Shown: positions 1-64,000 of the stretch, in pieces
Numbering within the stretch: the first letter of the stretch is position 1
How the letters are laid out: every line of letters begins with the position of its first letter
IMG/VR virus record: IMGVR_UViG_3300030329_005813
Span: 108,362 to 172,361 of that record
Length of the DNA stretch: 64,000 nt
Strand: one strand, 5' to 3'
Source: a virus
Made by a program: the position numbers and the translations under genes
Notes under the pieces: model-generated
Told to the model about the DNA's origin: nothing
What the model saw: the letters and a program-made list of their open reading frames with translations, nothing else
Databases searched by the model: none

Positions 1-1082
1 TTAAACTTTCGAACTTGAGAGCCATCATTTTTTGTTACGACTCTGGTATTATCTAAAGTTTTTGCAGAATGATTTCTGGGATCTATCGTATGTACTGTGG
101 CATGTTGGTGGCGAACTGCTTCTTCTACAATGTCAGCAATATTTGCACAATCTTCTTTTATTCGTCTTGAATACTGAGGGCTTGTAAAAGTTACTACTTT
201 AATTTGCATATAGTTTATAGCACGATCTGTAATCGGATAGCAACACTCATCACAGTCATCAGAGTACCAACTAGGAGGCACCCTAGGAGGGGGTGGTTGG
301 GGCGTCGATATCGCCGGTGGTTGGTTATTTAAAATTTCTTGAAGATTGGTTTCGAGAGTTTCATCCATCGTGTTCAAGGAAGATTGAATTGTATTTCCTA
401 TAAGGCCTCCTAAACCGGACGGTCCTGATGTTGCAGGTGGAACAAGATCTGGATCATTATAGCATACTAATTCTGTAACTTCGCCGCCGGCCGTTTCCTC
501 TGTTGTGCGCTCTGAGGATCCAGGGCCGCCACCGGTACCGGCGGCAGCGGACATCATTCCGCCAGACATTGCAGCATCTTTTATATCACTAATTAAAACA
601 GCCTGAAGAGTTGTTTCAAGAGTTTCCCCCATAGTTTCAACAGATGTTGAAACAGCTGCCTCGATTAATCCACCAGCACCCAAAGGTGTTAAGCCGGTAT
701 CGTCTTCTTGTGACAATACAATTTCAAGGGTAGTCTCAAGAGTTTCGTCCATATTTTCGGCGGCGCCGGTGATTGAACTTCCTATAAGGTTTCCGAACCC
801 AGACAGTCCTTGTTGTTCTTCTGCAACTTCTTGTAAAATTTCCGGGTTTTCTTCTTCTGCCTGTTCAATTAATGCACGAGCTTCATCATAAGCGTCTAAT
901 GCAGCTTGAGCAGCAGCAACGGCCGCCTCAAAGTTCTCCAGGCTTTGATCAAAAGTTTCACCGCGAATGGAAAAGTCGCCGGCGATCAACCCTTCCAGGC
1001 TTTCCTGTGCGGCTTCAAGTTCTGCCAGCAGTTGATCGCGTTCGCTATAAGATGTATCATATGAAACTGATTCAACGGGCAT
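1..1082 (-). CDS. Hypothetical acidic protein, likely virion-associated (runs off the left edge; absent from ORF track)
   Basis: ATG at 1082 just after the TAA of the upstream gene. Manually translated open frame MPVESVSYDTSYSERDQLLAELEAAQ...GSQVRKF has no stop before position 1 and carries three GxGxLI...MxETLETxL repeats. Confidence 0.8.
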   Translation of the reverse strand, partial: MPVESVSYDTSYSERDQLLAELEAAQESLEGLIAGDFSIRGETFDQSLENFEAAVAAAQAALDAYDEARALIEQAEEENPEILQEVAEEQQGLSGFGNLIGSSITGAAENMDETLETTLEIVLSQEDDTGLTPLGAGGLIEAAVSTSVETMGETLETTLQAVLISDIKDAAMSGGMMSAAAGTGGGPGSSERTTEETAGGEVTELVCYNDPDLVPPATSGPSGLGGLIGNTIQSSLNTMDETLETNLQEILNNQPPAISTPQPPPPRVPPSWYSDDCDECCYPITDRAINYMQIKVVTFTSPQYSRRIKEDCANIADIVEEAVRHQHATVHTIDPRNHSAKTLDNTRVVTKNDGSQVRKF

Positions 1083-1083
1083 T

Positions 1084-2157
1084 TTATTCTTGTTCCTCGC
1101 ACTTTTCAGTACCGGCTTTATCCTTGTGTGTAATAGTTGTTACAGGGCCAGTATAAATATCATAACGCGTTGAACGTCTTGTGTCCGGACAGTTAACATC
1201 CAATCCAACGCGTAATCTTTTCTTCTCAAACGTTGACTGTGCCTCGCATAAATCTGCTACATCTATTTCGTCGTCGACCAATACATTAAAATAATAATCT
1301 ACCATTTTATCGTCCAAGTTAATTAAAGGCTCTGCCGGCAACTCATCTCTATCAAATAAAATATTGTTCTTTACTAAATTAGTCTTTTTCTTAAAAAATA
1401 ATGGCTTAAGATTTTCTTTAATACTTCTATTTCCTGCTAAACCAGAACGAGCAGAAATCATATCTTCTTCTACTATTTCAAATATTTCCACCTCGACATT
1501 ACTCTTATCGTGTTCAGTGTTTTCCTCTATAACTTCTAACAATAAGTGATCCGGGTCAACGACAACATACGTTCCATCAGCGTAAACTTCACTGTTAAGA
1601 GCAGGATCTGGTACAATGGCTAGCTCATTTGTTGCCACTTGAGTATTAAATATGGATGTTTTATGCACTAAATCAACGTCAATTTGTGGAATCCTAAGTG
1701 TTTGATAGCTCGCTGTTAAGTGTGTGACTGAACCGCTTATTTCGCCGTTTAATACTTTAATTGACCATTTTGGAGCAGCATCTGTTTCTGGTGAGCATGT
1801 CCCAAGCGGCTCGGTTGCTAAGAAAAGTTTCTGCTCGTGAGCCTGTTCAACTGTTGCCAACATTTGAGCTTTATCTGTGTAGGCTCCCAAAGAAATAGCC
1901 GGTTGATATATTTTTTTTAAATTATATTCACGACCAACACGAGTGGTTACTGTTTTAAGCTGAGGGGTATTGTGTTGAATTCTGTCTTCTATGTCTTTAG
2001 AATATTCGGTTACATTAGCATAGTCACCATCGTAAAGAATATTACTATCGTGAAAAGAATAATATACTGGACGTAGCTTGCCAATAGATAGCAAATATCT
2101 TCCGTGAGGCGTTAGTTGTATATCTAAGACTTCTTCTTTTTTGTTTGCAAAAAGCAT
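1084..2157 (-). CDS. Hypothetical phage protein, 357 aa, in the baseplate module
   Basis: Long ORF tightly packed in the minus-strand structural operon; no recognisable catalytic motif. Confidence 0.75.
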   Translation of the reverse strand: MLFANKKEEVLDIQLTPHGRYLLSIGKLRPVYYSFHDSNILYDGDYANVTEYSKDIEDRIQHNTPQLKTVTTRVGREYNLKKIYQPAISLGAYTDKAQMLATVEQAHEQKLFLATEPLGTCSPETDAAPKWSIKVLNGEISGSVTHLTASYQTLRIPQIDVDLVHKTSIFNTQVATNELAIVPDPALNSEVYADGTYVVVDPDHLLLEVIEENTEHDKSNVEVEIFEIVEEDMISARSGLAGNRSIKENLKPLFFKKKTNLVKNNILFDRDELPAEPLINLDDKMVDYYFNVLVDDEIDVADLCEAQSTFEKKRLRVGLDVNCPDTRRSTRYDIYTGPVTTITHKDKAGTEKCEEQE

Positions 2158-2160
2158 ATA

Positions 2161-5100
2161 CTATTTCCTTGGCGGCAATTTAGATCTTTTTTTCGAGGGG
2201 CTCGCTTTTTTTTGAACTCCTTCCGCAACCTTTTCTTCATCCGACTTAATAACTAGTTTAGAATCAATATCTTTATCGATAGGTGAAAATTTAATTTCTG
2301 ACTCTAGTTTTATAAGCTCTATTAATGAAAAGAAGTCATATGGCCAGTTATAACTAAAACTTGTTTCAGCTGTTGCTTCTTTACTAGAGCGGCCGGCTTG
2401 AGACCTAAATCGATATCTTGGATCAGCATCCGTATCAAATCCTGCCACTTTAGAATAATAGTTGTTATTTGCTTTCTGCTTAACTTTGAAAACCATCCAT
2501 TTAAGTTTATCATTTATTGGCTCATTTGTTCTTTCGGCCACATTTCCAAATATTTCGTTTAATAATAGTTTGTGACTTATTTTGGTCTCAGCCATTTTTA
2601 CTATCTTGCCGGTAGGGGGCATTAAGTTTTGCCACATATGTACTAAATCATTTTGTGTAAACTCGTATTCAAATTCAAAAATATACATAGAAATTGGATC
2701 TACTTTGTCTGGGAACGAAAGGAAGTCCATTGTCGGAGGAATAACAAATTTTTGCATAGAGTTAACTAAGCTTTTAACGGACTCTCCGACTAAATCAGTG
2801 TCCGGATTTTTAACAACTGCGTTAACGAGCCTTTTATCGATATTAAAAAACTTTCTAGTACCGGCCTTCTCAATAAATGGAACAGCAACTATTCCCTCTC
2901 GTACTACTTTCTTATTGGCTGTTTGTCCGAGTTTAATTGATTTTTCTTCAAAAGTAATCACATCAAGTAATGAATTAATTCCGCCGCCGGCACCATAATA
3001 GCTATTATAGTTTCTGTGATCGTAAGCAGATGCGTTTTGATCAATTGTGTGGTTAGAGTCGCCGGCTGAAGATACATAAAGCGGTACTCGACCCTCAATA
3101 AACTCTGATGGAATTTCTGTAACTTCTAAAAAGATTCCCCTGGATGGATCCGTTGGAATTACGCCAAATTGATGCCACATGCCTCTGGAGACAGATTCAG
3201 AGTTGTTTGATGGATATGTTAAAGTTCCTACACTATTTTTAATCGGATGGACTCCAGTGTCTGAAAAATTATACATTGGTGTCTCAAACTTAGGCTGAAT
3301 CACCCAGCTTGAATTTTCTGCGCCTCCGGGTCGAACGGCTTTTGGATTTCCATTTTCATCAAATTCGGCAACTGGTTCAATAACCTTTTGGAAGAGGTTA
3401 AAAGATGAACTTAGCTGCATAGCAAATCTATTAATATTCATTTCACCATATGGATGTGTATTATTTGCTAATGAAAGGCCACCAGCAGAATGATCAAAGC
3501 GCCAATATATTTTTCTAGAAGTTGACAATATATCATCCAATGTCACGAAACTTGAACTAGGACTAAACAAAACATCACACCAAGCTTCACCATCATAATA
3601 TGGAGGGGTAAATCCTGGATTTACTCCCCTTAAGGAGTCGACTACTTTAACTCTATTATAGTAGTTGGCGGCGCCAATATCTTTTCCTCTTCCAGATACC
3701 GGTGGCCCGAAAGCTGATGGGCGACTATACATTGTAAATGTTTCGCGCAGATCTCTTATGCTATAATCTAAAAGAGTATCTTGAGGAACAAAATATTTCC
3801 CAATTCGACTTCGCTGGCGTGCAATATTGTAAGATTTACGAATTTTAATTCTCATACCATAAATTTCACCTTCCTTGAAGGCTTTAAATTGTTTTTCTGG
3901 TTTAGATTTAAGAGTGGTAAATTCTCCATTTGGTAAAAAGAATTCTGGTACCTCGGCTAAAAAGTTACTGGCCATCATCTTGTATAGATTATCGCCGCGA
4001 CCATCCCAAGAGCTTGTTAATCGCATTGAGGCTGATGGATGAGGTTCCATATCAACAAACTGTACATATGGAATATGATCTTCCGGTCTCACCAGTGTCT
4101 CGAATGGCACACGATAATCCCAACCAGATAGCTTTCCACCAGAGTCTTTCGGTGCATTGGAACTAGTTGCCAACAGGTAGTAATCTGTAGTTTCCCCGTC
4201 TACATCTTTAGGTCGGTTAACTCTATAGGAAGAAGTAAATACTGGATAATCTACGGCGATACCTGATTTAATTGTGTTAAATAGAATGCCCGGGGCAAAC
4301 AATGGTGCGATTAAAGGCCTAAGGCGCGCATTTGCAAACCCTTCATCGTTTGCACTACCCGGGGATGGGTTTGTTGTAAACGCAGCGTATGATTTGGAAA
4401 ATTGCGTTGCTATCTCTACAGTTCTTTCTGCTGGATAAAATCCATTATAAGGTAGAAATTTCATTGCCGCTTTACAAGTTAGTATCAACTCGGTGGGATT
4501 TGCAATTTCCTTATGATCTTTTCGTAGAGAAGCAAAGTGCTTTAAGAAGTCAGAAGTAGAATATACTGAATAAAAACTATCTTCTGAACTGTTTTGTGGC
4601 ACACTTGAGCCAGTGGGGGATCCCTCGATTGATAATAATTTAGGATTCTTAGCTAAGAAGTTACCTTGCTGCTGCTTCATATAAAAATCAATATGCTCGC
4701 TGATTCTAAACTCTGGCACTATTGAATAATCTTTGGCCATAACTCGCAAGTCTTCAGCATAGTCATCGTAACTATCGTAAAATGGAGCAGCTGATGCGCT
4801 TACAAAAACCCCGTCGGCGTTAATCTTACCTGCTTGTTCGCCGGCTTCCCACTTAGTAATTCCACCATAAATTTTCATTCTTCCCATAGGATGGCCGCCA
4901 ATTGGCGACACTGATGAAGTTGCTGCTAAATGAGGCCCTGTCAAAGAGCGCACAGAAGAAGTAGTTTGAATTAAATGTGGTCTTGCGTATATGCAAGAAG
5001 CTGTTACTGTAGTCTTATTGCCATGATGGATAAAGCTTGATATATCTTGTAAAATGCCCACCGAACCAGTATCTGCCAAAACAGCTTTAACGCTATCGGA

Positions 5101-8100
5101 GGAAGCCGTAACGTAAGATCCCTCTCTCATACCATCCAGGTTCCAAGAACTTCTCTTAGATCCTGGACCTACTATCGCCGCATCTGTGGCCGGGTCATTG
5201 CTATCAGCAGTTATACCGTGCCAACTTAGTTTTGATTGTCCCAAAGCTCTTCTATCGACTTCTGACGTTCTCCAAAAGTTGTTTGTATACGAGTTTCTTT
5301 TCCTTGCTTTGTAAATATAAGTGTTTGACTCTCTCGGATAAACACACTCTTTGTAAGAAAAATTAATAAAACTTTCAATAGGAGTGGAAGGGCTCTCTAA
5401 TCCGCCTCTTAAATAATATTCTGAGACTGTTTTATATCCAGCGGGAGGAGACTTGGTAAATCCTCTGTCTCTGTCAAGTTTCTTATCGGTAAAGAACACA
5501 AGATCATTTCCATACGTTGAATTAATATTAATCGGACGGGTTGCTGTTACTTCCTTGCCACGCTCTTTAAAAGTAGTTCTAGTGCCTAATCTAAATCTAG
5601 TAGGATAATATTTAGACGATACAGGAGGCTCTGTAAAAGTCCTTAAGGCGCCAAATCTTTCAACTTTTTCTTGCCTTCCTCTTCCCATATCCTCTGTAAC
5701 AAGATGACGGCCGGGAGTTTCATTATAGGAAATAATATTATTTCTTCTTAAGTAACGACCAATACGAGTTTCACCAGTACGAATCTGTTTCCAAGTAGGA
5801 TATCCGTATGGGCCATTTCTATTAAGGGTAAGAGAGTTTAAGACCGTAGCATCAATTCCTGGATTTCCACTAATCCCTAATGGCGTTGAAATAACCTCAC
5901 CGGTTGATGAGCCAGCAAGAGTGTTGCCATACAAGAACACAGCCCTGTCTGTTTTGCCAGATTGTGAACTACCAGTTAAAGTCAGAGTATTTGTATCGAT
6001 GACTTGGCGTATATTTAAATTTAAACCTACAAAGTCAGTATTAAGGAATCCCGTACCATAAGTTCCGTCATTAACAGATTTATCAAAAGTATTGGCATTA
6101 CCCCAAACTCTCAAACCATTACTATCAACCTTTGTAACATAATCACTAGCGCTTACAAAGTTATAAGCGGGTATAAATCCGGGACCAATAGAAACACCAT
6201 CACGATACGTAAAAGAGACTGAACTAGAGTGCATACCATCTGGATGGGGGTGTCCCAAAACAACGGTACGCTGACTTGGCTCATTATCAACTAAAGAAGC
6301 TGTAATCCAAGCATACTGTGTATCTGATTGCGGAATTTCGTGTGATATGTAATAGTTATCGCGGACGGCTTCTCTTACAGTTGTTTCAGACACTGTTCTA
6401 GAACTTGACAACTTGTATCTTAACGCAGAGTTTCTATTTGTCTTATGGAAAGCAGCAATTCCAGTATAATCGTCGCTGCTAACAGATGACCCTGAAGCAA
6501 ATCCAAACTGACCGGCGTGTTCTCTTAAAAGTATTTTTAAGGGAATCCTAACAGTTAAGTTTCTATAGTTTATACTATTGTAGGGTGAATATTGAGCCGA
6601 AGCGTAGTCTAAGGCTGGTCCACCATTTGCATCACCGGCTGTTTCAGGGCCGCCGGGTGCAGAAAATCTTTCTACAAAAATATAATCTGTTCTTCCAACC
6701 GAGCTGGACTGGATAGAAAAGTCTGGCTTGGCCACATCGGCAAACTCACCTAACTTACCAGCTGGGTTAGCTGAGGAATATCCTCTTGCGCTTTCTGCCC
6801 CGTCGCCTCCAGGATTAAATTTGCCCGTACCTTGATGTTTGATAAACGCTCTCTTGTTAGTATCGCGATCCGTAACTTGCACAATTTCATAGTGTTTTGT
6901 AAAGTTACCAATACTGTTTAGCTTGCCGGAACCAGTTAATTGTTGAATATTTCTAATATTAACAGGTCTTTTGGCCTTAACATTTCTATAAAAATCTCCT
7001 CTAGGCTTATCTGTATCTTGGCTAAGCACTTTGATACTGGTGCTTGAAACAGAAAGCTTCCAGCCCTCCAATCGGCTAGCTAGGGAGTCTAAATCGGTAT
7101 TTAAGTCGACGTGACGATGAGGCAACCCACCAACGTATTTTTCTGTAAATGGCCCCTGCATTGATGCTTCGCCAGTTTCAACGACATCTTGATGCAAGTT
7201 ATTGATTTCTAAAGTTCCAGCAGTAGAAAGACCTCCAATACTAACACTACTAAGGGTTGAAGCATAGCCTGTAGCTACACTTGATTTATATAGCGTAAAG
7301 GGAGCTATGCCCCCCTTAGAGGTTACTGCGGAGGCGTCAGTAGCCTGAAATATAAGTGGTGTTTTGTTGTTCGGAAGAGTTGGGTATGTTCCGGCTAAGG
7401 GCAGATGACGACTTTGAACACAGCTTTGTTCATCTTTAATGTTTGAAATTTCTATAAACTTAGATGCATCTCCCGGTGTTGTCGAATTTCTCCAATACGT
7501 ATACTTAGAATTTGGCCCACCTGCTGGGTTATGACCGGCGCCAATTTGACCATTCCAGGCGCCAATAATAGAGCGACTGCTCATTCCAATGCCCATAAAT
7601 AATCGATAAACTCTAGAAAATCTATTATTAGGATAATAAGAGCCTGTATAAATCGGAATGTTATTTACACCAACTTTTGTTACGCCGGCTGTGCCTTGAA
7701 GCGCGGTGTGCTGTGGAACAGAAGCGGATATAAAAGAGTAGCCTTTTTTCTTATATATTTCTCTTTGCTCATCAATAATCGCCACCTGCGCTGCACTTCT
7801 ATCTACAGATGCCTTATCAGAAGTAAGCGAAGCTCCTTGTCTTTCAGCTCTTTGCTTCCACCAAAGACAATTTTTGCCTTGGGGCTGTGGATGCACAACT
7901 TTGGTACCAGGATTATTTAATGGTGCGTGACCAATACGCCAGTTATACGTATGCTCGTAAAGTCCCTTAATTTGACCTTCTATTTCTGTCTTGGGAGTCC
8001 GAAGAGTTGGTAATTTATGACGATACTTATTTCTAGTTAATACAGTATCCTCTACCATATTTCGTATATCGTCAGAAAATCTAGATGAACCTGGGACCAA

Positions 8101-11100
8101 CTGCTGGAGCATTTGTCCTAAGGCTGTATCGAGCCATTGATAGTATGAAAGATACTTGTCTAAGTCTGGAATATTTTCGACTCTTTCGTAGAATATCTGC
8201 CTCAGCTTAGACATGTCTTTATATTCATGCCTATACCTGTTGATTGGCTCACCAATAAGATTATTAAACTCTTCAATTCCAGCAAACATATTTAACATTT
8301 CTTCTGAGATAGCTTGATACATACTCTTTTCAAATGTAAAATAATGCTTTATCGGTCTGGTTTCTCTGGTAAAAAGAAGATCGTCATCGGTTCTAATTTC
8401 AACCATATCGTGACTATTCATTTCTTCCGGAAGTTGGTATCTAGCGGAGCTAATGTAATTTGTATCAACCGCAGCAGTGGTATTTGTTTTGAAAAAATAA
8501 CCACGAGCATTATATTGATTGTTAACTATGGGATCCATATCCGGGTCACGAAATCTTCTTTTCGTTAGTGACCCAGAGGAAAAATCCTGTACAATAAACT
8601 CTCCGTCTGCATCTGAACCAGTGACGTTAGAAAAGTCCCAGTTAAGGGCTAGAGTTTCATATTCCGGGATCCACACACCAGTTAGCGCATTTTCTAATAA
8701 ATACGCACTTCTTAGAGGATGACGGGCGCCATAGTTTTCGGTATCACGGGCATGTGCTTGTATAACTTTGTTGTCCAGATACATTTGCCAGTGTCGAAGG
8801 TAACCAACTTTAACACTAGAATACTCATTAATTGTTCCGCCGGTAACATTAGTTCTACGAGCACCAACATAATATCTTCTAGGTACTGTAATGTCAGAGT
8901 GAATCGCATTACCACTTAAAGCAAACTCTTCTACAACTTGATCGTATACTGTATGTACGCCGTAAAGACTAACTTCTACATGAGTACTAGGGCCGGTATC
9001 TCCTGGGCCGCCGGTTAAATAGGTACCTATATGACCGTGAGTTGAAGATGGATCGGCTGGGGTGATGGATGAAGTTAAAACATTTCTAGTTCTTAGTGCA
9101 AAGGTCCAGCGTTGATCGTCGTATACATCCATATACATACTAGAAGTTGCTATTGTTACGTTATTTGATCGATCAATTAAATAGAAACTAGCGTGTTTAG
9201 ATTCAGAATCTGGTCGAACAGCAAGGACTTGATATCCTGAACCGCCCGAAGGTTTAATAAAGTCATCTGGGTCTGGATCAGCTTGGTCCCAACCAAATAT
9301 AGAAGAGGACACAAAAGTTAACTCGACATATCCAATATCAGCTGGTGATTTAATCCGTGGAAAAATAACTTCCGATTCTGCTGTAGTAGATATATCCTTA
9401 TGAGAAGCTGAGATATAAGTTACGCCAATCGAATCAGAGTTTTTGGCCCCACCAGCCTGACTAGATGTCTGGTGTGTTACAACGGCATCTTGATTATCTG
9501 TTTGGTGAAAATCAATAAAATTCTTTTTTACAGCTTTTGGTCTGAAATTATTTCTCAGTAGTTGTGTCGTATTATCCGCGTAGAGGTTAATTCTTATGAG
9601 ATCTTCATCTACACCAAAGCAACGTATTAAGTTACGAAATGATTTTTCAGTTCCCTTTGATTTAAAAATATAAACTAAGTTGTTGTAGATATTCTTATAG
9701 ATTAAATTCTTAATCTTATGCAGATCTTCGCTATACTCTCTTTTTGAGTCTAAGTTTCGAATTGCAGATATTACATCAGCGTTGGCAAATATCTCTGAAT
9801 TTATGAAACCTTTGGATTCCAAGAGACGATTTGCAAACGGCAGTGGTTTTCCACTTGAAGTTTGATACGTGGTAGAATGTAGTGATGGTATTGCCTCTAT
9901 CTGAAGATAAAGCGTATCAAAGTAATTACCAATAATCTGGGTTAGGTTTTTAAGCTGGCCGCCGGACTCTGTATCTTCATCAATAATCCAACTTGGAAGA
10001 GAATGATAAATAGAATTGCTATTTCTAATATCGTGATAGCTAGCTGAGGCCGCAAGATTATTTCTCAGTGTTTGTATATCTGGATGCGTATGGTATACTA
10101 CAGGATCTTTGTACTCTGATTTATTAGAGCCGCTGGACTCTATGATAGCCGAGCCCGTGCTTCTTGCATCGGATGCATAACCAACCCAAATACCGTTTGA
10201 CGTGCGACCAGAGTAGTCCAACACAACGGAGTCTAAAGTAGAATCAGTTGTAATCCCTTCGTTGAATTTATAATATACGCCCAGCTCAGCGTTTGATATG
10301 TCTGTATTTGTTCCGCCGCGAACTTGTGTAAAATAATTGTCTCTAATTTGTTTACTAGTTCTTTGCACTTTCCAATATCTAAACTCATCGATAGAGCCAG
10401 ATAACTTGCCCCAGCCAACCATATTGTCGGATGGAGTAGTTGTAGACACTGGCAGATTAGGATGCGTCTGAAGGGCGCCGATAAATCCAATCAAAGAGCC
10501 TGTAACTTCGCCAGTTGTAGAGCCGGTGGCTACTGTATTGACAAGTTGGCCGTCGCGATAAAACTTAACGACGTTATTGGAGGCACCTTTTACAATTGAA
10601 AAAGCATAATGGTGCCATTTATTATCGGCCACTTTTGAAGTAGTTATAGTTGCGCCACCTAGCGGCAGGTTTTGGAAGCCAGCACCTGCACCGGTTGCAA
10701 TTGCCCCGGAAACAAAAGTAAGGCGAAAAGGGTTCTCATTAGATTCGGCAGGACCGGAAGCGGTAAGCTCAATTCTTAAACGGCCGTGCCTAGCATCCGA
10801 AGAAGTGACTTGGTTCCATAGATCAAAAATAACTTCCTTTTGTGTTTTGCTAGCGATAAAAGATTCTTTTTTAAGCCAAAATTCGACCGTGATACCATCG
10901 TCAAGGTTCATACGAAGGTTTGATTCATAAGTGCCGTCGCGGCCCGCTGGAGACGCCTTAGCGGCGCTGTAAATGTCTGTACTGTAATAGTTTGAACCAG
11001 TAAATGAAACTCCGAGCGAACCTGAGGGCATACCATACGATGCGGTATGAGGGCCACCACGAACTTCAATATACTCTTTATTTGTGGGCTCACCATAGTA

Positions 11101-11514
11101 TTGGTTTGCTGCTGCTGGAGATGTATCATTTGCACCCCAGCCGCCATTATCATCGGAAGTATCGTGAGGTGAGAAAGTAATATATCCTGTTGTTCTAGGA
11201 TATAAGTTGTCAAATATATACCTATCAATATAATTTGACTCATTGTGGTATTCGTTTATTTCAGCTTCTGAACCATCGTAAGGATAAGATCTAAGAATCC
11301 TATCAACAGCATCTACATAATACTTCTCTGCTAATCCGAATCTGGCAAAGTTCTCAGGATTTGAAAAATCAACTTGAGGGATATAACGGTCGATATCGAT
11401 AAATCTTTGTTTTATGTTTCTTTCTGATTCAGCGCCAGCATCTAGGCTCTGGAGGTCAGTAGACGTAACAACTTTATCGGTCTTACCCTTGTCAAAAAGT
11501 TTCTTAATAGCCAT
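2161..11514 (-). CDS. Giant baseplate/tail protein, 3117 aa, with a LamG (concanavalin-like) domain and a gp7/P2-I-like wedge segment
   Basis: LamG signature ITVEFWLKK...DNKWHHYAF...KFYRDGQLV...GSIDEFRYWK; IFKSKGTEKSFRNLIRCFG resembles the baseplate KGT motif; lies downstream of gp25/gp6-like genes. Confidence 0.75.
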   Translation of the reverse strand: MAIKKLFDKGKTDKVVTSTDLQSLDAGAESERNIKQRFIDIDRYIPQVDFSNPENFARFGLAEKYYVDAVDRILRSYPYDGSEAEINEYHNESNYIDRYIFDNLYPRTTGYITFSPHDTSDDNGGWGANDTSPAAANQYYGEPTNKEYIEVRGGPHTASYGMPSGSLGVSFTGSNYYSTDIYSAAKASPAGRDGTYESNLRMNLDDGITVEFWLKKESFIASKTQKEVIFDLWNQVTSSDARHGRLRIELTASGPAESNENPFRLTFVSGAIATGAGAGFQNLPLGGATITTSKVADNKWHHYAFSIVKGASNNVVKFYRDGQLVNTVATGSTTGEVTGSLIGFIGALQTHPNLPVSTTTPSDNMVGWGKLSGSIDEFRYWKVQRTSKQIRDNYFTQVRGGTNTDISNAELGVYYKFNEGITTDSTLDSVVLDYSGRTSNGIWVGYASDARSTGSAIIESSGSNKSEYKDPVVYHTHPDIQTLRNNLAASASYHDIRNSNSIYHSLPSWIIDEDTESGGQLKNLTQIIGNYFDTLYLQIEAIPSLHSTTYQTSSGKPLPFANRLLESKGFINSEIFANADVISAIRNLDSKREYSEDLHKIKNLIYKNIYNNLVYIFKSKGTEKSFRNLIRCFGVDEDLIRINLYADNTTQLLRNNFRPKAVKKNFIDFHQTDNQDAVVTHQTSSQAGGAKNSDSIGVTYISASHKDISTTAESEVIFPRIKSPADIGYVELTFVSSSIFGWDQADPDPDDFIKPSGGSGYQVLAVRPDSESKHASFYLIDRSNNVTIATSSMYMDVYDDQRWTFALRTRNVLTSSITPADPSSTHGHIGTYLTGGPGDTGPSTHVEVSLYGVHTVYDQVVEEFALSGNAIHSDITVPRRYYVGARRTNVTGGTINEYSSVKVGYLRHWQMYLDNKVIQAHARDTENYGARHPLRSAYLLENALTGVWIPEYETLALNWDFSNVTGSDADGEFIVQDFSSGSLTKRRFRDPDMDPIVNNQYNARGYFFKTNTTAAVDTNYISSARYQLPEEMNSHDMVEIRTDDDLLFTRETRPIKHYFTFEKSMYQAISEEMLNMFAGIEEFNNLIGEPINRYRHEYKDMSKLRQIFYERVENIPDLDKYLSYYQWLDTALGQMLQQLVPGSSRFSDDIRNMVEDTVLTRNKYRHKLPTLRTPKTEIEGQIKGLYEHTYNWRIGHAPLNNPGTKVVHPQPQGKNCLWWKQRAERQGASLTSDKASVDRSAAQVAIIDEQREIYKKKGYSFISASVPQHTALQGTAGVTKVGVNNIPIYTGSYYPNNRFSRVYRLFMGIGMSSRSIIGAWNGQIGAGHNPAGGPNSKYTYWRNSTTPGDASKFIEISNIKDEQSCVQSRHLPLAGTYPTLPNNKTPLIFQATDASAVTSKGGIAPFTLYKSSVATGYASTLSSVSIGGLSTAGTLEINNLHQDVVETGEASMQGPFTEKYVGGLPHRHVDLNTDLDSLASRLEGWKLSVSSTSIKVLSQDTDKPRGDFYRNVKAKRPVNIRNIQQLTGSGKLNSIGNFTKHYEIVQVTDRDTNKRAFIKHQGTGKFNPGGDGAESARGYSSANPAGKLGEFADVAKPDFSIQSSSVGRTDYIFVERFSAPGGPETAGDANGGPALDYASAQYSPYNSINYRNLTVRIPLKILLREHAGQFGFASGSSVSSDDYTGIAAFHKTNRNSALRYKLSSSRTVSETTVREAVRDNYYISHEIPQSDTQYAWITASLVDNEPSQRTVVLGHPHPDGMHSSSVSFTYRDGVSIGPGFIPAYNFVSASDYVTKVDSNGLRVWGNANTFDKSVNDGTYGTGFLNTDFVGLNLNIRQVIDTNTLTLTGSSQSGKTDRAVFLYGNTLAGSSTGEVISTPLGISGNPGIDATVLNSLTLNRNGPYGYPTWKQIRTGETRIGRYLRRNNIISYNETPGRHLVTEDMGRGRQEKVERFGALRTFTEPPVSSKYYPTRFRLGTRTTFKERGKEVTATRPININSTYGNDLVFFTDKKLDRDRGFTKSPPAGYKTVSEYYLRGGLESPSTPIESFINFSYKECVYPRESNTYIYKARKRNSYTNNFWRTSEVDRRALGQSKLSWHGITADSNDPATDAAIVGPGSKRSSWNLDGMREGSYVTASSDSVKAVLADTGSVGILQDISSFIHHGNKTTVTASCIYARPHLIQTTSSVRSLTGPHLAATSSVSPIGGHPMGRMKIYGGITKWEAGEQAGKINADGVFVSASAAPFYDSYDDYAEDLRVMAKDYSIVPEFRISEHIDFYMKQQQGNFLAKNPKLLSIEGSPTGSSVPQNSSEDSFYSVYSTSDFLKHFASLRKDHKEIANPTELILTCKAAMKFLPYNGFYPAERTVEIATQFSKSYAAFTTNPSPGSANDEGFANARLRPLIAPLFAPGILFNTIKSGIAVDYPVFTSSYRVNRPKDVDGETTDYYLLATSSNAPKDSGGKLSGWDYRVPFETLVRPEDHIPYVQFVDMEPHPSASMRLTSSWDGRGDNLYKMMASNFLAEVPEFFLPNGEFTTLKSKPEKQFKAFKEGEIYGMRIKIRKSYNIARQRSRIGKYFVPQDTLLDYSIRDLRETFTMYSRPSAFGPPVSGRGKDIGAANYYNRVKVVDSLRGVNPGFTPPYYDGEAWCDVLFSPSSSFVTLDDILSTSRKIYWRFDHSAGGLSLANNTHPYGEMNINRFAMQLSSSFNLFQKVIEPVAEFDENGNPKAVRPGGAENSSWVIQPKFETPMYNFSDTGVHPIKNSVGTLTYPSNNSESVSRGMWHQFGVIPTDPSRGIFLEVTEIPSEFIEGRVPLYVSSAGDSNHTIDQNASAYDHRNYNSYYGAGGGINSLLDVITFEEKSIKLGQTANKKVVREGIVAVPFIEKAGTRKFFNIDKRLVNAVVKNPDTDLVGESVKSLVNSMQKFVIPPTMDFLSFPDKVDPISMYIFEFEYEFTQNDLVHMWQNLMPPTGKIVKMAETKISHKLLLNEIFGNVAERTNEPINDKLKWMVFKVKQKANNNYYSKVAGFDTDADPRYRFRSQAGRSSKEATAETSFSYNWPYDFFSLIELIKLESEIKFSPIDKDIDSKLVIKSDEEKVAEGVQKKASPSKKRSKLPPRK

Positions 11515-11522
11515 TTATTAAC

Positions 11523-13124
11523 TTATTCCACTCTAAATTTAAATGTTTCCGGTTGCTCATCCCAAGACCCAACGGAGCCATTATAGTAAGCCACTTTGAT
11601 AGCATATGCGTATCCTGGTTCAAACAATCGCATATCAACGTCAAAATAGTTTCCTGAAACGTCGTATGACATTTGTGTGTGTAGCAAACTACCGGTGCCG
11701 TGTGGAATAACTTCAAGCTCATCTATGACTCTGTAAAATCTATAAGACCCACTATCAATAATATATGGAGTTGCCTCAACAGTGGCTTTAGTGTAAATAG
11801 TTGGGCACCAATCTTTTTGTCTGACATATAATCTAAAACGAGCTTGTTCATTCGTGGAATATATTGATTTTAAATTCGTAATGCTAGAAGCATAAGTTGT
11901 AGATGGATTTAAAGCAGGAGTATCAAACTTCTTGGGCCTAAATGATGAAGTTAAAAATTCTATTCTGCCGGTTTGATTATGAACGCCTGTGTTTGCCCAA
12001 ACAGCGTATACTTTCGTTATGTCAACTGTTGAGGAAGTAATTGCAAAAGATGCAGAGTATATTCCTGTTGAAACATAACCACCTGTAATCACTGTGTTGC
12101 CAGCCGCTTGAACGCCGCCACCTTGAGGAAGCAAAATTGATGATGTTGATGGAGATGTATTTCCTATAGATCCTGAATAGAGTTCTACAAAAAGAGGTCC
12201 AGTGCCGATGTCTGGAATATTTCTTAGTTGCCCTCTAACGTAGTTATACATATAAATTGTATTTAAGTTTTCTGCTTGCGGGGCCAACGAGCTACTAAAA
12301 AATATGTTGCCAGTGTCGTCTTTAGTAGCGCTATTCCATCGAGCCTCAAGGCAGGGACGCTTAAAGAAAAACTCAGTTCCCCTTGCAAAAAACTTCTTTG
12401 TATAGAACGAAGTAGTTGACCCAGTAAGATTATTTAAGTTTCCATCGTGGTCTGTTCCGGATGGATTTCCTTGAAAGTAGGCCTCTTGTGATCCTGTTAG
12501 GCGAACTATAAAGCCATGATTCTTTTTTGTGCCGTCAAGCCATTGTTCGACTAACGTTGTCACGTTAATTTTTAAATCCGCGGTTGGGCCGCTACCAGTT
12601 ACTCCTGATACACCTGCACCAAAAGATGCCGTATATGTAGGAGACTGGTGGAAATTTCCACCTTGCCTATCCCACGCAACCCGAACTCCATTGTCACCAT
12701 CTTCGGCATAAACCCAGTTACAACCACCATCTCCATTAGTTAGATCTGTATAGCCTTCCATATCTAGGCCTTTGCCTTCGGACCAATCTTTTTGTAGTGC
12801 CTCGATCACTAAAATTGCATTTTTTGGAAGAGTCTGACTATGTTCAGCGTTATACAATCTTAAATAAAAATCTACTTGGTTTGCAGCAGGTAAATCACCA
12901 TTGTTTCTATCGACTTTAATGGTATTTGCGGCGCCGGACAAATCAAACTTGATTAGGGCTCGCGCAAGCTCTTGAGACCCGGATGATTCTTGCCCATAGA
13001 TAGAAAATACTTCTAGTATATCAGATAAACCCATATTAGCACCAGTAGCTCGGGTTGTTAGATTACTTTGAAAAGCGTTTGTTATTGTGTTGTCTGCACT
13101 GGCATAATATCTCTTAATAGCCAT
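11523..13124 (-). CDS. Virion structural protein with a DNRLRE-like beta-sandwich domain
   Basis: ADNTI...N.GLSDILEV...RALIKFDLS...YLRLYNA...WSEG.G...DLKINVTTLVEQW...NHGFIVR pattern; located in the baseplate operon. Confidence 0.6.
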   Translation of the reverse strand: MAIKRYYASADNTITNAFQSNLTTRATGANMGLSDILEVFSIYGQESSGSQELARALIKFDLSGAANTIKVDRNNGDLPAANQVDFYLRLYNAEHSQTLPKNAILVIEALQKDWSEGKGLDMEGYTDLTNGDGGCNWVYAEDGDNGVRVAWDRQGGNFHQSPTYTASFGAGVSGVTGSGPTADLKINVTTLVEQWLDGTKKNHGFIVRLTGSQEAYFQGNPSGTDHDGNLNNLTGSTTSFYTKKFFARGTEFFFKRPCLEARWNSATKDDTGNIFFSSSLAPQAENLNTIYMYNYVRGQLRNIPDIGTGPLFVELYSGSIGNTSPSTSSILLPQGGGVQAAGNTVITGGYVSTGIYSASFAITSSTVDITKVYAVWANTGVHNQTGRIEFLTSSFRPKKFDTPALNPSTTYASSITNLKSIYSTNEQARFRLYVRQKDWCPTIYTKATVEATPYIIDSGSYRFYRVIDELEVIPHGTGSLLHTQMSYDVSGNYFDVDMRLFEPGYAYAIKVAYYNGSVGSWDEQPETFKFRVE

Positions 13125-14920
13125 TATTCAATCGTTCCTTTGATATCAGCATCAGGATATTTAAGTTCCATACACACATTGTCTGGCACACTTACAAATC
13201 TACCGTCCGCTGATAACTGCTGATTAAAATTCATAGATGTGCTTGAGTAAGCACCCGTGGTGCGAGGCATTATTTTTACGTTTTTAACATCGATGATTCC
13301 AGGCACGTCTTTATTTAAAATATTGTATATATCAGTAATATATAATCTTTCTCCCATGTATAGAGGCTGAGCATACATCGCGGCAATTGCATTCTGGGCG
13401 GCTGCCAACACTTGAAATTTATTAAAACTTGGGTCTGCTACGGCATGAAACTCAATTGCAAAATTAACTATTTTTCCGTCTAAAATATCAATCGTATCGT
13501 GAATCATTTTGTAGTTGTTTAACCACATTTTTAAATTTTCTTTCAATGTGTTATTAGCTTGAACAAGATAACGATTCTGATTTTCGGCTAAAACATACAT
13601 ATTTAAGTTTCTTTTGAAAGAGTCTGGGTCTTGTACCACCCGAATTCTTTTAATTGTTCCAAATTTTGGCGGCATAGCGTATGAAATAGCCTCAAAATCC
13701 TGTAGTGTAACAGCGCGATTTTGTGTTGCGAAATGATCATAAGCTCTTCGCTTGATTTCATCAGCCGTTGGGAAAGACACACTACCAACAATTGGCTCTT
13801 CGTTATATACTTCTATAGACTCTCTAATTGTTCTTTGGGTTGCGGTGGGCACCTTGTCAGGACTGTTGTAAGTTACAATGGCATTATCTACCTTATCTAC
13901 AGCACCAATTCTAGCATTTGTATTTCTAGTTGTATTTTCTCTATAGGTAATCGTTAATATTGTATTAGATGGACCGACGCCAAACTTGTCGGTTTCTAAT
14001 AGTTTTGCGGGATCAAAACTTGTATCACTAATAAACTCTCTACCGTGCATTTTTAATGCTATATTTGTTGGCTCCGCAACTGTTGTGGTTTTTAGCTCTG
14101 AGTCCGAACCATATCCAAATTGAAGATAATACTTTCCGTCTTCTCTTTCTACCACAAATCTTCTAGCGGCAACAAAAGGTTTCATAATTGCCGGGGTCGA
14201 ATCTCCGTCAGTGCCTCTATTCGTTACGGATTTATAGATTACATTTTGTGATAAATAGTCAACCTCGTGATATTCGTGCCCCTCTTCATCGACAACTGAT
14301 ACTATTTCTGTCAACTGTCGCGAAGACAATGGAATTTTTCTAAATTTTATAAAGTCTCCAATGGTTATTCGCTCTCTGCTGAACCCACCGGATATTATTT
14401 TACCATAAGCTTTTATAGCGTATGACGTAGGTATACCGGTTGAGTCGTTAACTCGTGCGGCCACAACTTCATTAAATGCATTATCAAATCGAACGTCTTC
14501 ATCCAATATGTATTTATTACCGGTTTGAGACGAGACTGTTGTACCTCTTTTTAAAATAGGCTTATATGTACTATTCGGACCAAGACCAACATCATTAGCT
14601 GGTACAATACAGAAAAATGCTGCGACACCCACAGCCGATGGAACGCCCCGATATTTAAATCCGAGTTGTTTCGATAATCTAACAACATTTGTAAACTCTG
14701 CTGTTGAGTCAAGAAATGATTCATTAACCTGATAGTCTAGATAAAAAGACATAATGTCGCCAACGTAAGCAACTGTATCTAATATTAAAGACCCAAATGA
14801 AGCTTGATTAAAATCTTTATATACTTCTGGATAATAACGCTTGGCATACTGTACCAGATCACTCTTGATAGTGTCGAATTCTCTGTTTGTGTATTTAATG
14901 GGTGTTTTTAAATTAGCCAT
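13124..14920 (-). CDS. Baseplate wedge subunit (T4 gp6 / baseplate J-like)
   Basis: YTNREFDTIKSDL...DFNQASFGSLILDTVAYVGDIMSFYLDYQVNESFL, LQFGYG, QNRAVTLQDFE. Confidence 0.9.
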   Translation of the reverse strand: MANLKTPIKYTNREFDTIKSDLVQYAKRYYPEVYKDFNQASFGSLILDTVAYVGDIMSFYLDYQVNESFLDSTAEFTNVVRLSKQLGFKYRGVPSAVGVAAFFCIVPANDVGLGPNSTYKPILKRGTTVSSQTGNKYILDEDVRFDNAFNEVVAARVNDSTGIPTSYAIKAYGKIISGGFSRERITIGDFIKFRKIPLSSRQLTEIVSVVDEEGHEYHEVDYLSQNVIYKSVTNRGTDGDSTPAIMKPFVAARRFVVEREDGKYYLQFGYGSDSELKTTTVAEPTNIALKMHGREFISDTSFDPAKLLETDKFGVGPSNTILTITYRENTTRNTNARIGAVDKVDNAIVTYNSPDKVPTATQRTIRESIEVYNEEPIVGSVSFPTADEIKRRAYDHFATQNRAVTLQDFEAISYAMPPKFGTIKRIRVVQDPDSFKRNLNMYVLAENQNRYLVQANNTLKENLKMWLNNYKMIHDTIDILDGKIVNFAIEFHAVADPSFNKFQVLAAAQNAIAAMYAQPLYMGERLYITDIYNILNKDVPGIIDVKNVKIMPRTTGAYSSTSMNFNQQLSADGRFVSVPDNVCMELKYPDADIKGTIE

Positions 14921-14941
14921 TCATTTCTTCCTTTCTTTTAA

Positions 14942-14949
14942 TAAATAGT
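14942..14949 (-). promoter_or_regulatory. ACTATTTA putative phage late promoter motif (representative copy; about 17 copies or variants in the window)
   Basis: Found in the sense orientation about 5-50 nt before gene starts; it flips to the + strand before the + strand genes (52493, 53624). Confidence 0.7.
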
Positions 14950-14952
14950 TTT

Positions 14953-15342
14953 CTAAGAAGAAACAGATAACTCTAAAACGTCTCTTTCGTTAAAAGGTAC
15001 TATTTTGTACTCAATTCTTAATCCCATAAAATTTTCAGGCAGGTCTGGATTGTTCAAAGGAGAATTGATGTATAATTTTTCTATTTTAACATATGGCAGA
15101 TAAGTTGCCAATTGTTCTTTTATTCTACCTTTTAAATCATTATATGTTATTTGAGTGTTTTGCCTAAATAAATATCTTTTTATTCCCACTCCAAAATTAA
15201 TATCCATTATACGTTCACCAGGATTAGTAAAGATTAGCATCTTTATATTTTGGGCGGCGACTTGCTTAATATCCTGTAATAGTTCATATGGACCATCTTC
15301 TAAAGAAGTATTTAAAGGTAATCTTGCTCCTAAACCTGGCAT
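14953..15342 (-). CDS. Baseplate wedge protein, gp25/GPW family
   Basis: QNIKMLIFTNPGERIMDINFGVGIKRYLF motif; 129 aa; adjacent to the gp6-like gene. Confidence 0.92.
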   Translation of the reverse strand: MPGLGARLPLNTSLEDGPYELLQDIKQVAAQNIKMLIFTNPGERIMDINFGVGIKRYLFRQNTQITYNDLKGRIKEQLATYLPYVKIEKLYINSPLNNPDLPENFMGLRIEYKIVPFNERDVLELSVSS

Positions 15343-15366
15343 TTTATTTCTCCTCTGTCTTAACTA

Positions 15367-18300
15367 TTAGTCTTCCGTAAAATCATCTTCTGGATCATAA
15401 CATAAGTTTCCATCTTTATCGTATGGCCTATCAACTTTCTTTTGCCAAAGGCGCACATTAAATTTTGGCCAGGGCGGGGCCGTATCTTGCCTGAGCATTT
15501 CTTCCATCTCTGTGCTTGTCAATGACTCACTAATATATAGTGGGTTTTCTAAATTATATAGGTCCATAAAATTGTGTGCAACTATTCTTTTTGTTCTACT
15601 AAACGCGTTTTTAAATTCCCATCTCTTAAAATTAACGGCAAATGGAGACAGGTTTAATCCTCCACCATAATATTCACTAGGGGCAAATGGACCACTGGGT
15701 TTATACCAACCGTCGTTATCTTCGCCTTGGCCGGGGCGGCCATGAGTATCGACCCACGCGCCGGGAAATTCATATGGGCCTTCCATTGTTCCATCAGCAC
15801 CCTCAGCCCCTGCCTTGCCAATAGAGGGCGGAAATGCGTTAATAATGTATACTGCTATGACTGACATAATTCTTGGCATATTAAAACAATATCTAAAAAG
15901 CATCTTGTACTCTGGACCACATACCAAGCCCTGTATTAACGGGGCCATACCACCTATACCATCATATGAATCATACCAACTTGCATCAGCTAAATCTGTA
16001 CCCATCGGCATAACTAACTCACTTTTTACTAGTGGTATGCTCATTGGATTTTCGTCTACATTAGAAGTACCTATGGAAAAAGCTTTATTATTTTGTCGTG
16101 TAGCAGCCGGATAATAAGAAGTTACTGTGCTGAGTAATTCTTTTAGATTAGAAGATTTTGGCAGTATGGATTCCGTACTTTTATTTGGTGGAACAAAAAC
16201 AATTCTTAACCCATAGGACCAGGATTGCCATAAATCAACTTTTTGAAGATTTAAAGGTTCAAAAATTGATGCCTTTGATGCTAACCAAGCTTGCCACTCT
16301 GAGGCCTTTACCACTCCGAATAAATGTGGGTCGCGACTCTGGACATGTTGCCGCCAAACTTTTGGTATTCCACTGGACTCAAGATCGCCATACTTAGACC
16401 TTAAACTACTAAGAACAGCCGTTGTATTTGCTGCGCCGGCGACAAGATTTACAAAATATTGCTCGTCGTAGTCCTCCACGTAAATATAACTCTCTAATAC
16501 AAAAGGTGAATAACGATTTTTACTTTCATTGGAAGGTTCAAGAGCGCTTGGAGACATAGGATTTAAGCGCTCTTCGGCGTCGGGATTTGAGTATTTTTCA
16601 AAAAAGATATTAGAATCTCCCGCATAGCCCGATATCTTGGGGTTGACCGCGTTATGCACAACGGCAAAAGGATTTGCTAAACTAGATGGTTTTGCAAAAG
16701 TATTAAAATCAATATTACCATAACACCCATATGTTGAATCACCCAAGAAAGCTTCATATAAAGTTTTGTACTCTGGTGGGATTCTTTTTGAAAACTCTCC
16801 GGAAATATAAGCCAACTCTTCTTTAATATATCTAGATAATATTATTTCTGCGTAGGGCTCCACTTCTCTCATAAAGTAGTCCCACGATCTTTCTTTTAAT
16901 TTTCTAGCTTCTTCAATACTAAGAGCATTGTCATTATTTAGTGGATTTAAAAATCCTTTTGATATATTTGCCAAGTGCTCACGAAATATACTAGGTGGCA
17001 TTACTCTTTTTAGTTTTTCGCCGGTATTAGCATATGGCTTATCGCTTGTAAGTGTAGGATCTTTTTTCCATATACCTTGCAGACCGTTAATGATATCAAC
17101 TGCTTCTTGTTCTTCTGTAGTGGCCTCGACCAAACCAGCGTCCAGCTTGCGACCAAAGTTTTGTACCGCTTGCTCTAAAAACTGAAAATAATACTCATCA
17201 TTTTTTCTTCTGCCAAAACCCTTAACTGAGTATTGTAGAAATCCGTCTTTTAATGTCTGAGTTATATATCGAGCCAAAAGACTATCATAAACTTCATTAA
17301 AGTCGGCCTTAAACTTAACAAAACTTGGCATGCCTTTGAGGACAGCTTCAGTAATATAGATTCTTATTGTTGATTTAATCAAGCCCTCTATCATTGAAGC
17401 TGTCGATCTTCTCATTACTTTGCCGCAGGGAGGCTCCAAAACACAATGAGAACTTTGATTTATTCTTGGATCGTCAGCTATTTTTTTGTGAAACTCCATC
17501 ACTTGCTTACCGATTTGTTTAAAATCAACAATATTTTTTCTTTTTGGGTCGCATGCATCAACTTCGGGTATCATTTTATCTGCTATTCCACACCATCCAT
17601 TTCTATTTTGTGGCGGCTGCATATAGAATGATGGAAAAACATCGTTTCCTCCAAATGCTATAGGGTCGATTGGTTCTGGAAGACCAGTTACTGGATGTCG
17701 ATGTGTCTTGTCTAGATTGATTTTTCTAGGGGCATATCTTACTGGATCATTTCCGCTGAAGGTGCTTCCACCTTCACCATAAAGAAATGCTGTATTGTTA
17801 TGTCCTATCATACTAGCTAATGAATTAAAAAGACTAGTATTAATATAGCCATACATTTCTGTTGCACATATTTCTGCAATATTACTAAAAGATTGAGCGA
17901 TTGCAGCACCTTCCATGATTGGGGTCGCTGCGGGCCACTCGTCTCTTAAGATTTTTTCTATGTATTTACCAAATACAACTCCTTGAGCCGATAGCCCAGC
18001 AGAACTAGCTATAGTATTATTTTTAATTTGATTAATTGTTTCTTTGACAGTTTTTATTACTTCGTCAATTGAAGTCTGTAGTTCGTCGCGAACATTTTGA
18101 AGTTCAGTTCGATCATAAGTTTGACCGCCAAATTGACCGGTATCTGGGGTTATTATTTGCTCTACATCTATTTCCCTAAGGGCAGGAAGTAGACCATTTT
18201 CTAAATGAGCATATTCATTTGATGGTGCATTTGAAATATTTACTGAATGCAAATCTAAAGTTAAATTAGTTGCATCAACATAAACTTTGTTTGAGTTGTA

Positions 18301-21300
18301 AATCTGTGAGGCCTCACGTATTTCAACCCTTAAATTGTATATTGCAGCTTCAATATCTGGATTTCCAGTTGTTTGAGTACTGGGTACCGTTGAACTATAG
18401 GGAAAGCCCGCAGTCATGACGCTTTCAATATCTAAGCCTAATTCATCTTCAATGTATTCTACTATATCTAATGGTATGCCTGGGTCTGTGTCGATTACTA
18501 CTGTTTCTTTGCCCTTTTCAACTTCTTCGTCTTCTGGTGGAAGAGCGTCAAAAGAATATTTAAAACTTTCAACTAGTTCCATTCTGTATCTGTTGTTAAG
18601 TGTTGTAGCATTATAATCTGAGGCAGTGTACTTAATCTTGAAAGAATACCAGTCTCTGTTCTTCTTAGGATAGTAGTTGCTATAAGAGAGAATTAAATCC
18701 GGGTTACCATTAGCTATAAATTGACGATTCATAAATTTATAACCTGCGTCGTGGTGGGCTTCTCCTGGATTTTTTAAGATATATTCTAAATATTTTGCTA
18801 CTGTTTCTGGTAGCAACATTTCACGGGTATTTTCTCTTGGACTAAAAATACCAAATATTGCCTGAAATGCTATAAATGCGTGATGGGAGGTTAAACTACG
18901 ACCATCCCTATCGGATAAAATCATATTTAAAAATCCGGCTGGTCCCATAAGATCCTGAATATATACTTGCTCAAGTATGGAATACATACCTTCAATGGCT
19001 CCAGCGGGACCAGAAGCCACAGCAATTGGGCCTGTAGGAAGCATTTCGGGCGAAGGATCGCGAGGTAGTATTCCAGGAACTGGACATGACGGATCCGAAT
19101 AATCATCTAATATTGGAGGCATATCCGCAAAAAGACCATTTTGTGCAATATTTGCTAAATCTTCTATGTCAGAGATTGCACGACATTTTAAAGATTTTAT
19201 TTGAGAGTCTACCAGCGCTGGATCTAAATTTTTATTGGTTAATAGCATTCTTCTTAAATTATCAACTTCTTCCGCGCCAGAAACATCTGAACAAACTTCT
19301 GGAAAAACTGGTAGACCTGGAGAGGTTCTTGTTCTAAATGCCGGATCGATCATCGCGCCCAATGACATAAAGAAGGCTTCTATTGCAGCATTATTTGGAA
19401 ATATGCATAAAAATGATCTATGCCTTAAATTAACCAAATGACCAATAGCGTCATACACTTCCTTTGCGGCTATTCCCTCAGTTAAATCAATAAATTCACC
19501 CTGTGTTAATACTAATCCGATTTCGTTTAGAAAAGCAGCCGATTCTTCAGCAGATGGTAAACTTTCGGCATCTGTACACGCTCTGCTAAAAGAACCAAAT
19601 AAATCTGCTGCTGCCTTATTAATTGTCTCGTCATCAGCTAATGGTAGTGGAATTCCCAGCGAAGATAAGCCAGTGTCACTAAGAGTGTCTTTGATTGAAT
19701 TGGCAAAATTATTTGAAGGGATATTCTCGAACAACCCAGAAGCCAAATCTCCCAAAAGACCTAGCAGGTTGCATATACCATTTAAAAGTATTTTTAAAAT
19801 CATATCTAATATGACTACAATGACTTTAACTGCTATTTGTATAATGGCTTCTAAAAGTCCATCCATCATCGATTTCATATTATCTGTTGTGGAAAACTTT
19901 GGTATTTCCGGCATTTCAATTGCCGCATTACCTCTATTAAAATCCAAATCTAAAGTCTTCATAAAAGAATCTAGCGGTGGATTAAATATTGGAGGAGGTG
20001 GACATTCACTCTTAATGAGTATTTTAGCTATTAATTCAGCTCCTGGAAACTTTTCTATTTCGGATAAAAGATAGTCAGTATCAACATTTTCTAATATACA
20101 ATCAACATATAGGCCCATATCGGCGTTCATCATATTGCTAGAGGCTGTACCTATTGTGCCAACATTGGCCGTCTGAGCCTCTGGTCTAAACTGTGCTGTT
20201 TGGCTAGCTACTGTTGCATTCTCATCGCCAACATTTAAATCAGCAACATTGTAGTTGTAGCTACCGGTTCTATAGCCAGATTCCCAAGGAGGTTGGGGGG
20301 CGCCACCTTTTTCAGTTACACAATTTTTAATTCTAGTTTGCATTTCAGGGGACAAGCCAGTAAATATTTTTTCAATATAGGCTGAGTCCATCGCCTTCAT
20401 TGCGGCACTAACAACTGCGTCTTGAGTATCGGCTAAACTAACCCCTTTCGTAAGGCACTCAAAAGCAGTATTTATTAAGTCTAGGAGGCCGCCTTGACCT
20501 AACTTATTAAGTATATTTTGAGATAATTCGTCTAAATTACTTGATTGCTCTAAAAGTTCTGGTAGCTTTAAAAATATGTTGTCGCCAAGCTGTAAACTAG
20601 AATTAGCAGAATTCTGAGCACGAGAAAGCATTCCTCCTAGATCACCAAGCTCGTTAAGATAATCAAGTTGTGAAGAAGAATCCCGACATACCTGAGATGA
20701 AAATTTTGCTGTTATTGCATCTGGTAGGCTAACAATCTTGTCAACAACGGCCTGTGCTGCCATATGCAGTGGATCATCCGATACTCCAGTAGATCCCAAC
20801 GGGCTGTTAACTTCATTAATAGTTATTTCTGGAAATGTATACTTGACGAAAAACTTATCCCATGCCATTGGCTTTCTTGCACCGGCGTCAGCAACTATGT
20901 CAGGCAAAGCAGCTATATATGCCATTGTGCGCGGATCATTGATTGGTTCTAAATCTTTAAACCCTCCAAGATTATCCCCTTCTTTTTTCCATAACAGCTC
21001 AACTGGCTCACAATATGGTTCATTAGCTTGACCATATATTACTTGGTATTCTTCATTAAATCTAAACTCTACTCTTTCAGCTGCCCCAGGACCATTTAAT
21101 TTAAAGCCGTTTCTATTCATTAAAGATACCAGAACAGGAACAAATTTCTTTAATTTTCTGATTTCTTCATTAGGATCAAAATTAGGTATTACTTGGCCGG
21201 TTTCATATGACCACAGTGCATACTGATGGCCGTAATATCTAAATGCTTCGCACACTTGACGAATCATAAGGCGAATCTTTGGAGCCTCTAACACAACGCC

Positions 21301-22548
21301 TACAGGACCAGCGGGTGGTTCCTCTATTGACTCGTCAACAGTAGGACTAAACTGTATTGACTCTATTAGTGCAACCGGAACGCACACTAAAGTTTTAATT
21401 GGCATTAAGTTCCTTAAAGGAACATCATATTCTTTTGCGGCTGCTTCATTTAAAACAGTTTGTCTAGTGGACGCGTCAAGAGGAGTTTTTTCAAAATTTT
21501 CTAATATTAATTCAACACCCGAAACTTTTTGTGCCTCAAGAAACGCTTCTCTGCTAGTGATATCATTCAATATTGATATGTTTGTTTCGTTTGATACTAC
21601 AGTTACGCAGTACTCACAAGTTTTTCTATTTAAAAATACCTCTCCGTGCCCATTGGTTCTCCAATTTGGCACTGGAGCGCTAGCATTTGGGATACATACC
21701 GGGCATTCTTCTGGAACAAAAGGCGCCTCGGATGTTGCACAAGGCCCAACTGCATTGCCGGCAGCTAAGTTTGCTTGATATTCCTCTTCTGATAAGCCAA
21801 ATGTGCCGGCTGGTGCCGCACTATCTTCAAATGTATTTACTTCAAATTCATATTCTTCACCGGTGCCGCGTGCAATACCCGAACCCGGTGGGGCGACACC
21901 TCGCTGTCCCGACACCAGTCCTGGACGATGATCTGCTATATGCTCCGCTACTTGAATTAAATATCCTAGCTCGCCGCGGCGATTCCCAACGTGTTCAAAT
22001 TGATATTTGTTTCCATATTGATCAACGCCGCCCGGAGCCCTGCTGTCAGGGTCTCCAAGAAGAGCAAACTTTGGTCCTTGATGATCATTTTGGGACCACT
22101 CATGGACAGTATATTTTTCTACATCTTTAAGATAATTTATAAGATCTTGGTCGGAAGCATAGGACACATAATTTGGCAATACAGTATCTTTTAAATACCT
22201 TACCATTCCCTCCGGATCGCCCCAAATATAAAAATCACAGTCTGAGCCTCCGGGTTTAGCCCATTCAGTTTCGTCGCAGTTATCATATTGATCCTTAAGA
22301 GAGGTTGGACTACCTGTCGATATATTCCAAACTGCGTAATGAGTATTATACCCTCGATCAACGGCGTACTGCGCTATAAATAATAATCTTTCAAGACCTT
22401 TTTTAAAATATTCTAAGGCCTGTGTCTCATCATCGATTCTAATAGATTCGCGAAGACCTGGATCTACTGCATTATAGCCATGCACATCTGAGGAATCACC
22501 GTATATAGGGTCGATTGGATAATCAACTAAAACAAAAGGGTAAGGCAT
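15367..22548 (-). CDS. Large hypothetical protein, 2393 aa, probably virion-associated
   Basis: Acidic, largely helical-looking ORF with CxxC pairs (CPVC, CEYC), between the spike candidate and gp25; preceded by an ACTAATTA motif. Confidence 0.65.
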   Translation of the reverse strand: MPYPFVLVDYPIDPIYGDSSDVHGYNAVDPGLRESIRIDDETQALEYFKKGLERLLFIAQYAVDRGYNTHYAVWNISTGSPTSLKDQYDNCDETEWAKPGGSDCDFYIWGDPEGMVRYLKDTVLPNYVSYASDQDLINYLKDVEKYTVHEWSQNDHQGPKFALLGDPDSRAPGGVDQYGNKYQFEHVGNRRGELGYLIQVAEHIADHRPGLVSGQRGVAPPGSGIARGTGEEYEFEVNTFEDSAAPAGTFGLSEEEYQANLAAGNAVGPCATSEAPFVPEECPVCIPNASAPVPNWRTNGHGEVFLNRKTCEYCVTVVSNETNISILNDITSREAFLEAQKVSGVELILENFEKTPLDASTRQTVLNEAAAKEYDVPLRNLMPIKTLVCVPVALIESIQFSPTVDESIEEPPAGPVGVVLEAPKIRLMIRQVCEAFRYYGHQYALWSYETGQVIPNFDPNEEIRKLKKFVPVLVSLMNRNGFKLNGPGAAERVEFRFNEEYQVIYGQANEPYCEPVELLWKKEGDNLGGFKDLEPINDPRTMAYIAALPDIVADAGARKPMAWDKFFVKYTFPEITINEVNSPLGSTGVSDDPLHMAAQAVVDKIVSLPDAITAKFSSQVCRDSSSQLDYLNELGDLGGMLSRAQNSANSSLQLGDNIFLKLPELLEQSSNLDELSQNILNKLGQGGLLDLINTAFECLTKGVSLADTQDAVVSAAMKAMDSAYIEKIFTGLSPEMQTRIKNCVTEKGGAPQPPWESGYRTGSYNYNVADLNVGDENATVASQTAQFRPEAQTANVGTIGTASSNMMNADMGLYVDCILENVDTDYLLSEIEKFPGAELIAKILIKSECPPPPIFNPPLDSFMKTLDLDFNRGNAAIEMPEIPKFSTTDNMKSMMDGLLEAIIQIAVKVIVVILDMILKILLNGICNLLGLLGDLASGLFENIPSNNFANSIKDTLSDTGLSSLGIPLPLADDETINKAAADLFGSFSRACTDAESLPSAEESAAFLNEIGLVLTQGEFIDLTEGIAAKEVYDAIGHLVNLRHRSFLCIFPNNAAIEAFFMSLGAMIDPAFRTRTSPGLPVFPEVCSDVSGAEEVDNLRRMLLTNKNLDPALVDSQIKSLKCRAISDIEDLANIAQNGLFADMPPILDDYSDPSCPVPGILPRDPSPEMLPTGPIAVASGPAGAIEGMYSILEQVYIQDLMGPAGFLNMILSDRDGRSLTSHHAFIAFQAIFGIFSPRENTREMLLPETVAKYLEYILKNPGEAHHDAGYKFMNRQFIANGNPDLILSYSNYYPKKNRDWYSFKIKYTASDYNATTLNNRYRMELVESFKYSFDALPPEDEEVEKGKETVVIDTDPGIPLDIVEYIEDELGLDIESVMTAGFPYSSTVPSTQTTGNPDIEAAIYNLRVEIREASQIYNSNKVYVDATNLTLDLHSVNISNAPSNEYAHLENGLLPALREIDVEQIITPDTGQFGGQTYDRTELQNVRDELQTSIDEVIKTVKETINQIKNNTIASSAGLSAQGVVFGKYIEKILRDEWPAATPIMEGAAIAQSFSNIAEICATEMYGYINTSLFNSLASMIGHNNTAFLYGEGGSTFSGNDPVRYAPRKINLDKTHRHPVTGLPEPIDPIAFGGNDVFPSFYMQPPQNRNGWCGIADKMIPEVDACDPKRKNIVDFKQIGKQVMEFHKKIADDPRINQSSHCVLEPPCGKVMRRSTASMIEGLIKSTIRIYITEAVLKGMPSFVKFKADFNEVYDSLLARYITQTLKDGFLQYSVKGFGRRKNDEYYFQFLEQAVQNFGRKLDAGLVEATTEEQEAVDIINGLQGIWKKDPTLTSDKPYANTGEKLKRVMPPSIFREHLANISKGFLNPLNNDNALSIEEARKLKERSWDYFMREVEPYAEIILSRYIKEELAYISGEFSKRIPPEYKTLYEAFLGDSTYGCYGNIDFNTFAKPSSLANPFAVVHNAVNPKISGYAGDSNIFFEKYSNPDAEERLNPMSPSALEPSNESKNRYSPFVLESYIYVEDYDEQYFVNLVAGAANTTAVLSSLRSKYGDLESSGIPKVWRQHVQSRDPHLFGVVKASEWQAWLASKASIFEPLNLQKVDLWQSWSYGLRIVFVPPNKSTESILPKSSNLKELLSTVTSYYPAATRQNNKAFSIGTSNVDENPMSIPLVKSELVMPMGTDLADASWYDSYDGIGGMAPLIQGLVCGPEYKMLFRYCFNMPRIMSVIAVYIINAFPPSIGKAGAEGADGTMEGPYEFPGAWVDTHGRPGQGEDNDGWYKPSGPFAPSEYYGGGLNLSPFAVNFKRWEFKNAFSRTKRIVAHNFMDLYNLENPLYISESLTSTEMEEMLRQDTAPPWPKFNVRLWQKKVDRPYDKDGNLCYDPEDDFTED

Positions 22549-22570
22549 TTAATATATTCCGACTCTATAA

Positions 22571-23515
22571 TTAGTTTGTATTATTATATTTACTATTGAA
22601 TTGCTTCGAACCAATTGCCTCAAGGTTATTGGCTCTAAAGGTTGTAGTATTTGTTCTATAGAGATACATTTCCATGACTCCCTGAGCGTATAACTTGCCG
22701 ATTGATTGTATCGCACTAGCCATAAGATCAAAAGATGGCGTGGTTGGGGTACCAGGGTATGGCCCCATAGAGTTGTGAGTATGGCTTGCTAAAGCTTGAT
22801 TAATTGTTATTAGTTCATTTTCAAGCGTTGATACTTGAGCGGCTAAGTCATCTATTAAGTCCATCATAGCTTTTAAAGTGTTTTTAAGATCTGTTCCTCT
22901 GGGGATTGGCTGTAATTTTTCATCATCATTACCAGCTATTAAATCGACACCTACAGTAGTTTTTATCTCTTCGCCGTGTGAATTCACGGCTCCACGACCT
23001 TCGGTAACAATTTTAATTCCATTTCGACCAACTACTCTTACTTCATCAGCTTTAACGCCAATGGCCGAACGGGCTTCATTCGCGCCGACGTTTCCCTCTG
23101 CTAAATTAAAGTTTTTATCAATATCAGTTAACTGGGAAACATAAATTCTTGCGGCGTCGGAAATTAAATTAGGATCGGCAAATACTTCTGGGTCTTTAGG
23201 GCCTAGGCCAGCAACAATATCAATAGTGCTGGCACCGGTTGAACCCTGGCCACCGTAACCACTAACTAGTGAACTTGGCCTATCTCTTCCTTGGCGAATC
23301 ATAGAAGCACCGTTTGCTATAATTCTTTCGCTTGAGGCGGCTGTAAAGTTAGCAATTGGTTCTGTAATTACACCATTATTTAAACCAGCGAATGACACCC
23401 CAGCATCCTGATCTGAAGATCGTGAGGCGCCATCTTTTACAACTTGTGGGTTTTTATCTAAATCTTGATTATTGCCGCCGGATTGTTTTTCTTGATTTTT
23501 AAAATAATCTGCCAT
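22571..23515 (-). CDS. Putative baseplate spike (gp5-C/gpV/gp138-like) protein
   Basis: Short beta-strand repeats followed by a coiled coil and an HxH apex motif (ALASHTHNS...TPTTPS); baseplate context. Confidence 0.55.
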   Translation of the reverse strand: MADYFKNQEKQSGGNNQDLDKNPQVVKDGASRSSDQDAGVSFAGLNNGVITEPIANFTAASSERIIANGASMIRQGRDRPSSLVSGYGGQGSTGASTIDIVAGLGPKDPEVFADPNLISDAARIYVSQLTDIDKNFNLAEGNVGANEARSAIGVKADEVRVVGRNGIKIVTEGRGAVNSHGEEIKTTVGVDLIAGNDDEKLQPIPRGTDLKNTLKAMMDLIDDLAAQVSTLENELITINQALASHTHNSMGPYPGTPTTPSFDLMASAIQSIGKLYAQGVMEMYLYRTNTTTFRANNLEAIGSKQFNSKYNNTN

Positions 23516-23527
23516 TTGCTTTATCCC

Positions 23528-24628
23528 TTAGCCTGTAGCTGACTCACTTGATTCTAAATGCAGGCCTGCTTGCATTTCACTCGTGGACCATTTTGAATAC
23601 TGAATATGAATTGGGTCATAGGGTTTTTGCCAATTTCCGCCCCACTCTAATCCAAGCGTTGAAGCAATCTCTGGGATTCCTGATTGAAGCCACATACTTT
23701 TTGGTGAAGTAGATAGTATTACTGTACCGTTGGCCAACTTAGGATTAAAATCTATGGCCATTCCAAAATTATGATAACTTGTACTATTTGATGGACGTGG
23801 ACCACATGTGCCACGACCATTGTGTGTGCAGTCAGACCACTCTGAATACAACTGATCTTGTTCTTCTTCTGAACGAAACCCGCTATTTAGAGTAATTGCA
23901 ATTCCTTTTTGGTCCCAGCAAGTACAAATAAATTTTTTAACCAATTTTTTAAATTCTGGATGCAAATTATTTAAAACTGGGGCATGTGCGTTTTTATTTG
24001 GTATTTCCATATTTTCGTCATAACAGGTCACATCTCCATCATCTTCAAAAAAACTAGCTGCGTAGCTAATGGCTTCGCTAGCAAAAGCGCCAATGGCAGA
24101 AGCTGTAGAACGATTTCTATCTGGTGGACTAAATTTAGACCTTTCTTCTACGCTTACAATAATTCCTTCTTTATCTACTAATACAATGTCTCCAGCATTT
24201 AATGCTCCTTCTGTCCATACTTTATCTGGACTAGTATAGTACGTACCGTGCATACTTAATAGCATTTTATCTCTAGGAGTTATGTCTCCGTTAGCCACCC
24301 TGTTAATATCTGGCTTTTCTATGCTAGCGTGGATCTCTGGGATTCTACAGATTGCAAAAAATCTTTGAGTATTCCACCCTATTCTATCTAAAAAAGTTGG
24401 GGCGGCGCCGGGGCCGGCTGATGATACTTGTCTGGATAGTAAAACTTCTGCACGCATCAGCTTATCGTTGAATGTAGAAGTTCTTTCGTATGCCCTATTA
24501 AGCGCTTGTTTTAGTAGATCTGCGCCCGATGCTCCATCAGAAATTAAAAGATCATCAGGCCTAAATCCTAAACTATTAAGCTCACCGATTTTAAAATCTC
24601 TATAGTCTGGACCGTCACCGTTAGCCAT
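23528..24628 (-). CDS. M15-family Zn peptidoglycan peptidase with an N-terminal structural domain (probable tail-associated lysin)
   Basis: SGFRSEEEQDQLY, SYHNFGMAIDF, LEWGGNW...DPIHIQ: the H-x6-D...H zinc ligands of M15 (CwlK/Ply500-like). Confidence 0.88.
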   Translation of the reverse strand: MANGDGPDYRDFKIGELNSLGFRPDDLLISDGASGADLLKQALNRAYERTSTFNDKLMRAEVLLSRQVSSAGPGAAPTFLDRIGWNTQRFFAICRIPEIHASIEKPDINRVANGDITPRDKMLLSMHGTYYTSPDKVWTEGALNAGDIVLVDKEGIIVSVEERSKFSPPDRNRSTASAIGAFASEAISYAASFFEDDGDVTCYDENMEIPNKNAHAPVLNNLHPEFKKLVKKFICTCWDQKGIAITLNSGFRSEEEQDQLYSEWSDCTHNGRGTCGPRPSNSTSYHNFGMAIDFNPKLANGTVILSTSPKSMWLQSGIPEIASTLGLEWGGNWQKPYDPIHIQYSKWSTSEMQAGLHLESSESATG

Positions 24629-24932
24629 CTTCGGATACCTCTTCCGAGTCGCCCGATTCCTGAAGTAGGTTAAAAATATCTGCTTTATCTGCGTCGGTTA
24701 GGCCAGTTTCGCCACTCTGTTGTTTGTGAATTAGAGTTGATATTTTTACTAATTGCTCATTAGATCTCTGAAGAGTTTCAACATATTTAGCGGCCACTAA
24801 ACCAACTTGTCGATGATTTTCTTCATTCTTGCCCAAAAAACGAATGACATCATCAAGAAGCTCCCGGGTAACCTCTCGATCATCTTCTATGTTTGTTATG
24901 GCTTTTTCAAGATAGTGATCTAAATTTTTCAT
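24621..24932 (-). CDS. Hypothetical helical protein
   Basis: Probable start MKNLDHYL forms an ATGA overlap with the sigma factor stop codon. Confidence 0.7.
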   Translation of the reverse strand: MKNLDHYLEKAITNIEDDREVTRELLDDVIRFLGKNEENHRQVGLVAAKYVETLQRSNEQLVKISTLIHKQQSGETGLTDADKADIFNLLQESGDSEEVSEDG

Positions 24933-25669
24933 ATATCCCCAGAATTCCACTTAATTCGAAAAGTTCTATACTTGACTCTCATTTTATTTAGATTGTTAAC
25001 CACCTGTTTAGTATTGAGGCCAGTTATTTCTCTCAGGTATAAATAAATAGCTTTCTTATTAAAAATTTCTATGTCATCACAGCTTTCCATAAGAATTTTA
25101 ACAGCTGAAAGAACCTTTCTTTCATTTTCTTTCATCTTGTCGTGTTCCCAAGAGTTAACCTCTTGTTCAAGAAAATGCCAAAATTCTTTTGATATACGAT
25201 CTTTAAAATAAGGATTACTGGTTGAGATGTGCTTTAACTCCAGCTCTTTGGGTAATCCAGATATTTCTATTTCTTGCCTATTTTGTTTAGCTTTTCTTTT
25301 AACTTTATGAATAAACCAGTTTTTTGTGATGACACTAAAATAAGAAAAAGCCTTTGAGCCTTTGTTGACATCGTATTTATCAAGAATAGTTATTAGCCAA
25401 ATTTTACACTCGTCTCGCAATGAGTCAATATTTGGTAATGTAGTAAACTTATAAGTAAATACGATTTTATCAACCATTTCGTCAAAGGCTGGGCCGATAT
25501 AATTTCTATACAGTTCCGTTCTTAATCTTATATCATCTGTCGCCACATACTTTAATATAGCGTCTTCATGAACTTGAGTAAAATATTGTCTAGATTTGGA
25601 ACCGGATCTGCGCCGGGATCTTTTTTTCTTCGGCGGATCCTTCTGGGGTGGGTTCGGGTTCTTGTCCAT
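24929..25669 (-). CDS. Phage sigma factor, T4 gp55-like (late transcription)
   Basis: YFTQVHEDAILKY...LRDECKIWLITILDKYDVNKGSKAFSYFSVITKNWFI matches sigma region 2 (YD...AFxYF); C-terminal HTH-like LREITGLNTKQV. Confidence 0.75.
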   Translation of the reverse strand: MDKNPNPPQKDPPKKKRSRRRSGSKSRQYFTQVHEDAILKYVATDDIRLRTELYRNYIGPAFDEMVDKIVFTYKFTTLPNIDSLRDECKIWLITILDKYDVNKGSKAFSYFSVITKNWFIHKVKRKAKQNRQEIEISGLPKELELKHISTSNPYFKDRISKEFWHFLEQEVNSWEHDKMKENERKVLSAVKILMESCDDIEIFNKKAIYLYLREITGLNTKQVVNNLNKMRVKYRTFRIKWNSGDI

Positions 25670-25979
25670 TCACGTCATCCTCTTCTATGTCTTCTTCTGT
25701 GAGATATATAATGTCTTCAAATTTTTCTAATTGCTGAACAACACTTTCACCGTGTTGCATTAAATTATGCAAAGTTACATCGCCATAAAATGTTTCTAGT
25801 TCGTATACTGACTTGATATGTGATGTAAAATTTTCAATAATATCAAGCAAATCGTTTAAGTTTTCAGAAAAAAACATAAGTTTTTTTGTAAGATTCGACA
25901 AATACCAAAGAAAAAAAACATTAATCAATATAGAAAATAATAATATTACGCTTAGAATCAATATTAAAACGTTACTCAT
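25590..25979 (-). CDS. Hypothetical membrane-anchored protein
   Basis: N-terminal hydrophobic helix followed by a helical acidic region. Confidence 0.65.
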   Translation of the reverse strand: MSNVLILILSVILLFSILINVFFLWYLSNLTKKLMFFSENLNDLLDIIENFTSHIKSVYELETFYGDVTLHNLMQHGESVVQQLEKFEDIIYLTEEDIEEDDVNGQEPEPTPEGSAEEKKIPAQIRFQI

Positions 25980-26235
25980 TAAAATACTCTTTTGTTAAAT
26001 TTTCTTTTTCTTGTTTTACTTCTTCTTTCGTCCGCTCTATAAAATCATTTGTGATTTGGCCTACGGGAAGATTGTCTTGTTTTTTTACTGTACTAGTATT
26101 AAATGGTGTAGAATAATCTCTTTGAAGTGAATTTTTTACTCCACACAACTTACAATCCGAAACAACCTCTGAGAAAGAATGAAATATACTCATTGTTTCC
26201 GAACAAGAGGCACATTTATATACATAAGTAGGCAT
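25972..26235 (-). CDS. FmdB-family zinc-ribbon protein
   Basis: MPTYVYKCASC...CKLCG. Confidence 0.85.
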   Translation of the reverse strand: MPTYVYKCASCSETMSIFHSFSEVVSDCKLCGVKNSLQRDYSTPFNTSTVKKQDNLPVGQITNDFIERTKEEVKQEKENLTKEYFNE

Positions 26236-26238
26236 TAA

Positions 26239-26439
26239 CTAGTATTCTTCTATATTTTCTTCATTTGGAATTCTCACAACAGGTGGATTTAAAATCTTTA
26301 AGCCATCCGTCGAGCTAATAAACTCAAAATCTTTAAGCACCGGAACAATATCAGATTGCTCCAAAAGTGACTTCTGTAAAGCCATCATTAAGGCGCCTAG
26401 GGCCTGATCTGATAAATTATATGTTTCTGTCTCACTCAT
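26239..26439 (-). CDS. Hypothetical protein, about 66 aa
   Basis: ATG at 26439 with AAGGAGAG Shine-Dalgarno; overlaps the ugd stop codon. Confidence 0.7.
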   Translation of the reverse strand: MSETETYNLSDQALGALMMALQKSLLEQSDIVPVLKDFEFISSTDGLKILNPPVVRIPNEENIEEY

Positions 26440-27301
26440 TTGTACTCTCCTTAATAATTGCTCTTCCGAGCAGTTTTTCCCAGTCTTTCTCTGGTCTAAC
26501 ATTTAGATTAGTTTTCCAAGCTCCATCTAGCACAGATGGTTCAACACCAATAGATCGAGCGTGACTCATCATTGCTTGGATATCCTTTGGAAAACAGCTT
26601 CCCCCAAAACCAAACTTGCCATCTGGTCCGGGTACAGATACGTGTGAGTGTCCTATGCGGCCATCACGCACAAATCCGTCTACTGCAACATTCCAATCAA
26701 CATTGCTTTTATCTGCTATCAGTCTCATTTCGTTCATAAACGAAACCTTGGTCGCAAAATAACAGTTATTCATATACTTAATAAACTCTGCTGTTTCAAA
26801 GTTTGTTTGTATAGTTGGTGTAGAGCCTCCGAATCTAATGCGAAAAAGCTCAGCCACCTTACTTGTATTTTTTGATTCTCCACCAAGAATAAATCTGGCT
26901 TGATTAATAAAATCAAACTTTGCCGATCTTTCTGTTAAGAATTCCGGATTGAACACAAGAGTTATATTGCTATATTTTCCCTGAAATGCTCTTGTTGTTC
27001 CTGGTATGACTGTTGAACGCACCAGGACGACACTACCATCTTTTGTCCCGTGCGCGTCTACTTCGCCAAGAACACTTTCTAAGATCGAAAGGTTGATGGA
27101 GCCATCAACATTTGATGGGGTAGGCACAGACAAGAAAATAAAATCTGACTCATCCAATACTTCGTCTAGACTGTGCGTTGACTTGGCTGGATTTTTATCA
27201 AAGATTCTTAACTTAGCCTGATCAAATCCAGTCTGTGGTGAAAACCCATAAGCAACTGAGGATCCGACAAAACCAAAACCAATGATCCCAATATTAATCA
27301 T
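26432..27301 (-). CDS. ugd: UDP-glucose/GDP-mannose 6-dehydrogenase family, short form lacking the C-terminal domain
   Basis: IGFGFVG Rossmann motif, SVPTP, RSTVIPGTT, FNPEFL, catalytic GFGGSCFPKD. Confidence 0.9.
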   Translation of the reverse strand: MINIGIIGFGFVGSSVAYGFSPQTGFDQAKLRIFDKNPAKSTHSLDEVLDESDFIFLSVPTPSNVDGSINLSILESVLGEVDAHGTKDGSVVLVRSTVIPGTTRAFQGKYSNITLVFNPEFLTERSAKFDFINQARFILGGESKNTSKVAELFRIRFGGSTPTIQTNFETAEFIKYMNNCYFATKVSFMNEMRLIADKSNVDWNVAVDGFVRDGRIGHSHVSVPGPDGKFGFGGSCFPKDIQAMMSHARSIGVEPSVLDGAWKTNLNVRPEKDWEKLLGRAIIKESTNE

Positions 27302-28155
27302 TGTAGTTTTTCCTTAAGCTGTTTAAAACAATTCGAAATACCTTCTTTAACATTAATTTTTGGTTCGAACCCTAATTTTTTTAATGGACTCATATTAGCT
27401 TTTGTAAATAATACATCACCTTTTCTTTTTTCTACATAATCAAACTGCACATCTGGGAAGTATTCGTTAACGATATCTTTCATTTCATTGAGTGAAATAT
27501 TGCTACCCGTACCAACATCATAGTGACGACCATTAAATGCTCCTTCGTATTCCATAGCAAAAATATTAGCTGAGACAACATCACTTTTATGAGCCATATC
27601 TCTACGTTGCTTGCCGTTACCAGTAATAAAAGGATTTTTACCTTCGCGGATATATCGCATCCAGTTAGCTACAGCTGTAGCATATGGACTATCTGCTTTT
27701 TGGTCAAAACTATATACATTAAAATAACGTAGCGTTACCGTATCAAGATCATACAAATCTGAATATAATTTAGTTTCTAGTTCGGACGTTAGTTTTTGTA
27801 ATGCGTATGGACTTGCGGGGCCGTCGCCATTACCCACAACAGATGAGGATCCAGAATAAATAAATCTTTTAACATTTTTTCTTTTGGCAAAGTCTAACAT
27901 TATACTTGTTGATAAAACATTATTCATCATAGTATGAATTGGCTGCTCTACACTATATGCAACGCGTGGAATACATGCTAGATGAAAAACATAATCAAAA
28001 TCATATTGTTCCAGTTTTTCTAAGCCATTTAAAATATCCCATTCGCTATTGTCCTTGTAATCAATTCCTACAACATTGTGTCCCATTGACACAAGTCTCC
28101 AATACAAGGTGCTTCCTATGTAGCCGCGATGGCCAGTTACTAAACAATTAGCCAT
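27298..28155 (-). CDS. NAD-dependent nucleotide-sugar epimerase/dehydratase (extended SDR)
   Basis: TGHRGYIG, YALQK (YxxxK), LRYFNVY, GNGKQRRD. Confidence 0.92.
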   Translation of the reverse strand: MANCLVTGHRGYIGSTLYWRLVSMGHNVVGIDYKDNSEWDILNGLEKLEQYDFDYVFHLACIPRVAYSVEQPIHTMMNNVLSTSIMLDFAKRKNVKRFIYSGSSSVVGNGDGPASPYALQKLTSELETKLYSDLYDLDTVTLRYFNVYSFDQKADSPYATAVANWMRYIREGKNPFITGNGKQRRDMAHKSDVVSANIFAMEYEGAFNGRHYDVGTGSNISLNEMKDIVNEYFPDVQFDYVEKRKGDVLFTKANMSPLKKLGFEPKINVKEGISNCFKQLKEKLQ

Positions 28156-28829
28156 TATTTATCTCCTTTTAATTTCTTATCATAACTTTGAACCTGCTCA
28201 GAATCTTTAGTCCTGTTCGATTCGTGAATCCTATACTTATAAAGGGGTAGGGGTAAATTGTATACCTTATACTTTTCTTTAAATCTTCGGATCATTTCGT
28301 GCCCCTCCCTCATCTTATAATCCTCATCATAAAAACCAACGTCACATAAAGACTCATATGTAAACATAATGCCACACGCAACAAACTCTTTTTCTGCGCT
28401 ATGACGACTCATAAGTTGACCCGTATTGTCAACTTTAAAATAATCGCAAGCAACGGCCTGACAGTTCATTTCTGAATTCATAATTCTAGGGCCGGAGTTC
28501 ATATCAAGAAATGTGGACAGCATATAGAGAAAGTGGCGCGAGACATAATCATCGGAATCAATCCTAACAAAATACTGTCCTAAACTATTTTGCAGTATTT
28601 TGTTTAGAGACGATGGTAGTCCCAAATTCTTTTCGTTATTAATCAATCGAATATTAAGGTGGTCTGAAAAAATATTACATACATCTTCCAGTCTTTCTTC
28701 CGGATCATCGTTGACTAAAATAATTTCAAACTTATCTTTTCCTATCGTTTGGTTAACAAGGCTTCGTAAACATCGATGAAGCCATCTTTTTTGTTTATAA
28801 CAGCTGATCCCTACTGTAATTTTATACAT
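28155..28829 (-). CDS. Glycosyltransferase family 2
   Basis: CLRSLVNQT, EIILVND, NLGLPSSLN, RIDSDD. Confidence 0.9.
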   Translation of the reverse strand: MYKITVGISCYKQKRWLHRCLRSLVNQTIGKDKFEIILVNDDPEERLEDVCNIFSDHLNIRLINNEKNLGLPSSLNKILQNSLGQYFVRIDSDDYVSRHFLYMLSTFLDMNSGPRIMNSEMNCQAVACDYFKVDNTGQLMSRHSAEKEFVACGIMFTYESLCDVGFYDEDYKMREGHEMIRRFKEKYKVYNLPLPLYKYRIHESNRTKDSEQVQSYDKKLKGDK

Positions 28830-29728
28830 AACTCTAGTATGCCTTTCAAAGCCTTTGTTTGGCTTTCTACCGTTGCCCCCGCAACGTGAGGCGTAATTAC
28901 TATATTGTCTCTTTTAAGATTAAAAAGTTTAGACTGCCTAAGGTCTTCAATATTTTGTTCATTACACAAAACATCACAAGAATAAAAAATCTTATCTTCT
29001 ATAATAAGGTCATAAATGTAGTCTTCGTCTACAGTTTCGCCCCTCGATGTATTGACGACAATTAAATTTTCTTTAAAATTATCTAATACACCGTTGCTTA
29101 TTATTCCTTTAGTTTCATCTGTAAGATAACAACTTATACATAATATATCAACTTTTTGTAGGTTTGTCAAGGAAAAAACTCTTTTATATTGATAACTTCC
29201 GACATATGGGTCGTAGTACTCAACATTCATCCCAAAAGCCTTAGCATATTTGGCTATTTTTCTTCCTATCCTTCCGAGTCCAATAATCCCTATATTTTTG
29301 CCGGCCAGCTCATTTGACCGCAAAAATCTTTCATTTTCATCATCTCTCCATTTATCAACATTGTTTACGGCCGGCACAAACTTTCGAAAGGCATTCATAA
29401 TGTGCAACCAAGTAAACTCTGCGGAGGCGTGAATATTTTCAAGAATATCTCGATTATCCAAAAGGCATTTTACAGGAATATTCCTTAGGCCCAAATAATG
29501 CATATCTAGGTGGTTCACTCCTGTTGACGGAGTGCCAACTACTTTAAGGCTTGGATATTTAGCGAAATGATTCTTATCTAAAAATACATCGGTACCTGGG
29601 TTTACAATAATGCATTCTGGATCATGACTATCTAATGTATAACCCAGCGAATCAATAATTGAATTAAAATCTTGTATCTGTAAAAAATTAATTGGACATT
29701 CAATTTTAACGCGCACTTCTTTCCTCAA
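28811..29728 (-). CDS. D-isomer-specific 2-hydroxyacid dehydrogenase (SerA-like)
   Basis: [25 protein letters not shown]...[10 protein letters not shown]. Confidence 0.9.
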
Positions 29729-30410
29729 GTAAAATTTCTGCTAATCTAAAATCCATAAATGTATCGATATTGACAGAGCAGTCTTCTGGCATTAAATATG
29801 GACGGCAATCATTACCATGCCTTGAGAACCAATCTACAATACATTCTCTTGTCATTGCAAAAATAGCTCCGTTTCTTATATAACAAGGCTCTAAGTCCTG
29901 CCTTCGTGAGCCTTCCCCCTCTGGGAATTCTGTGGTAAAGTCTCTAATTTGATCTTCTATAATCCTTTTCATCCTGACTGGATGTTTATCCTGGACCGAG
30001 GTTAGAGACGTTACGCTGTCGGCTCCGGTAGCAATTAATTTATCTACAGCTTCTACAATGTGTTTTGACGTCCTTAGAGGGGCCACACAAGGCAGTTCAA
30101 CCACATAATCATATGTTACCCCGTAATGTTTCTCCGAAGCCAGTACGGCGTGCTTAAGAGCGTCCCTAGACCATATATGATCTTGGGCCAACTCGTCTGG
30201 CCTCATAAACGGAACATCAGCGCCGAGATCTTTAGCAATTGAAGCAATTTCTTTGCAATCTGTACTAACAACAAGGTGTGTAAATCTTTTACTGGCTAGC
30301 GCTGCCTCAATAGTCCAAGCAATAAGTGGCTTGCCGTGAATCATTTTTATGTTTTTTCTTGGGACTCCTTTGGAGCCACCGCGAGCTAAAATTACTGCTA
30401 TTGTGTTCAT
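29706..30410 (-). CDS. neuA: CMP-nonulosonate synthetase (acylneuraminate cytidylyltransferase)
   Basis: [45 protein letters not shown]. Confidence 0.93.
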
Positions 30411-31240
30411 TATAGATCCTTCACTAAATTATTAATTTCATCTGCTAAGTTATTCATTATTAAAGTATAACGTTCTTTTTTTTCATTTATGCTAAGCCCT
30501 AAAACATCTAAAGATGCATATTCTTGAAGAATTTTATTTAAAACCGAATCTAAAACAACTTTTTTATTAGTATGTTTTATAACATCAATTAGCATCAATA
30601 TTTCAAGCAAACCATTATGCTTTTCTACGATAGTTTTATTGTGACTGACGGGTTTATTTTTTTGCAACATATGGCCGCCGCCGTGATACATTGTAAATCC
30701 AGTTATGTATACTTCTTTTGCATCAGAAGCTATCGACTCCATAATGGCGTTAAAACCAAGCTGGGGCCAAACATTATAAGGAGATTTAGAATTTATATTA
30801 GCCACTCTATTTTTACCATAACCATTCTCTGTGGCATAATCTTTTAAAATATATGCATACTGCTCGGAAGTATAGGACGTTGCTGAAATACCGTGATACA
30901 TTTTATTTTCTAGCTTAGTTCCTAGTTTGCATTCAGGGTGTCTGGTAAATTTAATGCTAGTCTTTGCCAACACATCATAATCTGCCTGATGGTTAACCAC
31001 CGAACTGTACATAACGTGCGTTTCGTCCCCAACAAAATCTTTATATGTATTAAACCCTTTCATTGGTAACCACTTAAGTCGAATTACGACGTCATATTCA
31101 TCGATTTTAGAACCATTTGTTTCCAACAAAATGTGCTTCGATGGTCCAACAATCGCAACTCGTTTTCCCTTTAAATAATTATTATATTGTTCTTCGGGCT
31201 TAATAGCGTTTAAAAAACTTTCTACTCTTTCTGGGGTCAC
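30410..31240 (-). CDS. GT29 (sialyltransferase)-like glycosyltransferase
   Basis: Sialylmotif-L-like KRVAIVGPS...[13 protein letters not shown], motif-S-like PQLGFNAI...[12 protein letters not shown]-like H-x4-E (HNGLLE); located between neuB and neuA. Confidence 0.7.
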
Positions 31241-31923
31241 TTAGCCACCTTAGAAATATTATTAAACTGCTGGCCGTACTCTCTAATCATTTTTAACTCT
31301 GACAAATCCATTGAGCCAATATGATCGTTCCCTTCCATTCCCTTATTTAAAGTAAAGTGTTTTTCTATTACTTGTGCGCCGTGGGCTACATTGTATAGTG
31401 CGTATGCTGGCCCGTAGGAGTGATCACTGAACCCTACTATTTTATCGTTGTAATAAAACTTTTGAAGATCCAAGAAACTTGTTGGATATTTAGAGATGCA
31501 ATTAAAATATTTAACGTTATTATACTCAAATGGCAACCACTCATTTCTCCACATACCCAATGAAATATATGTTAACTTATTAGTTGAAATAACCTTTTCA
31601 CATAATGCCGGCTCTTTTACGATTGTTCTGCTGGCAATCTTATACAGTTTAACGCCCAGAGTTTCACACCAATCAATTTTTTCTTCATCAAATACAGATG
31701 CAAAAAATTCTATACCGTGCGCTTCACATATATCTTTAATTTGCTTTACCTGACAAAAAGTAAACTCATTGCGTTTTCTTGACTCGTCTCCAAAAACTCT
31801 TACTGAATCATACAGCTGAAATTTTGCGTAATCGGCGCCTCCGACAGCAGACTGTCGAATTAGCTCTTCTATTTTACGAAAGTCTCCGTTATGATTGATT
31901 CCGATCTCTGATATAATCTTCAC
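31237..31923 (-). CDS. neuB: NeuB-family nonulosonic acid synthase, short form without the C-terminal SAF/antifreeze-like domain
   Basis: ISEIGINHNGD, AKFQ, YKIAS, CISKYP, GFSDHS, IEKHFTL, GNDH. Confidence 0.92.
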   Translation of the reverse strand: MKIISEIGINHNGDFRKIEELIRQSAVGGADYAKFQLYDSVRVFGDESRKRNEFTFCQVKQIKDICEAHGIEFFASVFDEEKIDWCETLGVKLYKIASRTIVKEPALCEKVISTNKLTYISLGMWRNEWLPFEYNNVKYFNCISKYPTSFLDLQKFYYNDKIVGFSDHSYGPAYALYNVAHGAQVIEKHFTLNKGMEGNDHIGSMDLSELKMIREYGQQFNNISKVAK

Positions 31924-32870
31924 TTGATTCCCCTTAAATTTTCAAAAATTTCAATTGTCTCTGTATATTCATATTGCTCTAAATATGGTTTGCACATCTG
32001 ATAAATAACTTTTAAAATGTTTGCGGCTCCGGAGGCCAATTTTTGATCCTCTAGACTTGGCAAGATGGTCGATTTATATTTTAATACCTCTGACTTAGGT
32101 GGCGTTGGTATTTTTAATTTACCCGATATCTGTAAAATATCTTGCAGTAACTCTATTTCTTCTTTGTTTTGCATTACAATTTTTTCAAATCTTATCGCGT
32201 GAACATTTTTAATTTTATGATTTTGTATGTCTAAATTTAGTCTATCTTGAATCATTGTCCACCGTAAGACATATAACAAATTCCACAAAACAGGCCTTAC
32301 CCGAGTATTAACTTGCCATCCAGTTTCAGACGTTGGTTGCATTTTCCATCTTAGATCACCAAGAGCAGTAAACAAATATCCAATAGCGTCGACCAAATCA
32401 ATACTATTTGCATTATTTTGGTAATTTGCCCTATCCTGCATAAGAAGTCTTAAAAAATAATTATCTGATTCATACATTGCGACATCTATAGGATCCCTAA
32501 CAACGTTAATAATTGATGACTCCGGAAAAGCACTGTTTATTAGCGGCGTCATTAAACAAAAAGTAGATAGTTTACAGCAATTATGTTTAGGGCCGTGTGG
32601 AGATCTAGATTGAATTATTCTGTCTCGAAAACTATCACTATCTTTTTGAGCGACCTCATCAAACGGCCACTTAGTTTCTAGTATATCTTGAAGACTACCG
32701 GGACTATAGTTGCCATCCATAGAATAAAAAGGCCCTGTTTTCCAAGCAAAAACATTATCATTTCTTGAGTTTAATCTTCGACCAAGATCATAGCCGTTAA
32801 TACTAGCTATATCTGCTATATAATAGGCCCCTGACCACCATACTCCTGATATGAAGATTTGCTCATGCAC
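31920..32870 (-). CDS. Sulfotransferase-like protein
   Basis: Degenerate 5'-PSB (ISGVWWSGA), 3'-PB-like IINVVRDPIDV, IRFEKIV. Confidence 0.6.
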   Translation of the reverse strand: MHEQIFISGVWWSGAYYIADIASINGYDLGRRLNSRNDNVFAWKTGPFYSMDGNYSPGSLQDILETKWPFDEVAQKDSDSFRDRIIQSRSPHGPKHNCCKLSTFCLMTPLINSAFPESSIINVVRDPIDVAMYESDNYFLRLLMQDRANYQNNANSIDLVDAIGYLFTALGDLRWKMQPTSETGWQVNTRVRPVLWNLLYVLRWTMIQDRLNLDIQNHKIKNVHAIRFEKIVMQNKEEIELLQDILQISGKLKIPTPPKSEVLKYKSTILPSLEDQKLASGAANILKVIYQMCKPYLEQYEYTETIEIFENLRGIK

Positions 32871-33537
32871 CGATAATCTCCAAGTTTTTTAACGTTGGCA
32901 AATCTGCATTGGTAATCATCTTGAAATTAACATCGGGATTGCGCTTCACCACGTCAATAAAGTGCTCAACCATATTTGTTCTATCCATTTTGGCCTTTTG
33001 CTGCTTCAATGGGGCCTGCCAAGGACGTCGGAAAAGATAGTCATTCTGGTAGAAATCAAGTCCAACAACCCACAAATTCTTGGGTTTCAGCATATGAGCA
33101 GCGTAAATAATGGCCAAAACACCAGTATTTGGATGTTTTTTAGCGTAATTGCCCACCCCTTGAAAGAAATCGTTGTATCCAAGCAGCTCTTCTGGTAGCA
33201 TATGGCATTTAAGATTATAGCTTTCATAAAGACGTTTCATACCCAATATCATATGATCTAATTCACATTTGGTAAATTGAATATTTTGAATGTTAAGCTC
33301 TTTGTAATGTTCAGGTAGCAATGGGGCCGTATCTAGACGGTTTACAAAGTGAACTATTTCTTTACCTTTTAGTTCCGGTGCAACAATAGAGTACTCTGAG
33401 TCTTCGTTGTTTATGTTTCTATCAAAGTTGTTGACCATATAACAGTGATTAAACTTGTCGGATACTTGTGGTAGTCTGGCTACACTTGCACCTTTTAAAA
33501 TGACACCAAAGTCATTTAAGTTTTTTGGAAAGTACAC
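32863..33537 (-). CDS. Second GT29/Maf-like nonulosonate transferase-like protein
   Basis: ILKGASV and PNTGVLAIIYAAHMLKPKNLWVVGLDFY (P-x-T-G...G-x-D-F-Y motif). Confidence 0.55.
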   Translation of the reverse strand: MYFPKNLNDFGVILKGASVARLPQVSDKFNHCYMVNNFDRNINNEDSEYSIVAPELKGKEIVHFVNRLDTAPLLPEHYKELNIQNIQFTKCELDHMILGMKRLYESYNLKCHMLPEELLGYNDFFQGVGNYAKKHPNTGVLAIIYAAHMLKPKNLWVVGLDFYQNDYLFRRPWQAPLKQQKAKMDRTNMVEHFIDVVKRNPDVNFKMITNADLPTLKNLEIIGA

Positions 33538-33539
33538 TG

Positions 33540-34382
33540 TTACCTCGTAATCATAAAACTGCGAACGATTTTACGACTGCCTGAATCCATATGTTCGTGA
33601 CAAGCAAACTTAGCTAAATGATCATTGCTTACATTATTATACAACCCTCGATGAAACCCATCTGTGTGTATCGTGCGAACCGGTTCATACCCTGCCATTT
33701 TGAACAGCTGTGGTTGTGGAACTGGCGTTGCAATAACCCACTTGCTGTTGAACCCAATCTTAAAATACTCTCGAAGAATCTTTTCAAAATCATTGTCATT
33801 GTCATAGGTGTTTGGATGGACTTCAAGAAGAATATTAGTGTGCCCTTCGTTCTTAGAAAAATAGTTTAGGCCACCTTCAAAAATCTTGACTTCGTGTCCT
33901 TCAACATCCATTTTTATGAAATTAGGATAACGACGGTCTTGCAGAAACGTCTCAAGCGAGTAGCAAGGTATATTTTTCTTGTTAACACTATATTTGTTCC
34001 TCTTAACACTGCTTAAGTTAGGTTTTGAGGCTTCCCAAAACTCTACTACACCATCGTGTCCAGAAATGGCACACTTAGTAACTTCACACCTATCGTTATA
34101 ATCATTATCTTCTACATTTTTACGCAATATATCAATACTCTGAGAGTCTGGTTCTACGGCGTATACAAAGCCTTCAGGGCCTACGTTTCGTAGCATAGGC
34201 AAAGTAGTGTATCCAATGTTACCACCCAAGTCTAGGCACACCATACCCTCCTTAACGGTCTCATTAAGCAGAGACATAAAAGCCTTTTCGCGGCCGCCTT
34301 GATAGTACAAGACACTAGAGATGCCTCCGTCATTAATGTTTAGATTCATTTTAAAATCGTCAATCTGTTTTTGTACAAGCAT
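33540..34382 (-). CDS. FkbM-family SAM methyltransferase
   Basis: LDLGGNIGY, YAVEPD, FIKMDVEGHE. Confidence 0.9.
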   Translation of the reverse strand: MLVQKQIDDFKMNLNINDGGISSVLYYQGGREKAFMSLLNETVKEGMVCLDLGGNIGYTTLPMLRNVGPEGFVYAVEPDSQSIDILRKNVEDNDYNDRCEVTKCAISGHDGVVEFWEASKPNLSSVKRNKYSVNKKNIPCYSLETFLQDRRYPNFIKMDVEGHEVKIFEGGLNYFSKNEGHTNILLEVHPNTYDNDNDFEKILREYFKIGFNSKWVIATPVPQPQLFKMAGYEPVRTIHTDGFHRGLYNNVSNDHLAKFACHEHMDSGSRKIVRSFMITR

Positions 34383-35286
34383 TTAGTGTCTCCTCTAGAA
34401 AAGTTGCATATCTTTCAGATACATCAACCATATCAATATTACTATTATAACCGTTTGTTATAACTTTGTCAAACTTCATTTCAGGTAAATTTGTAGTACT
34501 AGCTGGGCTATAGTCCCACGGCTCTTCATATATTACAATCGCATCGGGTCCAGCTATCTCTTTAGTGCCAGCTATCGATGAACAAATAACTTGACACCCA
34601 GCGGCTCTTGCATCCACCACTGTGTTTGGACAAGAATCATATCTTGCTAAATGTATAAAATATTTAGATCTCTTGTATAGGGCATATAAGTTTTGGATAT
34701 CAATATCACCAACAAAAAATATTCTATCGTGTATAATAGTGTCTTTGACGTCAACGTGACCAGCAACAACTAAACAATCGTTAGGCCCGGAATGTTCTAA
34801 GAAATATTTTATATTTTCTTTTAATCTTTTCCATCTGCGCCAAGTTGCGGCGGAACACCATATGGTCTCAAACTTATCAAGAATTGGGTGACCCAAGGGC
34901 GCTATAGAGTTCATATACTCTATGTCAGCACCGTTGTTGACTACGGTATAGTTTGGGTGCTCTCCAAAATATTTAAATGAAATATCTCTATTAAACTCTG
35001 ATTGGAAGATTACGCCGTCAGCTTGGCTATAGGAGCGCAATATATTACTATTACGCAATTCATAGTTTTGATCCGGGTCAAAATAAATACCGTCTAGTCT
35101 TAATACTAGTGGTTCTGTTTTGACTATTTGTCGAGTTTCAATAAATGACAGCTTGATATCGGCACCATCCTGCGGAGGGACCAAGCATCGATGACCTAGA
35201 CGATCTAGATATTTAATAAGCTTTGTCCCAAAATGATTTGGGCCTGAGCGCGACATTATGTTAACGTTATCAAATAATACGTTCAT
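34360..35286 (-). CDS. Glycosyltransferase family 4 (GT-B)
   Basis: SGPNHF, IFQSEF, VVNNG, KRL, DSCPNTVVDARAAGC...GTKE. Confidence 0.85.
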   Translation of the reverse strand: MNVLFDNVNIMSRSGPNHFGTKLIKYLDRLGHRCLVPPQDGADIKLSFIETRQIVKTEPLVLRLDGIYFDPDQNYELRNSNILRSYSQADGVIFQSEFNRDISFKYFGEHPNYTVVNNGADIEYMNSIAPLGHPILDKFETIWCSAATWRRWKRLKENIKYFLEHSGPNDCLVVAGHVDVKDTIIHDRIFFVGDIDIQNLYALYKRSKYFIHLARYDSCPNTVVDARAAGCQVICSSIAGTKEIAGPDAIVIYEEPWDYSPASTTNLPEMKFDKVITNGYNSNIDMVDVSERYATFLEETLNACTKTD

Positions 35287-35287
35287 T

Positions 35288-35899
35288 TTATTTTGGTGTT
35301 GCAATAATAACTTGACACTCTTTTTGCATTGGTGTCATAAAGTGTTTTTCGATATTAAAATGTTGTGAGATATAATTTCCAAACTCTCTAAATGACCACT
35401 CCCTAACATGCATAGTGTTGTGTGGTGGCCCATTAACTTTTACATCCCAACCAAAACTTTTCTGTAGAGCCTGTATAACATCTCTATCGGGAGTCGAAAT
35501 AACAAGGTGCTTAAAGTTTATATTTCCAATAAACGCTAGAAGCTCATCTGGATCTAAAACGTGTTCCACAACATCCGAACATATAATCAAATCAAATGGC
35601 TCTTCCGGGGGACTATTGAAGTCTGATTTTCTAAAATCGTAAAGAGGGTATTTGTCTTTAATAAAGGACAAATTGGGCTCTAGATCTAGACCGACAAACT
35701 TTTTATCTCTAAAATACTTTATGAGCTTGTAGGCTGAACCGCAACCAATATCTAGTACTGTTTTATATTTGTTTTCAACGCATAACTTGCGAGCAGCTTG
35801 ATACACTTCATCTTGAAACTGATCTGTATGCGACATTTGTTCGCAAGTTACGAACTCTGTTCGATGCGTATACCCTTCATAAATGCAGTAATCTTTCAT
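35288..35899 (-). CDS. Class I SAM-dependent methyltransferase
   Basis: VLDIGCGS, FDLIICSDVVEHV, ISTP, HVREWS. Confidence 0.9.
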   Translation of the reverse strand: MKDYCIYEGYTHRTEFVTCEQMSHTDQFQDEVYQAARKLCVENKYKTVLDIGCGSAYKLIKYFRDKKFVGLDLEPNLSFIKDKYPLYDFRKSDFNSPPEEPFDLIICSDVVEHVLDPDELLAFIGNINFKHLVISTPDRDVIQALQKSFGWDVKVNGPPHNTMHVREWSFREFGNYISQHFNIEKHFMTPMQKECQVIIATPK

Positions 35900-36620
35900 A
35901 GGGCCTCTTAAAACGTATTTGTTGTTCTATTCTAAGCTGATCTTTACGATGGATCCTATCAACAGAAATAGGATTTTTTCTATTGTATACATACATAATC
36001 TGCTTAATCTCACGAAAATGTTCTGGGCCGGACATTTCGGCCATCGGGTACATCATTGCTTGATCAAATGTAAACTTATAAAAGTCGCCGTCTTCATCTT
36101 TTAAATCATCAAGTTTAATTTTTAAAAACAACTCTCTCCTAAAAGTTCTAAGATGTGATATGGTCCACGGCTTCATACGAATGTTGCCTTGCCAGTATCT
36201 ATCAACAATACTCGGACAGCTTATCATACCGGCCATATTATCGATATATGAACCAGCAGTCATCCAAACATCGCCAGAGTTATATACATCATTAAGCTTA
36301 CTTAAAATGCTGTCAGACGGAAACCAATCATCTCCGTCAAGCGTAACAATAATAGAATTTTCTTTGGCGCCTTGAATATGGTGGTATAGATTGTATAAAG
36401 CTTTTTGATTTGTTTTGTTGTTTACAATCTTGACCTTTGCAGCAGTCTCTGCTTCATCAAGTACTTGTTGTACAACTGTGGCTGTTTCATCTGTTGAACA
36501 ATCATTAATGTATACTATATCATAGTTATTGTAGTCTTGCCCCAGCGCTGAGCCTAGGCACTTTTGTACCCAGGACTCATTGTTGTACGATGGTATAATT
36601 ATAGTAAAATGATTATCCAT
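35877..36620 (-). CDS. Glycosyltransferase family 2
   Basis: IIIPSYN, INDCSTD, TLDGDD. Confidence 0.9.
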   Translation of the reverse strand: MDNHFTIIIPSYNNESWVQKCLGSALGQDYNNYDIVYINDCSTDETATVVQQVLDEAETAAKVKIVNNKTNQKALYNLYHHIQGAKENSIIVTLDGDDWFPSDSILSKLNDVYNSGDVWMTAGSYIDNMAGMISCPSIVDRYWQGNIRMKPWTISHLRTFRRELFLKIKLDDLKDEDGDFYKFTFDQAMMYPMAEMSGPEHFREIKQIMYVYNRKNPISVDRIHRKDQLRIEQQIRFKRPYERLLHL

Positions 36621-38718
36621 TAAAAGCATTCATCCAAAAATAATCTTTTCTAGTTTTTAGATACTTTATAATTTCTTCATTTGGCTGATTAAACCACTCT
36701 TCATTACGATGCTGAACATACTCGTTTGTATGTAGCTGGCATCCTAATAGCTTGGCTTCAATGGCTAACCTGGGGCAAGTATCGTAGCCAGCTGGCAAAG
36801 CACAGAGGCCTTTGGCCTGCGCTAACCTTTTAAGAAACTGGTTGTATTCCATTCCAAAAATAACTTCGTGTTCAACATTGTTTTCTTTACACCAATTTTC
36901 TGACTGCGTGGCGCCCTTAACCCAACTATTTGATCCAAGAACAATCCATTTATTATCGCGAGGCTCATTTTCATACTTTCGATTTAAAAGATCAATTCTT
37001 TCAAAGAACTGATCATCAAACAAGGAGGACAATACATATGTATTTTTTCCATTAACGCTAGGTAACGTATCTTGGTATATCTTTCGCTGCTCTTCGGACA
37101 TAAAAAATGTTGACTTAGAGTTGGTAACAAACTCTTCTATAATAGCACCACGCTCTGTTGCTTTGTAATCACAACTTTCGCCTTCAATGTAATCATATAA
37201 AATTGGATTTCTATGCTTACAAAATTTATAATCAAACTCTACAAATGAATACTGTATTTTACTATCGATAATATAACGAATAACTTCCGAGCTTAGGCCG
37301 GCTATATTTCCAAATACCCATTTACTCTCTTTGCAAAAATCCACAAATTCTTCGTCAACCATAGAAGAGTTAACCAGCGTAGTCGAACCAGGACTTGATT
37401 CAAATAATGTCTTAAGGCTCAACTCTGCCCCGCCTGCATATTGCTGGTGGAATAGATCTGACACAAATACATACTCTGTGGCCTCTAGCTTTGCATCGCC
37501 AACAACGTGGTTAGTAAATTGATCGTACAGCTTGTCTTTTGTAAAATTTTCTAAAATATGCTCTTGTAATGCTTGCGCCATTTTTAAAGCTTTATCATAT
37601 CTTTTTCTTATCTTACGAAGCTCCATCTTGTAGCTTCCCTGGTGTGGAAAGCACCACATTGAGCCCTCTTCTATAACACCTTGCCATAGCGCTTCTTTTT
37701 GAACAGGGCGCATATCGTAAGTTACATTATTAAAAAGCGCTCGGACTTTTTTCTTCTTACCGCCACTGGGGCCAGTGGCCATAGCATACAAGAAATCTGT
37801 TTGACCGCTCCAGCCTGGGGCGATAATTGGCAAGCCGTTGTATGCTGCCTCAAATAAAGGTAAGCCATACCCTTCACCGTGAGTAAGCGAAATCATACAC
37901 TTAACTTTAGGGTGTTGATACAAAGCTGTCAACTCTTCAGGAGACATATCTCCGTGCAACAAATAAACCTTACATTTTCTATCTGGGTAGGCCTTCAGCA
38001 ATGGTTTAAGTCTTTCTTCTAAGGTAAACTCTTTATCAATCTTGCAATTAGCTTGTGAGTTGGTCTTAATTATTAGTCCGACCTCTTCATCGATATTCTC
38101 TTCAATAAACCATTTAATAGAGTTTTCTATATTTTTTCGCGTTGACCATTGCGCCATTAAAAGATAGTTAAAATCATACTCTAAGTCTAAATTAAAATTT
38201 GCATCTGGCTCAAACTCTCTGACCGGGTAGTTAACTACTTCGATGGGTGTTTTGACTTGTAAATTAATTTTTTCACCGGTTTGTTTATTGTACGCTTCAT
38301 AGGCTGAGTTAACGAACACATCTTTGGAGTGATTCGAGACAACAATAATCTTGTCCATCATATTGGCTTTCTCAATCCAAACCGGTGCTACTCGGGTAGT
38401 TTCGATGCCGGCGGTGTAACCAATATTGACATCGGCCATTTTTTCCCACTCATTAGGAATGGTAATTTGGAGGGATAGATCAAAATGAGGATTTTCTTCT
38501 GACTGTAGATACATAGCAGTGCGTCGAATGTGGTTATCCATCCATTGACGCTCTTCATTATCATCATTAATCCAATTGGTATTTCCCCAAGGTATTGGAA
38601 CTACATAAATGTCAAATTTATCTTCGTGCTTCCTAAGCGATCTTAGGGCAAACCTGCTCTGCTCACCATAGCCAGACATAGATAAGACTGGTCCTCTTAC
38701 GATAATTTTAAACTTCAT
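36613..38718 (-). CDS. Two-module GT4-like glycosyltransferase, 701 aa
   Basis: SGYG, RKN, HGEGYGLPLFEA in the first module; GGAELS, KG, DTCPRLAIEAKLLGC in the second. Confidence 0.85.
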   Translation of the reverse strand: MKFKIIVRGPVLSMSGYGEQSRFALRSLRKHEDKFDIYVVPIPWGNTNWINDDNEERQWMDNHIRRTAMYLQSEENPHFDLSLQITIPNEWEKMADVNIGYTAGIETTRVAPVWIEKANMMDKIIVVSNHSKDVFVNSAYEAYNKQTGEKINLQVKTPIEVVNYPVREFEPDANFNLDLEYDFNYLLMAQWSTRKNIENSIKWFIEENIDEEVGLIIKTNSQANCKIDKEFTLEERLKPLLKAYPDRKCKVYLLHGDMSPEELTALYQHPKVKCMISLTHGEGYGLPLFEAAYNGLPIIAPGWSGQTDFLYAMATGPSGGKKKKVRALFNNVTYDMRPVQKEALWQGVIEEGSMWCFPHQGSYKMELRKIRKRYDKALKMAQALQEHILENFTKDKLYDQFTNHVVGDAKLEATEYVFVSDLFHQQYAGGAELSLKTLFESSPGSTTLVNSSMVDEEFVDFCKESKWVFGNIAGLSSEVIRYIIDSKIQYSFVEFDYKFCKHRNPILYDYIEGESCDYKATERGAIIEEFVTNSKSTFFMSEEQRKIYQDTLPSVNGKNTYVLSSLFDDQFFERIDLLNRKYENEPRDNKWIVLGSNSWVKGATQSENWCKENNVEHEVIFGMEYNQFLKRLAQAKGLCALPAGYDTCPRLAIEAKLLGCQLHTNEYVQHRNEEWFNQPNEEIIKYLKTRKDYFWMNAFNG

Positions 38719-39974
38719 GCTACCTCCTCAAAAGTCCACGGCCTATACTCTTTACGAGTTGACCAAGAACCATATTTTTCGTGAATGTGATCCATCAAAT
38801 CAACCCACTTTTGTCCAAAATCAGCAAAATTGTAATTTTTAAGAACGTGCTCGCGTCCGGCAGCTCCTAATTTTTGTCGCTCTTCTTTTGGCATATTATA
38901 CATTGTTCGAAGTGCATTTAAAAAATCTTCTTTATTTAACCTATCTTCGTAGATATAAGGCACCTCTTGAGAGCCAATAATAGTTTTTGACGCAGGAGTC
39001 AATCCAATGCCAAACCAGTTTTCTCCATCGGTAACTTGTTCTTGAAGGCCGCCTGTCATATTAACTATAATAGGTACTCCACTTGAGAGAGATTCTAAAG
39101 TTGCCAACCCAAAACCTTCAGCATCAGAAATATTGATTGTACAATCTGAAATGTTATACATCTTGGCTAACTGATCTGGAGCAACCTTTTGATCTGAAAT
39201 CAATATACGATTATCAGTAGCCCCAATATTTTTCATAATAGCTACTAAATCTTGACCGTGTTGATCGGTAGGATCTGTATGCATAATTAAACGAACATTT
39301 TCTGGACCGACTTCATCGGCAAACTCATTAAACCAGTGAATTAGTGTGCCACTTTGTTTACGTCGTGCATTTCTGTTGTTCCAAAAAAACGTAAACCTGT
39401 CGTCAAAGTCAGGAAACATATGTTCCATAAAATGTTCTTTTTCTTCATCAGTCCGAGGCTTAAAGATGTCGGCGTCGACTGCATGAGGCATATAATGATT
39501 TTCAACATCTGGGGCAACGTTGTTAACAATATCGTATGTTACCTTTGAGATACTAGCAATTACATCATTTGAGTCATAAAACTTCTTATTAAACATAGGG
39601 AGCGGATAATTGTCCCAAACATGATAATAAATCATAGGGACATTTTTACGAATCTCATTTTCGATTTGCCACAGCCAACCATAAAACCTAGGATCCGTCA
39701 TAAACCATACCATATCTGGCTTTTCATTCCAGATTACAGAACGAACCATTTCAACTGTTCCGTATCCATCTACAGGCTGAATAATCCAGTCGTCGCCGAA
39801 GCCTTCTACCTTTTGTGGTTTATAGTCTGGGTGCTTAATCGCACCGCCGAAACATATAAACTTATATCTACCAGTCTTGATTAACGCCTCAATAATGTAC
39901 TTTGTCTGTGTGCCAACACCAGATGGAGCCATCGGGTGATCTGATATCACAAAAACTTTAATTTTTTCGCTCAT
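38715..39974 (-). CDS. Glycosyltransferase family 4
   Basis: SDHPMAPSGVG, PHAVD, NRNARRK, AEGFGLATLESLSSGVP...TGGLQE. Confidence 0.9.
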   Translation of the reverse strand: MSEKIKVFVISDHPMAPSGVGTQTKYIIEALIKTGRYKFICFGGAIKHPDYKPQKVEGFGDDWIIQPVDGYGTVEMVRSVIWNEKPDMVWFMTDPRFYGWLWQIENEIRKNVPMIYYHVWDNYPLPMFNKKFYDSNDVIASISKVTYDIVNNVAPDVENHYMPHAVDADIFKPRTDEEKEHFMEHMFPDFDDRFTFFWNNRNARRKQSGTLIHWFNEFADEVGPENVRLIMHTDPTDQHGQDLVAIMKNIGATDNRILISDQKVAPDQLAKMYNISDCTINISDAEGFGLATLESLSSGVPIIVNMTGGLQEQVTDGENWFGIGLTPASKTIIGSQEVPYIYEDRLNKEDFLNALRTMYNMPKEERQKLGAAGREHVLKNYNFADFGQKWVDLMDHIHEKYGSWSTRKEYRPWTFEEVA

Positions 39975-39983
39975 TTAAAACCT

Positions 39984-40745
39984 CTATCTACAGTGCGCTG
40001 TTTTATAAAATGCACAGCCTTTGCAGGATAATCTATTTTTAAAAGAAAGGTTTCTTTTAATGTTTATTACTGCTTTTTCTAAAAATCCTAAAGCATTTTT
40101 AATTTTTCTTGGGCCGCTGGTCACTCTAAAAATTTCTGTATTATTTTTTTTGGCAGTCCTTTTAAGAAGACCAAAGTGAGTTTCAATATTTTCTAATGGA
40201 ATATTATGCTTTTTAGCCCAAAAATACTTATACAATGTTAACTGATAGTTAACAATTTTATCTGATTTTCTTTTAGAGTCCCAACCCCAGCTGGTTGTCT
40301 TCCAGTCAAGAATATGATATTTTCCATCTGGGGTCTTTACGACTAAATCTATATAACCTTTAAAGTTTAGATCGTGCTCTTCCATAGTTTCGTAAAGCTT
40401 TTCTTCGGTTGATACTACTTCACAGTTACCGAAATAGTTATCAAGCTCATCTCTGAAAGAAGAAATAATAGGCCGATACTGGATCATCATCTGTTCTTTG
40501 AGTGACTTGTCAATCTCGACCTCTTTGTCTTCGAGGGAGATAATTTCTTTAGCGAACTCTTCAAGAAAATGCTTTTCTCTATCTAAATTTTCGTCTAATA
40601 GCCCCTGCTCACAAACACTATGTATAGCAGTTCCAAATGCAGTATGCAGATTGCCTTTAAATCCATCAATTTTATCAATATATTGTAGTTTGTGTTTAAA
40701 TGGGCATTCGTGCCATAATTTTATTTCCGAATAGGAAACATGCAT
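39984..40745 (-). CDS. PD-(D/E)XK exonuclease, Cas4/AddB-like, with Fe-S cysteines
   Basis: SYSE...CP, FGTAIH, GYIDL, DWKT, QLTLY, C-terminal CKGCAFYKTAHC. Confidence 0.88.
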   Translation of the reverse strand: MHVSYSEIKLWHECPFKHKLQYIDKIDGFKGNLHTAFGTAIHSVCEQGLLDENLDREKHFLEEFAKEIISLEDKEVEIDKSLKEQMMIQYRPIISSFRDELDNYFGNCEVVSTEEKLYETMEEHDLNFKGYIDLVVKTPDGKYHILDWKTTSWGWDSKRKSDKIVNYQLTLYKYFWAKKHNIPLENIETHFGLLKRTAKKNNTEIFRVTSGPRKIKNALGFLEKAVINIKRNLSFKNRLSCKGCAFYKTAHCR

Positions 40746-41078
40746 TTATTCCTCAGTTGTACTCTTTTTAGCTGAAGCTCTAGTGCGTCGAGTACGCTTA
40801 GGTTTTGGTTGAGCTATTTCTTCTTTATCTAATATAACATTTTTTGTAGGTTTGTCAAGCACTTTTTTCTTAAAAGTCCAAGTTCCTTCAGTAATATCAT
40901 TTGCATTATTTAGATAAGCTGTTTCGACGGCCTCACCCAACTCATAACCTAATTTTTTAGCCTCAAGCACTACTTGACTAGTATTAACAATAGTCTTTCT
41001 CTTAATGCGTGTATTATAGGGTGATATACTTACGCAGACGCAATATAGATCGTCTTTTTCTTCAATTTTAATATCCAT
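40746..41078 (-). CDS. Hypothetical protein with a basic C-terminal tail
   Basis: ORF packed in the operon, overlapping the upstream stop codon. Confidence 0.6.
   Translation of the reverse strand: MDIKIEEKDDLYCVCVSISPYNTRIKRKTIVNTSQVVLEAKKLGYELGEAVETAYLNNANDITEGTWTFKKKVLDKPTKNVILDKEEIAQPKPKRTRRTRASAKKSTTEE
40831..40858 (-). promoter_or_regulatory. Sigma70-like promoter upstream of the nuclease and glycan cluster
   Basis: TTGACA-N16-TATATT on the minus strand, with a TGn extended -10 element. Confidence 0.55.
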
Positions 41079-41763
41079 TTATTAGTTCCTCTATTTTTTC
41101 TACTAGCTTCGGACTTAGTATTTTTAAATATCTTCTATCTTCACCATCAAGTAAATACTTTTCTAAACCACTGGAAAAATATTCACTGAGAGAGGTTGCG
41201 GCGTAGGGATTTAAAAATAAACCGTTAATTAAATAATTTAGATTTTCATAACCGATTTCACGATATAAAAAATTATCAATATCTTCTTGAAACTCTGTAT
41301 CTAAATAGTTTAGATTACTAATATTATAATTTTCAGCTTGAATTTTATAAAATAGCCTTTGACGTTTTCCCAAAAATTCTCTTTCTATTTTTTTATCACC
41401 GTATATTTGAAGGCCACTGTTTTGTTCTAGAGAGTGACCAGCCTCGTGAATTATATTCTCTACATAATCTAAATTATTATTTAAAATATTGGTTATATAA
41501 ATTGCTCCACTTTCGTACAGTGCTTCTAACTCTCGCTCTATTAAATCTAAAAACTGCCCAACATAAATTAAGTCTATTCCATCAAATAAGTGTGATGGAA
41601 CAAACTCCTCTATTTGTTCTATAATTAATTCAAAATCAACCATATCACTAATGATAGGATCTTGTATATAAATAAATACACGACCAAAGAGCAAATATTC
41701 TTTTTGTTGTTTTTTGCTTCTGTTGACAGAATTTTCAATTATTTTATGAATCTTCTGTTGCAT
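41068..41763 (-). CDS. Hypothetical protein with a zincin-like HExxH motif
   Basis: IIHEAGHSLE and a distal YAATSLSEYF. Confidence 0.6.
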   Translation of the reverse strand: MQQKIHKIIENSVNRSKKQQKEYLLFGRVFIYIQDPIISDMVDFELIIEQIEEFVPSHLFDGIDLIYVGQFLDLIERELEALYESGAIYITNILNNNLDYVENIIHEAGHSLEQNSGLQIYGDKKIEREFLGKRQRLFYKIQAENYNISNLNYLDTEFQEDIDNFLYREIGYENLNYLINGLFLNPYAATSLSEYFSSGLEKYLLDGEDRRYLKILSPKLVEKIEELINGY

Positions 41764-42073
41764 TTTCAGTCGCTTTCTTTTTTAACTCTTCTTCGTAGAG
41801 TCTCTTGCCCTCTTCCATATCATAAATGGCCTGATGATAACCACGCACCCAATTTTCTTCTGCTAAAGCCAAAAGAAATTCTGGAAACTCTTTTGCCATC
41901 ACCTCAATAACCATAGCAAGAGTAACTTCATCGTTTTCTGGATTGTGTTGGTTGCCTACATAGTTAACCAACCACTCTTTAAGGGGGCTGTCTTTTTCTA
42001 ATCCTTTTGCTAAGTCTGGATTGATCTCTCCATCTTTTAAATCGACTTTTGATTCAACAATATTTTGTTCCAT
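41744..42073 (-). CDS. Hypothetical protein
   Basis: AAGGAG SD, directly behind a consensus sigma70 promoter. Confidence 0.75.
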   Translation of the reverse strand: MEQNIVESKVDLKDGEINPDLAKGLEKDSPLKEWLVNYVGNQHNPENDEVTLAMVIEVMAKEFPEFLLALAEENWVRGYHQAIYDMEEGKRLYEEELKKKATENATEDS

Positions 42074-42094
42074 TATTGTCTCCTTTTATACTTT

Positions 42095-42123
42095 ATTATA
42101 ACCAAATATTGAGTACTTGTCAA
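42095..42123 (-). promoter_or_regulatory. Consensus sigma70 promoter
   Basis: TTGACA-N17-TATAAT on the minus strand, 21 nt before the ATG at 42073. Confidence 0.85.
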
Positions 42124-42128
42124 GTATT

Positions 42129-43505
42129 TTATAAATATTTTGCTGCCATTGTTGCTACCTTAGATCTTTCGCCTTTTCGTAGAGTGACGTGACCTGACAG
42201 ATCAAGCGCTTTAAATTTTTCAACAGCGTGAACCAAGCCTGATGAAGTCTCATTTATATAGATGTTATCTATTTGCTCTATATCGCCTGTTAGAACGATT
42301 TTAGTCCCTTCCCCTACCCTAGTAAGGATTGTCTTGATCTCGTGTGCTGTGAGGTTCTGAGCCTCATCTATGACGATGTATGCATTGGCTATAGAGCGAC
42401 CTCGAATATAGGTAAGCGCTTCCATCTCAATAATACCTCGATCTAAATACTCATCTAAAGTTGTTTGATCGTCGCCAGTCAAAAACTTTAAATTATCTTG
42501 AATTGGCGCTAACCAAGGAGCCATTTTATCTTGCATAGAGCCTGGAAGGTACCCAATATCTTTGCCCATAGGCATTACAGGTCTTGACACGACAAGTTTT
42601 TTATACAATGAACTTTCAGTTGTAGAGTGCTTCTTACTTGAAGAGCCAAGCTTATTAGATAAGCGATCTACCGGATAATTTGGCATAACCTGCTCTAAGC
42701 CGGCCGCAATGGCCAATAGTGTCTTGCCTGATCCGGCTTTTCCGACTAAAGATATTACCTGAATGTCTGGATCCATTAAAAGATCTAGGGCGAACGCTTG
42801 TTCTTTATTTTTGGCTTTGACACCCCATAGGCCGGTTTTAAATTCACAGACTCGTAGAAGACTAGACCTATAATTTAAAAACCTACAGAGTGCTGTTTTC
42901 TTGTCGTTTGAACTTGAAACAAGCATAATAAACTGATTTGGGTGCAGACCAGGGTGTTCCTCTTCATCGATTATTATAATTTCGTCATCATAAAAGTGAT
43001 CGATGGTTTGATCATCCACTAATATTTCTGTAAAACCAGTGTATAGATCAGAGTCTTTTTTAATTATTTGATTTTCTGTGTAGTCTTCGCTTACTAGGCC
43101 AAGAGAATCACAAATGACACGCATATTAATATCGCGAGACACAACAATAGTTTTTCTGTTTCCATTTTCTTGGTTTTCTGCTAATGCGGTGGCAATAATT
43201 ATGTGGTCAGAAATGTTAGGATCTAAATCTGGTGGGCACTGAATATTAGCAGAACGTACCTTAAGTATGCCCTTTCCTTTTCCGATTCTTACGCCTTGTT
43301 GTAAGTTGCCTTTGGCTCTTAGTTCATCAAAAGTACGAATAATTGTTCGTGCATTAGAGCCAACACCATCTTGTCTTTTTTTGTGTTTATCAATTTCTTC
43401 TAAAACTTTTAAGGGTATTATAATATCATTATTTGAATAACTGTATATACAATTTGCATCTGATAAGCAAGCACTAGTGTCTAAGACGTAGGTTTTTTTG
43501 GCCAT
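42129..43505 (-). CDS. phoH: PhoH-family ATPase with an N-terminal PIN domain (PhoH2/YlaK-like)
   Basis: YVLDTS PIN motif, GKAGSGKT Walker A, IGYLPG, YIRGRS, IDEAQN, LTGD..QID. Confidence 0.95.
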   Translation of the reverse strand: MAKKTYVLDTSACLSDANCIYSYSNNDIIIPLKVLEEIDKHKKRQDGVGSNARTIIRTFDELRAKGNLQQGVRIGKGKGILKVRSANIQCPPDLDPNISDHIIIATALAENQENGNRKTIVVSRDINMRVICDSLGLVSEDYTENQIIKKDSDLYTGFTEILVDDQTIDHFYDDEIIIIDEEEHPGLHPNQFIMLVSSSNDKKTALCRFLNYRSSLLRVCEFKTGLWGVKAKNKEQAFALDLLMDPDIQVISLVGKAGSGKTLLAIAAGLEQVMPNYPVDRLSNKLGSSSKKHSTTESSLYKKLVVSRPVMPMGKDIGYLPGSMQDKMAPWLAPIQDNLKFLTGDDQTTLDEYLDRGIIEMEALTYIRGRSIANAYIVIDEAQNLTAHEIKTILTRVGEGTKIVLTGDIEQIDNIYINETSSGLVHAVEKFKALDLSGHVTLRKGERSKVATMAAKYL

Positions 43506-43552
43506 TTATATTTCCTTATTTTGCCTAATTTCCCCACTTATAAGTAGTTATA

Positions 43553-43583
43553 AACAAAAGAACCCACCTCAAAAGAAGTGGGT
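43553..43583 (-). terminator. Intrinsic terminator after tRNA-Thr
   Basis: Minus-strand hairpin ACCCACTTC-TTTT-GAGGTGGGT followed by TCTTTTGTTT. Confidence 0.7.
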
Positions 43584-43593
43584 ACCGGCAAAG

Positions 43594-43668
43594 AGCCAAC
43601 TATCAGATTCGAACTGATGACCTGCTGATTACAAATCAGCTGCTCTAAACCAACTGAGCTAAGTTGGC
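43594..43668 (-). tRNA. tRNA-Thr(UGU), CCA not encoded
   Basis: GCCAACT acceptor stem, TAGCTCAG D-arm, GCTGA-TTTGTAA-TCAGC anticodon arm, TTCGAAT T-loop. Confidence 0.95.
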
Positions 43669-43746
43669 GAAATGAGGCACCTGTTTAAAAACGCACAATG
43701 GTTTTAGTTTGTTTTAACCCCGTGCCTCCCTGCGGGTGGGGGGAAT

Positions 43747-44208
43747 CTATTCTAATGCTACTTGTTTAATATATTTTTCGCGATCTAATACTCTTTTAGT
43801 AGTAGTGGCTGTATTGACTAAATTTGAACTACTGCGAACTTTATTTCCACCAACATTGTATACCATCTCTATTCCTAATTCTTTACAAATTTTAGATTCC
43901 GGAGTATTAGTAGAAACTCTATCTCCACCATTTGCAAAAATATCTGGTTTTAAAACTTTAAGTGATTCACAAACTGTCTTGTCGTCGTCTAAAGCCTCAA
44001 CAACATTGTCAACGCATTCGAACGCAGAAATAATTTCTGCTCGCTCTTCCCAGGTCATAAAAACATAACCTTTTTTTCTCTTAAGCCAATTATCAGAGTT
44101 AATAATAACTGTTAAACTACCTAATTTTGCTGCTTCTTGAAGCATTCTTAAGTGACCTACATGAATCGGGTCAAAGCCGCCTGATACAGCGACTGTCTTT
44201 TTACTCAT
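43747..44208 (-). CDS. HxGH cytidyltransferase (glycerol-3-phosphate CT / RfaE-II / FAD synthase-like)
   Basis: SGGFDPIHVGH, NSD.WL..KKG, ANGGDR, KVRSSS. Confidence 0.9.
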   Translation of the reverse strand: MSKKTVAVSGGFDPIHVGHLRMLQEAAKLGSLTVIINSDNWLKRKKGYVFMTWEERAEIISAFECVDNVVEALDDDKTVCESLKVLKPDIFANGGDRVSTNTPESKICKELGIEMVYNVGGNKVRSSSNLVNTATTTKRVLDREKYIKQVALE

Positions 44209-44392
44209 CTACAACCTCTAATTTTTGTATTAAACAATCTTGAATTCCTAATATTTTAGATTGTTCAATATTTCCATACATAATTTGAAATGTTGTGAAA
44301 CTAACTACTGTTGCAATTGTTGCTCCAAATATTGTTCCTAAGCAAAACATAACATTTTTTTTAACAAAACTATTAATTATTTTCATTTGCAA
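44201..44392 (-). CDS. Small membrane protein
   Basis: One hydrophobic helix; preceded by an ACTATTTA motif. Confidence 0.55.
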   Translation of the reverse strand: MQMKIINSFVKKNVMFCLGTIFGATIATVVSFTTFQIMYGNIEQSKILGIQDCLIQKLEVVDE

Positions 44393-44451
44393 GCCTTCCC
44401 TACTCTATACTGTAAATAGTGTAGTAACAAGCATTAATTAATAATATTTTA

Positions 44452-44528
44452 TGGTACGCCCTGTAGGATTCGAACCTACGACCTACGGCTTAGAAGGCCG
44501 TTGCTCTATCCAGCTGAGCTAAGGGCGC
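44452..44528 (-). tRNA. tRNA-Arg(UCU), CCA encoded
   Basis: GCGCCCTTAGCTCAG...ACGGC-CTTCTAA-GCCGT...TTCGAAT...AGGGCGTACCA. Confidence 0.97.
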
Positions 44529-44726
44529 TTAATTTTTAATTAACATCCCTATGGGCCTTCGCTCTTCGTCTTCAAAGAAAAATTCAGTTTTGCTTTTTCC
44601 ATTTGGGGCAATATATTTGTGTCCTATGTATTTTTTTGCATATTTTATTGCATTTTCTTTTTTCTTGTATTTTTTAAGAAATTTTCCTCGAATGTGTTGA
44701 CCGTTCCAGGCCCATACTTCCCACAT
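44529..44726 (-). CDS. Small basic hypothetical protein
   Basis: AAAGGA SD; fills the gap between two tRNA genes. Confidence 0.65.
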   Translation of the reverse strand: MWEVWAWNGQHIRGKFLKKYKKKENAIKYAKKYIGHKYIAPNGKSKTEFFFEDEERRPIGMLIKN

Positions 44727-44740
44727 CTTTTATCCTTTAA

Positions 44741-44813
44741 TAGGCCCGGTGAGAATTGAACTCACGGCCTCCCGCTTATAAGACGGATGCTCTAACCTCT
44801 GAGCTACGGGCCT
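44741..44813 (-). tRNA. tRNA-Ile(UAU), CCA not encoded
   Basis: AGGCCCG/CGGGCCT acceptor stem, TCCGT-CTTATAA-GCGGG anticodon arm, GTGAG-TTCAATT-CTCAC T-arm. Confidence 0.92.
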
Positions 44814-44882
44814 TTAATTTTAGCATATGCTAAAGGCTCGTATTTGTATAAAAATATACACCAGAGTGTTAATCATACTAAT

Positions 44883-44911
44883 AATATAGCATCAATCTTG
44901 TCCTCTGTCAA
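44883..44911 (-). promoter_or_regulatory. Sigma70-like promoter upstream of the tRNA-Ile/tRNA-Arg unit
   Basis: TTGACA-N17-TATATT with a TGn extension. Confidence 0.7.
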
Positions 44912-45159
44912 GCTTTAAATAAAACTAAGTCTTTTAAAGCTTCTAAACAAATATATTTTTTTCCATTAATAATCCACTGAACATACACATAGCCTTCAAG
45001 CTTTAGTGGGCCGCCTGGAATTTTACAGTTATTTGGATTTCCAATTTTTGCTGGGTCTCTTGACCATATGAGACCATACGTATTTGTTTTTTGATTTTTA
45101 TATTTTACTCTTTGGCCTTGTTTAAAAGAGCTTTTCTTTTTTCTTTTTCTAATTGCCAA
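44908..45159 (-). CDS. Small basic hypothetical protein (SH3/KOW-like pattern)
   Basis: FKQGQRVKYK...YGLIW...YVYVQW. Confidence 0.55.
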   Translation of the reverse strand: MAIRKRKKKSSFKQGQRVKYKNQKTNTYGLIWSRDPAKIGNPNNCKIPGGPLKLEGYVYVQWIINGKKYICLEALKDLVLFKA

Positions 45160-45809
45160 TTTTTAAGTCTTATTATGTCGTTTTCAATAGTAACATATGA
45201 TTGATGTTCGACCCAATCACCCGTATTGACATAGGTTTTAATATCTTCATCTTTGTCAACCCAGATAAGCACTTCCGGAGTGTGGACATGACCCATTATA
45301 AATACATCGGCGTCTTTGTTCCACTCAATAATATCCCAAATTCTTTTTGCTTTTCTTAGACGTAAATTATGATACCACGTTGTTAAATCAATATTTTTCC
45401 ATCTTTCAATAAAATCTTGTACTATAGAAATAATGCTTATGATAAAACGATGGTGAATAATACCTTTTTCATATTTATCTCCGTGTTCTATTCTATATTT
45501 TCTTTTACCTTCAATAAATTCATATTTATCAACAAAGTGTACACCAAATACTTCTTTGTTAATTAAATTTTGAAAAGATTTATCGTGATTTCCTATGATG
45601 TAAATTACTTTGTTTTTAAAATTTTCTATTATTTTAAATAAAGCATAACTGTGATCTGTGAAAGATGGAATTTTTATAAAATCTATGATGTCACCAGCTA
45701 AAATTAATTCATCACAATCATCTGAAATTGAAAACAAAAATTCAATTAATGCTTCTTCATTAGCATACTTACTACCAATATGAAGATCTGATATAATAAC
45801 TCTTTTCAT
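45105..45809 (-). CDS. Calcineurin-like metallophosphoesterase (LpxH-like)
   Basis: ISDLHIG, LAGDIID, IGNHD, HGD, MGHVH, NTGDW. Start placed at 45809 because the upstream extension overlaps the tmRNA. Confidence 0.9.
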   Translation of the reverse strand: MKRVIISDLHIGSKYANEEALIEFLFSISDDCDELILAGDIIDFIKIPSFTDHSYALFKIIENFKNKVIYIIGNHDKSFQNLINKEVFGVHFVDKYEFIEGKRKYRIEHGDKYEKGIIHHRFIISIISIVQDFIERWKNIDLTTWYHNLRLRKAKRIWDIIEWNKDADVFIMGHVHTPEVLIWVDKDEDIKTYVNTGDWVEHQSYVTIENDIIRLKNWQLEKEKRKALLNKAKE

Positions 45810-45832
45810 ATTGTACTCTTTATGTAAATAGA

Positions 45833-46165
45833 TGGAGGTGGCGGGATTCGAACCCGCGTCCGCAATAATTTTCAATTCAAGTCATTCACAGGCTTGGATA
45901 GTTTTTACTCCACAAACTAACAAATGTAGGCCTTTTTATCCAACTATTTTTGGCCAATAATAGCTCGGGTGTTTTATTTTCAGCAGAACCATCTGCTTAT
46001 CTGGATTTGGGTAATAAGGTAACCAGAGACCCCACGATTAAGCCGCTAAGCGAACAGATTCGAAATGATTATTGTTATTGGCAATTATCAAGTTGTTTGA
46101 TTTTTAAGTCTCACGACTGCCTGCACTATCTTTTTCCATTACCCCGTCGAAACCAAAGCACCCCC
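45833..46165 (-). ncRNA. ssrA: tmRNA, tag peptide (A)ANNNNHFESVRLAA*
   Basis: 5' GGGGGTGCTTTGGTTTCGACGGGG and 3' GGACGCGGGTTCGAATCCCGCCACCTCCA give an Ala acceptor stem with G3:U70; tag frame at 46038-46082 ends LAA-stop. Confidence 0.95.
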
Positions 46166-46173
46166 TTAATATA

Positions 46174-46326
46174 TTATATTAAGTTGGTAATAATTGTGCT
46201 TACAACATTATTAAAATCAATTGTAAAAGTAACCCAATAAGTTACTATTAATGTTACCATTAACCCACTAAATATTCCATACTCTACAGCTGTGCTACCA
46301 ACATCATTTTTAAAAAATCTATTCAT
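46174..46326 (-). CDS. Flp/Fap (type IVb/Tad) pilin-like protein, 50 aa (absent from ORF track)
   Basis: MNRFFKNDVG^STAVEYGIFSGLMVTLIVTYWVTF...: prepilin G^xxxEY motif plus a hydrophobic helix; AGGGAG SD; ACTATTTA motif upstream. Confidence 0.75.
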   Translation of the reverse strand: MNRFFKNDVGSTAVEYGIFSGLMVTLIVTYWVTFTIDFNNVVSTIITNLI

Positions 46327-46377
46327 TTTTTTCTCCCTATACGCCCTTTCTTGAGATGAGCCAAATAAATAGTATTT

Positions 46378-46731
46378 CTAATTTTCAAAGTATGATATTG
46401 GTTTGTATTTTTTCTTTAATTTCTGGAAATAATCCGGTCTCAGTCCCAAAAGTCTCATAGCTTCCACTTGAGTTCTGGTAGCTGAGTAAGCATACTTAAA
46501 CATAGCATCTTTTACTATGTTTGTCAAGTTATGCCATATAGGAAATCCATAAAGTCTATTATTAACTGGCTTACTGGCTAACTCCATTTTAAGACCAATT
46601 ATTTCTTCAAGAGTTAAATTACTGAGCATTATTTCAAAGTCAATATTTATTTTTTTCTCTTGACGTAGCTTCTTAGATAGACTATAATAGGTATTACGTC
46701 CTTTCCTTAATTTCTTTCTTTTCCAAGACAT
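46378..46731 (-). CDS. Basic hypothetical protein, possible C-terminal HTH
   Basis: TRTQVEAMRLLGLRPDYFQKLKKKY resembles a Fis-type HTH; appears to be leaderless. Confidence 0.65.
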   Translation of the reverse strand: MSWKRKKLRKGRNTYYSLSKKLRQEKKINIDFEIMLSNLTLEEIIGLKMELASKPVNNRLYGFPIWHNLTNIVKDAMFKYAYSATRTQVEAMRLLGLRPDYFQKLKKKYKPISYFEN

Positions 46732-46737
46732 ATATAT

Positions 46738-46766
46738 ATTATAATATATTATATACTATATGTCAA
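46738..46766 (-). promoter_or_regulatory. Consensus sigma70 promoter giving a leaderless transcript
   Basis: TTGACA-N17-TATAAT ending 6 nt before the ATG at 46731. Confidence 0.75.
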
Positions 46767-47547
46767 GTATTTCAAATAATTCATCCTCACCAGAAGGTTG
46801 ATCTATTTTTTCTTTTTCATACTCAGGTGTTGTTGGTTCAGGTAAATTTGTTGTTAACACATCTTCAAATCTATCTCTCCAAAGAAGAACATTTGTTTTT
46901 AAATAATCGTGATATAACTCTCTATCTTCATCATTAGCTAATTCACCAAAATCATCTACAATAGTACCTTGAATTTGCTTAAATGTTCCAAGTGCGACAT
47001 TACGACCAGTTTCATCGTGTTCTTTGTCACCTATGCCTCTTGTCAAAAGCTCTTCATCATCATCAATTTCTATTTCTTCTTCCGGCTCTTCTTCTTCGCC
47101 ACCTAGGCCCAAATCACCAATATCAATAAATTTATCTTCCGTGCCAATATTAATATCTACTTCCTCTTCCAGTTCTACCTCATCAGCAGCCTCTGGGGCG
47201 TCAATATTAGTCTCGATAGGCGCCAATAGATTGTCAATACCATTTATTAAATGTGCCATATAAGATTTTCTTTGAGCTGGATCAGTTGTTAGGCTCAAAT
47301 AATCATCTTTGATTTGAGGGATAACTTTCTTAAGAGTTTTACGAAGAATGTTAATACCAGTTTTCTCGTGTGGGGCCTCGTCACCAACAGCAGTTTTTTC
47401 TAACAATAATGCTTTTTGAATAACTTTTCTTAATGTTTGTTCTTCCAGATATTGTTGCTTTTTATTATTAGATCTAACTTTTTTTATAATTTGACGAATA
47501 ACTTTTCTTAATACTTGCTCTTCGATTAATTCTTTTCTATCAACCAT
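46756..47547 (-). CDS. Acidic hypothetical protein, possible head-internal/scaffold-like
   Basis: Duplicated EEQxLRKVI N-terminal motif, Glu-rich tracts, ACTATTTA motif upstream. Confidence 0.7.
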   Translation of the reverse strand: MVDRKELIEEQVLRKVIRQIIKKVRSNNKKQQYLEEQTLRKVIQKALLLEKTAVGDEAPHEKTGINILRKTLKKVIPQIKDDYLSLTTDPAQRKSYMAHLINGIDNLLAPIETNIDAPEAADEVELEEEVDINIGTEDKFIDIGDLGLGGEEEEPEEEIEIDDDEELLTRGIGDKEHDETGRNVALGTFKQIQGTIVDDFGELANDEDRELYHDYLKTNVLLWRDRFEDVLTTNLPEPTTPEYEKEKIDQPSGEDELFEILDI

Positions 47548-49699
47548 AGTGTAGCCCCTTATACTGTAATAAATAGTTTAAAACACGTTCAACGACTACA
47601 TCTTTTTCATCTTCCTCTTCGGTAGGTTCTTCTTCGCGAATAAGGGTTGATTTTTTATTTTTCCCAGCGCCACCTTCAACAGCACCGCCACCTGCTCCTC
47701 CCGCAGCCGAAATTTCTTCTACAGTACCATCTTGTAAGCCATCCATTTCCATATATGGCTTTTCTTTTTTCTTTTCGTTCAAAACTTCATACACCAATTC
47801 TGTGATAGCGCTTTCAAGACCACCAGCGGGTTCGGCAGATTCAGGCTGAACTCCCAAAATAGATAAAATGTCAGCAGGATCTGTATTATCTGGTATAAAT
47901 TTTTCTAGTCCCTGGCCCGTATCTAAAGCAGCACGAAAAGCAGAAGCGCTTAAAGGAGCCTCATCCGGCGCACTATAATACCAATCCATAATATTAGCTG
48001 GTATTACTCCATCTAACATTCCTTCTACTCCACGATGAAACTTAATAAATCTATTATAGTCTGGCTGCCCTCTGCTGTCAGGCTTGTTGCTAGCTGCTGG
48101 TATGACTAAATCTCCTGGCTGGGGTATATAGTCTGGGACTGTTCCTTTTAAGACTTCATATGAATTTTGCACAGGACTATTCCACGGCGCTGCCAAAATT
48201 AATACTTTATCGGATATACCAGCATCTTGTAAGTAGGTATTCCAAATTTGTTCTGAGACTCCACGATCAACAGGTCGCCCAGCTGGCGTTTTCCTGTCGA
48301 GTGGAGAAATAAAAATATAAACCATATCTGCGCCTTTCTCCAATAGAGATAAGACAACATTTAAATGACCTTTATGGGGAGGCTTAAATGCACCAGGAAA
48401 AACAGCTATTTTTCTTTTAACGTCTTGAACGTTGGCTTCTTCTTCATCTAGTTTTTGCAAAGGAGGTACGCTTCCGCGGCCATACTTAAAAAGACCAAGA
48501 AGTTGATTCATTGGCGCAAAGTTTCCAGTAAACTTATAGGTGACTCCATCATAATCAAAAACAAAACCTTCGGCTGCTGTTGAAACGCCTTCAACATCTT
48601 TTAGTTTGCTCATCTGTTTGGTTAGGATTTCCATCGCTTCTTCAGAACCGCTCTCTTCGATGGCTTTAATGGCCCTAGAAGTCTCTTGTCGAAGTCTTTC
48701 GACTTCGGATACGTTATCTAGAATGAATGCGCTCTCAAGCCCTCTAAGCATCTCTACGGAGAAGTCGTGTACAATCTCTTCAACTGGTGCAATAGCATCC
48801 TTAAGTAGAGCACTAGAATTTTTAACTAAATCACGTACTATAGCAATTGATTCTGCGTCTTCTTTTGGAATTAAACCAAGAACTTTTCTAATATTTCCGC
48901 CCTCTTCTTTAAAAATACGTTTTAAAAGTTCCATATTAGCTTCATCAGATAAAGAAATGCGCTGATCAATAGCTTTTTCAACGCGTGAAATCATATATTC
49001 TCCAACAGTTTGGTTGTCAGAGATGCCAGCTTGACTTAAAACACTTTCTAAACGTGCTATAGCTAAGTTAACAGCAGTATCATCACTTAAAGCTTCAAGA
49101 CGCCGAATAGCATTCATTTGAACGTAAAATCTTCCTTCTTCACGTTCTCCTTGAACTCTTTCTAGCGCGGCAGCTAATTTTTTAGCATTTTTTGAAACAT
49201 CGCGACCGGTTGGTCGACCGGTTTCTCTATCATATTCATTATGGCCAACTCTATGAATAGTTAAAGTAGGTAAATCATAATTAATAAGATTTGCTGCACG
49301 AGGATCTTGAACTTCGGCATTATAATAAACATTTGTGTCTGGTCCGAATATTTCTTCACGCTCTTCAATGGACATTTTGCCAACAGCTTCTTCAAAAGCA
49401 GCAAATGCTTCATTAAAAGCTGTTTCTAGTGCGCCACGTCCACCAAACTTTTCTGCCAGTCCAGCAGCGTCTAAACCTCCATCCTTAATATTTCCTTTAT
49501 TTCTAGCTGCTCTAGCCGAACTAGTTCTAATATTATAGGATAATTGAAGATTTTGACCATCTGTTTTTTCAGTACCTTTTAACTCGCCCCCTGAAGCAGC
49601 TTGAAAAACTTGTTTCATTTCGCGAAAAGTTAAATTTGGATTATCATACAGATGATTCATGTGGCCAGCGACGCCACCCTCTGAAAGAAATCGGCCCAT
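47540..49699 (-). CDS. Fusion protein: ligase-type nucleotidyltransferase-like domain plus HxGH cytidylyl/adenylyltransferase domain
   Basis: EKTDGQN (motif I KxDG), NAE, AEGFVF (motif IV), YKFTG (motif V); then FPGAFKPPHKGH and LSASAFR. Confidence 0.65.
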   Translation of the reverse strand: MGRFLSEGGVAGHMNHLYDNPNLTFREMKQVFQAASGGELKGTEKTDGQNLQLSYNIRTSSARAARNKGNIKDGGLDAAGLAEKFGGRGALETAFNEAFAAFEEAVGKMSIEEREEIFGPDTNVYYNAEVQDPRAANLINYDLPTLTIHRVGHNEYDRETGRPTGRDVSKNAKKLAAALERVQGEREEGRFYVQMNAIRRLEALSDDTAVNLAIARLESVLSQAGISDNQTVGEYMISRVEKAIDQRISLSDEANMELLKRIFKEEGGNIRKVLGLIPKEDAESIAIVRDLVKNSSALLKDAIAPVEEIVHDFSVEMLRGLESAFILDNVSEVERLRQETSRAIKAIEESGSEEAMEILTKQMSKLKDVEGVSTAAEGFVFDYDGVTYKFTGNFAPMNQLLGLFKYGRGSVPPLQKLDEEEANVQDVKRKIAVFPGAFKPPHKGHLNVVLSLLEKGADMVYIFISPLDRKTPAGRPVDRGVSEQIWNTYLQDAGISDKVLILAAPWNSPVQNSYEVLKGTVPDYIPQPGDLVIPAASNKPDSRGQPDYNRFIKFHRGVEGMLDGVIPANIMDWYYSAPDEAPLSASAFRAALDTGQGLEKFIPDNTDPADILSILGVQPESAEPAGGLESAITELVYEVLNEKKKEKPYMEMDGLQDGTVEEISAAGGAGGGAVEGGAGKNKKSTLIREEEPTEEEDEKDVVVERVLNYLLQYKGLHYG

Positions 49700-49707
49700 A
49701 TTTATTT

Positions 49708-50010
49708 TTATTCCTTGGTAGATTTAGGTTTTCTACGTCGATAAGTTCTTTTGGGCTTAGGCTCAGGCACAGGTGTCTCTTCGGCCACAACTTCTTCCAC
49801 AACCTTTTCCACAACCAATTCTGGTTCAGGCTCGGGCTCTGGTTCGGGCTCTGGTTCTACAACTACTGCAACAGGCTCGGGCTCAGGTGCCGGCGCAGGA
49901 CTTTCAAGTCCTAGGGCTAATCTATATTTTTTGGCTTTTTCACTACTAGGGTCAGCAACCCTTGCAAGTTTTGCCATAAGCTTACGTCTTTGTCCTTTGG
50001 AAAGGCTCAT
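49708..50010 (-). CDS. Low-complexity protein with PE repeats and basic ends
   Basis: EPEPEPEPEPE tract; AAGGAG SD. Confidence 0.7.
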   Translation of the reverse strand: MSLSKGQRRKLMAKLARVADPSSEKAKKYRLALGLESPAPAPEPEPVAVVVEPEPEPEPEPEPELVVEKVVEEVVAEETPVPEPKPKRTYRRRKPKSTKE

Positions 50011-50024
50011 TTTAAAATTCTCCT

Positions 50025-50273
50025 TTAACTATTTTTGTTATCTTTAATAACTTTGCAGGGCTTGTAATCAGTATCCGCTGCATTAAACCTTCTACGCAAA
50101 CTTAATGGTCCCGGCACACATTTTGAAAATGGAATTTGCGGTGTAATAGTTTGACTAGAAAATACTTTTTCTTGACCAGAGCCGTAGGCCTGTTGTTGGC
50201 CTTGGATTTGATCTGTTTTGTCTTTAAACGAATTGATTGATCCGTCGTCTGAAATTAATGGCTGGCGCTCCAT
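50025..50273 (-). CDS. Hypothetical protein
   Basis: ORF packed in the operon. Confidence 0.55.
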   Translation of the reverse strand: MERQPLISDDGSINSFKDKTDQIQGQQQAYGSGQEKVFSSQTITPQIPFSKCVPGPLSLRRRFNAADTDYKPCKVIKDNKNS

Positions 50274-50276
50274 AGA

Positions 50277-51137
50277 TTAGTCTTCCTTGTTGGACCGCGT
50301 TTTTAAAGCTTTAGTTATGGCTTCACGAATGGTTTTACGAATAAGGGTTTCATCAAGTTCTTTTTCTTCGGCGTTTTTAGCCGCGTCCGTCATTGATTCT
50401 TCTTTATCGCCATCTTTATCAAGATCTAAAAAGTCAGGTTTTGCTCCCTCTTCAAGCTCTTCCTCTTCCATAACAGGACAAATACAAGGGCTCATTCCAC
50501 ACTTTGGACACATACCGTAACCCTCTTCCAGATCATCTTCTCGTCGTCCACAATGCGCTTCGTCTAGTTCTTGCTCTTGAATTTCAATAGATTCTGTTAA
50601 AACTTCATTTTTTGGAGTTTTATAACCCCAAGACTCCATAAGACGGCCGTTGACCTCTTGATTTCTCCATTTTTTGTAGCTCATTTTAGTATCTCCTGTA
50701 CTGTAATAAATAGACTCTTGTAGTTGTTTTTTATAAGTTTCTTCCCACATTCTAAAGCACATATTACCTAATTCATACGCTTCACGTTCCATTTCACGCA
50801 TATAACTATCATTTTGAAAGTAACCCTCGCCCATTTCAGGCTTTAAATCAAAATCACCACGACAATTTTGAGCGTGGTGAACCAATTCGTGAGATAAAGA
50901 CCTCATAATATCTTTTGGATGCCTATGATCTGTATAAATTGATACTGAAGAGGTATTTGGATTATAAAAAGCTGTTTTTCCAAGTGGTTTTTCGGCATTT
51001 TTAACGTCAGAAATAAATGAAATTGTTGGCGCCGTGTCAAAACCCATCTTTTTTTGTGCAAAGGGTAAAAAACTTTCTAAAAATGGTTTAATCTCAGATA
51101 AATTTAAACTTGAACGATTTCTAATGTTAAATTTCAT
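50277..51137 (-). CDS. Zincin-like HExxH protein with an acidic C-terminal half (EF-hand-like DLDKDGDKEE)
   Basis: RSLSHELVHHAQ...EREAY; probable internal in-frame start at 50684. Confidence 0.7.
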   Translation of the reverse strand: MKFNIRNRSSLNLSEIKPFLESFLPFAQKKMGFDTAPTISFISDVKNAEKPLGKTAFYNPNTSSVSIYTDHRHPKDIMRSLSHELVHHAQNCRGDFDLKPEMGEGYFQNDSYMREMEREAYELGNMCFRMWEETYKKQLQESIYYSTGDTKMSYKKWRNQEVNGRLMESWGYKTPKNEVLTESIEIQEQELDEAHCGRREDDLEEGYGMCPKCGMSPCICPVMEEEELEEGAKPDFLDLDKDGDKEESMTDAAKNAEEKELDETLIRKTIREAITKALKTRSNKED

Positions 51138-51164
51138 ACTTTTTATCTCCGAGGCGTAAAATAA

Positions 51165-51416
51165 TTAGTTTTTTTCTTGTTCAAGTTCATTTTTTGTTAG
51201 TATTTTTAAATTTACACATAAAATTTTATATGTTTTTTGCTCTTCGAAAGAAAAAATGTCTGCATAAGCAATATTTCTTCCGCCAATAGTGGAAAAATAG
51301 AGATCAGAAACAATACCAGTTTTTTTGGCGTCGTAATAAGTCCAAATTACAATATCGCCAACCTTAAAATTGTTTATTTTTCCAAAAGATTCACTTACAG
51401 ACTTAAAATTATTCAA
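51165..51416 (-). CDS. Small SH3/KOW-like hypothetical protein
   Basis: FKVGDIVIW...KTGIV. Confidence 0.6.
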   Translation of the reverse strand: MNNFKSVSESFGKINNFKVGDIVIWTYYDAKKTGIVSDLYFSTIGGRNIAYADIFSFEEQKTYKILCVNLKILTKNELEQEKN

Positions 51417-51422
51417 TTTAAT

Positions 51423-51713
51423 TCACATTTCTTTTAATTTACTGTCGATCATATTCTCAATAAAGCTTAGTTTTTCTTTTATTCTTCCTAAACCATTCTC
51501 TTTAATGCTAACTAAATCTTCTCGCTTTATATCTTCGCTCATTCTTAAGGAATCTTCTAAATCATTTAGGTCATCCCAAGTAACTTGAATTTTTTGATCA
51601 AAAACACCTGTTCTTTGTTGGACAATTCTTGCATTTATTTGATCTTTAGGCGATAAAGTGACAGTCATTTCCTGTAAAATCATATCGCGAAGAATATTTT
51701 TGGTAATTTTCAT
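51423..51713 (-). CDS. Hypothetical protein with MKITK-type leader
   Basis: MKITKNILRDMILQE; ACTATTTA motif and GGAG SD upstream. Confidence 0.7.
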   Translation of the reverse strand: MKITKNILRDMILQEMTVTLSPKDQINARIVQQRTGVFDQKIQVTWDDLNDLEDSLRMSEDIKREDLVSIKENGLGRIKEKLSFIENMIDSKLKEM

Positions 51714-51758
51714 ATGTTAAAGCTCCAAAAAAATATTAATTTTACTTATAAATAGTTT

Positions 51759-52160
51759 TTACGGCGCTAAACTGCAAGGAATTATATCTGATAATGCGCT
51801 TAGCGCTCCCATTGAGGCCTCCACTGAGTATTGATTGTCCTGATTAACAAAAACTTCTAAAATAACATCGTAGTCAGATACATAATAACCTAAATCAATT
51901 CTTTCAAACCTGCTAAGCTCACGTATTTCTAATGTATCTTCATCGTAGTAATATATAATTCCACCATTTTCAATAAAAATATCAGTTTCCGAGTCAAAAA
52001 AGTAACATAATGGCACATCAGAAACCAATAAAGGAGGAAAATCTAGTATTTCCCACCAAATATTTTCAAATTCTATTTTTAATTCTTCTTCTTCTAAAAT
52101 TTCTCCCTGTGAACAAGAACACAACATAAGAAAACTTACAATTAATAAGCTTTTTAACAT
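51759..52160 (-). CDS. Putative lipoprotein
   Basis: Signal peptide with a lipobox-like LCSC. Confidence 0.6.
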   Translation of the reverse strand: MLKSLLIVSFLMLCSCSQGEILEEEELKIEFENIWWEILDFPPLLVSDVPLCYFFDSETDIFIENGGIIYYYDEDTLEIRELSRFERIDLGYYVSDYDVILEVFVNQDNQYSVEASMGALSALSDIIPCSLAP

Positions 52161-52195
52161 TTTAAACCCCCCATATGGGGGATAAATTTACAAGA

Positions 52196-52429
52196 TTACG
52201 TTAGCCCGTAGTATTTTAAAATATAGTGTTTTATAGTCTCGGCCCCTGGGTACCTAGATTCACATACTTTAAACATATAGTCTGCCGAAACAATATACAT
52301 TGTTCCGAACGGCGCGTCACTTATCCCAACACCAATTGAAGTTCTACCCACGCCACAGTCTCCAGGTTTATGTATGGCACCTTTTTTGGGCGTTCCTACA
52401 ATATATAAAAAATAATTGGGCTCTTGCAA
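52196..52429 (-). CDS. Hypothetical protein
   Basis: TTG start with a GGGGA SD. Confidence 0.55.
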   Translation of the reverse strand: MQEPNYFLYIVGTPKKGAIHKPGDCGVGRTSIGVGISDAPFGTMYIVSADYMFKVCESRYPGAETIKHYILKYYGLT

Positions 52430-52533
52430 ACTATAAATCCCCCTATTATTAACTAGGCCTCGACAACTGAAAGGAAAGTTTAAAATAATTATACTATTTA
52501 CTTACAGAGAGGTGAACTAGGGGGTATTAAATA

Positions 52534-53598
52534 GTGCATTATATAAAATTTTGTTTTCTTTGGGCTTCGTTGCTGTCGGTAGTATCATGTGTAGAGTATT
52601 CTATCACTCAGCCAAATGTAATAAAAGGCGAAGCAAACCCCCCGGATGTTAAAATACAAGTAGAAAAAGACACTATAACACAAATAGCAAAATTTAAAAC
52701 TGATATTTTATGGGTTATTGATAATTCTTGTTCGATGAGCGAAGAGCAAACTGCCTTAACAAACAACTTTGATTCTTTTATCAACTACTTTATTGGCTCT
52801 GGATTAGACTGGCACGTCGGTGTTGTATCAACGGATATGCTACACCCTGATCAACAAGGAAGACTTCGCTCGTCTTTGGGATACAACTTTATTGACGAAA
52901 ATACTCCACAACCAACTTTAATATTTCGACAAATGGCGGCTATGGGAGTATCCGGATCAGGAGTTGAAAAAGGTTTAGCTACGAGCTATAATGCAATAGA
53001 GGTTCACGGAGAGGATGCAAATAAAGATTTTTATCGTGAAGATGCCTTACTGTCAATAATTGTTATATCAGACGAACCAGATTTCTCAACTGAAATTACT
53101 ATAGAAGAATACATTTCTTGGTTGCAAAATTTAAAAGATGATCCAGAAGATGTTATTTTTTCATCGATTGTGTGTTTACAGGAAGGGTATTTAAATGGAA
53201 TACGTTGTGATAACCCACCAGCCTGGACAGCACCTTTAGTTGGAAAACAATACATTGAAGTAACTAATGTTATTGGTGGAGCTTTATGGGATATTCGCGA
53301 AAACAACTGGGATGAAGTTCTGGACGAGTTAGGGTTTTTAACTTCTGGTCTTAAGAAAGAATTTTTCTTGTCTGATATTCCTGTTTTAGAAACTTTAGAC
53401 GTCTATGTTCAAGAGCCAGAGGGCAATACATATGAATTTAAGTTAGATTTAGATTACACTTATTCTAGAGTTAGAAATAGCATTACATTTATATCATATA
53501 CTCCTCCACAGTATTCAAAAGTTAATATTGAATATATACCTTTAGAGTCTTTTTATGGCGATATCAGCTTCGAAGATACAGACACTAGTTTAGAATAA
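52534..53598 (+). CDS. vWA-domain lipoprotein
   Basis: Lipobox VVSC, MIDAS motif DILWVIDNSCSM, VGVVSTD, IIVISDEPD. Confidence 0.85.
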   Translation: MHYIKFCFLWASLLSVVSCVEYSITQPNVIKGEANPPDVKIQVEKDTITQIAKFKTDILWVIDNSCSMSEEQTALTNNFDSFINYFIGSGLDWHVGVVSTDMLHPDQQGRLRSSLGYNFIDENTPQPTLIFRQMAAMGVSGSGVEKGLATSYNAIEVHGEDANKDFYREDALLSIIVISDEPDFSTEITIEEYISWLQNLKDDPEDVIFSSIVCLQEGYLNGIRCDNPPAWTAPLVGKQYIEVTNVIGGALWDIRENNWDEVLDELGFLTSGLKKEFFLSDIPVLETLDVYVQEPEGNTYEFKLDLDYTYSRVRNSITFISYTPPQYSKVNIEYIPLESFYGDISFEDTDTSLE

Positions 53599-53656
53599 AA
53601 AATAAATATTTCGGCCATAACGAACTACTTATAAGTGTAAAAAACAGGAATTTAAA

Positions 53657-53926
53657 ATGTCTGCTATTACCACCGAAAAAGCCTGGAAAATGTTTACTGT
53701 TGTGCTGGGCGTCGTAGTTGTCCCGCTTGCTGGTTGGGTTTGGAATACCAACGTGGCTGTTGCACAAATTCAAAATGATCTTTCAGATGCAGAGCAAGTT
53801 ATTATTGGCTTGGAAAGAAAAGTTGAAGAAGCTGAAGAAAATTCTAAAGCTATTATATCGATAGAAAAAGATATTGAATATATGAAAGCTGCTCTTCAAA
53901 GAATAGAAGACTTGGTAGCAAACTAA
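53657..53926 (+). CDS. Small membrane protein with a coiled coil (holin/spanin-like architecture)
   Basis: Single TM helix then a heptad-rich segment; AGGA SD; ACTACTTA motif upstream. Confidence 0.6.
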   Translation: MSAITTEKAWKMFTVVLGVVVVPLAGWVWNTNVAVAQIQNDLSDAEQVIIGLERKVEEAEENSKAIISIEKDIEYMKAALQRIEDLVAN

Positions 53927-54228
53927 TGGTTTGGGCATTAGTATATGTCTTATTCCAGGTTCACGTCCAGGCTCAAGAAGTCTTAGATACTCAAGTCCCT
54001 TCGCCAAATCAAGTTATTCCATCTGAGGAGCTTGATGGTTGTCAAGAAGATCTTAAAAACCTTGCAGACGATATGCGTGGTTTAGAGTTTTTTCTACAAG
54101 ACAAGAAAAACTATAAAAAATTCTGCCCCAATACTAAATGGGAGCAGCCGAAATTAGAAGAATATAAAAAAGAACCCAAGTCTTATTTACCCGATACGTG
54201 CAAAGTGGTAAAAGACTCAGGTATTTAA
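53926..54228 (+). CDS. Secreted hypothetical protein
   Basis: TAATG coupling to the upstream gene; signal-peptide-like N-terminus. Confidence 0.6.
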   Translation: MVWALVYVLFQVHVQAQEVLDTQVPSPNQVIPSEELDGCQEDLKNLADDMRGLEFFLQDKKNYKKFCPNTKWEQPKLEEYKKEPKSYLPDTCKVVKDSGI

Positions 54229-56667
54229 AAACTTTCTCCACCCTTCAAATAAGCTTTGACTAGTGGTTGTCTTGTCTTCGTTAAGATCTTGTTCCGGGTC
54301 AACCCCGGTAAGCTCCCAAGATTTTGGTATAAATTTATTAAATACATCTTGTGCAAATTCACGAATCTGATCTTCATCATTCCAATGTTCTATTATTTCT
54401 TTAAATACAGAAATTAAATCATCTGGCTCATCACCATCAACGTGAAAATTGAGTCTATATCCAATTACCTTTCTTTCGAGGTCACCCACTTGAGTATCTA
54501 AAAATCTTTCAAAGGATACAAAGTATTTACTATCAGCATTTTTTTGAGGTACTTCTAGCATACGTTTGCGAAGTTCAATCCAAAAGTCTCTAGAGTTAAC
54601 AATTTTTTCTGCGATTTCTTTTGTTGCATCAGCGTAAGAAAATTCTAAATGAGTAGTGGCAGAAATTAATTCATACTCAGGGTATTCTCCTGAGACTTCT
54701 AAGTCCCACTCATACGAATCTAGATCTCCATATTCTATGTCGCGCCCCAGTGCCATATACACACCACCCGGCATCCACTCTTCTCTCTGAAGGTATAGTT
54801 TAATAGCATCTCTAAGACTATCATTTTCTCGACCAGAATATTCCATTGAGTCTAATTTTTCTATAAATTGACTAAAATCATATTCGTCATAAAAATAACT
54901 TTGACCCTCTATGCTTAAACCCTCAACGCTCATTCTTAATTTTAATATAATATTGTTTGGATCGCTTGAGATAACAGAATCTACTCGGTCTACAGCTGCA
55001 TAAATACCACCATAATCTTCCAGCTCCTGTGGCAAATATATAATATTATAGACTGTTGGAAGTCTTATCCATTCATCACTCGGCCATCCTAATTTTAACC
55101 AAACTTTTGGAACTATTATACCTTCATCAACATCAATCTCAACCTCGTACTCTTCAAGACGATAATTACTTAAAACATCCTCTGCTTGTCTAAGAATTTG
55201 TTCATCCCGGGTAAATATTACATCTCTATCTAATTGATTTTCGGTGTCTTCGTTTTGTTCAATATTTCCAATATAAAATTCAAAGTCTAAAAAATCGCGT
55301 GTTAACATATCGATTTTGTTATCTTCATAGGATCCACCAAACTTAATAAAACGATCTAAATCTAAATGAGCACCTTCAGGGCGTCCTCTACTGGTAGTCA
55401 TTTTAGTAGGTACGTTTTTAATGGCCTCTGCTTGATTTTCTTTGGCCCAGTCTGCAACCACCTTTCGAAAACCAGGAATTTTTTTTGTACCATAAGTTGC
55501 TAGTTCAGGAATCGCTAGCTCTGTGCCTTCGTCATATCGAGCGGGCCTTTCATTATCATAATATCTAATTTGTCGAAGCCTTAATCTTTGTATTGGCTCT
55601 ATAAGACCTTCGCTTCTTGCTTCATCCCAAAGTACTTCTTCCTCTTGAAATTCCTCTGTATCAACCAGTCCTTCAAAACCCGGCTCATCTAAACTAGCCA
55701 ACAAGTCTTCATAAGCACCTTCGATGTGATCATTTTGTACAACATATGCTAGAGCACCGTGTCCGTGTGCCTCTGCAACAGCACATTTATAGTATTCAGA
55801 CTCGCCTCCTCTTGACGGGGGCGAGTGGCAGGACTCAATATCATCAAAGTCAGACATACGAAGAATATCAACTGGATGCCTGGTCAAAAGAATAGAATAG
55901 GTATCTTTGTCCTTAAGGCCCTCAGAATTCTTTTTAATATAATCAGCATTTTGTTGCCAATACTTGCGAAGTTGAGCAATTTTTTCAGGTAATTTAAGTA
56001 TGTCTTCGTGAGATATATTAAATTTTGTGCGTAGGAACAATAATCCCCAGCTTCGTGAAAGCCAAACATTTTCATCGCCAGATATGACACCTAACAATTT
56101 TTTTAATTTAGGGGCCGTTTTTAACGCAAACTCTGTTTGATTATCAATTCGTCTTTCTGCTGCTTCATCCGAAAAATAAACTTTTAAAGCCTCAGTAACA
56201 ACTTTTTCAACGGCAGCCAACCATTTGCCGATTTTCATTTTTTCTTTCGTTCTTTTTATAGCAGCTAAATGAGCCTCAGCCTCCTCGCGGCTGACCCAAT
56301 TATCTAGAATATCCGATACTGCCCTTGCTTCCTGTTCTGGAGTCAAAGGCTTTTCCCTAATCATTAAACCAGATCCAAAATCAGGCTCAAAAGAATCTTT
56401 TACTGTGCTAGCACTTGACGGTGACAAAATTTTTATAAATTGTCCAAGTTCAGACTTAGTGTCTGTAATAGGAAACGGGATAAGAATACGATTTTTACCA
56501 CCAAACATTTCATTAAAAGCAAGATCTTCAGGCCCCATTTCATCTAGCGCACGTCGAATATGCTCATATTCATCTTCATCAATTTCACGCAGCAACTTTT
56601 TATTGTCTGGGCCGGCAAAAGAATCTTCTGCTAAAAACTGACGCCAGCTGTTATGAAAATTATGCAT
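54217..56667 (-). CDS. Acidic 816-aa hypothetical protein with WRxFL leader-like motifs at both termini
   Basis: N-terminal MHNFHNSWRQFLAE, C-terminal SLFEGWRKFLNT; central HPVDILRMSDF..IESCHS. Confidence 0.75.
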   Translation of the reverse strand: MHNFHNSWRQFLAEDSFAGPDNKKLLREIDEDEYEHIRRALDEMGPEDLAFNEMFGGKNRILIPFPITDTKSELGQFIKILSPSSASTVKDSFEPDFGSGLMIREKPLTPEQEARAVSDILDNWVSREEAEAHLAAIKRTKEKMKIGKWLAAVEKVVTEALKVYFSDEAAERRIDNQTEFALKTAPKLKKLLGVISGDENVWLSRSWGLLFLRTKFNISHEDILKLPEKIAQLRKYWQQNADYIKKNSEGLKDKDTYSILLTRHPVDILRMSDFDDIESCHSPPSRGGESEYYKCAVAEAHGHGALAYVVQNDHIEGAYEDLLASLDEPGFEGLVDTEEFQEEEVLWDEARSEGLIEPIQRLRLRQIRYYDNERPARYDEGTELAIPELATYGTKKIPGFRKVVADWAKENQAEAIKNVPTKMTTSRGRPEGAHLDLDRFIKFGGSYEDNKIDMLTRDFLDFEFYIGNIEQNEDTENQLDRDVIFTRDEQILRQAEDVLSNYRLEEYEVEIDVDEGIIVPKVWLKLGWPSDEWIRLPTVYNIIYLPQELEDYGGIYAAVDRVDSVISSDPNNIILKLRMSVEGLSIEGQSYFYDEYDFSQFIEKLDSMEYSGRENDSLRDAIKLYLQREEWMPGGVYMALGRDIEYGDLDSYEWDLEVSGEYPEYELISATTHLEFSYADATKEIAEKIVNSRDFWIELRKRMLEVPQKNADSKYFVSFERFLDTQVGDLERKVIGYRLNFHVDGDEPDDLISVFKEIIEHWNDEDQIREFAQDVFNKFIPKSWELTGVDPEQDLNEDKTTTSQSLFEGWRKFLNT

Positions 56668-56852
56668 TACTTATTCCTTATGGTAATCTTTTTTAATTTA
56701 CCAAGTCTTGACGAAACAACATCTGTTAAAACCCAGGGCACAACAGAGTGAATAAAACATCCAATAGACATAAATAGTAATAAAAAGGCAATTTTTTGTG
56801 CCCCAAGCATATGACTAAAGTAAGATTCGTTTTGTTCTTTAAGATGCTTCAT
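56667..56852 (-). CDS. Small membrane protein (DUF6356-like)
   Basis: HLKEQNESYFSHM...CFIHSVVPW pattern. Confidence 0.6.
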   Translation of the reverse strand: MKHLKEQNESYFSHMLGAQKIAFLLLFMSIGCFIHSVVPWVLTDVVSSRLGKLKKITIRNK

Positions 56853-57282
56853 TTTTTTCTTGCCACTCATAAGATACTTTATCTTCGCTTATTGGACCAC
56901 CAGCAGCCCAAGTATAACAAGATCTTGCACTGTGACACTTAAAGTGATGCATCCAACAGTAACCTAGATACCCCTCTTCGTCTTCAATAGGCTCCGAAGT
57001 AGGTCCAGGCATACATTCCTTCATTCTAGGTGAAATATCAAATGCTATACAATTAGAGCATTTAGATTCTTTGGCAACTTCTTGTGTTGTGTTCCAATGT
57101 TCTGCGGCTCTATCCCAATACTCTTCGTCAGCAAGATTTAAAGGACCATACTGAATATGCTCCGCTTGAATAGCAGCGTTACGATTTTTAGTGTTTAACT
57201 CTAGGTCTTGGGTTGCTTTTGGGCAAACTAATTTTTTGGCCTCGTTTAAAAATTTATTCCAGTTTTCAATTAATGATTTCAT
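56839..57282 (-). CDS. Cys-rich, possibly metal-binding protein with an ENW-type leader
   Basis: MKSLIENWNKFLNE; CSNC...C...GYCWMHHFKCHSARSCYTW. Confidence 0.7.
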   Translation of the reverse strand: MKSLIENWNKFLNEAKKLVCPKATQDLELNTKNRNAAIQAEHIQYGPLNLADEEYWDRAAEHWNTTQEVAKESKCSNCIAFDISPRMKECMPGPTSEPIEDEEGYLGYCWMHHFKCHSARSCYTWAAGGPISEDKVSYEWQEKNEAS

Positions 57283-57283
57283 T

Positions 57284-58099
57284 TTACCAAGCCTTGCACG
57301 ACCAATAGCGAGCTTTCCATTTTGGTCCGGGGTTATCACAGTTATGTCGGGCTCTAAATGACTTTCTACGAGCAGGAATATTTTTCTTGATTTTCATATT
57401 TGGATCGCCAAAGTTAACTTTTACAACGTTGCCCTTTTCATTTTTTACATATACTTTGGATTTTTTAACATCGCCTTTCATTGGCTTGTTAAGAGTAACT
57501 TTTCTTCCTTGATATTCTGCCTCTTCAAGAGTTTCGCCTTCGGCAAGCATTTCATAATAAAGCACTTCATCAAGCTCTTCGTTGATAATTTCCATTAGTT
57601 TTTGCTTGTTCATTTCCACGCCTTCTTTTTTGGATGCTTTTTTACCCCATGATTTACCTTTTCCACGTTCGCCACAGGCAGCAGGCGTCGGCCGACACGC
57701 CGGGTACTTAGATCTTTTTTCGCCCGCTTCACGACCACATGCTTTACATTTTTTTCTTCCTGTTTTTTTATCTTTTCTGCAAGTATTACAATCAACCCAT
57801 CCGCTTTTTTTACCTTTTTCACCCTTGCGACCAAACCAGTCATGTAGACTTGATTCTTTGCTTGACTCGGAGCCTGCTTTTTTAGCTTCTGTTGTTTCTA
57901 GTGGAATCTGGTCGCCCTCTTTAACATCTTTCCATATTTCGCCCTTTCGGCATCGAACTACGGCTCCGGAAGCATATGCCGATGGCCAAACGTCATATTT
58001 TCGTTTTGCAATACGAGTACACCGATCATCTTTTTCACTTAAAACTTGAATAAACTCTTCTTTGATAATTTTTTTAAGTTTGGTCTTGGTAATTTTCAT
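57284..58099 (-). CDS. Basic, Cys-containing multi-module phage protein (C-terminal module DUF6321-like)
   Basis: MKITKTKLKKIIKEE leader; modules WPSAYASG, DWF...GWVDC...YPACRP and FGDPNM...RRKSFRARHNC...YWSCKAW. Confidence 0.7.
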   Translation of the reverse strand: MKITKTKLKKIIKEEFIQVLSEKDDRCTRIAKRKYDVWPSAYASGAVVRCRKGEIWKDVKEGDQIPLETTEAKKAGSESSKESSLHDWFGRKGEKGKKSGWVDCNTCRKDKKTGRKKCKACGREAGEKRSKYPACRPTPAACGERGKGKSWGKKASKKEGVEMNKQKLMEIINEELDEVLYYEMLAEGETLEEAEYQGRKVTLNKPMKGDVKKSKVYVKNEKGNVVKVNFGDPNMKIKKNIPARRKSFRARHNCDNPGPKWKARYWSCKAW

Positions 58100-58428
58100 T
58101 TGTAAATCTCCGCTAAGCCTTCTTCAATAAGTAGTTTATTGATATCCTTATTATCAATGAATATTGTGCCAAGACACCTGCCGTATTTACCTACGCCATG
58201 AGAGTGAAGCACAAATAGGCCGTTTGAGGCCTCTAACAGCTCCGTGAGACGTTCTTTAGTTAGGAACCCTCTTGCCTTCTCTTCTAGGTCTCTCGTGCGC
58301 GTCTCGGGTGCGTCAATGCCGTTTAAACGAATGCGCTTCTTAACCCAGACATCAAAGCCTAGATCAATCAGCGCATCAACTGTATCGCCATCTATAACGC
58401 GTTCAAGTTTGGCATTATATTCATACAC
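58096..58428 (-). CDS. Thermonuclease (SNase-like) family protein
   Basis: RVIDGDTVD, RIRLNGIDAPE, GKYGRCLG, INKLLIEEGLA. Confidence 0.9.
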   Translation of the reverse strand: MYEYNAKLERVIDGDTVDALIDLGFDVWVKKRIRLNGIDAPETRTRDLEEKARGFLTKERLTELLEASNGLFVLHSHGVGKYGRCLGTIFIDNKDINKLLIEEGLAEIYK

Positions 58429-58458
58429 ATTATAAATAGTTTTTAAGTGTCGTCTAAA

Positions 58459-59103
58459 TCAAATTTTAACTCCTATTTTAAAATATCCAACGTGATTTAG
58501 GATCAGTACTTCTTTAAAATCTTGCTGCAATCGATATGATAAGTATAGTTTGAGAATTTTAGATGGACTATAGGTAATTCCCGTAGAGCTTCTATTTCTC
58601 GGAACCGGCTGCTCAGAATGTATAAAAAATATTTCATCACTCATATAAATTGAAAAATCATTTATTTTAACGGATATTTTGGTTTTGTTTCTGTATCTTA
58701 TTTGGGTTTCTTTAATTTCATAAAGACGTAGCTCTATCCTGAAACGATTTGAAAAAGAAACTTTTTTATGCTTATGCTTAAAGGCAACATTAAGGTGCGG
58801 CCTGTGTTCTATAAACCATCCGTCCCTGTTTTCAAAAACAATTCTATAATTTAAAGAAAATCCAAAAAGATCTAAAGAGTTGTTAGAAAAGCCAACATCA
58901 GCATGACTATAATAAAAACCGTCAGTATTTCGAATTCTTATTTCCTCTTCTACTGAAAATCCTAAATGTTTTTCTTTGAGAGCGACCGATATCTTATTTG
59001 TATTCCAGACCTCTCCTGTTTGCTCCACAGCTTGTGCCAATGGAGCAAGAAACGTTATAAAAAATGCAAATAATATTTTTTTATAATTAATCATTTGTTG
59101 CAC
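58459..59103 (-). CDS. Outer-membrane beta-barrel protein (DUF2490-like)
   Basis: Signal peptide ending AQA, alternating beta strands, EHRP, NRFRIELR, RYRNK, SDEIF, RNR. Confidence 0.75.
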   Translation of the reverse strand: MQQMINYKKILFAFFITFLAPLAQAVEQTGEVWNTNKISVALKEKHLGFSVEEEIRIRNTDGFYYSHADVGFSNNSLDLFGFSLNYRIVFENRDGWFIEHRPHLNVAFKHKHKKVSFSNRFRIELRLYEIKETQIRYRNKTKISVKINDFSIYMSDEIFFIHSEQPVPRNRSSTGITYSPSKILKLYLSYRLQQDFKEVLILNHVGYFKIGVKI

Positions 59104-59110
59104 TCCTGGC

Positions 59111-60058
59111 TTAGCCTATAAAGACAACCGCAGCCACCAATACAACACTTAAAGCTAGGCCAACCATCATTTTAAGAAAGTCGCTAATTAACATTGGAAA
59201 AATTTCTTTTATGCCATCTTTATTAGCAAACGAACGATAAACGGCTAACTCACGTCCACATAGCAGCCCAACAAACACCCAAGTTGTTGACATAGGCAAA
59301 TTGTTGTATTCTTTAAAAAACCAAAGAATGATAGCATAAACAAAGTCGATTATCGTTGCAGAGCGCGTAAATCTTGTGCCACTCTTTGAGGATACAATTT
59401 CTTGAATTTTTCCACCTTTTGTATAAAATAGTTGGGCAAGGCCGGCAACCAAAATAAACATAAAGCCTAAAAACATTCCCGTCGACAAATCATTGCCTCG
59501 TGGCAAATAAACAGCAACATTTGCTATGTCGTGGCTAAGCCATTGATGCCACAAGAATCCAGTAGCTAACCATTGGCTAACCCTCCAGAATTTTTTGTGA
59601 TCTTCTTTTATGGGTTTTCTTTCATTCAAAAATCGCGAAAGCACAGTCCACAAAATATAAGCAACAATAGCAGCCAATCCATAACCAACTGCTGATTTAA
59701 TAATAATTTTTTCTAATACAAAGCTACTAGAAAATACACTAAGTGTTAAAAGTGTAGTGCTAACCGGAACACCAAACCGTGTTAGTCCCAGCAATAGAAC
59801 CGGCGCCAAGCCGTGATACCACTTAAAAGTTTCTGGGAGTGGTATTGAATCTAGACGATTATATGCAATGTCTCCTGTACACCACGCATAACCAAGTGTT
59901 GCGACCATAATAGAGGCCATATAAAGCCACGGTTTCCACCAAGCGGCATCTTTGTTGGAAGCTATAAACGTACCCAACGTTTGGGCGCTATCGTTTGCTA
60001 TGACAGCATATGCAGCAAGCAAAAATCCTACTAGCCCAATCATTATTGACAGACTCAT
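59111..60058 (-). CDS. Multi-TM transporter, PiT/PHO4-like (phosphate or other anion)
   Basis: ANDSAQTLGT and HDIANV repeats, GVPVSTT and NLPMSTT repeats, about 9-10 TM helices. Confidence 0.65.
   Translation of the reverse strand: MSLSIMIGLVGFLLAAYAVIANDSAQTLGTFIASNKDAAWWKPWLYMASIMVATLGYAWCTGDIAYNRLDSIPLPETFKWYHGLAPVLLLGLTRFGVPVSTTLLTLSVFSSSFVLEKIIIKSAVGYGLAAIVAYILWTVLSRFLNERKPIKEDHKKFWRVSQWLATGFLWHQWLSHDIANVAVYLPRGNDLSTGMFLGFMFILVAGLAQLFYTKGGKIQEIVSSKSGTRFTRSATIIDFVYAIILWFFKEYNNLPMSTTWVFVGLLCGRELAVYRSFANKDGIKEIFPMLISDFLKMMVGLALSVVLVAAVVFIG

Positions 60059-64000: not shown

What the first reader, a model, noticed from the sequence alone, without database searches (positions are those of the whole stretch)
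2161..13124. [S/T]-[G/A/S]-S tripeptide enriched in specific baseplate proteins: candidate glycosylation sequon
Seen (manual, approximate counts): about 40 TGS/SGS/TAS/SAS/TSS/SSS tripeptides in the 3117-aa protein and about 13 in the 533-aa protein (e.g. FTGS, LTAS, VTGS, LSGS, ISAS, YSGS), often after a hydrophobic residue. The neighbouring 2393-aa protein has only about 6, and the gp6-like protein very few. They are dispersed rather than tandem, so they are not a simple low-complexity linker. Inference: a recognition sequon for the adjacent glycosyltransferase cluster that marks surface-exposed virion proteins.
Basis: partly seen in the sequence, partly recalled or inferred. Interest (0 to 1): 0.8.

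Follow-up and report, generated by a model that had tools for sequence, protein, structure and literature searches.

The report
Candidate sugar-attachment motif on phage tail proteins
A five-residue serine motif is strongly enriched and conserved on the baseplate and fibre proteins of a widespread marine phage family, and it vanishes in relatives that lost the phage's sugar-gene island, so it is probably a sugar-attachment signal, though no attached sugar has been shown.

Summary
The 2393-aa and gp6-like neighbours are at chance.

- **Motif:** it sharpens to hydrophobic-[T/S]-[G/A/S]-Ser-hydrophobic. Only Ser, not Thr, is enriched at the third position. Codon usage is ordinary.
- **Distribution:** only five tail, baseplate or neck proteins of the 172-kb genome are enriched. 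Capsid and sheath are not.
- **Conservation:** sites are kept as a motif class across hundreds of homologues, and 47 of 49 related contigs are enriched.
- **Controls:** T4 and cyanophage S-WAM1 lack the enrichment.
- **Decisive evidence:** two motif-poor lineages keep the same proteins (32-41% identity), but nearly every conserved site is replaced, mostly by charged or polar residues. Both keep a conserved GT4 glycosyltransferase pair and have lost the whole variable sugar island.
- **Caveat:** huge phage LR756508 has an island and one of the two GT4 genes, but no motif.

The motif is therefore not a fold requirement and tracks the complete glycosylation system. An O-glycosylation sequon is the best reading (about 0.6) but is biochemically unproven. 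The scan flagged the same motif from an overlapping window. Cultured relatives (Flavobacterium phage immuto, Mel-JY01, RM378) make it testable.

The parts
2161..11514 (-). 3117-aa giant baseplate/fibre protein (N-terminal LamG-like region; no Pfam or PHROG hit for this copy) carrying 42 motif sites between residues 157 and 2702
   Evidence: About 935 long homologues, many precomputed as PF13385. All 120 listed homologues are enriched (5308 vs 1653). 21 of 42 sites keep the motif class in at least half of 44 full-length homologues.
11523..13124 (-). 533-aa all-beta baseplate protein directly after the gp6-like wedge gene, with 13 motif sites
   Evidence: More than 5000 homologues, all 121 tested are enriched. 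Sites are positionally conserved, up to 118 of 119. AF2 model has pLDDT 83.6 with a CBM/jelly-roll module plus Ig/FN3-like modules.
13124..14920 (-). gp6-like baseplate wedge protein; internal negative control (0 sites) and the phylogenetic anchor
   Evidence: phrog_219 baseplate wedge; 0 vs 1.0; used.
15367..22548 (-). 2393-aa protein between the hub module and gp25; not enriched (6 vs 4.4)
1084..2157 (-). 357-aa protein downstream of the giant protein; only 2 sites, both with hydrophobic flanks (2 vs 0.0-0.1 expected); weak
26432..36629 (-). Variable part of the glycan island: UDP-sugar dehydrogenase, epimerase/dehydratase, GT2, 2-hydroxyacid dehydrogenase, CMP-sugar cytidylyltransferase, GT29-like, NeuB, sulfotransferase-like, FkbM and other methyltransferases, GT4, GT2
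   Evidence: Pfam. This segment is replaced by unrelated glycan genes in relatives and is absent in the motif-poor lineages.
36613..38718 (-). GT4b: 701-aa GT4 glycosyltransferase. The N-terminal ~400 aa are conserved in immuto, Mel-JY01 and 12 related contigs; the EX7E motif is intact; the C-terminal ~300 aa are specific to this phage
38715..39974 (-). GT4a: 419-aa GT4 glycosyltransferase, conserved partner of GT4b, EX7E intact; best solved relative is chlorovirus B736L
39984..40745 (-). PD-(D/E)XK nuclease gene that always flanks the GT4 pair; a synteny marker, no role claimed

Best explanation
Hydrophobic-[T/S]-[G/A/S]-Ser-hydrophobic is an acceptor motif (sequon) for O-glycosylation of the phage's own baseplate, fibre and neck proteins in the infected cell's cytoplasm.

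Shown:
- The motif is precise and conserved as a class.
- It is confined to a few virion proteins.
- It is dispensable for the fold.
- It is kept only in genomes that have both the conserved GT4a+GT4b pair and a multi-gene sugar island.

Inferred:
- The invariant GT4 pair (most likely GT4b, possibly together with GT4a) reads the invariant motif and adds the first sugar or sugars to the Ser/Thr hydroxyls. These project from one face of a short extended segment whose other face is hydrophobic-small-hydrophobic.
- The hypervariable island makes the special nucleotide sugars and extends the glycan. In this phage it encodes a NeuB-type nonulosonic-acid synthase, plus methyl and sulfate transfer enzymes. 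The result would be strain-specific glycan coats on the tail tip.
- Where the island is lost, the full glycan can no longer be made. Selection on the sites then relaxes, and they decay to ordinary surface residues.
For: 1. Precision: only T/S, then G/A/S, then Ser (not Thr) are enriched, with hydrophobic flanks and no codon bias. This survives 20-aa local shuffles.
2. Class-level selection: sites such as 490, 552 and 980 of the giant protein keep the motif in 44-45 of 45 homologues while residues and flanks change. Control tripeptide classes score 0.07-0.21 against 0.49. In the 533-aa family, conservation reaches 118 of 119.
3. Restricted targets: only 5 of about 176 ORFs are enriched, all tail, baseplate or neck proteins. 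The rest of the proteome is near expectation.
4. Not generic: T4 gives 82/77 and flanked motif 7/12; S-WAM1 gives 28/18. Both lack GT1/GT2 genes.
5. Breadth: 47 of 49 gp6-anchored viral contigs (29-56% gp6 identity) are enriched. So are cultured immuto (85/19; one spike protein 60/20), Mel-JY01 (58/17) and RM378 (36/11).
6. Natural loss: in the G007/G026/G027/G029 and G006/L249/L253 lineages the orthologues (39-41% and 32-36% identity) have lost essentially every conserved site. All five 87-99% conserved sites of the 533-aa protein are gone. Only 1-2 of 18 conserved sites of the giant protein remain, replaced mostly by E/Q/D/K with the flanks kept.
7. In those lineages the island is reduced to nuclease+GT4a+GT4b, with 0.4-0.8 kb to the next conserved gene. 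Motif-positive relatives, including the sister clade G009, have 5.8-13 kb of glycan genes there.
8. Only GT4a and GT4b are shared among the islands of this phage, immuto and Mel-JY01, and both keep EX7E.
9. The conserved sites sit in mixed structural contexts.
10. Precedent: flagellin nonulosonic-acid O-glycosylation hits Ser-x-Ser pairs flanked by hydrophobic residues (PMC9290775). Serine-rich repeat adhesins combine conserved priming GTs with variable extending GTs (PMC6973325).
Against: - No glycan, mass shift or enzyme activity has been observed; everything is comparative.
- The GT4 pair is intact (EX7E) in the motif-poor lineages, so the pair alone does not maintain the motif.
- LR756508 has GT4a plus a glycan island (cytidylyltransferase, GT29-like, GT25, two sulfotransferases) but no motif (31/27).
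- The independent transitions are few: one or two within the family plus LR756508 (quick tree).
- No island gene other than the pair is common to all motif-positive genomes. GT2 is absent from several.
- Many sites lie in beta-strands rather than loops. In the immuto spike the motif forms tandem 6- and 9-residue repeats that could be a fibrous structural repeat.
- Solvent exposure was inferred from substitutions, not measured on coordinates.
- An earlier scan note says the island has early-type promoters. I did not check this.
Confidence: 0.6

Rival explanations
1. Structural or assembly motif: the pentapeptide is a lineage-specific building block of beta-rich fibre and baseplate domains. Examples would be a serine-lined strand for tight sheet packing, or a triple-beta repeat, as the tandem 6/9-residue arrays in the immuto spike might suggest. 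It would have no link to modification.
For: About half of the sites in the 533-aa model are in or at the ends of beta-strands. The hydrophobic-polar-small-polar-hydrophobic alternation is strand-like. The immuto spike has tandem arrays.
Against: Orthologues of the same proteins in two lineages and in LR756508 lack the motif altogether, with charged residues at the hydroxyl positions. T4 fibres and baseplate proteins show none. The motif occurs in non-homologous proteins and in mixed contexts: inter-helix loop, flexible linker, strand start, strand end. Thr, which is favoured in strands, is not enriched at +2.
Confidence: 0.1
2. The motif is an acceptor or docking site for another trans-acting factor linked to the island but not a glycosyltransferase acting on protein. 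Candidates are Ser phosphorylation, sulfation or acylation, or non-covalent binding of a phage-made polysaccharide or a decoration protein to hydroxyl-rich patches.
For: The coordinated loss of sites in several proteins at once requires a common trans-acting cause but does not identify it. This island has a sulfotransferase-like gene and methyltransferases.
Against: Island content differs completely between motif-positive genomes. The only constant enzymes are two GT4 glycosyltransferases with intact catalytic motifs. No kinase or acyltransferase is conserved with the motif.
Confidence: 0.15
3. Ecological coincidence: the motif is a host- or receptor-related surface feature, such as a glycan-binding or water-ordering T/S-x-S face. 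The island is a separate host-interaction module. Both are lost together when a lineage changes host or lifestyle.
For: There are only one to three independent transitions. LR756508 shows that an island and the motif can be uncoupled.
Against: It would require the same receptor-type feature on five different proteins, including a neck protein, and 40+ dispersed sites on a 3117-aa protein. Motif-positive phages infect very different hosts (Flavobacterium, Microcystis, Rhodothermus), which argues against a host-specific ligand.
Confidence: 0.08
4. Compositional or mutational artefact: Ser/Thr/Gly-rich low-complexity drift or slippage repeats.
For: The enriched proteins are somewhat Ser-rich (10% Ser), and the motif-poor orthologues have less Ser (6-9%).
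Against: Local shuffles, directionality, Ser-not-Thr specificity, lack of codon bias and positional conservation over hundreds of homologues.
Confidence: 0.02

Closest known systems
Flagellin O-glycosylation with nonulosonic acids (Maf-type; Aeromonas, Campylobacter, Clostridium)
   Same: Cytoplasmic O-glycosylation of many Ser/Thr on a folded, surface-exposed structural protein. There is no strict consensus, but modified Ser-x-Ser pairs are flanked by hydrophobic residues (PMC9290775). The pathway includes NeuB and a CMP-sugar synthetase, as in this phage's island.
   Different: Pfam found no Maf-family transferase in the island. The middle residue here is small (G/A/S), not hydrophobic. The motif is far sharper. 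The targets are phage tail proteins. Relatives with the same motif have islands without nonulosonic-acid genes.
Serine-rich repeat adhesin glycosylation (GtfA/GtfB primer plus variable GTs)
   Same: A conserved adjacent pair of GT-B proteins, with variable further GTs giving different glycans (PMC6973325). Acceptors are alternating Ser. The immuto spike carries dense tandem [ST]-A-S-[YF] arrays.
   Different: Both phage GT4s keep the catalytic EX7E, whereas GtfB is described as a non-catalytic chaperone. Pfam reported no DUF1975. Sequence similarity to GtfA is only generic GT4 level (E 0.003-0.06). Most sites here are dispersed in folded domains. There is no aSec export.
Mycobacteriophage virion glycosylation (Freeman et al. 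2023, as summarised in PMC12619734)
   Same: Phage-encoded glycosyltransferases decorate the phage's own virion proteins.
   Different: There the glycans sit on the C-termini of capsid and tail-tube subunits. Here the capsid is not enriched (3 vs 2.1), and the sites are a defined pentapeptide dispersed over baseplate, fibre and neck proteins. I could not read the primary paper.
Chlorovirus and giant-virus autonomous capsid glycosylation
   Same: Virus-encoded cytoplasmic glycosylation machinery with atypical acceptor sites (PMC4691112). The best solved relative of GT4a is chlorovirus B736L.
   Different: Chlorovirus glycans are N-linked to Asn with no common sequence pattern. Here the acceptor would be Ser/Thr in a sharp motif, in a bacteriophage.
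Bacteroidota general O-glycosylation sequon D-[ST]-[AILVMT]
   Same: A short three-residue O-glycosylation sequon in the phylum of at least one host (Flavobacterium; recalled from general knowledge).
   Different: That sequon is not enriched in the five proteins (16 vs 17). That system acts in the periplasm, whereas virion proteins assemble in the cytoplasm.

Membership tests
Protein O-glycosylation sequon | Short motif containing a Ser/Thr acceptor, over-represented and conserved in the substrate proteins | tested here: met
Protein O-glycosylation sequon | Acceptor side chains are solvent-exposed on the folded substrate | tested here: inconclusive
   Indirect only. Positions 0 and +2 are replaced by E/K/D/Q in motif-poor orthologues while the flanks stay hydrophobic. 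DSSP contexts come from two AF2 models. No coordinates were available to compute accessibility.
Protein O-glycosylation sequon | The motif co-occurs with the cognate glycosyltransferase system across genomes | tested here: met
   All motif-positive records whose island region is covered have the GT4 pair plus a variable island. Island-less lineages are motif-poor. T4 and S-WAM1 lack both. Caveat: LR756508 has an island and GT4a but no GT4b and no motif.
Protein O-glycosylation sequon | A glycan is covalently attached to the motif Ser/Thr | not testable with these tools
   Needs glycopeptide mass spectrometry of virions.
GtfA/GtfB serine-rich-repeat glycosylation | Priming complex of a catalytic GtfA and a non-catalytic GtfB that interact through DUF1975 | tested here: not met
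   Both phage GT4s keep EX7E. Pfam reports only Glycos_transf_1-type domains. GtfA hits have E 0.003-0.06.
Maf-type flagellin nonulosonic-acid glycosylation | A Maf-family transferase next to the nonulosonic-acid synthesis genes | tested here: not met
   NeuB and a cytidylyltransferase are present, but no Maf-family Pfam hit appears among the island proteins. Two island ORFs have no family.
Mycobacteriophage-type virion glycosylation | Glycans on C-terminal tails of the major capsid and tail-tube subunits | tested here: not met
   The capsid protein is at expectation (3 vs 2.1), and sites are dispersed in baseplate and fibre proteins.
Bacteroidota general O-glycosylation | D-[ST]-[AILVMT] sequon on the targets | tested here: not met
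   16 observed vs 17.1 expected in the five proteins.

The most novel reading that the evidence does not exclude
A globally abundant family of marine and freshwater T4-like phages uses a genetically encoded glycosylation code. One fixed pentapeptide, hydrophobic-[T/S]-[G/A/S]-S-hydrophobic, is written 10-60 times into each baseplate or fibre protein. It is read by a virus-specific GT4 pair. A hypervariable gene island, comparable to an O-antigen locus, extends the primer into strain-specific glycans. Tail tips would thus acquire 'serotypes'. Lineages that drop the island erase the code from all target proteins.
Probability: 0.45. Interest if true: 0.85.

Novelty: new variant of a known kind. 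Interest (0 to 1): 0.78.

Why it matters
Virion glycosylation is documented for only a few phages, and no short O-glycosylation sequon is known for phage tail proteins.

If this motif is a sequon, several things follow:
- Glycosylated virion proteins could be predicted from sequence alone in a phage family with thousands of members in ocean metagenomes.
- It would explain why these phages carry hypervariable sugar islands without export genes.
- It would point to glycan coats on the host-recognition apparatus as a diversifying trait, bearing on host range, protease or decoy resistance, and particle stickiness.
- A compact, portable Ser-specific tag plus a small GT pair could be useful for glyco-engineering.

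Three cultured phages carry the system, so the hypothesis can be tested directly.

Tried and rejected
- **DNA-level cause:** rejected. Codons at the motif mirror background usage.
- **S/T/G-rich patches:** rejected by local shuffles.
- **Generic property of phage fibre beta-structure:** rejected by T4 and S-WAM1 and by motif-less orthologues.
- **Classical sequons:** D[ST][AILVMT], N-x-[ST] and TxT are not enriched.
- **GT2 as the common denominator of motif-positive genomes:** rejected. Several motif-positive records have no PF00535 hit.
- **GT4 pair alone as a sufficient predictor:** rejected by the G007 and G006 lineages.
- **"Any glycan island" as a sufficient predictor:** rejected by LR756508.
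- **Family searches on the two large proteins:** Pfam and PHROGs gave nothing.
- **tblastn of the 533-aa protein against 50,697 cultured phages:** nothing found.
- **Sequence search of GT4b against solved structures:** uninformative.
- **Marine phage proteomics paper (PMC12014285):** no phage glycosylation data.
- **Freeman et al. 2023:** not held.
- **Metagenome records:** could not be searched with the genome search. The same contigs were reached through viral contigs instead.
- **First co-occurrence attempt on five fragmentary contigs:** indecisive.
Full report
**Setting.** The window is the last 64 kb of a 172-kb, about 95% complete, uncultured IMG/VR virus record. It is a T4-like myovirus. 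Portal, major capsid and sheath genes lie upstream of the window. Inside the window the genes run on the minus strand in this order:
- PhoH, then a PD-(D/E)XK nuclease;
- a 13.5-kb glycan island (26432-39974);
- a hub module with an M15 peptidase, then a 2393-aa protein and a 129-aa ORF in the position of T4 gp25 (not family-searched here);
- a gp6-like wedge protein (phrog_219);
- the 533-aa protein and then the 3117-aa protein.

**Observation.** Exact counts of [ST][GAS]S are as follows:

| Protein | Observed | Expected | z |
|---|---|---|---|
| 3117 aa | 42 | 13.0 | 8.3 |
| 533 aa | 13 | 2.2 | 7.5 |
| 2393 aa | 6 | 4.4 | 0.8 |
| gp6-like | 0 | 1.0 | n/a |

Shuffling within 100-, 50-, 30- or 20-residue blocks hardly changes this (z 7.4-8.1). 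The reversed motif is near chance in the giant protein (20 vs 13). A preceding hydrophobic residue raises the contrast (22 vs 3.8; 9 vs 0.7).

**Definition of the motif.** Scanning each position against local shuffles in the enriched proteins gave:
- position 0: only T (z 10.4) and S (5.8);
- position +1: only G, A and S (8.9, 5.9, 4.8), with I, L and Y depleted;
- position +2: only Ser (79 vs 24.8, z 11.8), with Thr at chance (18 vs 18.5);
- positions -1 and +3: L/V/I/A/F/Y and F/V/Y/I/L/M; neither Pro nor Glu occurs at +3.

Codons at the sites follow background usage, so the signal is in the protein. D[ST][AILVMT], N-x-[ST] and TxT are not enriched.

**Which proteins.** In the whole genome only five ORFs stand out. 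They are the two flagged proteins and three outside the window:
- a 404-aa protein (genome 98403-99617; 11 vs 2.0);
- a 360-aa protein (99633-100715; 7 vs 0.8 for sites after a hydrophobic residue);
- a 436-aa neck-like protein (73917-75227; 6 vs 1.0; phrog_211).

The capsid (3 vs 2.1), the portal, the 1304- and 1276-aa proteins next to the giant one and the rest of the proteome are at expectation. The sheath is marginal (8 vs 3.7).

**Conservation.**
- The 533-aa protein has more than 5000 homologues in marine metagenomes and none in cultured phages. All 121 tested are enriched (1700 vs 453).
- Individual sites are kept as a class: Y/F-SSS in 118 of 119, GTGS in 118, Y-S/T-AS in 110, E/D-SGS in 113.
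- The giant protein has about 935 long homologues, and all 120 listed are enriched (5308 vs 1653).
- Against 44 full-length homologues at about 40% identity, 21 of 42 sites keep the motif class in at least half of them and 9 in at least 80%.
- At sites 490, 552 and 980 the class is kept in 44-45 of 45 while the actual residues and flanks vary.
- Control classes score 0.07-0.21 against 0.49.

Selection therefore acts on the motif class itself.

**Structure.** An AF2 model of the 533-aa protein (pLDDT 83.6) is an N-terminal CBM/jelly-roll-like module followed by Ig/FN3-like modules. By DSSP about half of the 13 sites are in or at the ends of beta-strands, and the rest are in adjacent coil. A model of residues 430-1010 of the giant protein (pLDDT 66) puts the conserved sites in an inter-helix loop, a flexible linker, a strand start, a strand end and coil beside strands.

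**Controls in other phages.** All ORFs of at least 150 aa were scanned identically. "Flanked motif" means hydrophobic-[ST][GAS]S-hydrophobic.

| Phage | GT1/GT2 Pfam hits | Flanked motif obs/exp |
|---|---|---|
| T4 | none | 7/12 (plain motif 82/77) |
| Cyanophage S-WAM1 | none | 28/18 |
| This phage | yes | 42/15 |
| Flavobacterium phage immuto (closest cultured relative, gp6 31%) | yes | 85/19 |
| Microcystis phage Mel-JY01 | yes | 58/17 |
| Rhodothermus phage RM378 | GT4a only; weak sub-threshold GT2-like hit | 36/11 |

In the phages with enrichment, it is concentrated in baseplate, fibre and spike proteins. The immuto 1053-aa spike has 60 sites vs 20, partly as tandem 6- and 9-residue [ST]-A/G-S-[YF] repeats. 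So the motif is not a generic feature of phage fibres.

**The glycosyltransferases.**
- Of the roughly 14 island genes, only the adjacent 419-aa GT4 (GT4a) and the first 400 residues of the 701-aa GT4 (GT4b) are shared with immuto and Mel-JY01. They sit in the same order beside the same nuclease gene.
- Both keep the GT4 EX7E motif.
- Look-alike clusters of GT4b, the one queried, are almost entirely viral.
- The best solved relative of GT4a is chlorovirus B736L.
- The pair was found in 12 of 20 related records. The other eight are fragments that do not reach far enough upstream.

**The decisive comparison.** Anchoring on gp6, 47 of 49 viral contigs (29-56% gp6 identity) show strong enrichment in the genes downstream. 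The exceptions, L159 (G007) and L118 (G006), have the same gene architecture. Their orthologues of the 533-aa protein are 39-41% identical over about 470 residues, yet every highly conserved site is replaced:

| Site in the 533-aa protein | Kept in family | G007 | G006 |
|---|---|---|---|
| FSSSL | 99% | AKRKT | AESNL |
| YSASF | 92% | YYVDV | YAATV |
| DSGSY | 95% | EKAYY | EAAYY |
| GTGSL | 99% | GIGTS | GIGGT |
| YSGSI | 87% | YTDSA | YPTEE |

- In the giant protein, 18 sites are kept in at least 60% of the motif-positive family. Only 1-2 survive in each of G027, G029, G007 and G006. They are replaced mostly by E, Q, D or K while the hydrophobic flanks persist.
- In the 80%-complete G027, all five orthologues are at or near expectation: 0/0.9, 24/14.4, 3/1.7, 7/2.1 and 2/1.0.
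- The motif is therefore dispensable for the fold, its hydroxyl positions behave as surface positions, and the sites are lost together across proteins. That calls for a common trans-acting cause.

**Link to the island.**
- In G007, G026, G027 and G029 the island is reduced to nuclease+GT4a+GT4b, followed within 0.4-0.8 kb by the conserved hub-side genes. There is no GT2 and no homologue of any other island gene, even on the 145-kb G027.
- The second motif-poor lineage (G006 and its relatives L249/L255 and L253/L256) has exactly the same reduced layout.
- Motif-positive G009 (sister of the G007 clade), G014, G024 and G025 have 5.8-13 kb of genes at that position. These are glycan genes of different chemistry:
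  - G009: sugar kinase, GT17-like, GDP-mannose dehydratase, transketolase-like, methyltransferase;
  - G024: UDP-GlcNAc 2-epimerase, DegT aminotransferase, oxidoreductase, UDP-sugar dehydrogenase.
- A quick gp6 tree needs at least three changes of motif status: LR756508, the G007 clade and L118. The two within-family lineages may reflect one or two events.

**Caveats.**
- The GT4 pair is intact in the motif-poor lineages, so the pair alone does not maintain the motif.
- LR756508, a 484-kb phage of the same broad clade, has the nuclease, GT4a and a glycan island (cytidylyltransferase, GT29-like, GT25, two sulfotransferases). It has no GT4b and no enrichment (31/27), and its baseplate orthologues are motif-free.
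- GT2 is not common to all motif-positive genomes.
- Every motif-positive genome examined has both the pair and an island, but the number of independent transitions is small.
- Nothing here shows a covalent glycan.

**Interpretation.** The invariant motif goes with an invariant GT4 pair and a hypervariable sugar module. This is the same logic as the conserved priming GTs plus variable extending GTs of serine-rich repeat adhesins (PMC6973325). The acceptor architecture resembles the hydrophobically flanked Ser-x-Ser pairs modified with pseudaminic acid on Aeromonas flagellin (PMC9290775). The best reading is that the motif is an O-glycosylation sequon. It would be primed by the GT4 pair, with GT4b the better candidate because it is missing in LR756508. 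The primer would then be extended with island-made sugars. Sites would decay once the island is lost. I put this at about 0.6. The alternatives are another island-linked modification or binding partner, a structural repeat, or an ecological coincidence.

**Relation to earlier notes.** The scan had already noted the island as a probable self-decoration system with unproven target (e1-5698553). It had also flagged the same tripeptide enrichment from an overlapping window (e1-5698554, follow-up withheld). My analysis is independent of that follow-up.

Noticed in passing
L034:35659-38820 (Flavobacterium phage immuto NC_055915, 97658-100819): The annotated 1053-aa 'tail spike protein' carries 60 motif sites, many in tandem 6- and 9-residue repeats of the form [ST]-[AG]-S-[YF]-x-x. 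It looks like a serine-rich repeat region within a phage spike.
   Followed up: partly
window 26432-36629, compared with G009, G014, G024, G025 (L224-L231): The segment between GT4b and the hub module is hypervariable between relatives with 46-56% gp6 identity. It holds 6-17 genes of unrelated sugar chemistry at the same position, much like an O-antigen locus.
   Followed up: partly
G017:C1:91695-93410 and G002:C1:104099-105064 (records behind L157 and L019): In some relatives the GT4b match and a GT2 (PF00535) match fall in one 657-669-aa open frame, an apparent GT4b-GT2 fusion. In this window GT4b instead has a ~300-aa C-terminal extension of unknown type and is followed by a separate 250-aa GT2.
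   Followed up: no
Mel-JY01 PP395634 83441-84932 (L061): The GT4a orthologue is split into two adjacent ORFs (190 and 302 aa). This could be a frameshift, a sequencing error or a genuine split.
   Followed up: no
window 15367-22548 (-): The 2393-aa protein between the hub module and the 129-aa gp25-position ORF has no real Pfam or PHROG family (only one marginal PHROG hit of unknown function). It is not motif-enriched, and orthologues of 1760-2280 aa hold the same position in relatives. Its role is unknown.
   Followed up: no
G027:C1:130936-133020 (L216): In the otherwise motif-poor G027, a 694-aa protein far from the tail module has 6 sites vs 1.0 expected, but in acidic rather than hydrophobic contexts. 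It is probably a different, low-complexity phenomenon.
   Followed up: no
Motif-poor orthologues of the giant protein (G006, G007, G027, G029): The invariant Ser at +2 is most often replaced by Glu or Gln. If the lost glycan was acidic, this could be charge compensation. That is pure speculation.
   Followed up: no
RM378 NC_004735 9165-11893 (L077): The annotated glycosyltransferase (GT4a homologue) is followed by a 425-aa hypothetical protein. Only its N-terminus resembles GT4b, and it lacks a canonical EX7E. RM378 shows moderate motif enrichment.
   Followed up: partly

What the first reader, a model, noticed from the sequence alone, without database searches (positions are those of the whole stretch)
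46174..46373. Hidden phage-encoded Flp/Tad pilin-like gene next to the tmRNA
Seen: a 50-aa ORF below the ORF-track cutoff, MNRFFKNDVG^STAVEYGIFSGLMVTLIV..., with its own SD and ACTATTTA motif. Known: Flp prepilins have a short leader ending in Gly, the +5/+6 EY motif and a hydrophobic helix, and Tad pili are phage receptors. No other tad genes are visible in the window. Inference: a decoy or dominant-negative pilin that alters the host pilus (superinfection exclusion, or changed attachment or predation), and a hint at the receptor and host.
Basis: partly seen in the sequence, partly recalled or inferred. Interest (0 to 1): 0.75.

Follow-up and report, generated by a model that had tools for sequence, protein, structure and literature searches.

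The report
Phage-borne Flp (Tad) pilin gene
An uncultured marine T4-like phage carries a complete, fast-evolving copy of the tiny subunit gene of bacterial Tad (Flp) adhesive pili but none of the machinery to build a pilus, so it most likely slips its own subunit into the host's pilus, a trick so far shown only for other pilus types.

Summary
A 50-codon ORF (46174-46326, minus strand) has a GGGAG ribosome site and its own ACTATTTA element, and ends 8 nt before the phage tmRNA. It is a genuine Flp-family prepilin. Pfam Flp_Fap matches end to end at E=2e-5, which is below the curated cutoff, but syntenic orthologues pass it. Every flp-motif residue is present (G-1, T2, E5, Y6, G7). A profile aligns its predicted mature end with residue 1 of solved Caulobacter Tad pilins.

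The ~212-bp cassette is an exact indel between a conserved 117-aa gene and the tmRNA. It is present in 4 of 50 related phage records in three diverged forms. Two of those records, and one without an Flp match, also carry TadE-like minor pilins. No phage record has a prepilin peptidase.

Contigs from four independent studies keep the ORF intact. It holds 9 of 24 listed differences across 2.6 kb. The leader and motif change only synonymously; the mature part changes by replacement.

Best reading: a host-processed phage pilin that remodels the host Tad pilus, probably to exclude other phages. Function, expression and host are untested. The published precedent covers type IVa and archaeal pilins only.

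The scan also holds a first-reader note on phage TadE/TadG pilins in another genome.

The parts
46174..46326 (-). Flp-family prepilin gene, 50 codons plus stop
   Evidence: ORF. Pfam PF04964 E=2e-5 over profile 1-44/46. 90%-identical alleles P0001/P0002. Intact in contigs of four studies.
46297..46326 (-). Predicted 10-residue leader peptide (M1-G10), cut after G10
   Evidence: A profile of the phage Flp group aligns residue 1 of the mature Caulobacter Tad pilins (8u1k, 8u2b) with S11. G10 is invariant in 16 sequences. Only synonymous changes occur here in natural variants.
46177..46296 (-). Predicted mature pilin, 40 residues: flp motif (T2, E5, Y6, G7), hydrophobic helix, polar C-terminal half
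   Evidence: Motif residues are invariant and match those described for the Tad pilus core (PMC10710030). The 40-aa length is typical of 110 cellular Flp ORFs, median 41.5. All five replacements in the natural variant fall here.
46333..46337 (-). Shine-Dalgarno GGGAG, 6 nt before the ATG
   Evidence: Read from the sequence. An SD sits at the same place in the L056 and L154 cassettes.
46366..46373 (-). ACTATTTA promoter-type element belonging to the cassette
   Evidence: Enriched and strand-specific. It precedes the tail tube, head-tail adaptor and baseplate wedge genes. It is kept upstream of the diverged Flp genes of L056 (exact) and L154 (ACTACTTA).
46166..46377 (-). Whole Flp cassette (promoter element, SD, ORF), an indel relative to Flp-less relatives
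   Evidence: DNA alignment: in L002 and L016 the tmRNA 5' end directly abuts the stop codon of the 117-aa gene, while the window and L056 carry the insert.
45833..46165 (-). Phage tmRNA immediately downstream, probably co-transcribed
   Evidence: ARAGORN and Rfam RF00023 at 114 bits. The Flp stop lies 7-9 nt from the tmRNA 5' end in all three phage lineages. No terminator-like site lies between them.
46378..46731 (-). Conserved 117-aa gene of unknown function, the upstream border of the cassette
   Evidence: Homologues at 59-79% identity in L056, L154 and L002. No Pfam or PHROG match.
46738..46766 (-). Perfect sigma-70 consensus promoter (TTGACA-17-TATAAT), a possible early route of transcription into the 117-aa gene, the Flp gene and the tmRNA
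   Evidence: 12 of 12 match. It is one of six perfect sites in the genome, all on the coding strand, and is not conserved in relatives. Function is inferred only.

Best explanation
This is a genuine, functional Flp-type (type IVc/Tad) major-prepilin gene carried as an accessory cassette by a virulent T4-like marine phage. Proposed mechanism follows. (1) The gene is transcribed from its own late-type ACTATTTA element, and probably also by read-through from a sigma-70 promoter upstream of the 117-aa gene, on the same transcript as the tmRNA precursor. This step is inferred from motifs. (2) The 50-aa prepilin inserts into the inner membrane through its hydrophobic helix. Inferred. (3) The host's TadV/CpaA-type prepilin peptidase cuts after G10, because the phage has no peptidase of its own. 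Inferred from homology. (4) The 40-aa mature pilin joins the membrane pilin pool, and the host Tad motor and platform polymerise it, so it dilutes or replaces the host pilin. In sister phages a TadE-like minor pilin would do the same at the priming or tip end. Inferred. (5) The pay-off is a pilus with a phage-specified surface that rival or sibling pilus-dependent phages can no longer use. That would be superinfection exclusion by replacement of a surface component. This last step is speculative and rests on analogy with P-FimU.
For: Family: Pfam Flp_Fap E=2e-5 over the full profile length. The natural allele P0001 scores 28.9 bits. The syntenic L154 orthologue scores 36.1 bits and the relative P0007 34.7 bits, both above the 32.2-bit cutoff. 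P0007 is 38% identical over the full length at E=2e-4 in a library of 1.8 billion proteins. A profile of the group hits the solved Caulobacter Tad pilins 8u1k and 8u2b at E about 1e-5, with their mature residue 1 aligned to S11.

Assembly competence: the only invariant residues in 16 sequences are M1, F4, G10, T12, E15 and Y16, with G17 nearly invariant. These are G-1, T2, E5, Y6 and G7 of the flp motif, which packs the Tad filament core (PMC10710030). The 40-aa mature length is typical of cellular Flp.

Selection: contigs from four studies keep the ORF intact. Nine of 24 listed differences over 2601 bp lie in the 153-bp ORF (binomial P=5e-6). Codons 1-22 change only synonymously, and five replacements fall in the mature part. 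pN/pS is about 0.5, against 0.04 or less in the neighbours.

Phage context: the cassette has its own promoter element and SD, and this 5' layout is shared by three diverged versions. Flp occurs in 4 of 50 related records, and a TadE-like minor pilin above the Pfam cutoff in 3 of 50; two records carry both. No peptidase, ATPase or platform gene is present, so any activity must use host machinery. The phage has a gp23 capsid and no integrase.

Precedent: phage FimU proteins are built into the type IVa pilus and block tip-binding phages, and PilA-like genes occur in virulent phages (PMC12952977). Virus SNJ2 pilins hijack the host machinery (PMC12426801).
Against: The window copy is below Pfam's gathering cutoff. 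There are no expression data of any kind. The host is unknown, so it is not shown that the host has a Tad system. T4-like phages usually adsorb to LPS or outer-membrane proteins, so nothing says this phage or its rivals use Tad pili. The ACTATTTA element marks virion (late) genes, and late expression fits classic early superinfection exclusion poorly. The early sigma-70 route is only a motif match and is not conserved in relatives. Nine relatives that are at least 90% complete lack the gene, so it is dispensable. The raised divergence includes synonymous sites (pS about 0.10, against 0.03-0.04 in neighbours), so part of it may reflect a recombined patch rather than selection.
Confidence: 0.45

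Rival explanations
1. Dominant-negative jammer. The phage prepilin engages the host prepilin peptidase or assembly platform but cannot be polymerised productively. The cell loses its Tad pili, and exclusion comes from de-piliation rather than from replacement.
For: It is an orphan pilin with no machinery. The leader is only 10 residues and the L056-type mature part only 35 residues, shorter than nearly all cellular Flp ORFs sampled. The window's mature helix lacks the small-residue pattern typical of cellular Flp tails. Small hydrophobic phage proteins that shut down type IV pili are known, for example Pf PfsE (PMC8764522, listed).
Against: Every residue described as important for core packing is conserved. 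The window's mature length is typical. Sister phages also carry a TadE-like minor pilin, which a pure blocker would not need.
Confidence: 0.15
2. Pro-pilus accessory gene. The phage supplies pilin, and in sister phages a minor pilin, to keep or increase functional Tad pili during infection. This could hold the infected cell on particles or prey, or serve another virus, as the SNJ2 pilins do.
For: The pilin is full-length and looks assembly-competent. There is a major-plus-minor pilin kit in L154 and in G002. [quoted passage not shown] The phage occurs in estuarine and coastal runs, where particle attachment matters.
Against: The gene is sporadic, present in 4 of 50 records and in none of nine near-complete relatives. 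It also changes amino acids quickly in the mature part. Both patterns fit conflict genes better than a host-function booster. No benefit of attachment to a lytic phage is shown.
Confidence: 0.18
3. Co-opted membrane peptide. A former Flp gene now acts as a small single-pass membrane protein unrelated to pili, for example in lysis timing or membrane perturbation late in infection.
For: It carries the late-type promoter element shared with virion genes. It is a small protein with a single hydrophobic helix. T4-type phages make several small late membrane proteins for lysis control (my own knowledge).
Against: Across 22-44% overall identity, the invariant residues are exactly the peptidase-site and flp-motif residues. 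A pilus-independent role would not preserve these. TadE-like genes co-occur in relatives.
Confidence: 0.07
4. Neutral passenger. A captured host gene fragment rides next to the tmRNA recombination hot spot and has no current function.
For: Accessory distribution. AT-rich mosaic region. pN/pS is higher than in neighbours.
Against: The ORF is intact in four studies and in three lineages that have diverged to 22-44% identity. The promoter element, SD and motif residues are all conserved, with no stops or frameshifts. No near-identical cellular donor was found.
Confidence: 0.08

Closest known systems
Prophage FimU (P-FimU) and phage PilA-like proteins of Pseudomonas and Xylella phages (Sztanko et al. 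2026, PMC12952977)
   Same: A phage encodes a homologue of a host pilus subunit without the machinery. The P-FimU proteins are highly diverse. PilA-like genes were also seen in virulent phages. The proposed logic is that replacing a surface component blocks pilus-dependent phages.
   Different: Those are type IVa pilins with globular domains, and for P-FimU incorporation and defence were shown by experiment. The paper never mentions Flp or Tad. Here the protein is a 40-residue type IVc (Tad) major pilin in an uncultured marine T4-like phage, and nothing has been tested.
PilA1 and PilA2 of the haloarchaeal provirus SNJ2 (Xiang et al. 2025, PMC12426801)
   Same: Virus-encoded type IV pilins use the host secretion and assembly machinery. 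Tad pili are structurally closest to archaeal type IV pili (PMC10710030).
   Different: SNJ2 is a temperate archaeal virus. Its pili serve as the receptor for another virus and promote biofilm formation, which is the opposite outcome to exclusion. There is no sequence relationship to the gene here.
Cellular Flp/Fap major pilins of Tad pili, such as Caulobacter crescentus PilA (PDB 8u1k, 8u2b)
   Same: Pfam family, flp motif (G-1, T2, E5, Y6, G7), single-helix architecture, and a mature length of about 40-45 residues.
   Different: Cellular flp genes sit in or near tad or cpa loci that include a prepilin peptidase. This one is an orphan in a phage, has a 10-residue leader, is at most about 30-48% identical to any cellular Flp found, and is wedged against a tmRNA gene.
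Small phage inhibitors of type IV pili, such as Pf phage PfsE (PMC8764522)
   Same: Small hydrophobic phage-encoded proteins that change pilus function and give superinfection exclusion.
   Different: Those are not pilin homologues. They bind motor or platform proteins of type IVa pili.

Membership tests
Flp/Fap pilin family (Pfam PF04964; type IVc/Tad major pilins) | Match to the family HMM at or above the curated cutoff (32.2 bits) | tested here: inconclusive
   The window protein scores 24.7 bits at E=2e-5 over the full profile length, below the cutoff. The natural allele P0001 scores 28.9 bits. The syntenic orthologue in L154 scores 36.1 bits and the relative P0007 34.7 bits, both above it.
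Flp/Fap pilin family (Pfam PF04964; type IVc/Tad major pilins) | Prepilin-peptidase site and flp motif: G at -1, T2, E5, Y6, G7, with hydrophobic residues at 3, 4, 8 and 9 | tested here: met
   The window protein reads G10|S-T-A-V-E-Y-G-I-F. G10, T12, E15 and Y16 are invariant and G17 nearly so in 16 sequences. The roles of the motif residues are described in PMC10710030.
Flp/Fap pilin family (Pfam PF04964; type IVc/Tad major pilins) | Very small mature pilin: one hydrophobic helix with a polar C-terminal half and no globular domain | tested here: met
   The mature part is 40 residues, compared with a median of 41.5 in 110 cellular Flp ORFs. The profile aligns to the solved Tad pilins from their residue 1.
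Flp/Fap pilin family (Pfam PF04964; type IVc/Tad major pilins) | Encoded in or near a tad/cpa locus (prepilin peptidase, TadA ATPase, TadB/C platform, secretin, TadE/F) | tested here: not met
   There is no PF01478, PF00437, PF00482 or PF07811 match in the 172-kb, 95%-complete genome. Related phages have a TadE-like gene only. The gene is a homologue by sequence but not part of a Tad system of its own.
Flp/Fap pilin family (Pfam PF04964; type IVc/Tad major pilins) | Cleaved by a TadV/CpaA peptidase and polymerised into a pilus | not testable with these tools
   This needs expression in a Tad-piliated host.
Phage-encoded pilus-subunit replacement (P-FimU type defence) | The phage encodes a homologue of a host pilus structural subunit without assembly machinery | tested here: met
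Phage-encoded pilus-subunit replacement (P-FimU type defence) | High diversity of the phage-borne subunit relative to neighbouring genes | tested here: met
   Flp identity is 22-44% between lineages, against 59-79% for the adjacent 117-aa protein. There is a nine-fold local excess of differences between near-identical strains.
Phage-encoded pilus-subunit replacement (P-FimU type defence) | Incorporation into the host pilus and a block of adsorption by pilus-dependent phages | not testable with these tools
   No host, no experiment, and no RNA data.

The most novel reading that the evidence does not exclude
A subclade of virulent marine T4-like phages carries a mobile 'pilin kit': an Flp major pilin fused transcriptionally to the tmRNA gene, plus a TadE-like minor pilin in some members. 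The kit rebuilds the host's Tad pilus with phage-specified subunits during lytic infection. Its rapid sequence turnover records a phage-versus-phage arms race over Tad pili as receptors in the sea. This would be the first Tad-pilus case of defence by subunit replacement, and it would point to Tad pili as a significant marine phage receptor.
Probability: 0.3. Interest if true: 0.75.

Novelty: new variant of a known kind. Interest (0 to 1): 0.6.

Why it matters
Tad pili are widespread adhesion and surface-sensing organelles and are known phage receptors in Caulobacter. How phages manipulate them is essentially unexplored. Phage-encoded pilins were shown to act as receptor-masking defences only in 2025-2026, and only for type IVa and archaeal pili. 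A Flp gene, with TadE-like genes in sister phages, in abundant and geographically widespread marine and estuarine T4-like phages would extend that principle to the third pilus class and to virulent ocean phages. It also gives a 40-residue protein that is easy to test in model Tad hosts. It offers a functional handle on host range and phage competition for a phage clade that has no cultured member.

Tried and rejected
The genomic context of the P0007-P0009 group is therefore unknown.
- PHROGs and NCBIfam gave no match for the ORF.
- Single-protein scans of viral contigs found nothing.
- tblastn of the window Flp, the L154 Flp and the L154 TadE-like protein against 50,697 deposited phage records gave no credible hit. 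The low-complexity filter may hide short hydrophobic matches.
- HMMER hits P0003, P0004 and P0005 are Thr/Ser-rich repeat proteins without an EY motif, so they are spurious.
- The single-sequence PDB hit to a MATE transporter (7dqk, E=0.056) was rejected as generic transmembrane-helix similarity.
- No RNA holder was listed among the sequencing runs, so nothing can be said about expression.
- Two joints in laid contigs (46155>46439 in X3, 46169>46440 in X9) might be Flp-less relatives in the same samples. The skipped sequence is marked 'not known', so they were not used as evidence.
- Host inference was attempted and left open. No fetched cellular locus shares the phage neighbours. Capsid relatives are below 50% identity.
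- Structure prediction, fold search and complex prediction were not run. A single 40-residue helix gives uninformative fold matches, and no host partner sequence is known.
- Literature searches for phage-encoded Flp or TadE found nothing in the held library. That is not proof of absence.

Full report
**Observation**

The window is the last 64 kb of a 172,361-bp IMG/VR virus record that CheckV rates 95% complete. On the minus strand, 46174..46326 holds a 50-codon ORF starting at ATG. GGGAG lies 6 nt upstream of the ATG, and ACTATTTA lies at 46366-46373. The ORF's stop codon is 8 nt from the 5' end of a one-piece tmRNA at 45833-46165, which both ARAGORN and Rfam RF00023 (114 bits) identify.

**Is it an Flp pilin?**

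Pfam Flp_Fap (PF04964) matches residues 4-47 to profile positions 1-44 of 46, at E=2e-5 and 24.7 bits. That is below the 32.2-bit gathering score. PHROGs and NCBIfam give no match.

Independent lines close the gap:
- An exhaustive HMMER scan of 1.84 billion representatives returned P0001 (90% identical) and P0007. P0007 is a 52-aa protein, 38% identical over the full length, which JGI names 'Flp pilus assembly pilin'. It passes the Pfam cutoff at 34.7 bits. The large multi-stretch hits in that scan are Thr/Ser-rich repeat artefacts.
- A profile of 16 phage and metagenome relatives hits the two solved Caulobacter Tad pilins (8u1k, 8u2b) at E about 1e-5. Residue 1 of their mature chains aligns to S11 of the window protein. 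This places cleavage after G10.
- The invariant columns of that alignment are M1, F4, G10, T12, E15 and Y16, with G17 nearly invariant. [quoted passage not shown]
- The predicted mature pilin is 40 residues long. That is ordinary for 110 cellular Flp ORFs fetched here, which have a median of 41.5 and a mode of 40.

So this is a complete Flp-type prepilin, not a fragment.

**Context and conservation**

The phage has a T4-type gp23 capsid (E=2e-61) and no tyrosine integrase. Its nearest cultured capsid relatives are Flavobacterium phage immuto, Microcystis phage Mel-JY01 and Rhodothermus phage RM378, all below 50% identity. The genome holds no prepilin peptidase, secretion ATPase, platform protein or TadE.

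Fifty-four related loci were found through the neighbouring 719-aa gene. The local gene order is the 719-aa gene, a 263-aa gene, a 117-aa gene, then the tmRNA. In L002 and L016 the tmRNA 5' end abuts the stop codon of the 117-aa gene. The window and the L056-type phages carry a cassette of roughly 212 bp inserted exactly there.

Three diverged cassette versions exist:
- the window type;
- the L056 type, a 45-aa protein found in three viral records and nine further protein clusters, one of them from a Pacific Ocean virome;
- the L154 type, a 52-aa protein that scores 36.1 bits with Pfam, above the cutoff.

All three share the same 5' layout: ACTATTTA or ACTACTTA, about 30 nt, an SD, then ATG. 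All three end 7-9 nt before the tmRNA. This points to one ancestral phage cassette rather than three separate captures.

Across full records, Flp occurs in 4 of 50 relatives, and in none of the nine that are at least 90% complete. It is an accessory gene.

Three of the 50 related records also carry a TadE-like minor pilin that scores above the Pfam cutoff (42.7-46.2 bits). The three genes sit at three different genome positions. Two of these records also have Flp. None of the five records tested has a prepilin peptidase. No deposited phage genome among 50,697 shows either gene.

**Evolution**

Flp identity between lineages is 22-44%. The adjacent 117-aa protein is 59-79% identical and the 263-aa protein 46-69%. 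For both Flp and tmRNA the window is closest to L154, but for the upstream genes it is closest to L056. The Flp-tmRNA pair therefore seems to move as a mosaic module.

The phage is present in 20 DNA runs from 10 studies of marine, estuarine and seawater samples. Contigs from four independent studies were laid on 45000-47600. They carry a strain about 1% diverged, with the ORF intact. Nine of its 24 listed differences lie in the 153-bp ORF (5.9%, against 0-1% in the neighbouring genes; binomial P=5e-6). Codons 1-22 show only synonymous changes (N7, S11, G21). Five replacements fall in the mature part (M23I, V24A, T25S, Y30C, S43D), and together they reproduce allele P0001. pN/pS is about 0.5, against 0.04 or less in the neighbours.

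This pattern fits a coding gene whose processing and core-packing motif is under purifying selection while its helix and surface part turn over quickly. Synonymous divergence is also somewhat raised, so a recombined patch may contribute.

**Expression signals (inference only)**

ACTATTTA occurs 34 times in the genome, 33 of them on the coding strand and mostly 15-35 nt before an SD and start codon. It precedes the tail tube, head-tail adaptor and baseplate wedge genes. It therefore behaves like this phage's late, virion-gene promoter element, and the Flp cassette carries its own copy.

A perfect sigma-70 consensus promoter ends 7 nt before the ATG of the 117-aa gene. It is one of six perfect sites in the genome, all on the coding strand. 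No terminator-like site precedes the tmRNA. Early read-through is therefore possible in this strain. No RNA run was available.

**Mechanism**

The phage supplies only subunits, and selection preserves precisely the peptidase site and the filament-core motif. The product should therefore be cut by the host's TadV/CpaA-type peptidase and enter the host Tad assembly pathway.

Three features resemble the phage FimU system. These are the full-length, typical architecture, the co-occurring TadE-like minor pilins in sister phages, and the conflict-gene signature of sporadic distribution with fast replacement in the exposed part. In the FimU system, phage subunits are built into the pilus and block tip-binding phages, and PilA-like genes were noted in virulent phages (PMC12952977).

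I therefore favour subunit replacement that changes the pilus as a receptor (0.45). The rivals are pure jamming (0.15), a pro-pilus role as in SNJ2 (0.18; PMC12426801), a pilus-unrelated membrane role (0.07) and a neutral passenger (0.08).

**Host**

The host is unresolved. The nearest cellular Flp genes in a capped, motif-biased scan were about 90% alphaproteobacterial, at about 30-48% identity. None shares the phage neighbours. The tmRNA is the standard one-piece type.

**Novelty**

Phage-encoded pilins are known for type IVa and archaeal pili. I found no description of phage-borne Flp or TadE genes in the held literature. The scan itself holds one first-reader note of TadE/TadG-like pilins in another phage genome. 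I class this as a new variant of a known kind.

Noticed in passing
L154:5088-5504 (+); L157:1216-1659 (-); L162:1477-1860 (+): Three related phages carry TadE-like minor-pilin genes of 127-147 aa, all above the Pfam PF07811 cutoff and all with acidic C-terminal tails. They sit at three different genome positions: between tRNA genes, after a dUTPase-like gene, and among structural-looking genes. The window's own genome has none.
   Followed up: partly
window 46738-46766 (-): A perfect sigma-70 consensus promoter (TTGACA-17-TATAAT) ends 7 nt before the ATG of the 117-aa gene, and no Shine-Dalgarno lies between them, which suggests a leaderless early mRNA. The genome has six perfect-consensus sites, all on the coding strand. 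This one is not conserved in L154, L002 or L016.
   Followed up: partly
window 45833-46326 versus L056, L154 and L002: The tmRNA and the Flp gene both link the window most closely to L154 (tmRNA 86% identity). The upstream 117-aa and 263-aa genes link it to L056 (79% and 69%). The Flp-tmRNA unit therefore looks like a recombining module.
   Followed up: partly
loci L002-L058: A tmRNA gene lies a few kb downstream of the 719-aa gene in many members of this phage clade. The tag peptides vary (endings ...SVRLAA...YALAA...LAQAA), and a variable tRNA cluster usually follows.
   Followed up: no
window 44201-44392 (-); L154:5645-5815; L002:12188-12367: A conserved small single-pass membrane protein of 56-63 aa, with a shared IQDCLI-like C-terminal motif, lies just upstream of the cytidylyltransferase gene in all three phages. 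It has no family match.
   Followed up: no
window 45105-45809 (-): The calcineurin-like metallophosphoesterase gene directly after the tmRNA is the most AT-rich stretch nearby (GC as low as 0.23). It has no counterpart at that position in L002 or L154, so it is another variable insert beside the tmRNA.
   Followed up: no
P0006 (metagenome protein, 136 aa): Two nearly identical Flp units are joined in one predicted protein. This is either a tandem flp pair read through or a genuine fusion.
   Followed up: no
L155:1816-1998 (+): A high-GC viral contig taken from an isolate genome (IMGVR_UViG_2821042281_000001) carries a typical 60-aa Flp gene near its end. This may be a prophage-borne pilin or host flank.
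   Followed up: no
window 46155-46440 (table 5): Single contigs in two runs join the tmRNA 5' region to the inside of the 117-aa gene, skipping 270-283 bases. This is compatible with co-occurring Flp-less relatives, but the intervening letters are not known.
   Followed up: no
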